Source: a virus
Lineage: Duplodnaviria; Heunggongvirae; Uroviricota; Caudoviricetes
Strand: one strand, 5' to 3'
Length of the DNA stretch: 33,575 nt
IMG/VR virus record: IMGVR_UViG_637000261_000005
Positions within the stretch are counted from its first letter, which is position 1. Every line of letters starts with the position of its first letter. Positions 1-33,575 of the stretch are shown here, piece by piece. The position numbers and the translations under genes were made by a program. The notes under the pieces were generated by a model. It did not search any database. It was not told the origin of the DNA and saw nothing but the letters and a program-made list of their open reading frames with translations.

Positions 1-141
1 TTACTGCTTACACTGTAAGAACGCCGCAAACTCCGCTCCCCAGAAGCTCATCCGTATTTCGCACAGCGAACCGTGCAGCATCCAGATGATGAGGATTGCC
101 GTCACGCAGAACGTGATGGCCGTAAGCGATTTTTGCGACAT
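1..141 (-). CDS. Hok/Gef-family type I toxin (46 aa)
   Basis: Translates to MSQKSLTAITFCVTAILIIWMLHGSLCEIRMSFWGAEFAAFLQCKQ: a single hydrophobic helix followed by the SLCE..EFAAFL.CK pattern typical of Hok/HokA-like peptides. The mok/sok-type leader would lie in 142-400. Confidence 0.55.
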   Translation of the reverse strand: MSQKSLTAITFCVTAILIIWMLHGSLCEIRMSFWGAEFAAFLQCKQ

Positions 142-479
142 AGCGCTTGCTCCTTTTTCGGGGAGGCGCTAACCTATCACTTGCTTAGGGTAGACGGTTA
201 GGGCCTCGGTTAAACAAAAATGTTTTCCGGGGCCTTTCCACATCTGGCCTTCAGGTATTCCCTCCGACCATCAGCCGAAAGGCACCCGCGCGTAATCTAT
301 CGCTTTTTTGTTACTCCGGCAATTCTGCTCGTTAATTCTGAGGTAAGGGCAAACTCATCTGATTGTTTCCTCTGTGTGAAGTTGGCAGTTCATGCCACGG
401 TAGACTGGCCCCCTGAATCTCCAGACAACCAGTATCACTTAAATAAGTGATAGTCTAAAAACTAGTCATTGGAGTACAG

Positions 480-845
480 ATGATTGATGTCTTAGGGCCG
501 GAGAAACGCAGACGGCGTACCACACAGGAAAGGATCGCAATTGTTCAGCAGAGCTTTGAACCGGGGATGACGGTCTCCCTCGTTGCCCGGCAACATGGTG
601 TAGCAGCCAGCCAGTTATTTCTCTGGCGTAAGCAATACCAGGAAGGAAGTCTTACTGCTGTGGCCGCCGGAGAACAGGTTGTTCCTGCCTCTGAACTTGC
701 TGCCGCCATGAAGCAGATTAAAGAACTCCTGCGCCTGCTCGGCAAGAAAACGATGGAAAATGAACTCCTCAAAGAAGCCGTTGAATATGGACGGGCAAAA
801 AAGTGGATAGCGCACGCGCCCTTATTGCCCGGGGATGGGGAGTAA
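480..845 (+). CDS. insC: IS2 transposase OrfA (InsC)
   Basis: 121 aa [30 protein letters not shown]..., recognised as IS2 InsC. An A6G slippery motif at about 797-803 supports the -1 frameshift into insD. Confidence 0.9.
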
Positions 846-1708
846 GCTTAGTCAGCCGTTGTCTCCGGGTGTCGCGTGCGCAGTTGCACGTCATTCTCAG
901 ACGAACCGATGACTGGATGGATGGCCGCCGCAGTCGTCACACTGATGATACGGATGTGCTTCTCCGTATACACCATGTTATCGGAGAGCTGCCCACGTAT
1001 GGTTATCGTCGGGTATGGGCGCTGCTTCGCAGACAGGCAGAACTTGATGGTATGCCAGCGATCAATGCCAAACGTGTTTACCGGATCATGCGCCAGAATG
1101 CGCTGTTGCTTGAGCGAAAGCCTGCTGTACCGCCATCGAAACGGGCACATACAGGCAGAGTGGCCGTGAAAGAAAGCAATCAGCGATGGTGCTCTGACGG
1201 GTTCGAGTTCTGCTGTGATAACGGAGAGAGACTGCGTGTCACGTTCGCGCTGGACTGCTGTGATCGTGAGGCACTGCACTGGGCGGTGACTACCGGCGGC
1301 TTCAACAGTGAAACAGTACTGGACGTCATGCTGGGTGCGGTGGAACGCCGCTTCGGCAACGATCTTCCGTCGTCTCCAGTGGAGTGGCTGACGGATAATG
1401 GTTCATGCTACCGGGCTAATGAAACACGCCAGTTCGCCCGGATGTTGGGACTTGAACCGAAGAACACGGCGGTGCGGAGTCCGGAGAGTAACGGAATAGC
1501 AGAGAGCTTCGTGAAAACGATAAAGCGTGACTACATCAGTATCATGCCCAAACCAGACGGGTTAACGGCAGCAAAGAACCTTGCAGAGGCGTTCGAGCAT
1601 TATAACGAATGGCATCCGCATAGTGCGCTGGGTTATCGCTCGCCACGGGAATATCTGCGGCAGCGGGCTTGTAATGGGTTAAGTGATAACAGATGTCTGG
1701 AAATATAG
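803..1708 (+). CDS. insD: IS2 transposase OrfB (InsD), DDE integrase domain
   Basis: 301 aa, recognised as IS2 InsD (…[19 protein letters not shown]…[47 protein letters not shown]…). Confidence 0.9.
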
Positions 1709-1719
1709 GGGCAAATCCA

Positions 1720-1915
1720 ACGGGATGCCCTCTGATGAGTGAATGGGGGAGGCGTGCTTTGAAGTGAATTTGTGGAAGGCTTCCAGTGTTGAGAAACATA
1801 CGCCGCATTCTAGATTGTTACACTGATAATACTTTTGTCTCACGGTGTTTGAATCATTTTCCGGACGACTGGTGCGGATACGGGCAGATGCGCCACAAAG
1901 CGGACAACGGAACAT
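1720..1915 (-). pseudogene. ogr: Ogr/Delta-family zinc-finger late-gene activator, 3' end interrupted by IS2
   Basis: MFRCPLCGASARIRTSR…YYQCNNLECGVCFSTLEAF matches the P2 Ogr CxxC…CxxC zinc-finger pattern. The ORF reads through into the IS2 right end, so the tail [13 protein letters not shown] is IS-derived. RBS AGAGAGG and a TTTAAA-N17-TAGAAT promoter-like element lie upstream at about 1920-1990. Confidence 0.6.
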
Positions 1916-2010
1916 AGCGACCTCTCTTATTGTAGTGCTTACACTATTCTAGGTTGTATTCTCTAAGATTTAAACATGACTTTCTCTATATAATGATTTT
2001 TAGCATTAGT

Positions 2011-2042
2011 TAATAAACGAACGGCACTCTAAGGAGCGCCGT
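2011..2042 (-). terminator. Rho-independent terminator downstream of the 1039-aa gene
   Basis: Minus-strand RNA forms a 9-bp stem (ACGGCGCUC / GAGUGCCGU with one G·U pair) around loop CUUA, followed by UCGUUUAUU. Confidence 0.4.
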
Positions 2043-2050
2043 CAAAGATA

Positions 2051-5000
2051 TTATTCTGATGTCACTCTTTGCGAGTGAGCTATTTTTAAATCAGCGTTTC
2101 CTTCAAATACTATATTCAACTCATAGTTAAGAGTTAGCTTGAATTTATCTGAGTCACTTTTGATATTCTCTGAAGTGACATTTACTAACTTATTATTATC
2201 ATATTCTCTAATAATTAATTTAGTGAAGTAGTTATCCTTTACCACAAGAGAAAATGGTTGATTAACAAATGGTAAGAAGTAAACCTTACGGGTACCGGAT
2301 TCAGTAGTTATGTTCATAGAGCCATCATCATTTTTTCTCATTAGTTCTCTGAGGTTGGGATTATCGAAAAGCATACGATTATATTGCTGAAAGATCTCTT
2401 TACTCATCACAAGAACCAGTTTGCCAGCCAAGTCAGCAGATGATTTTATGTGATCAATCAACATATTGAAATCTTCTATTACGGTATGTTGCGAACAGCC
2501 AGTGCTAAATAAATTTGAAAGTATTATTCTCTGGATGTCCTTGAGAATTAAGTCTGCTTGAATATCACCTTCATTGATATAAGGGATGGATTCTATTCCT
2601 TCGGCATACGGTTCTTTATCTATCTTAATAGATATCTTATGTTTTGTGAAACAATCGCTAGCCTGCTTAAAATCAATAGATTTGAAAAGTGAAAGAGGGA
2701 GCGTTTTCTTGATGCGTTTACGAAGATGTTCTGATGTTTTACGTGCAGTGCTATCTAGTCGATGTACATCTATGGCAGCATCCTGAAGTCTCATATCAAG
2801 ATCTTTCTTTAGCATGTTAATATGCTCTTGAAGCAACTTTCTTAAGTTTTCTTTTTTTGTTTGGAGATCGTCCAATGTTAAAGTCAGCTTGATTTTAGTG
2901 TATTCGATGGAGTTACAAATTTTTGATAATACTCCAATGAGTCGTTGCTTCTCACGATATGTTATATAGTTGTTTTCTATTGCTTCTTTTATTTCTTTTG
3001 ATACGCTATCGTTCTTTTTAGAAAAAATTAATAATAGCTGAACCCATGATTGTTCCATATCAATAAATCCACAGTCAAAAACATTACTGTAAACTCTGCC
3101 CATCACCATGTCTGTTTTATCATAGTCACGTAAACGCCTTGCTAAACTATTCATCCACCCATTGTGCTCCATATTTTCAGACCATGTCCACAGGCAGATT
3201 CTAATTAATATCTTGATTAGTTGGCTTGCATTATCAATTTCTTCAGTGGGAGTTTCATATCCACCGGTTTGGTCAATAAGTTTACCCTCTAAAATAAGTT
3301 TAATGTAATGTGTCATTAGTTTGTCAGAAGTATTGATTCTTGATGTCAGATAAAGACATGTGCATATACGCATGTCAGTCAACGCATTTATGATGGCAAT
3401 ATTGAACCACTCTCTGTCTGAATTGAAGTTTAGTTTTTTGGATATGAAAAAACCCGGGTTAAAAAGCTGGCCTTTGTAACTGTATTTTTCTACCGAATGG
3501 CTGTCAATATTCATTGAGTGCTGCCATCGGTTAATAAGATCGACGGCTGTATCAATAGTAGAAGGATCGCGAGTCTGTGTTGCATCAATAATCATCGATG
3601 GAAGTTCTTGTAGTTGCGTTTTGCAAAATAATTCAAATAAATCTGAATTCTCTGTATTGCAGAAACGAAAGTTTATGCTTTCTTGATATTGCTCCCAAAC
3701 AGTGATATAGGTTCTTAATATACGATTATAACGTGAACGAAGCGAGGCATTTAAGAGTGATTGGTTGTTTCGGAACCATTCTGTTAATATTGACCATTGT
3801 GAACGAGTAATTCCCATATAGATACAAAGTTCATTGCTGATAAGATGTTTTCTATTATTGATAATACGCACTCCGCTCCAAAGACATAATTCAAAAAATC
3901 TTTCAGAAAGATTAATTTTATCCATGGAATTATTTGATATTTTATAAACTTCATCTGAAAACTCATATTGAAAACTCCGTTCAAATAATTCTGTAGTGAT
4001 CAGTAAGAAGTTATTGTTGGTATTATCATCTTGAAAAAAATACAAATCGCAGAGATTATTAAAGTTATTAATTAATGCAGAGATAGCATTGTCAAAACTA
4101 ATGAGATCAGAATCCCGCAGATACATATACGTATCTGCTGTTATAGCCTGCATTGTAAGACTTACGGAAAAATCTCCTCCTTTAATCGGAGCCCTATAAA
4201 AACATTGCTTAAGTATTTTTATTAATAAGCTGTCTGGTTTGATATTTTTAACGCTAAAAAGTATCTTACCCGTGGATTCTGTTTCTTTTGTACGATTATC
4301 ACCAATGACAAATGACGCAAAATGATTCTTCTTTTTTAGTTGGTAATTAATAAGATTAAGAGTAAGTTGAAAAGGACGGTGATATAAACTTAACTCATCT
4401 TCCTTAGAATAACTGCTAGCCACAGATATGTATTCTCCTTTGTAATCGGCTTGCGTGATTTCTAAATTTGAATAGTTATGTTTTTGATAGATAGGGTATA
4501 ACCTAAGCTTGGCTGAGATTTTGTTACAAATATGGGGCATTACTATTTCGAAGGCAATGTATCGCTTTATAATTATTTGCCGTTTTACATCATCAAGAAT
4601 TTCAAGACTCACGATAAAGAACCAAATAGAAAGAACTATGTTTATCAAAAGCCATAATATGCTGATTAGACAAGCTATACCATAAAGATAACTTCCAAAG
4701 ACAGTTTTAATTAGTACACTGAGAAGTATAAATCCTGATAAGAAAAGCCCGCTGAGTCCAGCAAGCATGAATCCTGAGTAACGCTGATAAGCAGTTTGGG
4801 CTATTTTTCTATCTGCCTTTTTTTGGAATAAGACACTTACTAAACCTATAACAAGGGGGTATACAATACCAATAATTGTCAATTGGCCACTTAAAATGGT
4901 TGTTTGCCATTCGGTTAATGAATGCCTAAACGGGAAATAATGTAAAAGATTATTTTTTATAAATAATTCGTTTAAATATCCAACATAAAGTAGTACAAAT

Positions 5001-5170
5001 GAAAAAGCTGATATGCAAAGTACTGATTTAACCGGTGAGGATGTTAATCTTATGATGTTTTTTTCAATAAAATTCCATTTTAAATTCGAATAAAATGGAT
5101 TTTTAACCATTTTATTACGAACATAGTTCTTTGCTAAAATCTCTGTTGCACTTAAAAATTGTCCAATCAT
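2051..5170 (-). CDS. Large (1039 aa) membrane-anchored protein of unknown function; candidate phage-defence/abortive-infection cargo
   Basis: A single uninterrupted ORF in a strongly AT-rich island. Four to five hydrophobic helices lie in about residues 48-200 (VLCISAFSFVLLYVGYL; LTIIGIVYPLVIGLVSVLF; FMLAGLSGLFLSGFILLSVLI; YGIACLISILWLLINIVLSIWFFIVSL), then about 840 aa of N/K/I-rich soluble sequence. I see no Walker A, RT, HNH or other recognisable motif. It has the same orientation as D and ogr. Confidence 0.7.
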   Translation of the reverse strand: MIGQFLSATEILAKNYVRNKMVKNPFYSNLKWNFIEKNIIRLTSSPVKSVLCISAFSFVLLYVGYLNELFIKNNLLHYFPFRHSLTEWQTTILSGQLTIIGIVYPLVIGLVSVLFQKKADRKIAQTAYQRYSGFMLAGLSGLFLSGFILLSVLIKTVFGSYLYGIACLISILWLLINIVLSIWFFIVSLEILDDVKRQIIIKRYIAFEIVMPHICNKISAKLRLYPIYQKHNYSNLEITQADYKGEYISVASSYSKEDELSLYHRPFQLTLNLINYQLKKKNHFASFVIGDNRTKETESTGKILFSVKNIKPDSLLIKILKQCFYRAPIKGGDFSVSLTMQAITADTYMYLRDSDLISFDNAISALINNFNNLCDLYFFQDDNTNNNFLLITTELFERSFQYEFSDEVYKISNNSMDKINLSERFFELCLWSGVRIINNRKHLISNELCIYMGITRSQWSILTEWFRNNQSLLNASLRSRYNRILRTYITVWEQYQESINFRFCNTENSDLFELFCKTQLQELPSMIIDATQTRDPSTIDTAVDLINRWQHSMNIDSHSVEKYSYKGQLFNPGFFISKKLNFNSDREWFNIAIINALTDMRICTCLYLTSRINTSDKLMTHYIKLILEGKLIDQTGGYETPTEEIDNASQLIKILIRICLWTWSENMEHNGWMNSLARRLRDYDKTDMVMGRVYSNVFDCGFIDMEQSWVQLLLIFSKKNDSVSKEIKEAIENNYITYREKQRLIGVLSKICNSIEYTKIKLTLTLDDLQTKKENLRKLLQEHINMLKKDLDMRLQDAAIDVHRLDSTARKTSEHLRKRIKKTLPLSLFKSIDFKQASDCFTKHKISIKIDKEPYAEGIESIPYINEGDIQADLILKDIQRIILSNLFSTGCSQHTVIEDFNMLIDHIKSSADLAGKLVLVMSKEIFQQYNRMLFDNPNLRELMRKNDDGSMNITTESGTRKVYFLPFVNQPFSLVVKDNYFTKLIIREYDNNKLVNVTSENIKSDSDKFKLTLNYELNIVFEGNADLKIAHSQRVTSE

Positions 5171-5260
5171 GAATTACTCTTCTATAAAGTGTGGGTCTAC
5201 TAACTAAACTGGAACTTTTACTATTGAGTCATATTCCCTTGGACGGGATGGACTGTGAAG

Positions 5261-5266
5261 ATTATA
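5261..5266 (-). promoter_or_regulatory. Candidate sigma70 -10 hexamer (TATAAT on minus strand) about 90 bp upstream of the 1039-aa ORF
   Basis: The plus strand reads ATTATA at 5261-5266; there is no convincing -35. The position is approximate. Confidence 0.2.
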
Positions 5267-5418
5267 CTTGACTTCCTCTGTCATGTGGGAAAAACATCCG
5301 TATTATTGTTAGCATCTGGTTGATGCCCCAACCTCTGACATCTAGTGGGCTGATACATTATCTTTTGTTCTTACTGTCAGTGTAGAAGCACATCTCAAAA
5401 ATAATATTTTTAAGAGAT

Positions 5419-6528
5419 TTATTCTGTTTCTGCTATCCATTCCGGGATTTTTGCTTCAAGTTCAAGCTGCGTGGTAAAGCCGCTGTTATCAATGGTGTGC
5501 TCGGCTTTTGCAATAGTCCAGTCCTGATAATCAATCTCGCTTTTAAAGCCTGTCACTGTGCCATGCATTTCGGGATAGAGTTCTGCACGACCACGCGCCA
5601 GCGTGATGGAGAATGATGCGGCTCCGCGTTGTAGCTGCTGCCACTTTGCCGCCGCTGCGCGTCTTGCTGCCTGCTCGTTCTGATAAGTCTTGCGTAACAC
5701 AAACACGTTGCCTTCCGCACCTTCCATATAGTCGCCTTCCCGACTGCTGCTTTTCTCCTTTTTGGGTTTTGGCGGTTTGCGGCGTTTCACGCTGACTTTT
5801 TTCTTTTTCCCGTAATTAAGATCAAGCCAGTAGGCGCGTACCCCCGTATACGCCTCGCGGTCAGCAATGCGGAACTGATGGCGATCGCCGCTGCTGCGTG
5901 TAATGGCGAACGAGGGCAACGGCTGCCCCTGTGCGTTCACGCCACCACCTGGCATGATGAATAACAGATTGCCGCTTTTTACCGTGGCGATTGCTCCCAG
6001 CATTTCCGCCATGCGCGTAAGAAAGGACATGTCGCTTTCTTCGGTCTGGTCGGCGTGGTCGATTTCGATATCCATCAGCATTTCGCTGATTTGCGGTTTC
6101 AGACCGTACCGATGAGTGATGGCGGATACCACACGCTCAACGGTCACATCATGCCAGGACACCTCACGTTTAACGTTAAATTCATCCCGAAAATCTGCGC
6201 TTCTGGCTGAAACAGTCAGCCTGTCCGGCGGTCCTTCGTGAGCGATTTCATCAACAATGTAAGTGCCTTTTTCTGTCAGCGGTTCCCCTTTCCAGCCAAT
6301 GAGAACCGTCAGACGCGCGCCCCGTGGCGGTAGCTGCAACTGACCATCCGCATCATCCAGCGTGATGGTGAGCTGGTCCGCCTCAAATCCCCGGTTGTCG
6401 GTCAGTTACAGGCTCATCAGGCGCTCCGCCACGCCTGACAGCGTTTTACCCTCCGAGAGAATATCAAAATCCGGCATTTTCACGGGGGCCGTGCCCTGAC
6501 TGAGCAATTGCATGGTGGTGTCGGTCAT
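5419..6528 (-). pseudogene. D: P2 gpD-like tail protein, interrupted by an in-frame TAA at 6406-6408
   Basis: The N-terminal ORF (MTDTTMQLLSQGTAPVKMPDFDILSEGKTLSGVAERLMSL*) and the 306-aa ORF are in the same frame. They are separated only by TAA (plus strand TTA at 6406-6408), and the reading frame is open on both sides. RBS GGGAGGGA lies before the ATG at 6528. The C-terminal part resembles P2 D (…VLIGWKGEPL…GTYIVDEI…). Confidence 0.8.
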
Positions 6529-6685
6529 CTGCTCCCTCCCTGTGCGGCATGGTCGCATGTGCGTGCGGAGGGGGTTACTGCTTTTTGTTGTCGCCGTGGC
6601 GGGAGAACGGCGCAGGGGTGAGATTACGCGCGTGGTGGGTGATGATTGTTGCTGAATCATTTAACGGATACAAGGGGCTGAAGCT

Positions 6686-7870
6686 ATGAGTGAAACTCGT
6701 TTTCATGGTGCCCGTGTTACGGAGAATACCGACCTGGTAACAGCGATTAACGATGTTGATTCCAGCGTTATCGGTATCGTGGCAACGGCGGATGATGCGG
6801 ACGCGAAGCTGTTCCCGCTGAACAAGCCCACACTGCTGACCCGCGTCAATGACGTGCTGGGAAAATGCGGGACAACGGGGACGCTTTATCGTGCGCTTAA
6901 GGCCATCGCAGACCAGGTGAGCACAAAGGTGATCGTCGTTCGCGTGGCTGAACACAAAGAAGAAGACGGAAAGACGCAGGATCAACTGGTTATCGGTGGT
7001 TCTGAGGATGACGGCAGCTATACGGGGATGTATGCGCTGCTTGTTGCAGAGCAGGATGAAAGCATCGGATACCGTCCGCGTATTCTGGCCGCGCCGGAGC
7101 TGGACACGGAGGCGGTAACAAAATCCCTGTGCGTGATTGCAGATAAACTGCGCGCGTTTGTGTATGCCTCATGTCATGGCTGTAACACGATGGCCGAGGC
7201 AATTACCTACCGCCAGAAATTCAACGAACGTGAGGTGATGCTCTTATGGCCGGACTTCATCGCCTACAACCCGAAAAATGGCAAAAACGAAACGTTCCCC
7301 GCGCCTGCCTATGCGTGCGGCCTTCGTGCGTACATTGACCATGAACAGGGATGGCACAAATCGCTGTCCAACGTTCCGGTTAAAAATGTGCTGGGGATGT
7401 CGAGGCATGTGTTCTGGTCGTTGCAGGCCGAAGACAGCGATGCCAACAGCCTCAACGACAAAGAAATCACGACCATTATTCGTCGCAACGGGTTCCGCTT
7501 CTGGGGTAACCGCACACCGGAAACGAACGCCTACATCTTTGAGGTGTATACCCGAACCGCACAGGTGCTGGCTGATTCAATTGCGGAAGCGCAGTTTGAA
7601 ACCATCGACAGTCCACTGACGCCTGCGAATGTGAAGGATGTTATCAGTGCCATCAGGGCAAAACTGGATTCACTGGTGACTGCCGGGAAACTGATTGGCG
7701 CGGAGTGCTGGTATGACGTGGTGGATAACAGCACCACGGATTTACGTCAGGGACGTGTGCGTATTCGCTACAAATATACGCCCGTTCCGCCACTGGAAGA
7801 CATGGAGCTTTACCAGACGTTTACTGATGAATACTTTGAACCCGCATTTGCGGTGCTGGGAGGTGCCTGA
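6686..7870 (+). CDS. FI: Tail sheath protein (P2 gpFI-like)
   Basis: 394 aa with the contractile-sheath family pattern (…NPKNGKNETFPAPAYACGLRAYIDHEQGWHKSLSNVPVKNV…RNGFRFWGNRT…). RBS AAGGGG. Its stop overlaps the FII start (ATGA). Confidence 0.9.
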   Translation: MSETRFHGARVTENTDLVTAINDVDSSVIGIVATADDADAKLFPLNKPTLLTRVNDVLGKCGTTGTLYRALKAIADQVSTKVIVVRVAEHKEEDGKTQDQLVIGGSEDDGSYTGMYALLVAEQDESIGYRPRILAAPELDTEAVTKSLCVIADKLRAFVYASCHGCNTMAEAITYRQKFNEREVMLLWPDFIAYNPKNGKNETFPAPAYACGLRAYIDHEQGWHKSLSNVPVKNVLGMSRHVFWSLQAEDSDANSLNDKEITTIIRRNGFRFWGNRTPETNAYIFEVYTRTAQVLADSIAEAQFETIDSPLTPANVKDVISAIRAKLDSLVTAGKLIGAECWYDVVDNSTTDLRQGRVRIRYKYTPVPPLEDMELYQTFTDEYFEPAFAVLGGA

Positions 7871-8380
7871 TGGCTGTGCCAAAACATCTTCGCTTTTTTA
7901 CGCTGTTTGTGGATGGTGAAAACGAAGTGGGTAATGTGACGTCCGTCACTCTGCCTAAGCTGACGCGCAAAACCGACAGCTACCGGGGTGGTGGCATGAT
8001 GGGTGCGGTAAGTATTGATCTCGGTCTGGACGACTCCGCGCTTGATGCGAGCTTTGTCATGGGGGCGCAGTTCGTGAGCTGTTCCTTAAGTATGGCGGCA
8101 CGATTGACGGCACGCTGCTGCGTTTTGCGGGTGAATACTACACCGATGCAGAAAGCGACCTGTATGAAGTCGAAATGCGCGGACGTGTGACGGAAATTGA
8201 TATGGGGGAAGCCAAACAGGGCGAAGCCACATCACACACTTACGCCATTAAAACACCTACTACAAGCTGAGTGTTAACGATCGCCCGTTGTGGGAGATTG
8301 ACCTGCTGAACTTCATTTACCGGAAGGACGGCAAGGACATTGTGCCCGATCGCATCCGTTCCGCGCTTGGGCTTGGCTGA
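7870..8380 (+). pseudogene. FII: Tail tube protein (P2 gpFII-like) with two frame disruptions
   Basis: Frame 1 (MAVPKHLRFFTLFVDGENEVGNVTSVTLPKLTRKTDSYRGGGMMGAVSIDLGLDDSALDASFVMGAQF) runs to about 8072. It continues in another frame (RELFLKYGGTIDGTLLRFAGEYYTDAESDLYEVEMRGRVTEIDMGEAKQGEATSHTYAIKTP) to about 8257, then in a third frame (YYKLSVNDRPLWEIDLLNFIYRKDGKDIVPDRIRSALGLG*) to 8380. All three pieces resemble P2 FII. Both breaks look like 1-bp deletions (TTCGTG for TTCCGTG; ACACCTAC for ACACCCTAC). Confidence 0.8.
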
Positions 8381-8435
8381 TAAGTAATATGCTGGCGGCG
8401 CAGTGCGTCGCCTCTGACTGAAAAGGAGACAACAG

Positions 8436-8810
8436 ATGAAAGACATCGATACTGAAACCCGGAATAACACCGTGGCGGATAATGTGACGGCAGTTGAGGA
8501 TATGGCTGTCGAACGTGGCGTAAAACTGACCCGACCAATTGAGCGTGGTGCCGAAAAAATCACGTATGTGGAGATCACCGGGGCTATTGAGCAGGCTGGA
8601 TCCCTGCGTGGTCTGTCGCTGTCTGATGTGCTGAATCTGAAAGCGGATACCATGTTCACGCTGTTGCCTCGCGTGACCTCGCCACGACTGGATGAAGTGA
8701 TGATTAAAAAAATGTCGTCACGCGATTTTATTCAGTTGTGCGCTGTGGCTGTAAATTTTATGAGCGAGCCAGACTCTGGCGCGAAGAGCGTGCAGGAGAC
8801 GGCAGCGTAA
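8436..8810 (+). CDS. E: Tail assembly chaperone (P2 gpE-like)
   Basis: 124-aa ORF with RBS AAGGAG, in the conserved position between the tube and tape-measure genes. Confidence 0.7.
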   Translation: MKDIDTETRNNTVADNVTAVEDMAVERGVKLTRPIERGAEKITYVEITGAIEQAGSLRGLSLSDVLNLKADTMFTLLPRVTSPRLDEVMIKKMSSRDFIQLCAVAVNFMSEPDSGAKSVQETAA

Positions 8811-8923
8811 TCACCCTGGTGTGCTTTGAGCACATCGAAGATCTGGTGGCGGATATTGCCGCCATTTTTAACTGGTCGCCCGCCGAAATCTTCATGATGA
8901 CGCCCGGCGAAGTGGTTAGCTGA
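8436..8923 (+). CDS. E': E+E' extended chaperone made by programmed -1 frameshift
   Basis: The -1 frame is open from 8708 to the TGA at 8921-8923, overlapping the E 3' end. An A7 run at 8706-8712 sits exactly at the start of the overlap and is the likely slippery site. This arrangement is conserved in P2-like phages. Confidence 0.5.
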
Positions 8924-8924
8924 C

Positions 8925-11768
8925 GTGAGCGGGCGGCACTTCGTAGCGGGAATGCAGACAATGAAGACTCTTGATATCCGGGTCGCTTTCAGCGCCGTTG
9001 ACAGGCTGACCCGGCCTGCCGAAAACGCCCGCCGCCTGATGGGGCAGTTTGGTGACTCCATCCAGCGAACGCAGGGGGCGATCAAAAATCTCGAGCGTCA
9101 GGCGCGATCATTTGAGCGCGCCCGTGACGCTGTCAGTAAAGCGGATGCTGGCATCGTGAAAGCACGACGCCAGCTTAACGCCCTTAATCAGTTACAACGC
9201 ACGGGTACAGTGCTCAGCGAAAAACAACAAAAGCTGATGCAGCAGTTAAGCACCCGGCTTGAACGCCTGAATGAATCGCGCACACGGGAAATTCAGAAAA
9301 TGCGGGAGCTTGGCGGAGAGCTGAAACGCCACGGCATTTCCCTGACAGGTAGCGATAACACCATCCAGCAGGCCATCAGACGCACCGAACAGTACAACAA
9401 CCAGCTTGAACGCGAACGGCAGGCGCTTGCGCGTGTAACACGGGCGCGTGAGCGGTATTCGCGCGCGCAGGAAACAGCGGGAAAACTGAAAACAGGTGGT
9501 GCGCTGGCAATTGGTGCGGCAGCGGCGGGCGGCTATGCTGCCGGGCGTTTTTTGCAGCCTGCGATCGGGTTCGGCAAAGAGATGTCCCGCGTTCAGGCAC
9601 TGACGCGAATCGACCAGAACAGCCCGCAGTTTAAGGCGCTGCGTGAGCAGGCGTTAAAACTTGGCTCTGAAACGCAGTTCACCGCAGGCGATGCCGCCAG
9701 TGGACAGGCATTTCTTGCAATGGCTGGCTTTACACCACAGGCCATTCAGGCTGCGCTCCCTGGCGTACTGAGCATGGCAACGGCTGGCGGTATGGACCTC
9801 GGTGAGACGGCGGATATTGGCTCAAATATTCTGACGCAGTTCGGTCTTTCTGCTGACCAGATGGACCGGGTCGGCGACACACTCACCGCAGCGTTTACCC
9901 GTACCAACACTGACCTTCGCGCACTGGGTGAAACCATGAAATATGCAGGTCCGGTGGCGGGTAAGCTGGGAATATCTCTGGAGCAGGCCGCAGCGATGGC
10001 GGGCGTGCTGGCGAATATGGGTATCAGGGGGAGTGATGCTGGTACGGCAATGCGTGCCAGCCTGGCTCGTCTGGCATCACCGCCAAAGGCGGCAGCAGAG
10101 GCGCTGAAAGAGCTTGGCGTGTCTGTCTCGGATGCCGGGGGCAAAATGCGCCCGATGGAGGATGTGCTGGCTGACCTTTATAAAGCTACCCGCAAATACG
10201 GGGAAGTTGACCGGGTATCGTTCTTTAAGGACATTGCCGGAGAAGAGGCTTTCACATCATTTATGGCCCTCGTTGATGCGGCAGGTGACGGCTCCTTACC
10301 CAAACTGAGAAAAGAACTTGAAGGCGCGCGCGGTGAGGCTGAACGCACGGCAAAGGTTATGGCCAACAACCTTGACGGCGATCTGAAATCACTCAGCAGT
10401 GCATGGGAAGGGTTGCGCATCCGCATTGCAGATCTGATTGACGGTCCGCTGCGTTCTGTCACGCAGTGGCTCACGCGTGTGGTATCAAAGGTGACGGCGC
10501 TGGCGCAGGCCCATCCCGCACTGACGCGCCAGCTACTGATTGCAGGCGGTGCATTGCTGGCAATGACTGCAACGGTTGGCTCGTTGTCGCTGGCTATTGG
10601 TGTGCTTGCTGGCCCGCTGGCAAAACTGCGTCTTGGTTTTTCCCTCCTGACCGGATCAATGAATGCTGTCAGGGTTCTGCCAGCACTATGGGGAATGGTG
10701 ACGGGTTCCGTTTCTTTACTGGGAGGCGCTATCGGGGCGTTGTTCAGTCCGGTTGGTCTTATCGTGGCTGCGCTTGCCGGAGCTGCCGTTCTTATCTGGA
10801 AATACTGGGATCCCATCAGGGCATTTTTTGCCGGGGTGTTCAGCGGGATTATGGAAAGGCTGACCCCGTTGCGCGAAACCTTTGAACGGTTTGGTCCTGT
10901 TTTTGACGCAATCGGGAGTGGGATCAGCCAGGTGTTTAACTGGTTTAAATCGCTGCTGTCACCGATGGAGTCCAGCAAGGAAACTCTGGATAAATGTACC
11001 AGTGCTGGCGAGATATTCGGTAACGTTCTTGGCGGTGCGTTACAACTTGTTCTGACACCTGCAAAAATGTTGCTGGATACGCTGGCGTGGATACTTGAAA
11101 AGCTTGGTGTGCTTCCGGATGAAGCGGAAAGGGCGCGCAAGAAAATCGAAGACGCACAGCGTGCGGCCATTCTTCAGGACAAGGTTGCCTTGCTTCAGGG
11201 GGATCTGGCGAAAATCAATCCGCCGAAGCCTGTGGAAAATGGCAATGGCACCGGAGGTGATAACCCCAAAGACAATAAACCGCTCACAGACAGCAATACC
11301 GGTACGCTGCGCAGACTCAGCAAAATTGCTGATAACACAGGTAAGCTGGTTGAGGAGACGAAAAAACGCATTGGCCCCGGCGATATTGTCTTTAAAAACC
11401 TGCCCCGAGCACTTGCTGTTCGTGGGGAGTGGCAGGAGCGGAAGATTGCGCAGGTCAGTAAGCCTGCCCCCGCAATTAATATCACACCCGTGGTTCCGGC
11501 TCCGCTGCCTCCGGCGCTGGTCCCTGTTGTTGCAGCCAGCTCCCGCCCGGTGGCGGAGGCTATACGATCTCCAGTGGCATCAGTTCCTGTAACTTCCCGT
11601 AACCGGGAGCCTGTTGCCTTCGGATTTGGTGGTGAAATTCATGTTCATCTGCATAACGTTGTTACGCAGAATCCCCGCGAACTGGCGAAACTGGTCGGTG
11701 AAATGGTCAGGGCAGAAATGGAACGGCGCGCCCGTGCCGGGCGTGGCTGTTTTTACGATAAAGATTGA
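8925..11768 (+). CDS. T: Tail tape measure protein (P2 gpT-like)
   Basis: 947 aa, GTG start directly after the E' stop. It is coiled-coil and Ala/Gly-rich with hydrophobic central segments, as is typical of tape measure proteins. Confidence 0.9.
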   Translation: MSGRHFVAGMQTMKTLDIRVAFSAVDRLTRPAENARRLMGQFGDSIQRTQGAIKNLERQARSFERARDAVSKADAGIVKARRQLNALNQLQRTGTVLSEKQQKLMQQLSTRLERLNESRTREIQKMRELGGELKRHGISLTGSDNTIQQAIRRTEQYNNQLERERQALARVTRARERYSRAQETAGKLKTGGALAIGAAAAGGYAAGRFLQPAIGFGKEMSRVQALTRIDQNSPQFKALREQALKLGSETQFTAGDAASGQAFLAMAGFTPQAIQAALPGVLSMATAGGMDLGETADIGSNILTQFGLSADQMDRVGDTLTAAFTRTNTDLRALGETMKYAGPVAGKLGISLEQAAAMAGVLANMGIRGSDAGTAMRASLARLASPPKAAAEALKELGVSVSDAGGKMRPMEDVLADLYKATRKYGEVDRVSFFKDIAGEEAFTSFMALVDAAGDGSLPKLRKELEGARGEAERTAKVMANNLDGDLKSLSSAWEGLRIRIADLIDGPLRSVTQWLTRVVSKVTALAQAHPALTRQLLIAGGALLAMTATVGSLSLAIGVLAGPLAKLRLGFSLLTGSMNAVRVLPALWGMVTGSVSLLGGAIGALFSPVGLIVAALAGAAVLIWKYWDPIRAFFAGVFSGIMERLTPLRETFERFGPVFDAIGSGISQVFNWFKSLLSPMESSKETLDKCTSAGEIFGNVLGGALQLVLTPAKMLLDTLAWILEKLGVLPDEAERARKKIEDAQRAAILQDKVALLQGDLAKINPPKPVENGNGTGGDNPKDNKPLTDSNTGTLRRLSKIADNTGKLVEETKKRIGPGDIVFKNLPRALAVRGEWQERKIAQVSKPAPAINITPVVPAPLPPALVPVVAASSRPVAEAIRSPVASVPVTSRNREPVAFGFGGEIHVHLHNVVTQNPRELAKLVGEMVRAEMERRARAGRGCFYDKD

Positions 11769-11780
11769 GGAGTCATGGCC

Positions 11781-12269
11781 ATGATGATGATCTACGGCAT
11801 GTTTGTTTTTGAGCTGCGCACGCTGCCGCATCAGCAGTTACAGCAAAACAAAAGCTGGCGGCATGTGAAAAATGAACGCGTTAACCGTTCAGCAAGCTGG
11901 CAGTATATCGGTGCAGGTGATGATCGCATCGTTCTTTCTGGTGTGCTTTATCCTGAAATTACAGGTGGCGAAGTGTCGCTGTCGCTGCTGACTACGCAGG
12001 CGTATACAGGACGACCCTGGCCTTTGATTGATGGCGTCGGGCAGATTTACGGCATGTATGTCCTGACTGAAACGAATACGACCCGCTCCGAGTTTGATCG
12101 CTACGGTAAGGCGAAAAAGATAGAATTTTCACTGACTCTTGAACGCTGTGATGAGGATTTGCGGGAGCGCCTGCAATCCTCATCGTTCAGTGATATGCTG
12201 TCCGGCTTCAAAGATAAGGTGACATCATCTCTTAACAGCGCGGCCAGTTCAGTTAAAGGGCTGTTCTGA
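11781..12269 (+). CDS. U: Tail protein (P2 gpU-like)
   Basis: MMMIYGMFVFELRTLPHQQLQQNKSWRH… resembles P2 U. RBS GAGGAG is 8 nt before the ATG at 11781 (the ORF track starts at 11775). Confidence 0.85.
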   Translation: MMMIYGMFVFELRTLPHQQLQQNKSWRHVKNERVNRSASWQYIGAGDDRIVLSGVLYPEITGGEVSLSLLTTQAYTGRPWPLIDGVGQIYGMYVLTETNTTRSEFDRYGKAKKIEFSLTLERCDEDLRERLQSSSFSDMLSGFKDKVTSSLNSAASSVKGLF

Positions 12270-12277
12270 TTTAACAC

Positions 12278-12308
12278 AAAAACCGCTAATGGTCAGATTA
12301 GCGGTTTT
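12278..12308. terminator. Bidirectional rho-independent terminator between the convergent U and invertase genes
   Basis: Perfect palindrome AAAACCGCTAAT-GGTCAG-ATTAGCGGTTTT flanked by T-rich runs on both strands. The invertase stop codon (12298-12300) lies within the right arm. Confidence 0.5.
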
Positions 12309-12897
12309 CATTTTCCTGAGTCTGCCCGGTTGTTTCTTCAGTCTGTATATCGCCTACAGGGTGATAACGATAAATCGTCGATGTGCCAATGCCGTAAATT
12401 ATTGCCAGTTGTTTTCTGTCGTGCCCGTTTTTGATTAGCCTTGCTATTTGCTCATGCTGTTCTTTTGTCAGCTTCGGTCGACGTCCGCCTGTGCGCCCCC
12501 TTGCGCGCGCTGCCGCCAGCCCGGCCAGTGTACGTTCAACAATTAATTCACGTTCCATTTCAGCCAGGGCACCCATCACGTGGAAGAAAAAACGCCCCAT
12601 TGGAGAAGATGTGTCTATGCTGTCGGTCAGACTGCGAAAATTAATCCCTCGCTCCCGTAGTTCCCCGACGAGAGAAATCAGATGTTTCATGCTTCGCCCG
12701 AGGCGATCCAGTTTCCAGACAACCAGCGTGTCACCTTTTTGAAGGCGCTTTAAAGCGCGTTTTAATCCCGGTCGGTCTGTCTTTGTCCCGCTTAATTTAT
12801 CTTCAAATATTTGTTCACATCCTGCACAAACAAGAGCGTTTTGTTGCAGGTCTGTATTCTGGTCATTTGTTGATACCCTTACATAGCCAATCAGCAC
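12298..12897 (-). CDS. pin: Serine DNA invertase of the Gin/Pin/Cin/Hin family
   Basis: (M)LIGYVRVSTNDQNTDLQQNALVCAGCEQIFEDKLSGTKTDRPGLKRALKRLQKGDTLVVWKLDRLGRSMKHLISLVGELRERGINFRSLTDSIDTSSPMGRFFFHVMGALAEMERELIVERT… is near-identical in pattern to Gin/Pin. The likely start is GTG at 12897 with RBS GGGAGA; the ORF track extends to a TTG at 12915. Confidence 0.9.
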   Translation of the reverse strand: MLIGYVRVSTNDQNTDLQQNALVCAGCEQIFEDKLSGTKTDRPGLKRALKRLQKGDTLVVWKLDRLGRSMKHLISLVGELRERGINFRSLTDSIDTSSPMGRFFFHVMGALAEMERELIVERTLAGLAAARARGRTGGRRPKLTKEQHEQIARLIKNGHDRKQLAIIYGIGTSTIYRYHPVGDIQTEETTGQTQENENR

Positions 12898-12951
12898 ACT
12901 GAATCTCCCGTCCAAAAGCGCAAATCATGCCATGCAGGCCAGAAACGGCCA

Positions 12952-12977
12952 TTATTTAAAACCTCGGTTTACGAGAA
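12952..12977. other. gix/hix-like 26-bp crossover site (right end of invertible segment)
   Basis: TTATTTAAAACC-TC-GGTTTACGAGAA compared with the gix consensus TTATCCAAAACC-TC-GGTTTACAGGAA. It lies at the start of the alternative fibre coding segment. Confidence 0.7.
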
Positions 12978-13673
12978 CTCGGCACAAGCGGGGAGAAAAT
13001 ACCGTTACTCAGTACAGCGAATACCTGGACCAATCGACAAACATTCAGCGGTGGCCTTTCTGGGGAACTGTCCGGCAATGCCGCTACTGCAACAAAGCTG
13101 AAAACAGCACGAAAAATTGCTGGAGTTGGTTTTGATGGTTCTAGCGATATCTCAATTAGTGCCAAAAATGTCAATGCATTTGCACTCCGACAAACAGGTA
13201 ATACTGTTAATGGTGATACATCCGTTGGATGGAATTGGGATAGTGGTGCATATAACGCCCTGATTGGTGGTGCATCTGCATTAATTCTTCACTTTAATAT
13301 AAATGCTGGTAGCTGTCCTGCCGTACAATTCCGTGTGAATTATAAAAATGGTGGCATTTCCTACAGGTCGGCTCGTGATGGTTATGGGGTTGAATTACGT
13401 TGGTCAGATTTCTATACCACGACACGAAAACCTTCAGCGGGAGATGTTGGTGCATATACGCGGGCAGAATGTAACTCAATGTTTATTACAGGTATTCGCC
13501 TTGGCGGTCTGTCATCTGTTCAGACATGGAATGGTCCCGGCTGGTCTGACAGGTCAGGTTATGTCGTTACGGGTTCAGTTAACGGAAACCGTGATGAATT
13601 AATTGATACAACACAGGCAAGGCCAATTCAGTATTGCATTAATGGGACGTGGTATAACGCGGGGAGTATTTAA
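12978..13673 (+). CDS. Alternative tail-fibre C-terminal segment (promoterless, expressed only after inversion)
   Basis: The open frame begins inside the gix site with no start codon (…NLGLRELGTSGEKIPLLSTANTWTNRQTFSGGLSGELSGNAATATKLKTARKIAGVGFDGSSDISISAKNVNAF…QYCINGTWYNAGSI*). This is the classic variable receptor-binding-domain pattern, and the end parallels the H C-terminus (…[14 protein letters not shown]). Confidence 0.7.
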   Translation, partial: LGTSGEKIPLLSTANTWTNRQTFSGGLSGELSGNAATATKLKTARKIAGVGFDGSSDISISAKNVNAFALRQTGNTVNGDTSVGWNWDSGAYNALIGGASALILHFNINAGSCPAVQFRVNYKNGGISYRSARDGYGVELRWSDFYTTTRKPSAGDVGAYTRAECNSMFITGIRLGGLSSVQTWNGPGWSDRSGYVVTGSVNGNRDELIDTTQARPIQYCINGTWYNAGSI

Positions 13674-13675
13674 CG

Positions 13676-14209
13676 ATGATGCACTTAAAAAACATTACTG
13701 CTGGCAACCCTAAAACAAAAGAGCAATACCAGCTAACAAAGCAATTTAACATCAAATGGCTTTATTCAGATGATGGAAAAAACTGGTATGAGGAACAAAA
13801 GAATTTCCAGCCAGACACTTTGAAAATGGTCTATTACCATAACGGCGTTATTATTTGTATTGAAAAGGATGTTTCAGCAATTAATCCGGAAGGCGCAAGC
13901 GTCGTTGAATTACCTGATATTACAGCAAATCGCCGGGCTGATATTTCGGGGAAATGGTTGTTCAAAGATGGCGTAGTGATAAAGCGAACTTATACCGAGG
14001 AAGAGCAGAGGCAACAAGCGGAAAATGAAAAGCAAAGCCTGTTGCAACTTGTCAGGGATAAAACCCAGCTATGGGACTCACAGCTACGGCTGGGCATCAT
14101 TTCCGACGAGAATAAACAAAAATTAACCGAGTGGATGCTCTATGCGCAGAAAGTCGAATCTACAGACACCTCCAGCCTGCCAGTAACGTTTCCCGAACAA
14201 CCAGAATGA
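13676..14209 (+). CDS. Tail fibre assembly protein, alternative copy (Tfa')
   Basis: [40 protein letters not shown]… shares N- and C-terminal motifs (…[18 protein letters not shown]…) with the G-like gene on the other strand. It starts 3 bp after the alternative fibre stop. Confidence 0.85.
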   Translation: MMHLKNITAGNPKTKEQYQLTKQFNIKWLYSDDGKNWYEEQKNFQPDTLKMVYYHNGVIICIEKDVSAINPEGASVVELPDITANRRADISGKWLFKDGVVIKRTYTEEEQRQQAENEKQSLLQLVRDKTQLWDSQLRLGIISDENKQKLTEWMLYAQKVESTDTSSLPVTFPEQPE

Positions 14210-14237
14210 GAGAAGGCCCGATATTGGGCCTTAATTT

Positions 14238-14766
14238 TTACTCAGGCTTTTGTGGCCATTCGGGATTTGCTGTATCCACACGGCTGACCAGAACGCTGTA
14301 GCGTTCCCATGACTCCAGTCGTGTGCGTTCCTCATCCATCGCCATATTCAGCCTGACAGCGCGTTCCAGTGGCTGAATAACGCTTTCAGCTTCAGAAAGC
14401 AACGCGACCTTTTGTGATTCGGCCTGTTGTTGCTGTTCGTCTGCTGTATAAATCCGCTTAACCACAGTTCCGTCCTTAAACATCCACTTCCCTGAATCAT
14501 CGGCACGACGATTGGCTGTTATATCTGGAATCTCAACGACACTAAAGCCTTCGGGATTAAGTGTTGGGGCATCTTTGGTTATGGCAACAATAATATTATT
14601 TTCGTCGTATACAATCTTTATGGTGTCGTCCTGAAAGTTATTTACTTCCTCATACCAGTTTTTACCGTCTTCGGACCATAACCAGATAACATCAAAATTC
14701 TTTGTTAGCTGATATTGTTCTTTTGTTTTTGGATTTCCGGACTTAATATTTTTTAATATGCTGCAT
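14238..14766 (-). pseudogene. G: Tail fibre assembly protein (P2 gpG-like) with a frame break in an A-run at the N-terminus
   Basis: The expected start ATG CAG CAT ATT AAA lies 4 nt after the H stop, but reads MQHIKKY* because of an A6 run (plus strand T6 at about 14749-14754). With A5 it would read [41 protein letters not shown]…, which matches P2 G. The long ORF in the track instead uses an upstream ATG overlapping H. Confidence 0.75.
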
Positions 14767-14769
14767 AAT

Positions 14770-16920
14770 TTACACCTGTGCGACGTTATACCATGTGCCA
14801 TTGATGTATTTTTGTATTGGTCTGAAGATGGCTTCATCATCGCCATCTACTTCACCAATGATTCTTAATCCGGTAATTGCGTGTCCGGCTTTTTCATAAC
14901 GACCACCACGCGCCATCAATTGAACAACACGCGTACCCAGGCGAACATCTTTTACATAGCGTGAATCAAAATTCCCCCAGTTGCTGGGCTGTATCTGACC
15001 GTTAACAGAAAATATTACCGAGTTATCTGTATTTCGCTGGCTATAGAAATGCCATCCTGCCTCATTGCCTAACTCTGCAACTACTGGACGGGTTGAAGCA
15101 CCCCATAAATTAAACGTTGCATTCTTTGTGGAGTTGTTGGAGCTGGATAGCGTGAATTTTTTACCATCCCCGGCCTGAATATTTTTAAAAGCAATAGCCA
15201 CTCCATTCTGAAAGCGGAATACACGCTGACTATTAGCATAAACATCCAGAATACCGTCTCCATTCTGTTTAAATCCGGTGTCATTATCACCAAGAACAAT
15301 AGAGCTACCACCTAACGCATTCGTCGAACCAACTCCAAGACTGCCATTAATGACAGCATTAACAAGAATATTTAGTGCATCCCATTTCAGCGTCATCAGG
15401 TCTTTTGTTGTGGTGCTCTGGCGGCTTCTCCATTTGAAATATTCATTGCCGTTGTCGCCTGTTTCAAACCACATGTATGAATCAGTGTCACCATCGGCAT
15501 CATTTTTAAATCCAATCTTCGCCCAGTCAGTATTTCGAATCCAGGCAAGGATTGAGTCATTTTCAAAAGTAAGCCCACCGGACAAGGTATCGCCATTTTT
15601 TTGCACGGCGTTACCAGCCCTGTTTACCGTTTCCTGTAAACCGAGGTATTCGATAACGGCAGCAACGGTCGATTTCGCAAGAATATCCCGCCCGACTTTT
15701 GTCAGGGTTGCCAGGCTGGCGACATCATTCCCCGTAAAATACGGAAACCTGTCTGCCGCAGTAGCAAGCCCGGCCAGCGCCGTCAGGGTGGCATCTTTCG
15801 GTTGCTTACCCGCAAGCGCGTTAGTCATGGTGGTCGCAAAATTCGGGGCGTTTCCCAGCGCCGCCGCTAACTCGTTCAGCGTATTCAGTGCGTCAGGTGA
15901 CGAATCTACAAGGGCGGCAATCGCAGCCATAACGAAAGCCGTGCTTGCGATTTGGGTATTATTCGTTCCCTGTCGCGCAGCTGGCGTTGTTGGCGTTCCG
16001 GTCAGCGCAGGACTGTTTAAGGGCGCTTTCTTGTTCGTTTCATCCATTACCGCCTTAACCGCTTTCGATGTCGCGGCCAGTGTTTCAGACGTGCTGTTGG
16101 TGGCACTACTGAGCTGGACTATCCCTTTTTGTGCCGTCGTGGCGTCCTGAGCGGTATATTTTGCGTTAGCAAGGTCATACGCGGCCTTTACTGCTTTCGG
16201 CGTTGCAGCCTGCGTTTCAGACGTGCTGTTGGTGGCGCTACTGAGCTGGACAAGGCCTTTTCGCGTCGTGCTGGCATCCTGCGCAGTATATTTACCGTTA
16301 GCAAGATCATACGCGGCCTTTACTGCTTTCGGCGTTGCAGCCTGCGTTTCAGACACGCTGTTAGTGGCGCTACTGAGTTGAACAAAGCCTTTTGCGGTCA
16401 GCGAGGCGTCCGGGTGACGTCGTGACTGTTCATGCTCTTTCAGTTTGTCATCCACGTAATCCACTGTGGCCATCACCATGGTGTTGTCCACGGTAAGCGC
16501 CACGGTGGCAGTGCTGGATACGGTCAGAATGGTGCGAAATGTTTGTGCACGACCGGACCCTTCGGCAACGGCTGGCTTGTAACTTTCGGCAGTATTTCCC
16601 ACCGCGATTAAATCGCCGTGCTCATCAAATACACCAATTTCCCGGATCCAGAATCCGCCCGTTTCAGGAGGAATAACCAGCTCCGCAATAATGCGGTTCT
16701 GATGTGTTGCGTCCAGGATGACGCGATTAACAGTATGTCGCCACACCTCATGCACCAGACGGGTCTGCTTACTGTCTGGTGTGGGCAACGTGCCGCCACC
16801 GTCGCCCACGGCCATATGAGTCAGGCGGACAGGCTTACCATCTGGCGCGGCTACCTGAGCTAATTTTTTTGCACCCGTATCGGTGATAATGGTTTTAAAT
16901 TTTCGTGTTGTGGTACTCAT
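14770..16920 (-). CDS. H: Tail fibre protein (P2 gpH-like). The constant N-terminal part lies outside the invertible segment and the current C-terminal part inside it.
   Basis: 716 aa; the N-terminus is conserved with P2 H. It contains three tandem 44-aa repeats and a gix site at codons 423-430. Confidence 0.9.
15631..15656. other. gix/hix-like 26-bp crossover site inside H (left end of invertible segment)
   Basis: Plus strand TTCCTGTAAACC-GA-GGTATTCGATAA; the reverse complement TTATCGAATACC-TC-GGTTTACAGGAA matches gix at 23/26. It is in inverted orientation relative to the 12952-12977 site and encodes H residues IEYLGLQE. Confidence 0.7.
15997..16392 (-). repeat. About three tandem 132-bp (44-aa) in-frame repeats within H
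   Basis: KG[FLI][20 protein letters not shown](AYDLAN.KYTAQDA) is repeated at H residues about 177-220, 221-264 and 265-308. The matching direct repeats are visible in the nucleotide sequence. Confidence 0.6.
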
Positions 16921-16922
16921 GC

Positions 16923-17453
16923 TTAATCGCCTGGATAAATGGTAATAACTTCACCGTCATAAGTTGCCGCCGCTGCGAAAATATCCCCCGGAATTTCCTG
17001 AATGATATTCAGCCCTGTCATGTGGCGGCTGACCGGGCGGGCATCAGCAATCAACCGCTCCATTTCCAGATACATTTCCTCCGTCACGCCACTGTCCAGC
17101 GTGCCGACTTCAACGGTAAATGTTCCCGGTTCTCCGCCGAACTCCCACCACTCAGACACGCGAATGAGGTATCCCAGCGGCTCAATGGCCCGGCGCAGTG
17201 CGCTGATGGTCCCTTTGTGTCGGTGTATCAGCCATGCATCACGAATAACCTGTCGCTTTGTCTCTTCCGGCCAGTTGCGATCCCAGCGGTCAACGGAAAA
17301 CGCCCAGGCGAGATAAGGCAGCAGATGCACCGGGCAGGTGTCCGGCGACCACAGCGTGTTGAGGTCTACCGGAATGTCTGTAATGCGTGTTCCGACGGCT
17401 TCGGCACAACGCATGAAATTGCTGGCTGATGGTGGTAACAACGAATTACTCAT
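16923..17453 (-). CDS. I: Baseplate protein (P2 gpI-like)
   Basis: MSNSLLPPSASNFMRCAEAVGTRITDIPVDLNTLWSPDTCP… The start ATG overlaps the J stop (ATGAGTAA). Confidence 0.85.
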   Translation of the reverse strand: MSNSLLPPSASNFMRCAEAVGTRITDIPVDLNTLWSPDTCPVHLLPYLAWAFSVDRWDRNWPEETKRQVIRDAWLIHRHKGTISALRRAIEPLGYLIRVSEWWEFGGEPGTFTVEVGTLDSGVTEEMYLEMERLIADARPVSRHMTGLNIIQEIPGDIFAAAATYDGEVITIYPGD

Positions 17454-18342
17454 TGCGTCCACCTTCGCTGATGGTGAATGACTCACAGCGCGCCGCCTGT
17501 ATGTCGCTGATGGCCATATTCTGTGTGGGTTCGATTATCTCCACGCGTTGCACACCGTGCACATGCAGTGCGGCAGCAATGGCGGACAACGCCACGTCCT
17601 GACCGATAAGCCCCTGCTCAGCCAGCCACTTCCTGAACGACGATTCAGCCGCGGCCAGAATAGGTTCGGATTCCGGGCCGGGGTAAAAGTACAGTTTTGC
17701 ATTCAGCCGCCATGTCACGATTCTGGCACTCTGTACGGTCAGGCGGTCGGCCACCGGGCGGGTATCCTCTGCATTCAGAACGGCGCGAACGGTATTAAGC
17801 AACGCCTCCGTTGCTGTGCCGTCGCCCTCAGTGGACAGGATGGAAACCGTCACGTTGGCCGGAGACGGGCTGATGGCCCGCGCATCGCGTACCAGACCGC
17901 TGGCGCTGCGTGCAAAATACTCGTATGCACCTGACGGGCCAGCAACACTCAGACCGTCATATGCCCGTTGCGCCCGTAGTCTCAGCGAGGTGTCACTTTC
18001 CATCACTGCATCGGTGGTATCCGTTGCCGGAGTGATAACCAGGCGCTTTGTGTTCATATTGCCCGCGAGGTTGTCCAGGTCTGTCCCGGCGCTGTGGCTT
18101 AGCATGCAGGCGCGTGCACCCTCATTGACCCGCTGGCGTAACAGCATTTCACGAAACGACATGGTTTGAGCGATAACGTTAAGGGGTTCCGATTCCAGCT
18201 CCAGCGCGGCGGAAACGGCTTCACGCTGTTCGGCGGGATAGGACGCAATCATCATGGCCTTTGTGTCAGCCAGAATTGCCTCAAAGTCAGGCTCCGCGAT
18301 GATGGCGGGTTCCGGTAACTGTGAAAGGTCAACGGCAGGCAT
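17446..18342 (-). CDS. J: Baseplate assembly protein (P2 gpJ-like)
   Basis: 298 aa, in the conserved W-J-I order. Confidence 0.9.
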   Translation of the reverse strand: MPAVDLSQLPEPAIIAEPDFEAILADTKAMMIASYPAEQREAVSAALELESEPLNVIAQTMSFREMLLRQRVNEGARACMLSHSAGTDLDNLAGNMNTKRLVITPATDTTDAVMESDTSLRLRAQRAYDGLSVAGPSGAYEYFARSASGLVRDARAISPSPANVTVSILSTEGDGTATEALLNTVRAVLNAEDTRPVADRLTVQSARIVTWRLNAKLYFYPGPESEPILAAAESSFRKWLAEQGLIGQDVALSAIAAALHVHGVQRVEIIEPTQNMAISDIQAARCESFTISEGGRNE

Positions 18343-18345
18343 GAT

Positions 18346-18696
18346 TTACTCCCTCAGCGTGATGGTTAATTCAACATTCTGCATGGTCTGCATGACAGTG
18401 CCCGACAGCGTCACCCCGGCGCGGCCTCCTGCCTTCCAGACAACGTCGATAGCGTCCAGGGCAATGCGGGGTTCCCATCGTGTCAGCGCAATCACGGCAG
18501 CACTCATGCATTGCAGACGCGTGGTGTTATTCATGGGTTCGTCAATCAAATCAGGCACAAGGCTGCCATATTCCCGTCGCATAACCCGGCTTGCCAGCGG
18601 GGTGGTCAGGATGTCCCTGACTGACTGTTTCAGGTGCTCCATATCGTTCAGGTTTCCCGTTCCGTCCGGGTTCATTCCTGTGTAGCGGGTTGTCAC
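18346..18696 (-). CDS. W: Baseplate wedge protein (P2 gpW-like, gp25/lysozyme-like fold)
   Basis: MTTRYTGMNPDGTGNLNDMEHLKQSVRDILTTPLASRVMRREYGS… parallels P2 W. Confidence 0.85.
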   Translation of the reverse strand: MTTRYTGMNPDGTGNLNDMEHLKQSVRDILTTPLASRVMRREYGSLVPDLIDEPMNNTTRLQCMSAAVIALTRWEPRIALDAIDVVWKAGGRAGVTLSGTVMQTMQNVELTITLRE

Positions 18697-19274
18697 TGCG
18701 GGCCTCCTGTCGAATCGCTGCCACCTTTAACGCCACCGTGTTTATGCGTATGCACTGTGATGCCGTTTGAGGTGAAATTGCCGCCGCTGTGCGTGATATT
18801 GCCGCTCATCTTTCCCCCTTTTGTGACGTCAAGCGTCGCCGTTCTCAGAAGGTCTGTGCATTCCACGACGGGCGTATCCAGTGTCACGCTGACGGATGCC
18901 TGCAGGGTGGCTGTTTTCATGCCGCTGGCGCTCAGTGCGCCTGCGTCCGCGTCGTAGCGGAACACCGCGCCATCCGGCGCGCTGACCACGATTTCTTTCA
19001 GGCTTTTGCCGGGGGCCGGAATGGCATCACTCCACAGGCTGCCAATTATCATGGCGGTTTCCGGGTTGCCGCCAATGCAGGCAATTACCACCTGTTCGCC
19101 TGGTGATGGCGGCAGCCACACATTGAAGGCTCCCGCGCGAGAGGTGTTCCAGCGCAGCCAACCTGTTTCCAGTTCGCCGCTGCGAACGCGCACGCGCCAG
19201 GACTTCTCATCAACTTCAGAGATGATCCCGGTGCGGATGATATTGCTCAGTAGCCGCATGAGTTCTGCGCTCAC
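18693..19274 (-). CDS. V: Baseplate spike/hub protein (P2 gpV-like)
   Basis: …IRTGIISEVD…TGWLRW…GGNITHSGGNFTSNGITVHTHKHGGVKGGSDSTGGP parallels P2 V. Confidence 0.85.
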   Translation of the reverse strand: MSAELMRLLSNIIRTGIISEVDEKSWRVRVRSGELETGWLRWNTSRAGAFNVWLPPSPGEQVVIACIGGNPETAMIIGSLWSDAIPAPGKSLKEIVVSAPDGAVFRYDADAGALSASGMKTATLQASVSVTLDTPVVECTDLLRTATLDVTKGGKMSGNITHSGGNFTSNGITVHTHKHGGVKGGSDSTGGPQ

Positions 19275-19915
19275 CGTACAGCCTCCGCAATCCGGCCCAG
19301 CACCGTGTTATAAATCAGGCGCTCATCTGCCTGGCTGATACCCAGCAGCTCACGTACCGGGTAATCGGTGAAAATGCCCGGCGCAACCTGATCGCGCTCA
19401 CCGAACTGATGAACGCGTGCAATACGTGCGGCCACGCCGCTGTAACCCACCGTCACACCGGAAGCATCTGCACGGGCTTTCAGGTAGCGGGCGGTGCGCA
19501 GTTTTACGAACATGGGGACGCGCTTTGTGCTGTCCTGGTTGATGCGCCGGGTGCGTATTTCCAGAAAGCGGTCGATGTCATCCCGGTAAAACGTGCGGAT
19601 GCTGTTTTTATCCTCATCCCACCCGGTGATGGTTCGCCCGTATTTCCCCGTGTCGTGATGCCAGTTTTTCAGCGTGCGTGCTTCGTTATTCCAGATAAAG
19701 CGAATGCGCTCCTGTATCCGGGTTACGTGGCGTCTGCGTGGTGTCCATGCGGTCCCGTCCGGCGCTTTCTGTGGCCGGATACGTGCCTGCTGGGCGCGGC
19801 GTAAATCCTGTGCCAGCTTTCTGGCGATGTTATTGATGGCCTGCTGATTCAGGCTGTCGCGGATGGCCTCAAAGGTTTCATCCACGCGAGTGAATGCCTT
19901 ATCCATCGCTTTCAC
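19271..19915 (-). CDS. Virion morphogenesis / tail completion protein (gpS-like)
   Basis: 214 aa in the S position between R and V; the assignment rests on position and weak family resemblance. Confidence 0.55.
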   Translation of the reverse strand: MKAMDKAFTRVDETFEAIRDSLNQQAINNIARKLAQDLRRAQQARIRPQKAPDGTAWTPRRRHVTRIQERIRFIWNNEARTLKNWHHDTGKYGRTITGWDEDKNSIRTFYRDDIDRFLEIRTRRINQDSTKRVPMFVKLRTARYLKARADASGVTVGYSGVAARIARVHQFGERDQVAPGIFTDYPVRELLGISQADERLIYNTVLGRIAEAVR

Positions 19916-20366
19916 CCCACGTCACATCCTGGAATACATGCGACCAGTCGCCTTCGGAAGATGGCAGGCGGGGTTTTGGCTCCAGCAGGTGTTCTGCCTG
20001 CGGTGTGCCCTGACTGCTGCGCGTGATGCGAACGCGTTCCCGCAGGGGGAGCGTAAACAGGAGATCGGCGCTGTCATCGTCATTGATAACGGCGGAAAAT
20101 TTGATGTCCTGATTACGCTCAGGGTTGAGCAACAACTGTGGCTGATTTTCGGATAACCACGCCAGCAGCGGCAGCGTGAGGTCGTCCAGCTCCCCGGCGT
20201 AATCCATGACAAACATCACCATCTGATAGCGGTAAACAAACGATGGGGTTTCTCCGGTCGTTTCAATGTTGCCGCTCTCCACGAAAATGGTGAATTTTTC
20301 CGGGTTAGCCTGACACCATCGGCATGAACGGGTCATGGCTTCACGCAGGGAATCAGTTTTCAGCAT
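19899..20366 (-). CDS. R: Tail completion protein (P2 gpR-like)
   Basis: MLKTDSLREAMT… parallels the P2 R N-terminus MLKPDSLRRALT…. Confidence 0.8.
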   Translation of the reverse strand: MLKTDSLREAMTRSCRWCQANPEKFTIFVESGNIETTGETPSFVYRYQMVMFVMDYAGELDDLTLPLLAWLSENQPQLLLNPERNQDIKFSAVINDDDSADLLFTLPLRERVRITRSSQGTPQAEHLLEPKPRLPSSEGDWSHVFQDVTWGESDG

Positions 20367-20643
20367 GGTTGTTATCCTCGTTGTTCAGTCGTTGCAGCCT
20401 GCGCTGTTCCAGTAATTCAATGGCCCGTTTATCCGCGTTACAGGTTTCCAGTGCATCCAGAAGGCGGTCGCCCCATATACCGAGATTTCCCCATGTGGGA
20501 GTGTCAGGGAAGGGGGGAGGCGTTACCGGTATGGTCAGCGTCTGCGGTATAAGCCGGACTGACGGCGCTGGCAGTGGCGCGTTCTGCGTGCCTGCGCAGC
20601 CTGTCAGTAAAACGAGCGTCAGGCAAAGCGTGGGCGCATTCAT
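20353..20643 (-). CDS. o-spanin (Rz1-like outer-membrane lipoprotein) in a frame overlapping Rz
   Basis: MNAPTLCLTLVLLTGCAGTQ… has a lipobox LTGC followed by Pro-rich sequence. It starts inside the Rz gene and extends past its end. Confidence 0.6.
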   Translation of the reverse strand: MNAPTLCLTLVLLTGCAGTQNAPLPAPSVRLIPQTLTIPVTPPPFPDTPTWGNLGIWGDRLLDALETCNADKRAIELLEQRRLQRLNNEDNNHAEN

Positions 20644-20911
20644 CTTTTGCAATATCGTTGCGTAGCTGTTCACGTCTTACCTCTCCGTCCTGATTGCGTT
20701 GCTGATTTTCCACGCGGAGTTGCGCCAGCACCTGCTGCATATCCTGTACCCCGGCGCTGATGATATTCAGGGTGTCGGCGGTACTTTTCAGGGTGCTGGC
20801 CTGCGCTTCGTTTCTGGCGTTCTCCCGGCCCAGCGACCACGACAGACGCATGGATGTTCCCCATCCGGCAGTCAGAAGGAAAGCGACGCCAAGCGTGGGC
20901 CAGAGCTTCAT
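20504..20911 (-). CDS. i-spanin (Rz-like)
   Basis: MKLWPTLGVAFLLTAGWG… is an N-terminal TM followed by coiled-coil. The start ATG overlaps the endolysin stop (ATGA). Confidence 0.65.
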   Translation of the reverse strand: MKLWPTLGVAFLLTAGWGTSMRLSWSLGRENARNEAQASTLKSTADTLNIISAGVQDMQQVLAQLRVENQQRNQDGEVRREQLRNDIAKDECAHALPDARFTDRLRRHAERATASAVSPAYTADADHTGNASPLP

Positions 20912-21300
20912 GCCGGATAGGCTCCGTGTGGTAACTGAAAATGCGGTCCGTCTTTCAGGGTCTTCCAGTCGCCGCCCCATTCCACCGGAATATTCAGTTC
21001 CCGGCTGGCCTGTCTGAATGCTGCTGCGATTTTTTCGTACAGCGGCCATTCCCATGACATCTGGCTGCCGATATAAGCCACAACATCCACGGCATGCCCC
21101 GTAAGGTGGCGGCTGTTCATGGTCTGGCTCTTACCCGTGGCCACCAGTTGCTTCTGGCGGTAACGGCTGCGCAACCCTTCGGTGATACCAAAATCCACTT
21201 CCGAGATTTCCAGTGCCCGTCGGGTCACTTTCACCAGATCAGGATTTACACCCTGCAAATTCTTTTCGCTCCGGCTGCTGAATTTAAATGTGTTGCTCAT
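20908..21300 (-). CDS. Endolysin, peptidase M15 (L-alanyl-D-glutamate endopeptidase) family
   Basis: 130 aa with …SRHLTGHAVDVVAY…GGDWKTL…PHFQL (an H..D…H zinc-peptidase pattern). It follows the holin. It is not the P2 K-type lysozyme. Confidence 0.8.
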   Translation of the reverse strand: MSNTFKFSSRSEKNLQGVNPDLVKVTRRALEISEVDFGITEGLRSRYRQKQLVATGKSQTMNSRHLTGHAVDVVAYIGSQMSWEWPLYEKIAAAFRQASRELNIPVEWGGDWKTLKDGPHFQLPHGAYPA

Positions 21301-21620
21301 TCGTCCTTCTCCTTCACCCTGCGATTAAAGGCCGCAATAACCTTGTCGCGTGCTTTCTCTGCACCCATAAAACCGATTGATGCGCCGATAAACGTCACGG
21401 CATCTTCAGGAAACCCGAAGAAGCGCAACGACCCGGCCACGGCCATGGCAAGAACGCCGCACGCCAGCGATCCCGTTACGGTCTGAACCAGTGTTCGTCC
21501 GTCATAAAGGCTCATCAGCGCGGAAATGCTGACCGCCGCGCCTACTGCATACACCGTTGGCAGGTGGTCAAAGAGCCACGCAATAACCTGCTCTGTGATC
21601 CCTGTTTGAATGGTGCTCAC
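21297..21620 (-). CDS. Holin (about 108 aa, two to three TM helices)
   Basis: (M)STIQTGITEQVIAWLFDHLPTVYAVGAAVSISALMSL…GVLAMAVAGSLRFFG…ASIGFMGAEKARDKVIAAFNRRVKEKDE has a hydrophobic core and a charged C-terminus. Likely GTG start with RBS GGGGGAG. Its stop overlaps the endolysin start. Confidence 0.6.
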   Translation of the reverse strand: MSTIQTGITEQVIAWLFDHLPTVYAVGAAVSISALMSLYDGRTLVQTVTGSLACGVLAMAVAGSLRFFGFPEDAVTFIGASIGFMGAEKARDKVIAAFNRRVKEKDE

Positions 21621-21622
21621 TG

Positions 21623-21823
21623 CTACTCCCCCCACAACTGAATCATTTCTCGTTTCTTCTTCTCCGGCTCCGGCATCTCCACTTCCTGCCCGGCGTCCAG
21701 AAATACCTGCTGACAGAGTCCGGGGTTGGCATCCAGCACCTTTTCGGTGACGCCCTGCGTCGTGCCGTAGTACCGGAAACAGAGCGAATCCACGGTGTCG
21801 CCTTCCAGTGCCTTCACTTTCAT
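21623..21823 (-). CDS. X: Tail protein X (P2 gpX-like, LysM-type)
   Basis: MKVKALEGDTVDSLCFRYYGTTQGVTEKVLDANPGL… Its start overlaps the L stop. Confidence 0.75.
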   Translation of the reverse strand: MKVKALEGDTVDSLCFRYYGTTQGVTEKVLDANPGLCQQVFLDAGQEVEMPEPEKKKREMIQLWGE

Positions 21824-22326
21824 CAGCACAACTCCGCAAAGATTCGCGGGCGGCACAGAATGTCAGAGATGGCCCAGCTCACATCACGCCACAAATCCGA
21901 TGTCTGTATATCCAGAGCGTCTGCCCGGCGGTCGCCCTTGTCCGTAGTGTCTGCATCACGATAACGCTCCAGAATCAGGGCGCGCGTGGCGGTATAAACA
22001 GCATTGCGCCAGTGCCAGAGATTGACGCTTTCTCCGTTAATTACGGGTGCCGGAACATCGGCCAGCGTCTGATGGCCAGCTGCCTGCTGTTCCTGCTGCC
22101 ATGCTTCCAGCTCGCGGGTAACGTGTGCCACAGCCCCGGTGGCAGTATGCAGCAGGCGGGAGGTGGTCACGCGCCCCGGCAGTCGTACCGCCAGACGCAG
22201 CTCGCGCAGCACAATATCCGGCCAGAATGCACCCGCTGAAATGCGGGTATCGCCATCATCGGTATCGGTGATGTCGTCCTCTGCGGGTCCGGGTTCAGTT
22301 CTGGCAACTATAGTCATGGGGTTCAC
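21823..22326 (-). CDS. L: Head completion/stabilisation protein (P2 gpL-like)
   Basis: 167 aa in the conserved position after M. Confidence 0.85.
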   Translation of the reverse strand: MNPMTIVARTEPGPAEDDITDTDDGDTRISAGAFWPDIVLRELRLAVRLPGRVTTSRLLHTATGAVAHVTRELEAWQQEQQAAGHQTLADVPAPVINGESVNLWHWRNAVYTATRALILERYRDADTTDKGDRRADALDIQTSDLWRDVSWAISDILCRPRIFAELC

Positions 22327-22482
22327 TCCTGAAAAAAAATCGGCGGTGGGTGCGCGGTGTAAACGGTCACGGAGTCAAACTGGAACACCGCGCACGCCGC
22401 CCGCTGACGGGTCAGTCGTTAACCGCGCTTCGCCTTCTGCGTCGCGGTGGTTTTTCGTGTTGCAGGCTTCCGCGTTGTCTTT

Positions 22483-23229
22483 TTACTTTTGCTGCTTTTT
22501 GCTGCTTTCGTCCTGCGCCTGCTGTGCGCTGGCGTCTTCTGGTTCGGCTGCGGAATCGGCTTTTTTCAGGGCGCGGGAAAGGGTTGCAATCTCGCGTTTC
22601 ACACCTGCGTTCGGGTTCAGGTGCATTGCTTCGCGCAGCAGCTTCAGTGACAGGGCCATGCTGTCCGCATCACTCAGGCCACGGCGGGCAAAGGCGCACG
22701 CTTTGCATAATTTGGCGCGCACTTCGTCCGGCATGTCCTGGTCGGTGACAATCTCCCGGAGGGTGTCCAGTGGTTCGATAAAGGCGGACAAATCCGCGTC
22801 GGCATCCGTCCCGGCCTGCGTCAGTACCGGATTACAGATTTCTTCGGTCAGTACCGTGGCAGCAGTACGGCCAAAGTTATCCGGCATGATGAGGTTGTGA
22901 CGGACTACATACGCGCCGATACGCAGCGCAAGCGGAAGATCGCCACAGTCAATCGCCCACACCATCAGCGTGGCAATCACTTCATCCTGCTGCCCGCCGT
23001 CAGCCTCCAGCGTTCCCTCAATCCAGCCGGAAAAATCCGGCAACAACTCTTTTTTGATGGCGGCTTTCGCGCTTCTGGCCTGTACGCCCTTAAGCCGGGC
23101 CTGTGCCAGACGCAGACGATACAGCACCTCTTCATGCGCGGTACGCGCGGCGTGGTCCACGCCTTCATTCGCCCGGCCTGCGCGCTGTGCCATCACGTTC
23201 TGCCAGTGTTGTTGTGCAGGAGTAATCAT
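22483..23229 (-). CDS. M: Terminase small (endonuclease) subunit (P2 gpM-like)
   Basis: 248 aa in the conserved position between N and L. Confidence 0.85.
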   Translation of the reverse strand: MITPAQQHWQNVMAQRAGRANEGVDHAARTAHEEVLYRLRLAQARLKGVQARSAKAAIKKELLPDFSGWIEGTLEADGGQQDEVIATLMVWAIDCGDLPLALRIGAYVVRHNLIMPDNFGRTAATVLTEEICNPVLTQAGTDADADLSAFIEPLDTLREIVTDQDMPDEVRAKLCKACAFARRGLSDADSMALSLKLLREAMHLNPNAGVKREIATLSRALKKADSAAEPEDASAQQAQDESSKKQQK

Positions 23230-23274
23230 TTTTGCTCTCCGTTACAGGCGGGCATGATGCCCGCCGTGAGTTGA

Positions 23275-24326
23275 TTAGCTGTCGGCGAACTTCAGGCCAG
23301 TAACCATCGCGCACTTGCCATAGTCTTCAACGACATAAGCGTCATTGATGGACTGGTAGGTGGCGATGCGGTTGTATTCCGGCTCGTCTTTCATCAGGCG
23401 ACGCATTGAACCTTTCTGCCAGTAAATCGACAGGTTGTTGAACGAGGTGATCAGCATCGTTGCATCCGGGAAGAACGGCGCAAGGAACACGCCCAGCCCG
23501 CCAATGGTGCGCGATGACAGGATGAGCTGCCCGGCGAGTAATTCCGCATTGGGATTCTGGCCGCTGATGCTGTTCAGCACGGGCAGACGCAGCGAGTTAA
23601 ACAGGTTGCGCCCCATAATCACCACGAGGTCGTCAGCTTCCTTGTGCCATTCATCCAGCAGGGATGAACGCGCGTCCTGTACCAGTGCATCAGCGTTCGC
23701 ATACTTACCCGCGTGCGCCACGGTGTTGTCCATGTTGCGGGAGGTCAGCGTCACGTCATTCATAACGCGTTCGCTGGCGTCGGTTCTGATGTGCTCCAGC
23801 CAGCCCACGTTAACGTCCTGAAGCAGCTTGTTGGTGCTGAAGTTGGACTCATCCGCGTGAGACGTGCCGTTGAAACCGATCATGATGCGGTCAAGCGCCA
23901 CCTGTCGGGCAATCTGTGCGCTGATGCGGGACTGAAAATCAGGGTGTGCCGACCAGGCATCAAGCTGCGGATACGAAATAAACGTGTCGTAGTTCACCTG
24001 TTCACACTGATATTTGCGGTTTTTCAGATCAACCACGTTATTCGGGTTACGGCGTTTTGTGCCGTCATAACTGGTATTCGTGCGCGCAATCGGTCCTGTG
24101 GTATCCAGGAGGATTTTTTCGCCTTTCTGGTCGGTCACGCCGATCACGTTATTTTTTTCGTAAATTCGGTACTTTCCTTTGAGGTGTTTTCAAAACGCTG
24201 CTGCACCGCGGGTTCCACGGTAAATCGCGACACCAGTGCAGATACCGGGATATTATTAAGCGACACCTGCTGCGCCATATAGCAACCCAGCTTGTTGCGG
24301 GTAATATCTGACATCACCAGATTCAT
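23275..24326 (-). pseudogene. N: Major capsid protein (P2 gpN-like) with a homopolymer frame break near codon 60
   Basis: Two overlapping ORFs (24144..24326 and 23275..24147) together resemble P2 N (…FTVEP…). The junction reads ACG AAAAAAA TAACGTGA (A7; plus strand T7 at about 24152-24158). With A8 it would read …FTKKNNVIGVTDQKGEKI… in frame. Confidence 0.8.
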
Positions 24327-24349
24327 AAAAAATTTGCTCCTTTGTCTAA

Positions 24350-25219
24350 TCAGAAGTCGGCCAGCTGGTCGGAGGCTGCGCCCGTTGCGGTGAAGCGGTT
24401 CTGCGGATCGCCGTCCTGCGTGCGCAGTTTTTCCTTCAGTGCTGCCAGCTCTGTGGTCAGTGACGTAATTTTCTGGCGGTCCTGCTGATGGCGGGTTTCC
24501 AGCACATTAAAACGGTCGATAATGTCGGCCTGTGACGTTGCGACGCCTTCCACCGCTTCCTGAATACGGGAAAAACTGGCGTCATCCGCTTTGCGGCCAC
24601 GGCCAATAATCCCCATTACGCGGTTAAACCACTGGGTGCCTTCTTCCTGGCGTTGTTCTGCCATTTCGATGATTTCAGACTCGATGGCTTCGGAGATAAG
24701 CGGCGCTTCACCCTGGATACTGTTAAACGTCATCACCGCCTGACGTTGCTGTGCCGTGAATTTCAGGCGCTCAGTGCCCAGGCTTGCCGGGGTGTCGGTC
24801 ATCGCCAGCCCGACCAGATAGGCGCGCCCGTTAACGGAGAACTGCGGGTGCAGTTCGATACTGGAATAGATTTTCTTGCCGTCCGCAACAAGCTGCTTCA
24901 TGCGCTCGGTCGGTTCGATTTCTGCATACAGCGCAGTACGTCCGGCCAGCGGACCTTCCGTAATCTCTTCCGTACTCAGTGCGGTGACATCGCCCATTGC
25001 GGAAAATTCGCTTGACGGGCATGGCGAGAGATAGTGCTCAACGTTCACGCGGGCAGCGTAAACATCCGGGTTGAAGTTCTCGGCGGCTTCACGCAGATGC
25101 ACCGGACTGATTTCACGGCCATCAACAGTTGATCCGGAGACAGCCACGCGAAACTTTTTGCGGGATGTCTTTTTTTCATTAGCCATAGTTTTTGCCCCTC
25201 TGACTGGTTCTTCAGTCAT
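24350..25219 (-). CDS. O: Capsid scaffolding protein (P2 gpO-like)
   Basis: 289 aa, divergent from P with a 121-bp intergenic region as in P2. Confidence 0.85.
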   Translation of the reverse strand: MTEEPVRGAKTMANEKKTSRKKFRVAVSGSTVDGREISPVHLREAAENFNPDVYAARVNVEHYLSPCPSSEFSAMGDVTALSTEEITEGPLAGRTALYAEIEPTERMKQLVADGKKIYSSIELHPQFSVNGRAYLVGLAMTDTPASLGTERLKFTAQQRQAVMTFNSIQGEAPLISEAIESEIIEMAEQRQEEGTQWFNRVMGIIGRGRKADDASFSRIQEAVEGVATSQADIIDRFNVLETRHQQDRQKITSLTTELAALKEKLRTQDGDPQNRFTATGAASDQLADF

Positions 25220-25340
25220 GATGGCAAAGCGTAACAGGCTGATACAAAGGGCTTTTGTTGTAAGAAAACGGCCAGAACAGAGGGTTAAGGAGAACAGTTT
25301 CGCGCGCGGGTAATCTTCCTGTAATTACTCAGGGGGAGCA

Positions 25341-27092
25341 ATGATTCAGGACGCTTTTGTGCGCCAGCGTGCGCGGCAACTTTACTGGCAGGGTTATCCG
25401 CCCGCAGAAATATCACGTCTGATGGGAATAAACCCGAACACGATTTATGCGTGGAAAAAACGTGACCAGTGGGATGAAACGCCACCCGGGCAGCGTGTCA
25501 CGCAGTCCATCGATGCGCGCCTCATCCAGCTTACTGAAAAACAGAATAAAACAGGCGGTGACTTTAAGGAAATAGACCTGCTGACCCGGCAGCTTAAAAA
25601 GCTGCATGATGGCCAGCCGGATGTGATGGCCGCAGGAAAGAAAGGCCGGGCGAAAAAACTCAAAAATCATTTCACGCCGGAACAGATTGCCGCACTGCGG
25701 GAAAAAATCATCAGCAGGCTGGAGTGGCATCAGCGGGGCTGGTTTGACTCCCTGACCCTTTGCAGGGAAGCCGGGATACGTAACAGGATGATCCTGAAAT
25801 CCCGACAGATTGGGGCGACCTGGTATTTTGCACAGGAAGCACTGCTGATGGCGCTGCGTGACGATGTGGCGCAACCTTACCAGCGTAACCAGATTTTTTT
25901 GTCTGCGTCGCGTCGTCAGGCGTTCCAGTTTAAAAGCATTATTCAGAAGGCCGCGGCTGAAGTTGATGTGGAGCTGAAAGGGGGCGATAAAATCATCCTC
26001 TCCAACGGCGCAGAGCTGCATTTTCTCGGCACTTCTGCTGCGTCGGCACAGTCCTATACGGGCAATTTTTATTTTGATGAATTTTTCTGGGTCAGTCGCT
26101 TTGCTGAACTGCGCAAGGTGGCTGGCGCTATGGCAACCCTCAGCGGACTGCGGCGCACCTACTTCTCCACGCCATCCACCGAAACGCACGAGGCATACGC
26201 CTACTGGAACGGCGACCGCTGGAACGAGAAAAAGGCCTCGCATAAACGCCAGCGTTTTTCTGTGGACTGGAAAACGCTGCATAACGGGCTTATCTGCCCT
26301 GACCGGACGTGGCGGCAAATTGTCACGCTGGAAGATGTGGTTAATCACGGCTGGAAACACACCGATATCGACGAAATTCGTGATGAAAACACCGAAGACG
26401 AGTTCCTCAATCTCTATATGTGTGAGTTTGTCCGCGAAGGGGAATCGGCATTTAACCTGAATATCCTGATTGGCTGCGGCGTTGACGGATACGACGACTG
26501 GAAAGACTGGAAACCTTTTGCTCCCCGCCCGATGGGGAATCGTCCGGTATGGATTGGGTATGACGCAAACGGCAGCAGTGGCAACGGCGACAGCGGCGCT
26601 GTGTCCGTGGTGGTTCCTCCGTCTGTTCCTGGTGGCCGTTTTCGAACGGTGGAGACGCGACGCGTTCAGGGGCTGGAGTTTGAAGAACAGGCCAGAGTCA
26701 TTGAAGAGTTCACGTGTCGCTACAACGTGGAACACATCGGCATTGATGTGACGGGCGGGAACGGGGAGGCTGTTTATCAGATAGTGAAACGGTTTTTCCC
26801 TGCCGCTATTCCGTACACCTTCACGCTGTCATCAAAACGGTCGCTGGTACTGAAAATGCTGCAAATAATGCGTGCCGGGCGGTGGGAATACGATCGCGCC
26901 GAACGCGAGCTGGTCGCGGCCTTTAACGCCGTGCGTAAGGTGAAAACACCGGGCGGCTTTATCACTTACGAAACGGACCGAGCGAGGGGGATCAGCCACG
27001 GCGACCTTGCGTGGGCAACCATGCTTGCTGTCATTAACGAACCGATTGGCGGCGAAGGAGAAAACGAGCGTTTCACGGTTATGGAGTTCTGA
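25341..27092 (+). CDS. P: Terminase large (ATPase) subunit (P2 gpP-like)
   Basis: 583 aa with P2 P-like sequence throughout. Confidence 0.9.
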   Translation: MIQDAFVRQRARQLYWQGYPPAEISRLMGINPNTIYAWKKRDQWDETPPGQRVTQSIDARLIQLTEKQNKTGGDFKEIDLLTRQLKKLHDGQPDVMAAGKKGRAKKLKNHFTPEQIAALREKIISRLEWHQRGWFDSLTLCREAGIRNRMILKSRQIGATWYFAQEALLMALRDDVAQPYQRNQIFLSASRRQAFQFKSIIQKAAAEVDVELKGGDKIILSNGAELHFLGTSAASAQSYTGNFYFDEFFWVSRFAELRKVAGAMATLSGLRRTYFSTPSTETHEAYAYWNGDRWNEKKASHKRQRFSVDWKTLHNGLICPDRTWRQIVTLEDVVNHGWKHTDIDEIRDENTEDEFLNLYMCEFVREGESAFNLNILIGCGVDGYDDWKDWKPFAPRPMGNRPVWIGYDANGSSGNGDSGAVSVVVPPSVPGGRFRTVETRRVQGLEFEEQARVIEEFTCRYNVEHIGIDVTGGNGEAVYQIVKRFFPAAIPYTFTLSSKRSLVLKMLQIMRAGRWEYDRAERELVAAFNAVRKVKTPGGFITYETDRARGISHGDLAWATMLAVINEPIGGEGENERFTVMEF

Positions 27093-28138
27093 TGAGCAGA
27101 AAAAATAAAAAAGTGCGCATGAGTTCACGCATTGATCTCGCTGATGCGCTCAGGAAAGAATCATCGCTCAGTGCATTCACATTTGATGGTCCTTATCGCC
27201 TGACCGGGCATGACCTGCTGGACAATATGTACTGTGCTGATAACGGGCGGTGGTATGAAACCCCGGTGGACTGGTACGGTCTGGCAAGAGCTGCCCGGCA
27301 AACGTCCTGGCATCAGTCTGCGCTTTATTTTAAGCGCAATGTATTGCTCGGTTGCTACATCCCGCACCCGCTGCTTTCCCGGCAGGATTTCTCGGCGCTG
27401 GCGCTGGACTGGTTTGTGTTCGGTAACGCATTCCTTGAGCTTCGAAGCAATATGCTCGGCGAACCGCTTAAATTACGGCACGCCCTGGCGAAATACATGC
27501 GACGCGGAAGCGATCTTGAATCATGGAGGTATGTGCAGGATGGCAAGGATGCGTTTCAGTTTCGCCCAGGCAAAGTGTGTCACCTGATGAATCCTGACAT
27601 TAACCAGGAAATCTACGGCATGCCGGAATATCTCGGCGCATTACTCTCGGCCAGCCTGTCTCATTCGGCGGACATGTTCAGAAAACTGTATTACGACAAC
27701 GGATCCCACGCCGGGTGCATCATCTACATCGGTGCCGCGCAGGTAAACCGCGAAAGCATGGACTCCCTGAAAGAAACGCTACAGGGTGCGCGTGGTGGTG
27801 GTGCGTTTAAAAACGTGCTCATTCATGCGCCCAACGGGGGCAAAGAGGGGGTGCAAATTTTGCCGTTCCAGCAGATCACCGCAAAGGATGAGTTCATGAA
27901 TGTTAAGGCGGCATCCCGTGATGATGTGCTGGCTGCGCACCGCGTTCCGCCGCAACTGATGGGGGCGATGCCGGGTGAAAAAAGTGCGTTTGGTGATGTG
28001 GAGAAGGCCGCGCGGGTTTACGCAATTAACGAGCTGATGCCCGTCATGGAGGCCATGAAGCACATCAATGACTGGCTTGGCGAAGAGGTGATCCGCTTTA
28101 ACCCTTACGCACTGTTAGACATCCAGCCCACATCCTGA
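27092..28138 (+). CDS. Q: Portal protein (P2 gpQ-like)
   Basis: 348 aa; its start overlaps the P stop. Confidence 0.9.
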   Translation: MSRKNKKVRMSSRIDLADALRKESSLSAFTFDGPYRLTGHDLLDNMYCADNGRWYETPVDWYGLARAARQTSWHQSALYFKRNVLLGCYIPHPLLSRQDFSALALDWFVFGNAFLELRSNMLGEPLKLRHALAKYMRRGSDLESWRYVQDGKDAFQFRPGKVCHLMNPDINQEIYGMPEYLGALLSASLSHSADMFRKLYYDNGSHAGCIIYIGAAQVNRESMDSLKETLQGARGGGAFKNVLIHAPNGGKEGVQILPFQQITAKDEFMNVKAASRDDVLAAHRVPPQLMGAMPGEKSAFGDVEKAARVYAINELMPVMEAMKHINDWLGEEVIRFNPYALLDIQPTS

Positions 28139-28163
28139 CGCGCTTCGCTTGTCTGCTGCTTCG

Positions 28164-28189
28164 CCGGGGCATAAAAAATTTATGCCCCG
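28164..28189. other. Stem-loop CCGGGGCATAAA-AAA-TTTATGCCCCG just after Q (possible terminator or cos-region element)
   Basis: Near-perfect 11-bp inverted repeat. The flanks are not U-rich, so its role as an intrinsic terminator is uncertain. Confidence 0.3.
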
Positions 28190-28562
28190 ACTCTCCAGCT
28201 CCTGTATCAGTCAGATAATTTCACGACGCCTTCCAGTTTATCGCCACCATCGACGGTCAGACTCTTACGCAATCCCACCGCGTTGACTGCATGTTCTCGC
28301 CGCCTCAGTGCGATTTTGACGGCCTTACCTTTCACCCCATCAAATCAGAATCCCTCACGTATTTTTCACGCTCAGCGTGAGAAATACGGCCATTCTGTCG
28401 TGTCGCTGCGACATCGTTAAGGGAACGCTATTTACCCCCTGAAACGCGGGCTGTTCCCCCGTCACCTGCGCGCAGAAAAAGCGCGTTTTTTTGTGCACGC
28501 ACGGATCCTTGACGGATCCAGCCGCCACGCGGGCTGGAAGGGCAAAAATTCGTTCAAAAAAA

Positions 28563-28589
28563 TTGTGCAAATTTGTGCACTATTGTGCA
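28563..28589. repeat. Three TTGTGCA motifs at exact 10-bp phasing; a fourth copy at 28491-28497
   Basis: AATTGTGCAAATTTGTGCACTATTGTGCAG, followed by the inverted repeat GGGCGAT-N8-ATCGCCC. This looks like a protein-binding array in the cos-proximal non-coding region. Confidence 0.4.
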
Positions 28590-28628
28590 GCAGGGCGATG
28601 TGCGATTATCGCCCTGGTTTGAGGGGGA

Positions 28629-29219
28629 TCAGGTGTTATTTTTATCTGTCGTCAGTGGGCTAAACCATCCACAATTTACATCGCATGACTGATGCGTTCT
28701 GTCCTCGTGTTTCTCCTGCCACAATGCTTTTCCGCCAGCCTTTATGATGGCTCTTTCAACATCCCGCTCGTATCGCAAGGGCTGAAATACGTCATTAATG
28801 AAATATTCGCTTATGTCCGGAAGCGATACTGCAAAATTATTTGTTTGTTGCGCCGTCCTGCTATGCAGCAAAGCGGCATGCTTTAATGCGTCCTGTGCTT
28901 TCTGGAATTTAAGTGCATAGTCAGTGGCGATTTTTTCCAGTTCAGCGATTCGGTTGTCTTTGGTTTCCAGCCAATCAAGTAGCGCCAATACTTCAGGATC
29001 CCCGACATCCAACACTGTTACGCGTGATTTTTCATAATGTTCGTCAGCAAGAGTTCGGCCAATTTTGAAATCTCCATCATCACCATAACCGGAGCAGGCA
29101 TAAACAACCTGTGCTCCAGATATTCGCTGAATTGACATTTCCTCGCCGCAAATAGGGCATTTCGGTACTGGCACAGGTGAATAACGTTCACGTAATGCCT
29201 GATAGTTGATTTCGCTCAT
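28629..29219 (-). CDS. Hypothetical 196-aa protein with an N-terminal CxxC…C zinc-ribbon-like motif, distal gene of the par operon
   Basis: MSEINYQALRERYSPVPVPKCPICGEEMSIQRISGAQVVYACSGYG… RBS AAGGAGA. No family recognised. Confidence 0.6.
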   Translation of the reverse strand: MSEINYQALRERYSPVPVPKCPICGEEMSIQRISGAQVVYACSGYGDDGDFKIGRTLADEHYEKSRVTVLDVGDPEVLALLDWLETKDNRIAELEKIATDYALKFQKAQDALKHAALLHSRTAQQTNNFAVSLPDISEYFINDVFQPLRYERDVERAIIKAGGKALWQEKHEDRTHQSCDVNCGWFSPLTTDKNNT

Positions 29220-29282
29220 TAAGTCGTTCTCCTTGTTTATGTTCTGAGGTGGAGAGCAGGGCGAACTCGCCCTGATGTTGTG

Positions 29283-29594
29283 TTATTCAGGAAATAACGC
29301 CCGGATATTTCCGGCCATCTGACTGGTTATCTGTGCGGTTGATACTGGCTGTGATGCGGGGCGTTCTGTCCTGGTTTGTGTCACTGATAACGCTTCATCA
29401 CCAGCCCATGCAGCCAGTCGATAAGCCTCTGCCGGATTCATTTTCAGAAGTGCCAGCCCGGCCAGAAAAGCCACGCGTTGGCCGCTTTTGCGGGCTTCTG
29501 GTGTAAGGCTGTCCAGCCAGGCGCATGCTTCTCCTTCGTTCTTGACGGCGGTGGGCTTCAGATAGAAACTTATCCGTCTGGTTGGAGTCGTCAT
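29283..29594 (-). CDS. parR: ParR/StbB-like plasmid partition adaptor (ribbon-helix-helix)
   Basis: MTTPTRRISFYLKPTAVKNEGEACAWLDSLTPEARKSGQRVAFLAGLALL aligns with R100 StbB …RRTIAFKLNPDVNQTDKIVCDTLDSIPQGERSRLNRAALTAGLAL. RBS AGGAGT. It starts 5 bp after the parM stop. Confidence 0.7.
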   Translation of the reverse strand: MTTPTRRISFYLKPTAVKNEGEACAWLDSLTPEARKSGQRVAFLAGLALLKMNPAEAYRLAAWAGDEALSVTQTRTERPASQPVSTAQITSQMAGNIRALFPE

Positions 29595-29598
29595 TGGT

Positions 29599-30204
29599 TT
29601 ACTCCTTGTCCATTGCGTACAGCCCATTAACCAGAGCAAACTGTGGCACCCCGTCCGCGATGAAAGTCGCATTAACTCCGCAGGCTTCGCGGATAGCGGG
29701 TGCCACAATCTCCGCCCCTCCACCGACAACCATCACCCGCCCGTAACCCGAAAAAACCGCCAGCGCGCGGATCACGCGTTGTTTCAGTGTTTCTTCCTTT
29801 TCACGAATTACCGCCATCAGGCTGGCGTAATGCGCGTCATTGTGGATGTGCTGGCGCAGCCAGGCTTCATCATGGCGATGTTCGATAATGGTATTGGCGA
29901 TGTGGTGACTGGTGCGCATACCGTTAGTGGCCATCACCGACAGTACGGCATCGGCCATCAGAGAAACGCCCACGTGTGGATCGCAAAACACCTGGCTGAT
30001 ACCTGCCAGTTGCCCCTGAACCTTTGCCACATCCAGCGTGGTTCCGCCCAAATCCACAATCAGCAGGGATTCAAACGGACTCATGTCAGCCAGTGCCTTA
30101 AAGCCAGCCGGAATGGATTCAGGCATAACCTGTACGTTACGGATAGTGAATGCTTCGCCGTTCTGGTACTCCACCGGGCGCATGACGTTCGCTTTTTTGC
30201 GGTT
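29599..30204 (-). pseudogene. parM: ParM/StbA actin-like partition ATPase, 5'-truncated by IS911 (roughly the C-terminal 200 aa remain)
   Basis: …[72 protein letters not shown]…VMVVGGGAEIV… aligns with R100 StbA …[37 protein letters not shown]…[16 protein letters not shown]…VMVIGGGAELI…. The MLTTS start in the ORF track lies inside the IS911 terminal repeat. Confidence 0.8.
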
Positions 30205-30212
30205 TGAAGTGG

Positions 30213-31381
<1,169 letters not shown>

Positions 31382-31453
31382 TGGAGCACCTGTGTTGTTC
31401 TGAGGTGAGCATATCACCTCTGTTCAGGTGGCCAAATTCAGTGTGCCACTTCA

Positions 31454-31719
31454 AACCGAAGAACACGGCGGTGCGGAGTCCGGAGAGTAACGGAATAGCA
31501 GAGAGCTTCGTGAAAACGATAAAGCGTGACTACATCAGTATCATGCCCAAACCAGACGGGTTAACGGCAGCAAAGAACCTTGCAGAGGCGTTCGAGCATT
31601 ATAACGAATGGCATCCGCATAGTGCGCTGGGTTATCACTCGCCACGGGAATATCTGCGGCAGCGGGCTTGTAATGGGTTAAGTGATAACAGATGTCTGGA
31701 AATATAGGGGCAAATCCAC
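31454..31719 (+). mobile_element. IS2: IS2 3' fragment (about 266 bp, part of insD plus the right inverted repeat), truncated by the IS911 insertion and deletion
   Basis: …[26 protein letters not shown]…LSDNRCLEI* is identical in pattern to the insD C-terminus in the full copy at 1447-1719. It ends GGGGCAAATCCA at 31719. Confidence 0.85.
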
Positions 31720-31917
31720 TGCGGCACAGATCAGCTCGGAAAGTTCGTTAAGTGCATCCAGATCATCAGCGTAAAAAGCCACGTCATACAGACTTCGGAT
31801 TGCTCTGGTCAATGAGTCACGGGCCGCACGTTCAGCATGAGCGCCTGATGCACTTAAGCGAAAATAAAAACGCTCAAGTGCTTTGTTAATGAGAGTTTTA
31901 TATTCTTTGCCCATCAC
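31720..31917 (-). pseudogene. Hypothetical ORF truncated at its 3' end by the IS2 fragment (66 native codons)
   Basis: MMGKEYKTLINKALERFYFRLSASGAHAERAARDSLTRAIRSLYDVAFYADDLDALNELSELICAAV, then reads into the IS2 terminal repeat. It may be a remnant of the P2 early region. Confidence 0.3.
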
Positions 31918-31925
31918 AACGCCCT

Positions 31926-32126
31926 TTAATCTGCTTTCTGTATTTCAGCTTCTGAATCCATACAAATAATTTCGATATAGGGTTCATCGCCATTAACCTG
32001 GCGTGCCTTTTCAGCTTCGCTAATGATTTCTTGTACGGTCTGGTACGGAAGTTCCACAAGCAGTCGCGTGCCGTTCAGATAAACGTAAGTGGCTTCGTCG
32101 GCTCCGTTTTTACCCGCCGGAGTCAC
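31926..32126 (-). pseudogene. Hypothetical ORF whose 5' end abuts or continues into IS629
   Basis: 66 aa from a GTG start exactly at the IS629 boundary; the frame stays open about 10 codons into the IS. Probably a fragment. Confidence 0.25.
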
Positions 32127-32168
32127 TGAACCGCCCCGGGTTTCCTGGAGAGTGTTTTATCTGTGAAC

Positions 32169-33059
32169 TCAGGCTGCCAGATCATCGTTTCCGATGGAAG
32201 CATAATAAGCTTTTTCTGCTTCTGCCGGAGGGATGTGGCCCAGCCTTTCCAGCAATCGTCGATTATTATACCAGTCCACCCACGTGAGTGTGGCCAGTTC
32301 CACTTCTGCACGGTTTTTCCAGCTCTTACGGTGTATTACCTCCGCTTTGTAAAGACCATTGATGCTCTCCGCCATCGCGTTGTCATACGAGTCGCCTGTA
32401 CTTCCTGTTGATGCCAGTAATCCGGCTTCCTTAAGCCGCTGTGTGTAGGCCAGCGATACATACTGAGAACCTTTATCACTGTGATGGACCGTGCCGGACG
32501 GTCGACGGGCCCATAACGCCTGCTCCAGTGCATCCAGCACGAATGTCGTCTCCATGGACGATGAGACCCGCCACCCCACGATGTATCCGGCAAACACATC
32601 AATGATGAACGCCACATAGACGAAGCCCTGCCATGTGCTGACGTAAGTAAAATCAGCCACCCACAGCTGGTCAGGTCGTTCTGCCACGAACTGACGGTTT
32701 ACGCGGTCGCCTGCGGCAACGGCTTTCCGGCTGATGGTCGTACGGACCTTTTTACCCCGGAGAACACCGGCAAGTCCCATAACCGCCATGAGACGTGCCA
32801 CAGTGCATCTGGCCACTCTGATGCCTTCCCGTAACAACTGACGCCAGACTTTACGCACACCGTATACCTGATGATTCCCATCGTATACGCGCAGTATCTC
32901 TTTCTTCAGCCAGTCATCGCGCTGCGCACGGGCACTGCGTTTATCAGGATGATGTCGCTGTTGCTGACAGTGGTAATACGTTGACGGGGCAATATGTAGT
33001 TCACTGCATACCGGTCCGACCCCGTACAGCTTACGCAGCTTATCCAGCAGTGGCATCAC
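32169..33059 (-). CDS. IS629-like OrfB (DDE transposase)
   Basis: …[31 protein letters not shown]…[10 protein letters not shown]…[19 protein letters not shown]… is an IS3-family catalytic core. Confidence 0.8.
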
Positions 33060-33382
33060 TTTTTCCAGAGGCGGTCGAACTCCGCCTTCGCAAAATAAGC
33101 GGAAGCCTGGCGAAGGATATCGTTACTGCGGCGCAGTTCACGATTTTCACGTTCCAGCTCTTTCAGACGCTGACGTTCAGCGGTGGTGAGCCCGCCATCA
33201 CCGCCTCCGGTATCCCGCTCATGCTGGCGTACCCAGACACGCAGAGTCTCCGGTGTACAGCCAATCTTTGGGGCAATGGAACAAATTGCCGCCCACTGTG
33301 AGTCATATTCGCCCTGACTTTCCAGAACCATACGAATCGCCCTCTGACGGACTTCGGGGGAAAAACGAGTATTTTTAGTCAT
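33056..33382 (-). CDS. IS629-like OrfA
   Basis: 108-aa HTH/leucine-zipper transposase subunit; it overlaps orfB in the -1 frame. Confidence 0.8.
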
Positions 33383-33436
33383 CCTGTTTACCTCTTTCTC
33401 AGGGAGTTTAGTCTCCAGGATTCCCGGGGCGGTTCA

Positions 33437-33575
33437 CATGATGAACGGCGGCAATATTCTGACGCTCCAGAAAATTCTGGGGCACGCAAAGATTCAGACA
33501 ACGATGATTTATGCCCATCTTGCGCCGGATTACCTGCAGGATGCGGTGAGGTTTAATCCACTAGGAGGTGCTTAA
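33437..33575 (+). pseudogene. int: 3' fragment of a phage tyrosine integrase, truncated upstream by IS629
   Basis: …GGNILTLQKILGHAKIQTTMIYAHLAPDYLQDAVRFNPLGGA* is the conserved C-terminal catalytic tail (…LGH..I.TTM.YAHL…) of P2-type integrases. Its reading frame starts abruptly at the IS629 end. Confidence 0.7.

What the first reader, a model, noticed from the sequence alone, without database searches (positions are those of the whole stretch)
1916..5418. AT-rich cargo island between D and ogr encoding a single 1039-aa membrane-anchored protein of no recognisable family
In P2-like phages D is normally followed directly by ogr. Here a 3.5-kb island of strikingly low G+C is wedged between them. 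By eye it is roughly 30% G+C against more than 50% in the flanking tail genes; this is an estimate, not a computed value. The island carries one long ORF (2051-5170, minus) with its own -10-like element (about 5261-5266) and a downstream hairpin terminator (2011-2042). The protein has 4-5 predicted TM helices in residues about 48-200 and then about 840 aa of cytoplasmic sequence. I see no Walker A, RT, nuclease or other familiar signature. Single-gene, membrane-tethered proteins in prophage moron positions are typical of abortive-infection or defence effectors. The D-ogr junction is not one of the two classical P2 hotspots (Z/fun and tin/old). Both the gene and the location may therefore be undescribed.
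Basis: partly seen in the sequence, partly recalled or inferred. Interest (0 to 1): 0.85.

Follow-up and report, generated by a model that had tools for sequence, protein, structure and literature searches.

The report
Membrane-anchored capsid-like prophage cargo protein
A decaying P2-like prophage carries, between its tail gene D and ogr, a single foreign gene for a large membrane protein of an unnamed but widespread family. The protein's tail end is predicted to fold like a phage capsid protein, and its relatives sit among anti-phage defence genes, so it is a good untested candidate for a new kind of phage defence.

Summary
A 3.46-kb island (window 1961-5418, G+C 0.33 against 0.53 elsewhere) lies exactly after the stop codon of gene D. 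It carries one ORF (2051-5170, minus strand, 1039 aa) with a TATAAT box, a Shine-Dalgarno-like site and a hairpin terminator.

The protein matches nothing in Pfam, NCBIfam, PADLOC-DB v2 or PDB sequences, and nothing meaningful in PHROGs. The database names 'MFS transporter' and 'chromate transporter' are spurious.

It belongs to a large unnamed family: 501 clusters at 50% identity and 377 PLSDB plasmids. Members are always standalone. They occur in a P4-like satellite hotspot, an ICE, IncF plasmids and chromosomal islands, next to TIR, RES, DUF3800 and ATPase genes. In three loci the gene sits between hsdS and hsdR of a type I R-M operon.

Architecture:
- Four TM helices, by far the best-conserved part.
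- An alpha-solenoid.

The D-ogr junction is a real variable hotspot, occupied in about 35% of sampled E. coli junctions. It is only loosely covered by the literature.

Best reading: a new single-gene membrane-effector defence candidate. Function is untested.

The parts
1961..5418 (.). Low-G+C cargo island inserted between the stop codon of gene D and the D-ogr spacer
   Evidence: G+C is 0.331 against 0.534 for the rest of the window. Boundaries come from alignment to the empty D-ogr junction of E. coli UTI89. The same island is present at >=98.6% identity in only 5 of 5426 complete E. coli genomes and in 8 IMG/VR contigs.
2051..5170 (-). Single ORF of 1039 aa, the only gene of the island
   Evidence: The chance of such an open frame is about 1e-36. 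A 100% identical protein in the collection (P0001) represents a cluster of 692 member sequences, mostly Shigella and E. coli.
4604..5029 (-). Membrane module: four TM helices (residues 48-66, 90-115, 133-154, 160-189). The conserved core is residues 85-195 (nt 4586-4918).
   Evidence: Hydropathy and the positive-inside rule. AlphaFold2 helices H46-66, H85-114, H134-158 and H160-190. Residues 85-195 are 64% identical to the distant clade, against 17-24% for every other region. Near-invariant in 109 family members: Q96, P105, V107, Y128, G138, S140, L144, W173, N177, F184.
4181..4585 (-). Membrane-proximal alpha/beta region (residues ~196-330)
   Evidence: AlphaFold2 secondary structure: H194-224, then short strands and helices. 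Poorly conserved. No fold assignment was obtained.
2699..4180 (-). Central alpha-helical solenoid (residues ~331-824) with the conserved cytoplasmic residues W492-E493-x-W495, D544, W549, N595, D599, R657 and G691-R692-x-Y694
2066..2698 (-). C-terminal alpha/beta domain (residues ~825-1035) with a predicted HK97-type capsid/encapsulin fold
5261..5266 (-). Perfect -10 hexamer TATAAT upstream of the ORF (no good -35)
   Evidence: Read directly from the sequence. It was not called as a full promoter by the consensus scan.
5357..5386 (-). Alternative promoter-like site TCTACA-18-GATAAT
   Evidence: Promoter-like sites in the region are not clearly above the shuffle expectation (23 found, 17.1 +/- 4.1 expected), so this is a consensus match only.
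5177..5182 (-). Shine-Dalgarno-like GAAGAG, 6 nt before the ATG at 5170
   Evidence: Read.
2020..2043 (-). Intrinsic-terminator-like hairpin 8 nt after the stop codon (10-bp stem, 6 G-C pairs, 4-nt loop, tail CGTTTATTAA)
5419..6660 (-). Flank: gene D (late control/tail protein), with an in-frame stop at 6406-6408 in this window
   Evidence: Translation gives RLMSL*LTDNRGF, against SLSLTDNRGF in UTI89. Annotated as 'phage late control D' or 'VgrG/Pvc8 family' in E. coli genomes.
1720..1915 (-). Flank: 5' part of ogr (Ogr/Delta zinc-finger late activator), cut by IS2 (401-1719). The ogr 3' end and a Hok/Gef gene lie in 1-400.
   Evidence: BLAST of the window against E. coli VG38-53E1: window 1-400 matches L001 19605-20004 at 100%, and 1720 onward continues at L001 20001. 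Annotation. IS2 ORFs.

Best explanation
The island is a horizontally acquired, self-contained, single-gene cargo in a variable hotspot of P2-like prophages. It encodes a member of a large, so far unnamed family of inner-membrane proteins that most likely act as one-protein anti-phage (abortive-infection-type) systems.

Proposed mechanism:
- The strongly conserved four-helix membrane module is the effector. When several copies come together it would open or disturb the inner membrane.
- The long cytoplasmic part is the sensor and switch. It consists of an alpha-solenoid carrying a conserved cluster (WExW, D..W, N..D, R, GRxY), then a fast-evolving C-terminal domain with a capsid-protein (HK97) fold.
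- The capsid-like domain is proposed to engage a phage head-assembly component (major capsid protein, scaffold, portal or prohead protease), or to be driven into capsomer-like oligomers by it. That would couple late-stage phage assembly to clustering of the membrane modules and loss of membrane potential before progeny are completed.

Shown here: the island, its boundaries, the single ORF and its expression signals, the four TM helices, the conservation pattern, the size and distribution of the family, the neighbourhoods, and the predicted fold similarity.

Inferred: the defence function, which part is effector and which is sensor, the trigger, and the outcome for the cell.
For: 1. Cargo and hotspot. 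The low-G+C insert lies exactly at the D stop codon. In a spread sample of 60 of 1205 E. coli records, 54 showed both flanks joined. Of these, 35 had D abutting ogr and 19 carried unrelated cargo: DUF3800, DUF2971, GmrSD, PIN, ParA, YecA, ComF and hypotheticals.

2. Standalone gene in defence-type neighbourhoods on different mobile elements:
- P4-like satellite hotspot with HNH, SRAP, FRG and DUF3800.
- ICE with an SMC/AAA_15 ATPase, HEPN-RES and Mrr.
- Serratia island DUF3800-HNH-[gene]-x-TIR.
- IncF plasmids with HsdR, an S-4TM effector, an AAA ATPase, VapBC, RES and DUF3800.
- Plasmid-like contigs next to a CAP12-type TIR.

3. Embedding in R-M operons. In Aliikangiella, Psychromonas and one IMG/VR contig the gene lies between hsdS and hsdR of a type I R-M operon. 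PrrC and DarTG2 occupy this position, and the 'guilt-by-embedding' approach uses it (PMC12255303; 10.1101/2024.01.29.577857). Of 133 neighbouring ORFs from 18 loci, the commonest Pfam and PADLOC families are type I R-M subunits.

4. Conservation. The TM2-TM4 core is 64% identical across clades that share only 17-24% elsewhere. The C-terminal domain is the most divergent part at 17%. This pattern fits a conserved effector joined to a sensor under an arms race.

6. From general knowledge (not tested here): several defence proteins are triggered by major capsid proteins, including Lit, CapRel-SJ46 and F-plasmid PifA.
Against: - No phenotype is available. Association with defence genes was judged without a formal background rate.
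- There is no match to any of the 5027 PADLOC-DB v2 models. No catalytic or nucleotide-binding motif was found, so there is no biochemical handle.
- The sequence-level link to capsids is not significant on its own: hhalign probability 5-12%, and no PHROG capsid hit among 31 C-terminal domains.
- An HK97 fold could serve simply as an oligomerisation platform, as in encapsulins, with no role in sensing.
- The host prophage has its own HK97-fold capsid protein, which would have to avoid triggering the system.
- The cysteine that is near-invariant in the C-terminal domain across the 28-sequence alignment is arginine in this window's protein.
Confidence: 0.45

Rival explanations
1. Direct assembly poison rather than abortive infection. 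The membrane-tethered capsid-like domain co-assembles with, or caps, the capsomers or procapsids of an infecting phage. This sequesters head assembly at the membrane and blocks progeny without killing the cell. The TM module would then be only an anchor.
For: - HK97-fold C-terminal domain.
- Membrane anchoring.
- Rapid divergence of the C-terminal domain.
- The same defence-type contexts as in the best explanation.
Against: The TM2-TM4 core is the most conserved part, with invariant polar residues inside the helices (Q96, S140, N177). That is more than a passive anchor would need. One decoy per cell membrane is stoichiometrically weak against hundreds of capsid subunits, unless it acts at nucleation.
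Confidence: 0.15
2. Superinfection exclusion at the inner membrane. The protein blocks genome injection or the ejection machinery of incoming phages, as Imm/Sp- or Sie-type prophage proteins do. The cytoplasmic part would bind ejected phage proteins or DNA.
For: - The gene is prophage-encoded, membrane-inserted and standalone, with its own promoter-like and terminator signals.
- Prophage morons commonly encode such functions (general knowledge).
Against: - Known exclusion proteins are small. Here about 850 aa are cytoplasmic.
- The family is as common on plasmids, ICEs, satellites and R-M operons of marine bacteria as in prophages. This fits a general intracellular sensor better than a phage-specific entry block.
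- A capsid fold has no obvious role at injection.
Confidence: 0.12
3. Not anti-phage at all. It would be an accessory membrane protein that serves the mobile element or host in another way: an addiction or toxin-like module, a factor in competition between plasmids or mobile elements, an envelope-stress or transport function, or a domesticated capsid-derived compartment or anchoring protein.
For: - It is very frequent on conjugative plasmids (377 PLSDB records, 216 predicted conjugative).
- It lies next to colicin, partition and toxin-antitoxin genes.
- No defence model matches.
- Databases label it a transporter.
Against: - The transporter labels have no support. There is no MFS or chromate-transporter Pfam hit at E <= 10, and only four TM helices.
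- There is no conserved partner gene such as an antitoxin in the island or across contexts.
- Embedding between hsdS and hsdR and repeated adjacency to TIR, RES, HNH, Mrr and DUF3800 genes point to defence islands.
Confidence: 0.2

Closest known systems
P2 prophage morons in defence hotspots (old, tin, Z/fun; systems of Rousset 2022 PMC9122126 and Vassallo 2022 PMC9519451; 'third hotspot' of 10.1101/2024.10.15.618418)
   Same: - It is low-G+C foreign cargo wedged between conserved P2 core genes.
- It has its own promoter-like and terminator signals.
- The site has variable occupancy and different cargo in related prophages.
   Different: - It sits at the D-ogr junction, not at gpA-gpQ or Z/fun. 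This site is covered only loosely by the 'tail protein to CI' hotspot description.
- It has no sequence relation to any of those systems (PADLOC).
Membrane-effector abortive-infection modules (RexB, Kiwa KwaA, CBASS S-4TM/Cap15-type effectors, Rst_2TM_1TM_TIR)
   Same: The logic would be the same: a small bundle of TM helices acts as the killing or depolarising part, coupled to a cytoplasmic sensing part. This protein also has four TM helices and a large cytosolic domain.
   Different: - It matches none of their PADLOC or NCBIfam models.
- Effector and sensor are fused in one 1039-aa chain.
- No second messenger, nucleotide-binding or enzyme domain was found.
Capsid-triggered defences (Lit/Gol, CapRel-SJ46, F-plasmid PifA); from my own knowledge, not tested here
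   Same: - The trigger logic would be the same if the capsid-like domain engages head proteins.
- PifA is also plasmid-borne, is membrane-associated and causes membrane leakage.
   Different: - Those sensors are not themselves capsid-fold proteins.
- No sequence similarity was found.
- The trigger of this protein is unknown.
HK97-fold proteins: phage major capsid proteins (T4 gp24, P2 gpN) and encapsulins
   Same: - There is a weak collinear motif match, IGGxPV(Y/F)xxPF.
   Different: - There is no significant sequence similarity.
- The domain is fused behind 820 residues that include four TM helices.
- The gene is not part of a head gene module.
- The domain is at the small end of the size range for the fold.
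- Shell formation is unlikely for a membrane-tethered chain.
Genes embedded in type I R-M operons between hsdS and hsdR (PrrC; DarTG2 in EPEC, PMC12255303; PADLOC 'guilt-by-embedding' candidates, 10.1101/2024.01.29.577857)
   Same: Homologues occupy exactly this position in three loci.
   Different: - It has no anticodon-nuclease, ABC-ATPase or DarT/DarG domain.
- It is not among the PDC models of PADLOC-DB v2.
- The copy in this window is not R-M associated.

Membership tests
MFS transporter (name given by PGAP/NCBI to this protein) | Match to MFS profiles (Pfam MFS_1, Sugar_tr and related) | tested here: not met
   No Pfam or NCBIfam family matches at E <= 10.
MFS transporter (name given by PGAP/NCBI to this protein) | Twelve TM helices in two six-helix bundles | tested here: not met
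   Hydropathy and the AlphaFold2 model show only four TM helices, within residues 48-189. About 850 residues are soluble.
Known or candidate defence families in PADLOC-DB v2.0.0 | Profile match to any of the 5027 models | tested here: not met
   No families at E <= 10. Newer DefenseFinder and PADLOC releases could not be run.
Anti-phage defence system (functional class) | Recurrent location in defence islands or hotspots of mobile elements, including embedding in known systems | tested here: met
   The gene or its homologues were found in these places:
- a P2 hotspot;
- a P4-like satellite hotspot;
- an ICE;
- IncF plasmid islands;
- a Serratia island with TIR, HNH and DUF3800;
- between hsdS and hsdR in three loci.
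Sources. The assessment is qualitative. No background rate was computed.
Anti-phage defence system (functional class) | Protection of cells or populations against phage infection | not testable with these tools
   This needs cloning and phage challenge.
P2-type prophage moron / hotspot cargo | Insert between conserved core genes that abut each other in related prophages, with different cargo in others | tested here: met
   Empty site in UTI89 with a 42-nt D-ogr spacer. In the spread sample, 35 junctions were empty and 19 occupied, with at least 9 cargo types.
P2-type prophage moron / hotspot cargo | Deviant composition and own transcription signals | tested here: met
   G+C 0.33 against 0.53. 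A TATAAT box, a Shine-Dalgarno-like site and a terminator hairpin are present. The promoter is a consensus match only.
HK97-fold capsid/encapsulin superfamily | HK97 fold (E-loop hairpin, spine helix, P and A domains) | tested here: met
   [not shown]
HK97-fold capsid/encapsulin superfamily | Sequence-profile membership (Pfam or PHROG capsid families) | tested here: not met
   No Pfam hit. No capsid PHROG for any of 31 C-terminal domains. hhalign against the P2 capsid profile gives P 0.0024, probability 12%.
HK97-fold capsid/encapsulin superfamily | Assembly into closed shells; gene located in a head-morphogenesis or cargo-enzyme operon | tested here: not met
   The gene stands alone and far from the head genes in every context. 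Shell assembly itself cannot be tested here.
PrrC-type R-M-embedded guard | Position between hsdS and hsdR | tested here: met
   Met in loci L036, L038 and L026. Not met for the copy in this window.
PrrC-type R-M-embedded guard | ABC-ATPase N domain plus anticodon-nuclease C domain | tested here: not met
   No Walker A motif. No Pfam or PADLOC match.

The most novel reading that the evidence does not exclude
A widespread, previously unrecognised class of one-protein immunity. A phage capsid (HK97) domain has been captured by bacteria and their mobile elements, fused through an alpha-solenoid to a conserved four-helix membrane effector, and used as molecular bait. The assembling heads of an infecting phage would recruit or oligomerise the capsid mimic. 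This would cluster the membrane modules into a pore (abortive infection) or poison head assembly at the membrane.
Probability: 0.2. Interest if true: 0.9.

Novelty: new variant of a known kind. Interest (0 to 1): 0.72.

Why it matters
- If the protein is a defence system, it adds a new, abundant family to the bacterial immune repertoire. The family has 501 clusters at 50% identity across Gammaproteobacteria and at least one Desulfobacterota genome. One homologue is indexed in 996 blocks of the assembly collection. It is present on 377 PLSDB plasmids, including large conjugative IncF resistance plasmids of E. coli. Current defence-annotation profiles miss it, and genome pipelines mislabel it as a transporter.
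- A virus-derived capsid fold reused as the variable end of a membrane-anchored host protein would be a new example of viral parts recruited for immunity. It suggests a concrete, testable trigger: head assembly.
- The D-ogr junction is a frequently occupied cargo site of E. coli P2-like prophages. It holds GmrSD, PIN, DUF3800, ComF-type and unknown genes, and could be mined like the gpA-gpQ and Z/fun hotspots.

Tried and rejected
Searches that found nothing:
- Pfam, NCBIfam and PADLOC on the full protein: no hits at E <= 10.
- PHROGs on the full protein: one meaningless hit at E 0.015.
- Pfam on 8 distant family members: nothing above noise.
- PDB sequence search with the single protein, the 109-sequence profile and the C-terminal profile: only noise at E > 0.09.
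- tblastn against 50,697 GenBank phage records: no match. The gene is therefore not in sequenced free phages in that set.
- PHROG scan of 31 diverse C-terminal domains for recurrent capsid families: none.
- Rfam on the island: nothing.
- Extra small ORFs in the island, as a possible partner or antitoxin: none above 32 aa.
- Literature and accession searches for the family: nothing in full text and nothing in the supplements of the guilt-by-embedding preprint. Rousset 2022, Vassallo 2022 and Moura de Sousa 2026 do not describe it.

Ideas rejected:
- The 'MFS transporter' and 'chromate transporter' annotations. The protein has four TM helices and no profile match.
- A Cys-His catalytic dyad in the C-terminal 'YICH' motif. 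The His is absent in the enterobacterial clades, and the Cys is Arg in this window's protein.

Technical problems:
- The genome scan with the 109-sequence alignment failed for lack of a conserved stretch, and was redone with the 28-sequence alignment.

Full report
**1. The observation**

The composition profile shows G+C falling from 0.47-0.58 in the flanks to 0.28-0.38 between about 1950 and 5400. Computed exactly, the island 1961-5418 has G+C 0.331 and the ORF 0.328 (GC3 0.297). Gene D has 0.546, the FI-U tail block 0.547, and the window without the island 0.534.

The ORF 2051-5170 on the minus strand is open for 1039 codons. With this base composition a stop is expected every 13 codons. The chance of an open frame of this length is about 1e-36.

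No other ORF above 32 aa and no Rfam family (E <= 0.1, window 1700-5700) lies in the island. It is a one-gene island.

I aligned the window to an empty D-ogr junction in E. coli UTI89, where D and ogr are separated by 42 nt. Homology on the D side resumes at the D stop codon (5419-5421). On the ogr side it ends about 45 nt upstream of the ogr ATG (about 1960). The foreign DNA is therefore about 1961-5418, inserted right behind D.

The expression signals are as follows.
- The consensus scan calls another site at 5386-5357. It finds no more promoter-like sites in the region than in shuffles (23 against 17 +/- 4).
- A GAAGAG Shine-Dalgarno-like site lies 6 nt before the ATG.
- A 10-bp G+C-rich hairpin with a T-rich tail lies at 2043-2020, 8 nt after the stop codon.

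**2. State of the surrounding prophage**

The window is collinear with a P2-like prophage next to ihfA in E. coli VG38-53E1. Two flanking genes are damaged here.
- An IS2 (401-1719) splits ogr. Window 1-400 holds the ogr 3' end and a Hok/Gef gene.
- D carries an in-frame stop (RLMSL*LTDNRGF) where UTI89 has serine.

The classical gpQ-gpA hotspot (28.2-33.5 kb) holds an Ead/Ea22-like gene and a StbB/ParM partition system. The ParM gene is cut by an IS3-family element, and another IS lies further on. None of these matches PADLOC.

The 90%-identity cluster of the cargo protein has 692 member sequences, and the members read are from Shigella boydii, sonnei, dysenteriae and flexneri and from E. coli. 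This fits an IS-riddled Shigella-type genome. The 1039-aa gene itself is intact.

**3. The junction is a real hotspot**

I searched 5426 complete E. coli genomes with 1721-5900.
- 1202 genomes carry the flanks, but only 5 carry the island, at 98.6-99.9% identity.
- In a spread sample of 60 records, 54 showed both flanks joined.
- Of these, 35 had D abutting ogr (span about 717 nt).
- The other 19 carried cargo: this gene, DUF3800, DUF2971, GmrSD, PIN-domain, ParA, YecA, ComF plus a hypothetical, and several hypotheticals.
- Inserts longer than about 2.6 kb could not be joined by the tool, so occupancy is a lower bound.

The literature covers this site only loosely.
- Rousset 2022 treats only gpA-gpQ.
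- Vassallo 2022 adds Z/fun.
- Moura de Sousa 2026 lists gpA-gpQ, int-att, int-primase, 'downstream of GpL' and a hotspot within the tail genes.

The location is real, common and only loosely described.

**4. The protein family**

Pfam, NCBIfam and PADLOC-DB v2 give nothing for the protein even at E <= 10. PHROGs gives one noise hit. PDB sequences give nothing, and GenBank phages give nothing.

Homology searches nevertheless find a large family.
- A close clade (50-71% identity) occurs in Erwinia, Pantoea and metagenomes.
- A distant clade (about 27% identity, 1030-1069 aa) is widespread in Enterobacteriaceae.
- 377 PLSDB plasmids carry a relative, 216 of them predicted conjugative.
- An exhaustive profile search finds 501 clusters at 50% identity with E <= 1e-3, nearly all full length at 1030-1150 aa.
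- A species-level genome scan adds Pseudoalteromonas, Shewanella, Psychromonas, Alteromonas, Bermanella, Aliikangiella, Vibrio, Oceanisphaera, Psychrobacter and Desulforhopalus.
- Eight distant members also lack any Pfam domain.

The names given by sources are 'MFS transporter', 'chromate transporter' and 'nicotinate-nucleotide adenylyltransferase'. None has support.

**5. Architecture**

Hydropathy and an AlphaFold2 model (pLDDT 80, pTM 0.67) give four TM helices: 48-66, 90-115, 133-154 and 160-189. Positive charges lie on the N-terminal segment, the 116-132 loop and the post-TM4 segment. Both ends are therefore cytoplasmic.

Conservation by region is striking. Residues 85-195 are 64% identical between the window protein and the distant clade, whereas every other region is 17-24% identical. 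The C-terminal 209 residues are lowest at 17%.

In 109 members reaching down to 14% identity, the near-invariant positions are as follows.
- Membrane module: Q96, P105, V107, Y128, G138, S140, L144, W173, N177, F184.
- Cytoplasmic part: F359, W492, E493, W495, D544, W549, N595, D599, R657, G691, R692, Y694, F829.

There is no Walker A motif.

**6. A capsid-like C-terminal domain**

Three structural searches point the same way.
- Foldseek against PDB: phage capsid proteins rank 1, 3, 4, 6 and 7. These are the NF5 capsid 9m66_A (E 2.8e-4, 214 columns, TM-score 0.44 on the target), PhiTE, phage S6 (two chains) and a capsid-forming PICI.
- Foldseek against BFVD: the named hits among the top 50 are almost all major capsid or head proteins. 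Probability is about 1.0, E ranges from 7e-5 to 5e-2, and TM-score on the target is 0.3-0.47.

All of these are HK97-fold proteins.

The last 285 residues modelled alone, with 31 diverse sequences, give pLDDT 87.7 and pTM 0.82. The order of elements is: two long helices, a beta-hairpin, a 22-residue helix, beta-alpha-beta-alpha, then several strands ending in two long ones. This is the HK97 order of E-loop, spine helix, A domain and P-domain strands.

The tools do not print aligned residues. Assigning the match to residues about 825-1035 is my inference. It is the only beta-rich stretch of the right length.

At the sequence level there is only a hint.
- hhalign of the C-terminal profile against the prophage's own P2-family capsid protein aligns 126 collinear columns (P 0.007, probability 5%).
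- Against a capsid profile it aligns the motif IGGxPV(Y/F)xxPF...L(V/I)(T/S)..F (P 0.0024, probability 12%).
- No capsid PHROG is hit by any of 31 C-terminal domains.

I rate the fold assignment as probable (about 0.8), homology to capsids as possible, and any functional meaning as inference.

**7. Genomic contexts**

The gene is always standalone. No partner is conserved across contexts.

| Context | Neighbouring genes |
|---|---|
| 59% homologue in a P4-like satellite (P4 alpha-type primase, Phage_ASH) | HNH, SRAP, FRG, DUF3800 |
| Homologue in an ICE | SMC/AAA_15 ATPase, HEPN-RES, Mrr |
| Serratia chromosomal island | DUF3800-HNH-[gene]-x-TIR |
| IncF plasmids pETN48 and pEC881_1 | HsdR, an S-4TM effector pair, AAA ATPases, VapBC, RES, DUF3800, colicin genes |
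| Close-clade members on plasmid-like contigs | CAP12-type TIR protein, SRAP, umuDC, ParA |
| Aliikangiella marina, Psychromonas aquatilis, one IMG/VR contig | hsdM-hsdS-[gene]-hsdR |

Among 133 neighbouring ORFs from 18 loci, type I R-M subunits are the commonest families, followed by integrases.

The site between hsdS and hsdR is a recognised place for embedded defence systems such as DarTG2 (PMC12255303). [quoted passage not shown] This family is not among that study's PADLOC candidates.

**8. Interpretation**

The best-supported reading is a single-protein defence candidate.
- The conserved four-helix membrane module would be the effector.
- The solenoid with its conserved cluster would be the switch.
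- The fast-evolving capsid-like domain would be the sensing or oligomerising end.

The capsid-bait mechanism is a hypothesis drawn from the fold and the conservation pattern. It also draws on the known habit of defence proteins to use capsid proteins as triggers (Lit, CapRel, PifA; my own knowledge).

The rivals are a non-lethal assembly poison, an injection block, and a non-defence accessory function. The refuting experiments are listed above.

**9. Novelty and score**

The kind of thing is known: prophage-hotspot cargo, and a membrane effector plus sensor. The family, its architecture and the capsid-fold domain are, as far as my searches reach, undescribed. The family is abundant on clinically relevant plasmids. 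The function is untested, and the fold evidence rests on predictions with moderate scores.

I rate it a new variant of a known kind, interest 0.72. The capsid-bait reading would deserve about 0.9 if true, and I give it a probability of about 0.2.

Noticed in passing
window 401-1719 (IS2), 1-400 and 1720-1915: An IS2 (InsC 480-845, InsD 803-1708) is inserted into ogr. The 3' end of ogr and a Hok/Gef family gene lie on the other side, in 1-400. The late activator of this prophage is therefore disrupted.
   Followed up: yes
window 6406-6408, within gene D (5419-6660, minus strand): Gene D has an in-frame stop codon (RLMSL*LTDNRGF) where the UTI89 prophage has serine. Separately, PGAP annotates only the last 266 codons of D in both VG38-53E1 and UTI89, although the long frame is open in UTI89. 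That looks like an annotation quirk.
   Followed up: partly
window 6686-12269 (FI-FII-E-T-U, plus strand) against D (minus strand); 12298-12915; 13676-14209; 14238-14846: The FI-U tail block is oriented opposite to D, diverging from it across about 25 nt. The same arrangement is seen in E. coli VG38-53E1 and UTI89, so it is a lineage trait and not P2's order. Next to it lie a DNA invertase (Resolvase+HTH_7) and two opposed tail-fibre-assembly genes. These look like an invertible host-range segment at the Z/fun position.
   Followed up: partly
window 28200-33575: The classical gpQ-gpA (old/tin) hotspot holds an Ead/Ea22-like gene, a StbB-like gene and a ParM gene truncated by an IS3-family element (30213-31417), followed by another IS (32169-33382). 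It is a partition system, not a defence system, and nothing there matches PADLOC.
   Followed up: partly
E. coli D-ogr junctions; L007, L009/L010, L013-L015, L017: DUF3800-domain genes keep turning up. They are alternative cargo at the same D-ogr junction in many E. coli prophages, including O104:H4. They also lie within a few kb of homologues of the 1039-aa gene in a satellite, a Serratia island and IncF plasmids. I did not determine whether this is more than shared defence-island membership.
   Followed up: no
L009 (ENA contig k141_34052), gene at 10001-13123: A 59%-identical homologue of this P2 cargo gene lies in the hotspot of a P4-like satellite. Moura de Sousa 2026 (PMC13586616) reports that P2 and P4 almost never exchange defence genes. 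This would be a distant example of the same family in both element types.
   Followed up: no
window protein, C-terminal domain, segment TESGTRKVYFLPF (alignment A1): At least 90% of the 28 aligned family members have Cys at this position (GxCxLxF), and distant clades have Y-I-C-H. The window's protein has Arg there. It may be a neutral change or a functional variant.
   Followed up: no
window 1946-1974 (minus strand): A promoter-like site TTTAAA-17-TAGAAT lies just upstream of ogr. Its -10 is in the conserved D-ogr spacer, and its -35 is inside the inserted island. The insertion may therefore have replaced the -35 of the ogr promoter. In empty sites that -35 position would fall within the 3' end of D.
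   Followed up: no

Follow-up and report, generated by a model that had tools for sequence, protein, structure and literature searches.

Reversed orientation of the FI to U tail genes in a P2-like prophage: a gene order that appears to be inherited in the P88-like phages

In phage P2, the tail genes form an F operon, FI-FII-E-E'-T-U-D, read from the promoter PF. Transcription of the P and O operons of the same phage starts at 3016 and at 3127, and a single annotated activator site (3057-3087) lies between these starts. The collinear P2 order is found in P2, Dobby and VP58.5, and it is kept in Cartapus (D 52% identical) and in all 63 of the informative relatives. A different layout is visible in P88, whose annotation places an invertase gene on the plus strand, U to FI on the minus strand, and D on the plus strand beyond a 157-bp spacer. 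P88 and phiSM are plaque-forming phages (PMC5285337, PMC6456863). The inverted layout also occurs in the plaque-forming SEN4/5, and in SEN5 it is present with the invertase gene absent. In the sense of being visible in published genome records, the inverted layout is already known. No explicit account of the inversion was found in the P88, phiSM and SEN4/5 papers or in a 2026 survey of P2-like phages, in which the words inversion, orientation and rearrangement are not applied to this gene block.

In this study, a stretch of 33,575 nucleotides of viral DNA (IMG/VR record IMGVR_UViG_637000261_000005; hereafter the window) was analysed. Genes were placed by tblastn of the P2 proteins against the window, and Pfam was in agreement (sheath, PhageMin_Tail, GpU, GPD, Resolvase and Ogr_Delta). 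Matches on the plus strand were to FI (6704-7837), FII (7870-8338), E (8502-8777), T (8970-11129) and U (11781-12161), and those on the minus strand were to O through G (25174-14241), D (6474-5422) and ogr (1915-1718). The features are listed in Table 1, in which the coordinates of E and E' were carried over from the ETEC4088 annotation.

Table 1. Features of the tail region of the window and of the second activator-box match (strand "." where a feature has no single strand).
Feature	Position	Strand	Basis or remark
D (baseplate hub/spike, Phage_GPD)	5419..6528	-	pseudogene in the window copy
Divergent D/FI late-promoter spacer, 157 bp	6529..6685	.	D start 6528 (-), FI start 6686 (+)
Predicted D promoter, extended -10 TG-n-GACCAT	6549..6557	-	46 bp from box centre to centre
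Predicted Ogr/Delta-type activator box, GTTGT-N12-AGAAC (TGT-N12-ACA class)	6587..6608	.	centre 6597.5
Predicted FI promoter, -10 GATGAT	6641..6646	+	46 bp from box centre to centre
FI, tail sheath	6686..7870	+	tblastn, Pfam
FII, tail tube, frame broken	7870..8380	+	tblastn; ETEC4088 comparison
E + E' tail assembly chaperone pair	8436..8974	+	E 8436-8810; GpE-family part 8819-8974
T, tape measure protein	8961..11768	+	tblastn, Pfam
U, tail protein	11781..12269	+	tblastn, Pfam
Bidirectional intrinsic terminator, serving the invertase gene as well as the FI..U operon	12279..12308	.	hairpin fold
Gin/Hin-type serine invertase, accessory gene	12298..12897	-	Pfam Resolvase
Invertible tail-fibre segment	12952..15656	.	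gix sites 12952-12977, 15631-15656
Second exact TTGTTGT-N12-AGAAC	25255..25278	.	divergent O/P late-promoter spacer

The initial annotation had described an in-place inversion of the FI to U block, with D orphaned on the opposite strand and carrying a nonsense codon. Every coordinate in it holds. The block FI-FII-E/E'-T-U lies on the plus strand, reversed with respect to P2, with V to G, D and ogr on the minus strand. The spacer between D and FI is of the length given there, and a TAA stands in D at 6406-6408, codon 41. Moreover, U and the invertase gene do converge on one terminator, a hairpin with a 12-bp stem between an A-run and a T-run, which folds with an energy of -15.7 kcal/mol (z -3.5) on one strand and -17.1 kcal/mol (z -3.7) on the opposite strand; the stop codon of the invertase gene (12298-12300) lies within it, and the U stop is at 12269. 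The ends of the block do not coincide with gix sites either, the only gix-type sites being those of the tail-fibre segment, far from both ends. The description of a block reversed with respect to P2, with D alone on the opposite strand, was thus borne out; its interpretation as an anomaly, the orphaning of D and what was drawn from the nonsense codon were not.

The inverted layout was widely distributed. At least 80% of window positions 5200-13200 was recovered in one collinear piece in 13 phage records and in 1102 of 5426 complete E. coli genomes, and P88 and P884B11 were 96.1-98.1% identical over 94-97% of this region, again in one piece. The phage records were compared with the window over the tail region, and a 17.5-kb comparison was made with the ETEC4088 prophage. 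Among 47 loci from species-representative genomes of about 20 Enterobacterales genera, every FI-containing locus had the inverted layout, as did 80 of 80 IMG/VR loci with D identities of 61-99%; all relatives with a D protein at least 61% identical shared it. A recent inversion private to this prophage, which stranded D, would fit a block reversed relative to P2 beside a D pseudogene. It has next to no probability, given that P88 has the identical order and spacer length, that the order recurs in the E. coli genomes and in all of the relatives above the same D identity, and that the D stop is missing from all 40 relatives covering the codon. Intact P2-like phages with this orientation (P88, phiSM and SEN5), together with the 1102 E. 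coli genomes, contradict the view that the reversal was an event local to the window genome. Misassembly at 6500-6700 and 12250-12320 is just as hard to credit. The one-base homopolymer indels of the window do indicate that its sequence quality may be imperfect, but across both junctions the window is collinear (97-99.6% identity) with genomes that were finished independently and with those of phages sequenced from virions.

A layout common to a large and viable P88-like group argues for an ordinary gene order, and for neither a rearrangement nor an assembly error in the window genome. In a D+FI tree, which was built by simple neighbour joining with VP58.5 as the root and carries no bootstrap support, the 61 representatives of the inverted layout formed a single clade. 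This clade took in all 115 inverted-layout loci in which D and FI were both scorable, and no P2-layout locus out of 61. The simplest account of these sequence comparisons would be a single ancient inversion in the common ancestor of the P88-like group and sister genera such as Senquatrovirus, and the inverted FI to U order appears from them to be the fixed, inherited and normal working gene order of the P88-like lineage. The window is very probably a P88-like prophage (genus Xuanwuvirus, Peduoviridae), with an order that stems from one ancestral inversion and with D and FI sharing an Ogr box.

The lesions of the window copy are a separate matter. The D orthologues of ETEC4088 and P88 are intact and have TCA in place of the TAA. 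None of the 40 relatives covering codon 41 has a stop there, the residue being Ser in 31 and Glu in 9. On this comparison, the stop codon appears to be private to the window copy and unrelated to the layout, to which the initial annotation had tied it. Other unrelated damage was found in the same copy. FII is broken by two one-base homopolymer deletions (G6 to G5 near 8060 and A5 to A4 near 8249), N and G carry frameshifts, an extra base is present at 14757, and an IS2 element lies in ogr. Either decay of the prophage or sequencing error may account for the homopolymer indels, the extra base, the N frameshift and the D stop. The window copy is defective for reasons unrelated to the inversion. 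In addition, an AT-rich cargo gene of 1039 codons is situated between D and ogr, and its product of 1039 residues had no matches in Pfam, NCBIfam, PADLOC, the PDB sequences or the phage collection.

In the window, the U end of the block lies next to the invertase gene, as might be expected if the block had been inverted in an ancestor by a Gin/Hin-type invertase acting at secondary sites, or if it were still switchable. Such an origin is very improbable. The invertase gene adjoins U in only 13 of 91 inverted-layout relatives (78 have no invertase at the junction), and in 26 of 55 P2-layout relatives one lies beside FI. An association of the inverted layout with the invertase was rejected on this ground, the latter being commoner in P2-layout relatives. 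Both junctions were searched for short inverted repeats and for pseudo-sites of gix type, as suggested in the initial annotation, and nothing beyond chance was found. At the block ends no sequence matched gix at more than 15 of 26 positions, and the longest inverted repeat measured 7 nt, a length of at least 7 nt being reached in 186 of 300 shuffles. Furthermore, the clade holds the block in one orientation only, with no P2-layout locus inside it. The block differs from a serine-invertase segment in that it has no flanking 26-bp sites, occurs in one orientation only and is not consistently linked to an invertase gene.

Replacement of a module, by which an FI to U cassette from another contractile-tail phage was inserted in the opposite direction, is improbable as well, if slightly less so than an invertase-made inversion. 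Phage tail modules do exchange, and the window is clearly mosaic in the tail fibre gene H (83% identical to P2) and in the gin region. Against this, the block proteins have diverged from P2 to the same degree as their neighbours (FI 46%, FII about 45% and U 46%, as compared with D 48%, V 46%, W 44% and J 54%), no discontinuity was seen with respect to Cartapus-type phages either, and the FI promoter retains the P2 geometry.

The spacer between D and FI offers an account of how such an inversion could have been tolerated. Its length had a median of 153 bp among 113 unique spacer sequences. The core TGT-N12-AGA of the predicted activator box, at 6589-6606, is 88 bp distant from the start codon of FI; in the window its right half reads AGA, as against ACA in the dyad class. 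GTTGT-N12-A[C/G]A is kept in 103 of the 113 unique spacers, and the full TGT-N12-ACA dyad is common among the relatives. Exact matches to TTGTTGT-N12-AGAAC number two in the 33.6 kb, one in the D-FI spacer and one in the O-P spacer, a count that is not an independent test, as the motif was derived from these same two spacers; independent support thus comes from conservation in the relatives. The distance from the box centre to the D start codon had a median of 69 bp (interquartile range 68-70), and that to the FI start codon a median of 84 bp (82-87), similar to the 83 bp of P2, taken from its annotation, and the 85 bp of Cartapus, counted on the sequence. Scanning for activator boxes upstream of R (20367-20520) and elsewhere gave weak matches with 1-2 mismatches, inside genes, which were treated as chance, and upstream of the cargo gene a box-like match with 2 mismatches was seen (5365-5388).

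On the D side, where a TG is located upstream of the -10 hexamer, the A at 6549 and the T at 6553 were invariant in 113 of 113 spacers, and C at 6556 and A at 6557 were present in 110 and 100, respectively. On the FI side, A at hexamer positions 2 and 5 and T at position 6 were likewise invariant in all 113. The box thus lies halfway between two late genes that face outwards, and the predicted -10 elements are symmetric about it, with invariant key positions. No -35/-10 pair of sigma-70 type was detected inside the spacer by a promoter scan, as would suit promoters that depend on an activator. Transcription of D and FI is predicted to start near 6542 and 6653, respectively; the promoters, these start sites and the dependence on Ogr are proposed from sequence conservation and from analogy with P2. 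D had been described as orphaned, yet in the relatives it has a conserved Ogr-type box at the short distance given above and a conserved extended -10 element of its own.

We infer that the late promoter of FI was moved by the inversion, together with its Ogr box, to a place beside the 5' end of D. As a dyad, the box would allow one bound activator to serve two outward-facing promoters. FI to U would then be read rightwards from the -10 to the right of the box as far as the bidirectional terminator after U, and D, followed directly by ogr in most relatives, would be read leftwards from the extended -10 on the left. Because the dyad box would have travelled with the block, D would have gained a late promoter immediately, which may be why the inversion was tolerated. 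It is also conceivable, though rather doubtful, that the late switch known from P2 was rewired in this clade by the inversion, with D and ogr forming a separate short unit on an Ogr-dependent extended -10 promoter. A strongly conserved alternating G/C block, CAYGCGCGCGCG, is present at 6556-6567, within the predicted D promoter region. If such a unit exists, it would place ogr under tight positive feedback or give the baseplate hub a control input of its own, neither of which is present in P2.

These findings illustrate that P2 is the wrong synteny template for some P2-like prophages. The inverted clade is large and very common in the Enterobacterales, occurring in roughly one in five of the complete E. 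coli genomes, and annotation or quality-control pipelines that call the inverted block a misassembly or a rearrangement would be in error.

In comparison with known systems, the window is closest to P88, Xuanwuvirus P884B11 and Citrobacter phage phiSM, to which it is 96-98% identical in nucleotide sequence over 5423-13200 in one collinear piece. The gene order is the same, as is the invertase gene beside U, and the D-FI spacer is identical in length (checked in P88). Unlike these phages, the window has the cargo gene, IS2 in ogr, the D stop and the FII, N and G frameshifts. The tail-fibre segment resembles the Mu G segment with Gin and the Salmonella Hin segments in having a gin gene and gix sites of 26 bp; window 12542-12972, which includes the 5' part of gin, shares 93-97% identity with the Mu and D108 gin regions. 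In contrast, the FI to U block is without crossover sites and is known in one orientation only. With the P2 F operon the window shares the same genes, at 33-48% protein identity, the same type of box and a similar distance from the box to FI (88 bp, and 83 bp in P2). A box about 55 bp ahead of the FI transcription start, characteristic of the F operon, is likewise predicted in the window. However, D in the window is split off on the opposite strand and lies upstream of FI, not directly after U, and FI to U converges on the V to G operon, which the F operon follows in P2. Finally, the P and O promoters of P2 have, like the predicted D and FI promoters, one dyad midway between outward-facing late genes, and the starts of P2, like the predicted ones of the window, are about 111 bp apart. 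Within P2, no pair other than P/O is known to have this shared-site design, and in the window it is probably repeated by D and FI as a second pair.

The FI..U tail gene block of the window was found to be reversed relative to P2, in which FI-FII-E-E'-T-U-D form one collinear operon. A protein-level dot plot, made by tblastn with all P2 proteins as queries on the window and with gene identities backed by Pfam, placed FI..U on the plus strand and V..G, D and ogr on the minus strand. Moreover, every factual statement of the initial annotation proved correct, including the 157-bp spacer between the FI and D starts, the palindromic hairpin between U and the invertase gene, the nonsense codon in D (TAA at 6406-6408) and block ends that do not coincide with gix sites (crossover sites of Gin-type serine invertases), gix-type sites occurring only at the bounds of the invertible segment. 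The hairpin has a folding energy of -15.7 or -17.1 kcal/mol, depending on the strand, and shares bases with the invertase stop codon.

Features of the window and their coordinates
Feature	Coordinates	Strand	Remarks
Q, P		+	tblastn with P2 proteins
O, N, M, L, X, R, S, V, W, J, I, H, G	25174 down to 14241	-	tblastn with P2 proteins
Invertible tail-fibre segment, Mu-type	12952-15656		bounded by gix sites 12952-12977 and 15631-15656
Hairpin	12279-12308		12-bp stem, A-run and T-run flanks; nine bases past U end
U	11781-12161	+	tblastn match; end 12269
T	8970-11129	+	tblastn match
E	8502-8777	+	tblastn match
FII	7870-8338	+	tblastn match
FI	6704-7837	+	tblastn match; start 6686
D-FI spacer	6529-6685		157 bp
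Predicted FI -10, GATGAT	6641-6646	+	46 bp right of box centre
Box, TTGTTGT-N12-AGAAC	6585-6608		within D-FI spacer
Predicted D -10, TG-n-GACCAT	6557-6549	- (D strand)	46 bp left of box centre
D	6474-5422	-	tblastn match; start 6528
1039-codon ORF	2051-5170	-	in island about 2000-5500, between D and ogr
ogr	1915-1718	-	tblastn match
IS2-family element ORFs	480-845, 803-1708

Thirteen phage records, including Escherichia phage P88, Xuanwuvirus P884B11 and Citrobacter phage phiSM, matched region 5200-13200 in one collinear piece with 93-98% identity. In the P88 annotation the invertase is followed by U, T, E', E, FII and FI, all on the opposite strand, and after these by D; its gene order and 157-bp FI-to-D gap are those of the window. 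P88 is inducible and plaque-forming, and phiSM shows spontaneous release, plaques and lysogeny in K-12 (PMC5285337, PMC6456863). Furthermore, 80% or more of the region was present as a single collinear stretch in 1102 of 5426 complete E. coli genomes, the closest being strain ETEC4088 (99.67% identity over 17.5 kb). Because plaque-forming phages and complete E. coli genomes carry the layout, misassembly at the block junctions was excluded; a local anomaly of this genome was likewise not supported, since the intact P2-like relatives P88 and phiSM have the same orientation. The observation is real, yet what it describes is the usual arrangement in a common lineage of phages. The layout is also known already, to the extent that published, annotated genomes contain it. 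The P88, phiSM and SEN4/5 papers give genome maps with the reversed block without comment (PMC5285337 and PMC6456863 for P88 and phiSM), and a 2026 survey calls the core-gene organisation of P2-like phages "extremely conserved" (PMC13586616); an explicit description was not found in the literature on these phages or in the survey.

A search with the P88 D protein against one genome per bacterial species yielded 47 loci (D 65-99% identical) from Salmonella, Serratia, Symbiopectobacterium, Edwardsiella, Erwinia, Pantoea, Klebsiella, Kosakonia, Brenneria, Rouxiella and other hosts, and in each FI-containing locus V-J-I-G and U-T-FII-FI lay on opposite strands and D diverged from FI. Two Firmicutes-labelled contigs, L004 (Vagococcus sp. 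WN89Y) and L046 (a Planococcaceae MAG), carry this enterobacterial prophage with a 97-99% identical D protein, and contamination or mis-binning is likely. The inverted layout was present in 80 of 80 IMG/VR loci (D 61-99% identical) and in Salmonella phage SEN5 (Senquatrovirus, D 62%), which lacks any invertase. In contrast, phage Cartapus (Elveevirus, D 52%) has the P2 order, and an invertase separates its tail-fibre genes from FI; the P2 order was also found in all 63 informative IMG/VR relatives of Cartapus, P2 itself, Pseudomonas phage Dobby and Vibrio phage VP58.5. D and FI were concatenated for a simple neighbour-joining tree without support values, with VP58.5 as the root, and all 61 inverted-layout representatives formed a single clade in it. 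The simplest reading of this distribution is one inversion in the ancestor of the clade, with the P2 order ancestral.

The invertase had no role in the block inversion that could be seen. Among inverted-layout relatives with the U-side junction covered, it was present in 13 and absent in 78, and it adjoined FI in 26 of 55 P2-layout relatives. Searching both junctions for gix-like pseudo-sites and short inverted repeats returned no gix-like sequence, the best match at the block ends being 15/26, and a longest inverted repeat between them of 7 nt, no more than expected by chance. The invertible segment contains alternative fibre ends and assembly genes, two of each. The stretch 12542-12972, which covers the 5' portion of gin and the gix site next to it, is 93-97% identical to the Mu/D108 gin region; this points to a recent mosaic acquisition and to recent exchange with Mu-like phages.

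Several lesions mark this copy. It alone has the D stop codon; among the 40 relatives in which this codon aligned, 31 encode Ser there and 9 encode Glu. FII (7870-8380) has two one-base homopolymer deletions (G6 to G5, A5 to A4), the tail-fibre assembly gene G has an extra base nine nucleotides into the gene (14757), and the capsid gene N is frameshifted by a one-base indel at about 24150. Either the copy is non-functional as written, a decaying prophage, or these are assembly indel errors. Additionally, a 1.3-kb IS2-family (IS3-like) element at 401-1719 is inserted at the 3' end of ogr and replaces the last codons of this gene, leaving about 65 ogr codons; IS2 also lies beside ogr in a few complete E. 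coli genomes. In ETEC4088, RefSeq divides D (L002, the locus from this strain, 6220-7329) into an 801-bp "VgrG/Pvc8 family" gene and a pseudo fragment; its full 369-codon frame is open, and the split looks like an annotation artefact.

The cargo island between D and ogr has a GC content of 33%, against about 54% in the phage backbone. The product of its 1039-codon ORF had no match in Pfam, NCBIfam, PADLOC, PDB sequences or the phage collection, and its N-terminal ~190 residues resemble, by eye, several membrane helices. Just 5 of 5426 complete E. coli genomes contained the ORF, which PGAP labels "MFS transporter" or "hypothetical protein" and which is a candidate defence or exclusion gene. Since inserts of different sizes occupy this D-ogr position in several relatives, it looks like a cargo hotspot. 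Between the end of D and the start of the cargo gene is a box-like TTGTTCT-N12-AGAAG (5365-5388) that differs from the late-promoter box at two positions; it may be a late promoter of this gene or a chance match.

The initial annotation considered D to be orphaned. From sequence comparison, we suggest instead that D probably shares the dyad box of the FI promoter, with a predicted -10 of its own on the D side of the box. The box belongs to the P2 Ogr-binding class (TGT-N12-ACA), and its only other exact copy in the window lies in the divergent O-P spacer (25255-25278). In an alignment of 113 unique D-FI spacers from relatives, GTTGT-N12-A[C/G]A was kept in 103, and many had the full dyad GTTGTC-N10-GACAAC. 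The median distance from box centre to start codon was 69 bp for D (interquartile range 68-70) and 84 bp for FI (82-87). For FI, the corresponding values are 83 bp in P2 (annotation) and 85 bp in Cartapus (counted on sequence). Positions 2, 5 and 6 of the FI-side hexamer were invariant in all 113 spacers, as were A at position 2 and T at position 6 of the D-side hexamer, which is preceded by TG in at least 100. No -35/-10 pair of the sigma-70 type was detected within the spacer by a promoter scan, in keeping with activator-dependent promoters. Immediately upstream of the predicted D -10, an alternating G/C block (consensus CAYGCGCGCGCG, 6556-6567) ranks with the best-conserved stretches of the 113 spacers, above the hexamer itself; a similar run, CGCGCGCG (25300-25309), lies upstream of the predicted P promoter -10.

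The inversion would thus have placed the dyad box of the FI promoter beside D, and D would use this box from the other side. In most relatives ogr directly follows D; the leftward unit would be D-ogr, and we speculate that it may offer a short route to positive feedback for ogr. This putative shared-box divergent promoter would be one modest, testable addition. Its predicted transcription starts, near 6542 and 6653 and about 111 bp apart, have the same geometry as the P and O promoters of P2, whose annotated starts (3016 and 3127) lie around one annotated activator site.

Follow-up and report, generated by a model that had tools for sequence, protein, structure and literature searches.

Invertible fibre segments in related phages

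In the G segment of bacteriophage Mu, the Gin invertase gene lies outside the segment and is followed by a recombination site, an S′v-type cassette, U′, a hairpin, U, an Sv-type cassette and a second site within the fibre gene, and inversion exchanges S/U for S′/U′. Sequencing and PCR have demonstrated inversion of a fibre segment in a P2-like prophage of Escherichia coli O127:H6 E2348/69 (the prophage at 1.879–1.900 Mb of NC_011601.1, the fibre locus at 1891695–1893703; Goldberg et al. 2014, PMC4272514, Table S1). An inversion switch of this kind is therefore already known, and the locus described here is of a common E. coli prophage type, real but ordinary.

The DNA analysed, a stretch of 33,575 nucleotides (IMG/VR record IMGVR_UViG_637000261_000005, hereafter the window), is a P88-like (Xuanwuvirus, Peduoviridae) E. 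coli prophage. Inside its tail fibre gene H lies what we hold with high confidence to be a two-state inversion switch of the Din family (Gin/Hin/Cin/Pin), homologous to the Mu G segment. The initial annotation had proposed that, as in the Mu G segment, the C-terminus of H is swapped together with its chaperone, here within a P2-like tail module, and the same parts, in the same order and layout as in Mu, are indeed present. The DNA is 91–93% identical to that of Mu over the 5′ part of gin with its gix site, the S′ tip, U′ and U; the sites differ from Mu gix at two to three positions each, and the catalytic domain of the invertase is 98% identical to that of Gin. The locus differs from Mu in its fibre, of which both the constant part and the tip now expressed are of the P2 H type and not of the Mu S type (47% identity), in the silent cassette, which is not related to S′ over its proximal 70 aa, and in the DNA-binding domain of the invertase, which comes from another lineage. 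The segment measures 2.68 kb versus about 3.0 kb in Mu, and its host element is a P2-like phage whereas Mu is transposable.

The E2348/69 prophage belongs to the same lineage as the window, with 95.6–97.8% DNA identity in the flanking modules, the same gene order (H, invertible segment, a 600-nt recombinase gene and convergent U) and a near-identical C-terminal half of the invertase. Its segment, however, is a shufflon with three repeats, four states and other fibre cassettes; the repeat, which starts with ACCTTGGTTTGGGGGAAGG, does not resemble the sites in the window, and 21 of the first 100 invertase residues differ between the two.

The recombination sites

Two 26-bp gix-type sites in inverted orientation had been proposed as the ends of the segment, and a search with the gix consensus, allowing up to three mismatches, found exactly two in the window, in opposite orientation, against a chance expectation of 0.00 from 100 shuffles. 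The invertase-proximal site, TTATTTAAAACC-TC-GGTTTACGAGAA, lies on the plus strand at 12952–12977 and has its crossover dinucleotide TC at 12964–12965. The second, TTATCGAATACC-TC-GGTTTACAGGAA on the minus strand at 15631–15656, has one mismatch to the search consensus and encodes VIEYLGLQE. It had been quoted as a top-strand sequence, but this is the reverse complement, i.e., the bottom strand, and the plus strand reads TTCCTGTAAACCGAGGTATTCGATAA. It was correctly placed inside H; its span, given as codons 423–430, in fact runs from the second base of codon 422 to codon 430.

Base by base, both sites can be aligned with the two gix sites of Mu, and the divergence at the conserved core that had been named as a possible objection was not seen, the central TC being identical in both. 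The locus thus has the pair of inverted, imperfectly dyadic 12-2-12 sites with a common central dinucleotide that marks a Din system, and the segment between the TC dinucleotides (12964–15644) comprises 2,681 bp. Together the sites form the second-longest inverted repeat within 11500–17500. No credible third site or shufflon was found in the window, either with the gix consensus at up to three mismatches or in a looser scan for AAACC-NN-GGTTT cores.

The invertase

The gene for a serine DNA invertase of 199 aa with a GTG start occupies 12298–12897 on the minus strand, directly outside the segment, where a Gin/Pin-family gene had been reported; it is a complete ORF with Pfam matches to Resolvase (E=3.1e-50) and HTH_7 (E=3.9e-13). 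The protein aligns with the Gin structures PDB 4m6f and 3uj3 (E about 1e-99), including the nucleophilic S9, and over residues 1–113 only R19Q and R39K distinguish it from Mu Gin. Identity over the whole length is 84.5% to Mu Gin and 86% to the E2348/69 invertase, from which it differs mostly in the N-terminal half, the C-terminal DNA-binding domain being of the type found in that P88-like prophage. The equivalents of Y6, R8, S10, Q19, D36, R45, D67, R68 and R71 of γδ resolvase are all kept. R19Q is private to the window, with arginine in Gin and in the ETEC4088 and E2348/69 invertases; the position aligns with V20 of γδ resolvase and is therefore not catalytic.

Because M114 is wild type, the enzyme is, judging by this residue, not a Fis-independent variant (roles of Gin S9 and M114 from PMC3575834). 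The Hin residues K47, R48, K51, Q151, R154 and L155, which are conserved only in Fis/enhancer-dependent invertases (PMC3798978), have their counterparts here in K46, R47, K50, Q150, R153 and L154. With an intact ORF and all catalytic and Fis-contact residues present, none of the inactivating mutations that would have spoken against a functional invertase were seen.

The sis enhancer of Mu reportedly lies inside the 5′ end of gin, and Din-family enhancers consist of two Fis sites 48 bp apart. A candidate Fis-dependent recombinational enhancer can be placed by homology to Mu gin in the 5′ part of the invertase gene (12678–12877, minus strand), where 195 of 200 bases are the same as in the homologous Mu stretch, counted from the gix site. 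A Fis-consensus scan of this region gave a strict-match pair 37 bp apart and a loose pair 46 bp apart, but no pair at the 48-bp spacing, which speaks against the candidate. By homology, inversion in the window is predicted to depend on Fis and the enhancer.

Din invertases complement each other, and inversion might be carried out mainly in trans by another Din invertase of the host, such as Pin of e14 or a Mu-like Gin. Several such loci are common in E. coli genomes, E2348/69 having three (PMC4272514), and the resident enzyme carries R19Q; however, the resident gene is complete with every catalytic and Fis-contact residue, which makes a mainly foreign supply of the enzyme unlikely. Such a supply would in any case be compatible with the two-state switch that we favor.

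Two fibre tips and their chaperones

The tail fibre gene H (14770–16920, minus strand) encodes a protein of 716 aa with Pfam matches to Phage_tail_fib, Phage_fiber_2 and Gp34_trimer and 82% identity to P2 H; residues 1–426 form the constant part and residues 427–716 the variable cassette now expressed. The chaperone gene that follows in the current orientation (14238–14766, minus strand) is of the P2 G/Mu U type, with 96.5% identity to Mu U and 91% to P2 G and a Caudo_TAP match on the body frame (E=3.4e-35). A 1-nt insertion at 14757 causes a +1 frameshift at codon 4, directly after codon 3, and leaves only the peptide MQHIKKY before a stop.

On the plus strand, an alternative fibre C-terminus had been reported with the invertase-proximal site at its head, and its frame was confirmed at 12960–13673, encoding 235 aa after the crossover. 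It is open from 12960, behind an in-frame TAA at 12957–12959, and ends with the stop codon at 13671–13673; there is no possible start codon within 12960–13334 (about 125 codons), the first being at 13335, so the cassette cannot be translated on its own. Over the distal 165 aa it shares 87% identity with the fibre tip of Mu S′ (G(−)), and there is a weak match to gp37_C. A second tail-fibre-assembly gene, which had also been reported, follows on the same strand at 13676–14209 (Caudo_TAP, E=4.9e-36; 96.6% identity to Mu U′). Between the two convergent chaperone genes, a terminator-like central hairpin of 8 pairs, AAGGCCCGATATTGGGCCTT (14213–14232), is followed by AATTTTT and would end the fibre operon in either orientation.

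Comparison of the two C-terminal fibre domains, which the initial annotation had suggested, thus sets a domain 87% identical to Mu S′ beside one within an H that is 82% identical to that of P2. Over their last ~70 aa the two tips share 37% identity, and they may differ in receptor specificity and host range.

The predicted outcome of inversion, a fusion of H residues 1 to about 426 with the alternative domain and an exchange of the chaperone, was borne out when the flip was simulated: H residues 1–426 are joined in frame to the silent cassette in a 661-aa ORF (H′), followed by the Mu U′-like chaperone. Along its whole length, this H′ shares 98.6% identity with the gp19 fibre of Escherichia phage 503458. 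As in the G segment, the constant part of H lies outside, two opposed C-terminal cassettes, each followed by its own chaperone, lie inside, and whichever way the segment points, the fibre gene reads through the site in frame.

From these elements the following mechanism can be proposed. Dimers of the 199-aa invertase would bind both 26-bp sites, which would be brought into synapsis with the help of Fis bound to the enhancer in the 5′ part of the invertase gene; cleavage at the central TC via Ser9, rotation and religation would then invert the 2,681-bp segment. The promoter, the start codon and codons 1–426 of H are outside the segment; the two convergent cassettes, each a variable fibre C-terminus and its own chaperone, are inside it, with the terminator hairpin between them. 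In the state sequenced, the product is the 716-aa H with a P2 H-type tip, followed by the G/U-type chaperone, and in the inverted state it is the 661-aa H′ with a Mu S′-type tip, followed by the U′-type chaperone.

Both orientations among relatives

Xuanwuvirus P88_4B11 (98.4%) and Citrobacter phage Shae_phiSM (97.2%) carry the same locus in the same orientation as the window, and the complete flipped junction is found in Escherichia phages 503458 and 520873. Among these four phages and P88, every record that is annotated includes a DNA invertase along with two fibre ORFs and two assembly proteins; in the papers found on P88 or Citrobacter phiSM (PMC5285337, PMC6456863) the switch is not analysed, although one mentions “a predicted DNA invertase”. 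Phage 503458 is collinear with the window outside 12970/15636 and inverted inside, although its other cassette is another allele (51% identity over the tip). Its two sites consist of outer-L with inner-R and outer-R with inner-L half-sites, as expected from an exchange at the core. Among complete E. coli genomes, at a coverage of 80% or more, the window-state junction occurs in 358 and the flipped junction in 269, and in IMG/VR the exact recombinant 26-mer is present in 25 DNA stretches, joining the constant region of H to an S′-like cassette at 24 of its 26 sites.

A second cassette could in principle be static debris of horizontal fibre-gene exchange, with the differences in orientation produced by rare homologous recombination. 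The fibre genes are indeed mosaic, H being P2-like and the silent cassette and both chaperones Mu-like. However, the breakpoints in 503458 coincide exactly with the two 26-bp sites, whose half-sites have been reciprocally exchanged at the central TC, the only homology common to the two breakpoints is a 30-nt inverted repeat of 80% complementarity, too short for recurrent RecA-driven inversion, both states are frequent, and an intact invertase gene adjoins the segment. A static mosaic without site-specific inversion was rejected on the half-site exchange, and this origin as a whole is extremely improbable. The switch therefore operates, as seen in the relatives, where both orientations with the crossover at the core were found; in the strain of the window itself, its activity is a prediction.

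For annotation, the two fibre ORFs and the two chaperone genes are one phase-variable gene system, and the “partial” fibre ORF at 12960–13673 is not a pseudogene but a silent cassette. Of the two orientations that coexist in such prophages, an assembly records only one, which affects the prediction of host range from tail-fibre sequences. Beyond correct annotation, the importance is small.

A probably defective prophage copy

The copy in the window looks defective. The gene for the ogr-like late activator is interrupted at its 3′ end by IS2 (401–1719), codon 41 of D (6406–6408) is a stop codon in frame, and M is frameshifted by a 10-bp duplication. The model match of the tube protein FII is limited to positions 2–61 of 168, and that of the capsid protein N to positions 51–323 of 326, because of indels at 8060, 8249 and 24154. 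Besides the frameshifted G, at least five lesions (ogr, D, FII, N and M) have thus accumulated, suggesting a cryptic prophage. Several of the single-base indels fall in homopolymer runs and could be sequencing errors.

The initial annotation had read the locus as a host-range switch, and as far as the anatomy goes this stands; that the switch works as such in this copy is doubtful, given the frameshift in G and the lesions in ogr, D, FII, N and M. It may be a frozen relic of a cryptic prophage, in which the segment no longer flips or flips without consequence (compare the P segment of the defective e14), a reading to which we give slightly less than an even chance. The damaged genes and the private R19Q of the invertase speak for it; on the other hand, the invertase ORF, both sites, both cassettes and the U′-type chaperone are intact, and several of the indels could be the sequencing errors mentioned above. 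A cryptic prophage also need not mean a frozen switch, because e14, although defective, keeps a P segment that goes on flipping, at about 50:50 (PMC4272514). Probably, then, the segment can still flip in the window copy but no longer changes the host range of a viable phage, an output likely lost because the virion genes are damaged. That the invertase, sites and S′/U′ cassette were kept intact amid the decay could mean that the host uses the invertase, e.g., on other Din-type loci in trans, or that the switch serves a domesticated tail-like particle, but this is very unlikely.

Position of the locus

The switch is flanked by G on one side and by the 3′ end of the convergent U on the other, because the FI-FII-E-T-U block sits on the opposite strand in this P88-like prophage; the 3′ end of U, on the opposite strand, is the far-side neighbour in all P88-like relatives examined. 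The locus had been said to sit where P2 carries Z/fun. Like fun(Z) of P2, it does lie directly downstream of the fibre chaperone gene G, but it is not between G and the FI (sheath) promoter, where P2, which has no invertase, carries fun(Z) as a cargo gene; the extra DNA in the window extends the fibre genes themselves and has the 3′ end of U as its other neighbour. The FI-U block was also considered as a second invertible unit of the same invertase and rejected, its borders having no gix-like site and its orientation being identical in every relative examined.

Elsewhere in the window, a 1039-aa ORF at 2051–5170 matched nothing in Pfam, NCBIfam or PADLOC. A further hairpin of 12 pairs, AAAACCGCTAAT-GGTCAG-ATTAGCGGTTTT (12279–12308), lies where U and the invertase gene converge; it is terminator-like on the plus strand and overlaps the final codons of the invertase gene, and because A and T runs flank it, it could stop both genes.

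Anatomy of the tail-fibre switch

The best explanation of the locus is a Gin-type tail-fibre switch, and the initial annotation, which had proposed such a switch from the sequence, was right in both its observation and its main interpretation. The invertible segment (12964–15644; 2,681 bp core to core) is bounded by two 26-bp gix-type sites, both of which were found as first described: one at 12952–12977, where the (+) strand reads TTATTTAAAACC-TC-GGTTTACGAGAA, and one at 15631–15656, which reads TTATCGAATACC-TC-GGTTTACAGGAA on the (-) strand. They do form an inverted pair, as had been claimed, although the sequence quoted for 15631–15656 had been labelled top strand and is in fact that of the minus strand. 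A search with the gix consensus, allowing up to three mismatches, returned exactly these two sites, versus 0.00 expected in shuffled sequences, and a looser scan for the palindromic core revealed no other credible site. The two gix sites of the phage Mu G region (TTATCCAAAACCTCGGTTTACAGGAA) lie at homologous positions when aligned in the same orientation. The site within the tail-fibre gene H encodes VIEYLGLQE, and the same frame, read through the other site after crossover, gives LGLRE.

The gene H (14770–16920, (-) strand) encodes a fibre of 716 aa, of which residues 1–426 are constant and residues 427–716 belong to the variable cassette that is now expressed. This expressed cassette, on the (-) strand, consists of the 3′ 870 nt of H and the chaperone gene G (14238–14766). 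The other half of the segment holds a silent cassette, an open frame on the (+) strand (12960–13673) with an in-frame TAA just 5′ of it and a first possible start codon not before 13335, followed by a U′-type chaperone gene (13676–14209, (+) strand). The center (14213–14232) is occupied by a G+C-rich hairpin with a T run after it. The predicted fusion of H to the silent cassette was reproduced by flipping 12964–15644 in silico, which yields a 661-aa fibre, H′, made of H residues 1–426 and 235 aa from the cassette. The invertase gene lies outside the segment (12298–12897, (-) strand; 199 aa, GTG start), with its start codon 54 bp from the nearer site, and a hairpin at 12279–12308 is shared between it and the convergent tail gene U.

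Inversion would exchange the receptor-binding tip of H, along with the chaperone that matches it, and would leave the promoter and first 426 codons of H in place; the two tips may differ in receptor specificity. The V-operon transcript would stop at the central hairpin whichever the orientation. The two cassettes can be compared with the fibre and chaperone pairs of Mu, S/U and S′/U′. The minus-strand chaperone shares 96.5% identity with Mu U and 91% with P2 G, and across its full length the window H shares 82% identity with P2 H; on the silent side, the plus-strand chaperone and Mu U′ are 96.6% identical, and the distal 165 aa of the cassette match the Mu S′ tip at 87% identity. Within the constant part of H there are also three tandem 132-nt repeats (16052–16411; 75–83% identical), which correspond to the three Phage_fiber_2 repeats of the protein.

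The invertase

The invertase matches the crystal structures of Gin, the invertase of Mu, with an E value of about 1e-99, and over residues 1–113 the only differences from Gin are R19Q and R39K. It has S9, the residue with which Gin forms the phosphoserine link, and a wild-type M114, the position at which M114V makes Gin Fis-independent (PMC3575834). The Hin residues K47, R48, K51, Q151, R154 and L155 are reported to be conserved only in Fis/enhancer-dependent invertases (PMC3798978), and their equivalents here are K46, R47, K50, Q150, R153 and L154. Counterparts of the gamma-delta resolvase residues Y6, R8, S10, Q19, D36, R45, D67, R68 and R71 are all present. The reading frame is intact but carries the private change R19Q; in the alignment, residue 19 corresponds to V20 of gamma-delta resolvase, a non-catalytic position.

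At the DNA level the C-terminal DNA-binding domain does not resemble that of Gin, and its nearly identical counterpart is found in the invertase of the E2348/69 prophage, which is of the same lineage. The 5′ two-thirds of the gene and the adjacent site (12541–12972) are 93% identical to Mu gin, whereas megablast gave no match to Mu for the 3′ third (12298–12540). This makes the gene a mosaic, with a recombination joint near codons 115–130, and its Gin-like part arrived together with the adjoining Mu-like segment. At positions 101–300 from the gix site, on the invertase sense strand, 195 of 200 bases match Mu gin; the sis enhancer of Mu lies in the 5′ part of gin, and this stretch presumably includes the corresponding region. 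A motif search of the invertase 5′ part for the two Fis sites of the putative enhancer pinned down neither.

Inversion in related phages and prophages

Phage 503458, a member of the same genus, aligns collinearly with the window as far as 12970 and again from 15636 onwards (99.1–99.6% identity), and the DNA between these points is inverted. Its sites read TTATTTAAAACC-TC-GGTTTGCAGGAA and TTATCGAATACC-TC-GGTTTACGAGAA, each combining the outer half of one window site with the inner half of the other, which is the expected product of exchange at the central TC. The simulated H′ is 98.6% identical to the 661-aa fibre of this phage, and the complete flipped junction is found in both 503458 and phage 520873. 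Among complete E. coli genomes, the H junction in the window's state was present in 358 and the flipped junction in 269 (at least 80% coverage of the junction). In IMG/VR, the parental 26-mer occurs in 95 DNA stretches and the exact recombinant 26-mer in 25 (26 sites), 24 of the 26 joining the H constant region to an S′-like cassette.

The E2348/69 prophage (1.879–1.900 Mb, NC_011601.1), which belongs to the same lineage as the window prophage, shares its order of H, segment, recombinase and convergent U. Goldberg et al. used paired-end sequencing and PCR to demonstrate inversion of its fibre segment in the course of ordinary growth; it has three repeats and four states (PMC4272514), compared with two sites in the window. 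The system is of a textbook kind. Several nearly identical phage genomes carry annotations of it, and in experiment the homologous locus of this lineage flips.

Prophage identity and gene order

The prophage that makes up the window is P2-like and falls within the P88 group (genus Xuanwuvirus, Peduoviridae). Over 11700–17000 its identity is 98.4% with Xuanwuvirus P88_4B11 and 97.2% with Citrobacter phage Shae_phiSM, and 1720–28589 shares 99.6% identity with a prophage located next to ihfA in E. coli ETEC4088. In order of decreasing coordinate, the (-) strand carries O N M L X, the lysis genes and R S V W J I H G; FI, FII, E, T and U are on the (+) strand, and D is on the (-) strand to the left of FI. 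In P2, FI to D come after G on the same strand, whereas here the FI–U block is opposite to G, an arrangement common to every relative examined.

The switch had also been assigned to the Z/fun hotspot position of P2, where fun(Z) sits between G and the promoter of FI. The extra DNA indeed starts just after G, but it ends at the 3′ end of the convergent U, unlike P2 fun(Z), and the switch is better described as a fibre-gene extension than as hotspot cargo.

A 1039-aa ORF (2051–5170, (-) strand) lies between the ogr-like gene and D and has no match in Pfam, NCBIfam or PADLOC. It is present in the ETEC4088 prophage, where RefSeq labels it “MFS transporter”, and P88_4B11 has no counterpart between the gene for its transcriptional regulator and D; the ORF may represent unknown cargo in a variable region of Xuanwuvirus. 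At its right end (28589–33575), the window diverges from the ETEC4088 prophage and matches other E. coli prophages with ParM-like and partition-protein genes; this end also holds a sequence, probably another IS, that recurs in thousands of E. coli records.

Lesions in the prophage

Compared with the ETEC4088 prophage and P88_4B11, the window's copy carries several lesions. An IS2 (~401–1719; its 121-aa TnpA and 301-aa TnpB both match NCBIfam models over their full length) interrupts the ogr/Delta-like late-activator gene about 65 nt short of its stop codon; the ETEC4088 prophage, otherwise 99.6% identical, lacks the insertion. D has an in-frame nonsense codon at position 41 (6406–6408), and the terminase gene M a 10-bp tandem duplication near its 3′ end (22487). 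In the tube gene FII, two deletions of 1 nt each (8060 and 8249) leave an ORF matching only model positions 2–61 of 168; in the capsid gene N, a 1-nt deletion close to the 5′ end (24154) leaves one matching only positions 51–323 of 326.

The lesions in structural genes may reflect either decay of the prophage or indel errors in the assembly, and some of the single-base indels are located in homopolymer runs and may be sequencing errors. Error is an unlikely explanation for the IS2 insertion and for the nonsense substitution in D, and the prophage is therefore probably cryptic. In G, the chaperone gene of the current orientation, an extra T after codon 3 (14757) reduces the product from the normal start to MQHIKKY-stop; if real, this insertion leaves the fibre of the current orientation without its chaperone, with the silent U′-type chaperone intact.

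Follow-up and report, generated by a model that had tools for sequence, protein, structure and literature searches.

A parM-parR pair truncated by IS911 and an Ead/Ea22-like gene beside cos in a decayed P88-like prophage

Introduction

Why should genes resembling the plasmid partition proteins StbA and StbB lie beside cos in an integrated P2-like prophage? The question arises from a 33,575-nucleotide stretch of viral DNA (IMG/VR record IMGVR_UViG_637000261_000005; hereafter the window), in which a first reading of the sequence, here called the original prediction, saw at positions 28629-30204 a plasmid-type partition module and a zinc-ribbon protein. It regarded the module as unexpected at this place and proposed two origins, a phage-plasmid ancestry of the element or the capture of hotspot cargo from a plasmid. 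The arrangement is already known from RefSeq annotation, PHROGs, and a published hotspot catalogue; Rousset et al. (2022) list exactly this arrangement, with the same three protein accessions, in their supplement. Nor is the first of the proposed origins new: P88 had been singled out as a possible phage-plasmid by Pfeifer et al. (2021), who proposed such an ancestry for it (PMC7969092). Here we describe what the locus is, how it was broken, and what the genes may do in intact phages.

Results

The window contains a decayed prophage of the genus Xuanwuvirus (P88-like; P2-family, Peduoviridae), the host genome being probably that of a Shigella. Positions 5423-28589 and 29257-30204 match P88 in collinear blocks of 92-98% identity, with 96-98% nucleotide identity over more than 20 kb, and the gene order of P88 is shared as well. 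The genes for the terminase large subunit (25341-27092, plus strand; Pfam Terminase_6N, Terminase_6C, and Terminase_5) and the portal (27092-28138, plus strand; Phage_portal) both read towards cos and are 97.8-99.2% identical to all Xuanwuvirus records. A piece of the early operon, comprising a DUF4754 gene (31678-31917; PF15946, E = 1.8e-41) and its neighbor, survives on the minus strand at 31719-32127 and corresponds in blastn to 15340-15748 of an intact copy, L001. Relative to L001, the window lacks approximately 5.2 kb, with gpA and the beginning of parM among the lost sequence. As had been predicted, the three genes of the locus stand between cos and an early region that has been deleted from a P2-family prophage; they occupy the gpA-gpQ interval, the counterpart of tin/old in P2. 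They are the usual parM-parR pair of a common prophage together with a variable Ead/Ea22-like gene, broken by insertion sequences.

The reading frame at 29599-30204 (minus strand) is a parM pseudogene fragment, consisting of codons 119-319 of 319. It matches the full profile of the ParM C-terminal domain (PF21523, E = 2.3e-69), and StbA_N (PF06406) covers it only at profile positions 119-157 of 158; therefore, the 5' end of parM is missing. The phosphate-1 motif IDDGSTNIK (residues 5-13) is among the 118 N-terminal residues that were lost, and the remaining residues 119-319 differ from L001 by two substitutions only, R143Q and G268V. The intact phage ParM (319 aa) aligns end to end with R1 ParM (PDB 1mwk, E = 1e-92) and keeps its catalytic and nucleotide-binding motifs. 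A complete actin-fold ParM with all nucleotide-binding motifs is thus found in the intact relatives and not in the window copy.

The 99.9% identity to intact E. coli prophages ends at 30204 and matches to IS911 begin at 30205, which bears out the predicted truncation of parM by this element. IS911 (1250 bp, 30205-31454, minus strand) is bounded by its own inverted repeats, and its end abuts parM codon 119. No target-site duplication was found at IS911, the triplets at its two sides being GTT and AAC, and an identical IS911-parM junction was found in a Shigella boydii contig. Next to it, at 31455-31721 (plus strand), lies the 3'-terminal fragment of a second insertion sequence, which holds the C-terminal part of an rve transposase (ORF 31381-31707) and a terminal repeat; we take this element to be IS2-like by that repeat. 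An IS911-associated rearrangement has taken away ParM residues 1-118, the 76-bp stretch that precedes parM, the gpA gene, and the control region with cox and C. Having lost gpA, the N-terminal part of ParM, and the early promoter, the partition module is dead in the window.

The adaptor gene parR (29283-29594, minus strand; 103 aa from an internal ATG) is intact and lies directly downstream of parM, with 4 nt between the parM stop and the parR start. Its StbB-type product matches Plasmid_stab_B (PF10784, E = 7.8e-23) and phrog_2515 "partition protein" (E = 1.7e-57), and is 100% identical in amino acids to the L001 copy (WP_000211289 of intact prophages). The predicted identities, an R1-type ParM and a StbB/ParR-type adaptor, hold by the PF21523 and PF10784 matches and the 1mwk alignment. 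An alignment of the ParR family shows conservation at both functional ends, the N-terminal DNA-binding domain (residues 1-65) and a C-terminal tail, NIRALFPE, with a hypervariable linker in between. The Pfam match suggests a ribbon-helix-helix fold for ParR, and a sequence search of the PDB gave no solved-structure match. An AlphaFold2 monomer model of low confidence (mean pLDDT 58) has helices at residues 20-29, 32-52, and 54-61, which are compatible with a strand-helix-helix arrangement, the N-terminal strand being absent from the model.

The third gene (28629-29219, minus strand) encodes a 196-aa protein that had been described as a zinc-ribbon protein with no obvious function. It is no orphan but an Ead/Ea22-like family member: PF13935 matches residues 2-140 (E = 2.1e-32), with 113 bits against a gathering cutoff of 27 and profile positions 1-134 of 139 covered. 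The protein also matches phrog_368 and is 100% identical to the L001 copy (WP_001289966). As for the zinc ribbon, C21-x2-C24 is indeed present in the N-terminus, but there is only one more cysteine (C42) and not the four of such a label; the zinc-ribbon stretch of topoisomerase I in NCBIfam is matched weakly (E = 0.005), with a score that falls well short of the cutoff, and a sequence search of the PDB gave no match. A pro-lysogenic role of Ead/Ea22 has been shown for lambdoid members only (PMC7093339, PMC10834534). In the window, both parR and the Ead/Ea22-like gene retain intact sequences and have lost the operon promoter.

All intact relatives examined have the order gpA (replication endonuclease), parM, parR, variable cargo, cos, and portal, the fixed gpA-parM-parR order with variable cargo being based on seven loci. 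Alignment of the portal-to-cargo region of these seven loci and the window delimits the cargo slot at 28590-29282: P88-like conserved sequence stops at 28589 on the cos side and restarts at the parR stop codon. The content of this slot, here the Ead/Ea22-like gene, differs in every P88-like phage examined as variable hotspot cargo does, whereas parM-parR is constant in every one of them. The parMR pair is constant backbone, and the true variable slot lies between parR and cos.

On the far side of the slot, the putative cos core GGGCTGTTCCCCCGTCACC (28448-28466) is invariant between the P88-like phages and the Enterobacter phage phiT5282H, which lacks parMR; this core presumably resembles the P2 cohesive end. 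Three TTGVTGCA-type repeats (TTGTGCA) stand in exact 10-bp phase at 28563-28589, with a fourth copy at 28491, and TRF and a k-mer scan identified the block as the sole phased iteron cluster in the P88 genome. We considered these repeats (three copies of TGCACAA) as the missing centromere and rejected them because the block is almost invariant in phiT5282H; it is more likely that they belong to cos and packaging than to ParR. A search of Rfam found no known RNA family in the parMR-cos region.

The original prediction held that a parC centromere upstream of parM had been removed in the IS911 event. The upstream region is indeed deleted here, but in the intact relatives it is no classical parC. 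In these relatives, 76 bp separate the gpA stop from the parM ATG; two palindromes lie there, but neither an iteron array nor a sigma-70 consensus promoter. The same tool and settings, applied to plasmid and D6 relatives as a positive control, did reveal iterons. The intact versions with a parC array that had been anticipated were sought among the intact relatives and did not appear, and an R1-like parC was accordingly discarded as a candidate. What the gpA-parM region of intact relatives does carry is the 20-bp palindrome ACGGGATTnnnnAATCCCGT, in two copies 73 bp apart (8729-8821 in P88) and confined to the region upstream of parM, together with GATTAATTAATC. We regard ACGGGATTnnnnAATCCCGT as a candidate ParR site or centromere only; its variants include no compensatory changes that would tell an RNA hairpin from a protein site.

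The nearest relatives of this ParM are prophage-borne, Xuanwuvirus copies coming first and four P2-like prophages at the equivalent position second. The Xuanwuvirus copies are at least 95% identical, with 98-100% for the phages P88 (the gp17/gp18 pair), phiSM (from Citrobacter), P884B11, and 520873. The P2-like prophages with the same gene order follow at 62% (Plesiomonas and Hafnia), 58% (Serratia), and 54% (Enterobacter). Homologues occur on thousands of plasmids, the best plasmid ParM outside prophage-like records being 52.9% identical, and ParMs of 50% identity or less stood in a conjugative or plasmid-like setting in both contexts examined. The comparison that the original prediction had called for, plasmid-borne versus prophage-borne, therefore came out for prophages, with 54-62% outside the genus against 53% at most. 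A search of genome contigs for related loci returned near-identical copies only (E. albertii, Salmonella, and one contig labelled Vagococcus).

Far from being unexpected in a P2-like prophage, the pair is the rule in the genus. The 14 ParM-positive phage records all belong to P88-like phages, the P1-like phage-plasmid D6 having a more distant homologue (47.5% identity), and parMR DNA is present in 1307 of 5426 complete E. coli genomes, where 1453 of its 1455 places are chromosomal. In a neighbor-joining tree, the prophage ParMs form two clades that are each recovered in 200 of 200 bootstraps. Their union is present in the tree, but with 84 of 200 bootstraps only, and a single origin of all prophage ParMs was not adopted; ParM may have been acquired once or twice in the distant past. 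The parMR pair belongs to the backbone of P2-family phages, where it is long established and linked to gpA; it is not plasmid cargo that was swapped in.

Discussion

The explanation that we favor, with a probability of about 0.85, is that the locus is the 3' remnant of a P88-like early operon, probably in a Shigella genome; in the intact phages, ParMR would act on circular DNA. Because the searchable literature yielded no functional study of ParMR or ParM from P2-like phages or Peduoviridae, nor one of the centromere of this very common system, we infer the life-cycle role of ParMR in the intact phages, as we do the location of its centromere. The early lytic operon of these phages ends with gpA, parM, parR, and the variable cargo just before cos. 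When the operon is turned on at infection or induction, ParR would bind its site on the circular phage DNA, most likely the palindrome-bearing 76 bp upstream of parM, and ParM filaments may then push or position the circles, so that non-integrated genomes would be spread out or inherited. In its full form, namely that intact P88-like or P2-family phages position or segregate circles by a gpA-cotranscribed ParMR whose centromere is a minimal palindromic site, the proposal is tentative, and the odds are somewhat against its being right in every part. If it is true, prophages in approximately one quarter of complete E. coli genomes carry an unstudied cytoskeletal function, of which the window copy is a fossil. 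For the window itself, a pseudogenised remnant of a common prophage, the matter has little weight.

Instead of serving inheritance, ParMR might organize lytic replication or packaging in the manner of the AlpAC system, moving replicating circles to the sites of replication or assembly. The position of parMR directly after gpA in the early lytic operon, where it has no promoter consensus of its own, fits this role, and AlpAC, an actin-like protein with its adaptor, is a precedent in being required for efficient viral DNA replication (PMC4446434, PMC5539076). Sequence alone cannot separate such a function from the partition of an episome, and it is a variant of the favored explanation and not its opposite; we consider it possible, although on the unlikely side.

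We are more doubtful that ParMR marks a phage-plasmid lifestyle or ancestry, with P88-like phages persisting as autonomous low-copy plasmids. Pfeifer et al. (2021) class P88 as a putative phage-plasmid by its partition and replication genes and suggest both episomal and integrative states (PMC7969092), and D6, the only phage of the collection that has a related ParM besides the P88-like ones, has that lifestyle. One complete assembly also contains a whole P88-like genome as a separate circular record of 34.4 kb (NZ_CP148288.1), but this lone record could be an excised phage replicating in the sequenced culture. The overwhelmingly chromosomal distribution in complete E. coli genomes speaks against autonomous persistence, as does the presence of an integrase, a C-type repressor, and cox in all intact copies; the sole replication gene nearby, gpA, is a rolling-circle initiator of the lytic cycle, and there is no plasmid theta replicon. 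A phage-plasmid is extrachromosomal in lysogens, whereas the window copy is integrated and defective, so the question is moot for the window.

That parM, parR, and the Ead/Ea22-like gene form an anti-phage defense or exclusion system, like many occupants of the gpA-gpQ hotspot, is highly improbable. The three genes do sit in a defense hotspot (PMC13586616, PMC9122126), and variants of the slot carry defense-like genes (a KAP NTPase; HicAB; an S8 peptidase with an AAA ATPase). However, none of the three proteins matches PADLOC, ParM and ParR keep the motifs and the architecture of canonical partition proteins, parMR does not vary from phage to phage, and the Ead/Ea22 family is tied to the lysis-lysogeny decision in lambdoid phages and not to defense (PMC7093339).

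Recent capture of parMR from a plasmid of the IncF type, as hotspot cargo of the tin/old-equivalent slot next to cos, is a reading suggested by the known variability of the gpA-gpQ interval in P2-like phages (PMC9122126, PMC13586616), by the plasmid-derived names StbA/StbB and ParM/ParR, and by the abundance of plasmid homologues. It is already contradicted and scarcely credible, as same-position prophage copies from four other genera are closer than the best plasmid ParM, parMR keeps its position in every P88-like locus and what follows parR changes, and the long upstream regions of plasmid and phage-plasmid relatives have iteron arrays that the phage lacks.

Comparison with Known Systems

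The closest counterparts of the locus are parM-parR of P88 and of the other Xuanwuvirus phages, which have the same genes at the same position in the order gpA-parM-parR-cargo-cos-portal, and the intact E. coli prophages and the catalogue of Rousset et al. (2022), in which the protein accessions are the same as in the window. The window differs from P88 in that its parM lacks codons 1-118, its gpA, upstream region, and most of the early operon have been replaced by IS911 and the IS2-like fragment, and its cargo after parR is the Ead/Ea22-like variant and not that of P88.

The 196-aa protein fits the same family profile over residues 2-140 as Ea22 of lambda and Stx phages, and it too is an early-expressed accessory gene product of a temperate phage. 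It has, however, no sequence match to the solved C-terminal domain of lambda Ea22, its C-terminal 56 residues are unrelated, and its gene lies beside cos in a P2-family phage instead of in the lambdoid exo-xis region.

With ParMRC of R1/R100 (StbA/StbB/parC; type II), the phage system shares a full-length ParM alignment, a PF10784 ParR, and the placement of parR directly after parM. In contrast, the phage ParM is only approximately 50% identical, there is no array of about ten iterons or promoter upstream, and the phage genes lie inside an early operon after a rolling-circle initiator on an element that integrates. D6 has a homologous ParM, and the D6 record itself notes the similarity to StbA of P88; yet D6 is a true plasmid prophage, its parM is preceded by 266 bp that contain an iteron array, and its ParM is no closer to that of P88 than ordinary plasmid ParMs are.

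Partition-type actin systems have precedents in integrating elements, namely SrpMRC of SXT/R391 (PMC4489591) and AlpAC of prophage CGP3 (PMC4446434). AlpAC with alpS, from the Corynebacterium glutamicum prophage, likewise combines a prophage actin-like protein with a DNA-binding adaptor that acts after induction (PMC4446434, PMC5539076), although it belongs to another actin-like family and another host phylum, and what has been demonstrated for it is a role in the transport and efficient replication of viral DNA, not in inheritance. The best functional analogy is SrpMRC, a ParM/ParR-type system on a normally integrated element that is expressed only on activation of the element and stabilizes the transient excised circle (PMC4489591). 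It differs from the phage system in that SrpM is distant from R1 ParM, SrpR has no ParR homology, the centromere srpC lies in a 615-bp intergenic region, and SXT/R391 is a conjugative element and not a phage.

A partition operon truncated beside IS911

The interval 28629-30219 holds three ORFs, all on the minus strand, and gene names for all three are present in RefSeq. The ORF at 29599-30219 is a 5'-truncated parM: in Pfam it covers the whole of the ParM C-terminal domain profile (PF21523, E 2.3e-69) but, of the N-terminal profile StbA_N, no more than the final 39 positions. The others are parR (29283-29594; 103 aa from an internal ATG; Plasmid_stab_B, PF10784, E 7.8e-23) and a 196-aa gene (28629-29219), residues 2-140 of whose product match the Ead/Ea22-like family PF13935 (E 2.1e-32). 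The three-gene observation of the original prediction is thus confirmed, and its interpretation is partly supported. A segregation ATPase cut at its 5' end by IS911 was borne out, since StbA_N is mostly absent and matches to other genomes end at 30204, next to the first base of IS911. The 196-aa protein, described as having no obvious function, does belong to a family, as the PF13935 match shows; of the zinc ribbon ascribed to it, we found a single CxxC and one more Cys nearby, but not the complete four-ligand set. The Ea22 family promotes lysogeny in lambdoid phages (PMC7093339; structure in PMC10834534); this role comes from lambdoid members, and the window protein is a P2-family member. Comparison of 2066 bp with the intact prophage L001 of E. 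coli FDAARGOS_1299 revealed just two nucleotide differences, both amino-acid-changing and both in the parM fragment, while ParR and the Ead-like protein were identical in amino acids.

By megablast against complete E. coli genomes, the region was covered by 226 genomes at up to 99.9% identity, and in all of them the match ended at 30204. IS911 runs from one inverted repeat, at 30205, to the other, at 31454, and no target-site duplication flanks it. Beyond it lie a 3' fragment of another IS, which we take to be IS2-like (within 30205-31721), and a short remnant of the early operon (a DUF4754 gene). Compared with L001, about 5.2 kb is absent, including ParM codons 1-118, the rolling-circle replication endonuclease gene gpA and several early genes. 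A further insertion sequence, an IS629 copy, stands in place of cox, the repressor and the integrase start. Judged from its sequence, the ParMR system of the window cannot work, because the phosphate-1 motif of ParM is missing, as are the upstream region, gpA and the operon promoter.

The parM'-IS911 junction recurs in one Shigella boydii contig, and this shared junction together with the IS load suggests that the prophage is of Shigella origin. This single prophage contains no fewer than four complete or partial IS elements: towards the left end an IS3-family element (480-1708), then IS911 with the IS2-like 3' fragment (30205-31721), and an IS629-like element (32169-33400) that carries an ALIL frameshift pseudoknot (Rfam RF01497, 32985-33101). 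The integrase is reduced to its C-terminal end (33438-33575). The late genes are kept, and the replication and control genes are gone. An Rfam search located a C4 antisense RNA and an isrK-like RNA in the intact early region (L001 14090-14287), a stretch deleted from the window.

Position of parMR in P88-like phages

Most of the window is collinear, block by block, with phage P88 (Xuanwuvirus, Peduoviridae), at 92-98% identity. The order gpA, parM, parR, variable genes, conserved 450-bp cos region and portal was constant in all eight loci compared (P88, P884B11, phiSM, Chuche, PhiR44_2, 520873, 569R5 and the intact E. coli prophage). The conserved sequence picks up again at precisely the parR stop at one end of the variable genes and, at their other end, at a block of TTGTGCA repeats. 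By this constant order and these boundaries, parMR is backbone, and the true variable slot runs from parR to cos; the gpA-gpQ interval as a whole is a published P2 hotspot (PMC9122126; PMC13586616). The occupant of the slot in the window is the Ead/Ea22-like gene. Before cos, Enterobacter phage phiT5282H carries an S8 peptidase and an AAA ATPase (L012 3698-6981), an Enterobacter prophage a KAP-family NTPase (L021 8411-9757), and a Serratia prophage HicA/HicB (L018 9450-10084). Elsewhere, the collinear match to P88 is interrupted at 12972-13214 and 14976-15377, with a block of lower identity (92%) between. The P88 map has its tail-fibre and DNA-invertase region at this place, suggesting that the window carries another host-range cassette.

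Relatives of ParM

Intact ParM (319 aa) aligned end to end with R1 ParM (1mwk; E 1e-92) and keeps the nucleotide-binding motifs. In the phage collection, 14 records, all P88-like, had ParM at least 95% identical, and the sole further match was the P1-like phage-plasmid D6 (47.5%). The plasmid collection contained six records at 95% or more, of which the one inspected is a whole P88-like genome; all plasmids outside these six reached at most 53%. That genome, deposited as a circular 34.4-kb "plasmid" of a cat-derived E. coli isolate (NZ_CP148288.1), is complete and carries an integrase, a repressor, cox, gpA and parMR; the circle is either a phage that was excised and replicating or a true episome. 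In a large protein database, the next relatives came from Plesiomonas and Hafnia (62%), Serratia (58%) and Enterobacter (54%), all four in P2-like prophages with the order gpA-parM-parR-cargo-portal. Two homologues examined at 49-50% lay in conjugative or plasmid-like contexts. The nearest relatives are therefore prophage-borne, with P2-like prophages at 54-62% against plasmids at 53% or less, and on these sequences the association of parMR with gpA is old. The proposal that parMR is cargo captured from a plasmid is contradicted by the same comparison as far as recent capture is concerned. In a neighbour-joining tree, prophage ParMs formed two clades (200/200 bootstraps each), whose union was weakly supported (84/200).

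The parMR DNA was found in 1307 of 5426 complete E. coli genomes, with 1453 of its 1455 places chromosomal; the P88-type portal was found in 1084 genomes. A contig labelled Vagococcus sp. (NZ_JBQPOM010000071.1) encodes a ParM that shares 98% identity with that of the E. coli prophage, and this label is probably due to assembly contamination or mislabelling.

ParR and the centromere

Alignment of 27 ParR sequences from prophages showed residues 1-65 and the C-terminal NIRALFPE to be almost invariant and residues 66-95 to be hypervariable. This is the layout expected of a putative DNA-binding domain, flexible linker and ParM-binding tail, and the pattern points to selection on ParR function in intact phages. 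A monomer structure model of ParR was of too low confidence (pLDDT 58) to bear on the putative ribbon-helix-helix fold. Across E. coli prophages whose ParM holds 95-100% identity, ParR falls from 97% to 52%, mainly in linker 66-95.

The original prediction placed a centromere, parC, upstream of parM and held it to be removed. The upstream region is indeed gone from the window, but in intact relatives, where the gpA stop and the parM ATG are just 76 bp apart, this spacer contained no iteron array and no sigma-70 consensus; as a positive control, the same repeat search did pick up iterons in front of parM in both an IncFII plasmid and D6. The spacer contains a 20-bp palindrome, ACGGGATTnnnnAATCCCGT, with a degenerate second copy 73 bp upstream within the gpA end, and another palindrome, GATTAATTAATC, adjoins the parM ribosome-binding site; both were found nowhere else in P88. 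Paired 38-nt repeats, each containing a palindrome with an 8-bp stem, lie about 73 bp apart in the gpA 3' end and the spacer (L001 10492-10602; P88 8729-8837; locus L017 6336-6448). The Plesiomonas prophage has a comparable pair, 72 bp apart, and Serratia and Enterobacter have a long inverted repeat at the corresponding place. These elements could be ParR sites or an RNA hairpin; none of these candidates upstream of parM remains in the window.

Three TGCACAA copies spaced at 10 bp (28563-28589), the sole cluster of phased iterons in the P88 genome (10903-10930), were considered as ParR iterons and rejected. A fourth TTGTGCA lies at 28491, 72 bp from the triple, and the cluster lies at the margin of the conserved cos region. 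Because it is conserved in phiT5282H, which is without parMR, it probably belongs to cos/packaging as a terminase recognition site.

Comparison with known systems

PHROGs lists both proteins under "partition protein" families. Pfeifer et al. (2021) pointed out the partition genes of P88 and suggested that it has both an episomal and an integrative state (PMC7969092), and the supplement of Rousset et al. is among the prior sources on this arrangement. The kind of system is thus already known, and the window copy is a fossil; the wider interest lies in what ParMR does in intact P2-family phages and where its centromere lies. Since our literature searches yielded no experiments on the ParMR of any P2-like phage, we infer this role: most likely, ParMR would act as a type II system that partitions or positions the non-integrated, circular phage genome when the early operon is on. 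SrpMRC of SXT/R391 elements (PMC4489591) and AlpAC of prophage CGP3 (PMC4446434) are functional analogues of the phage ParMR.
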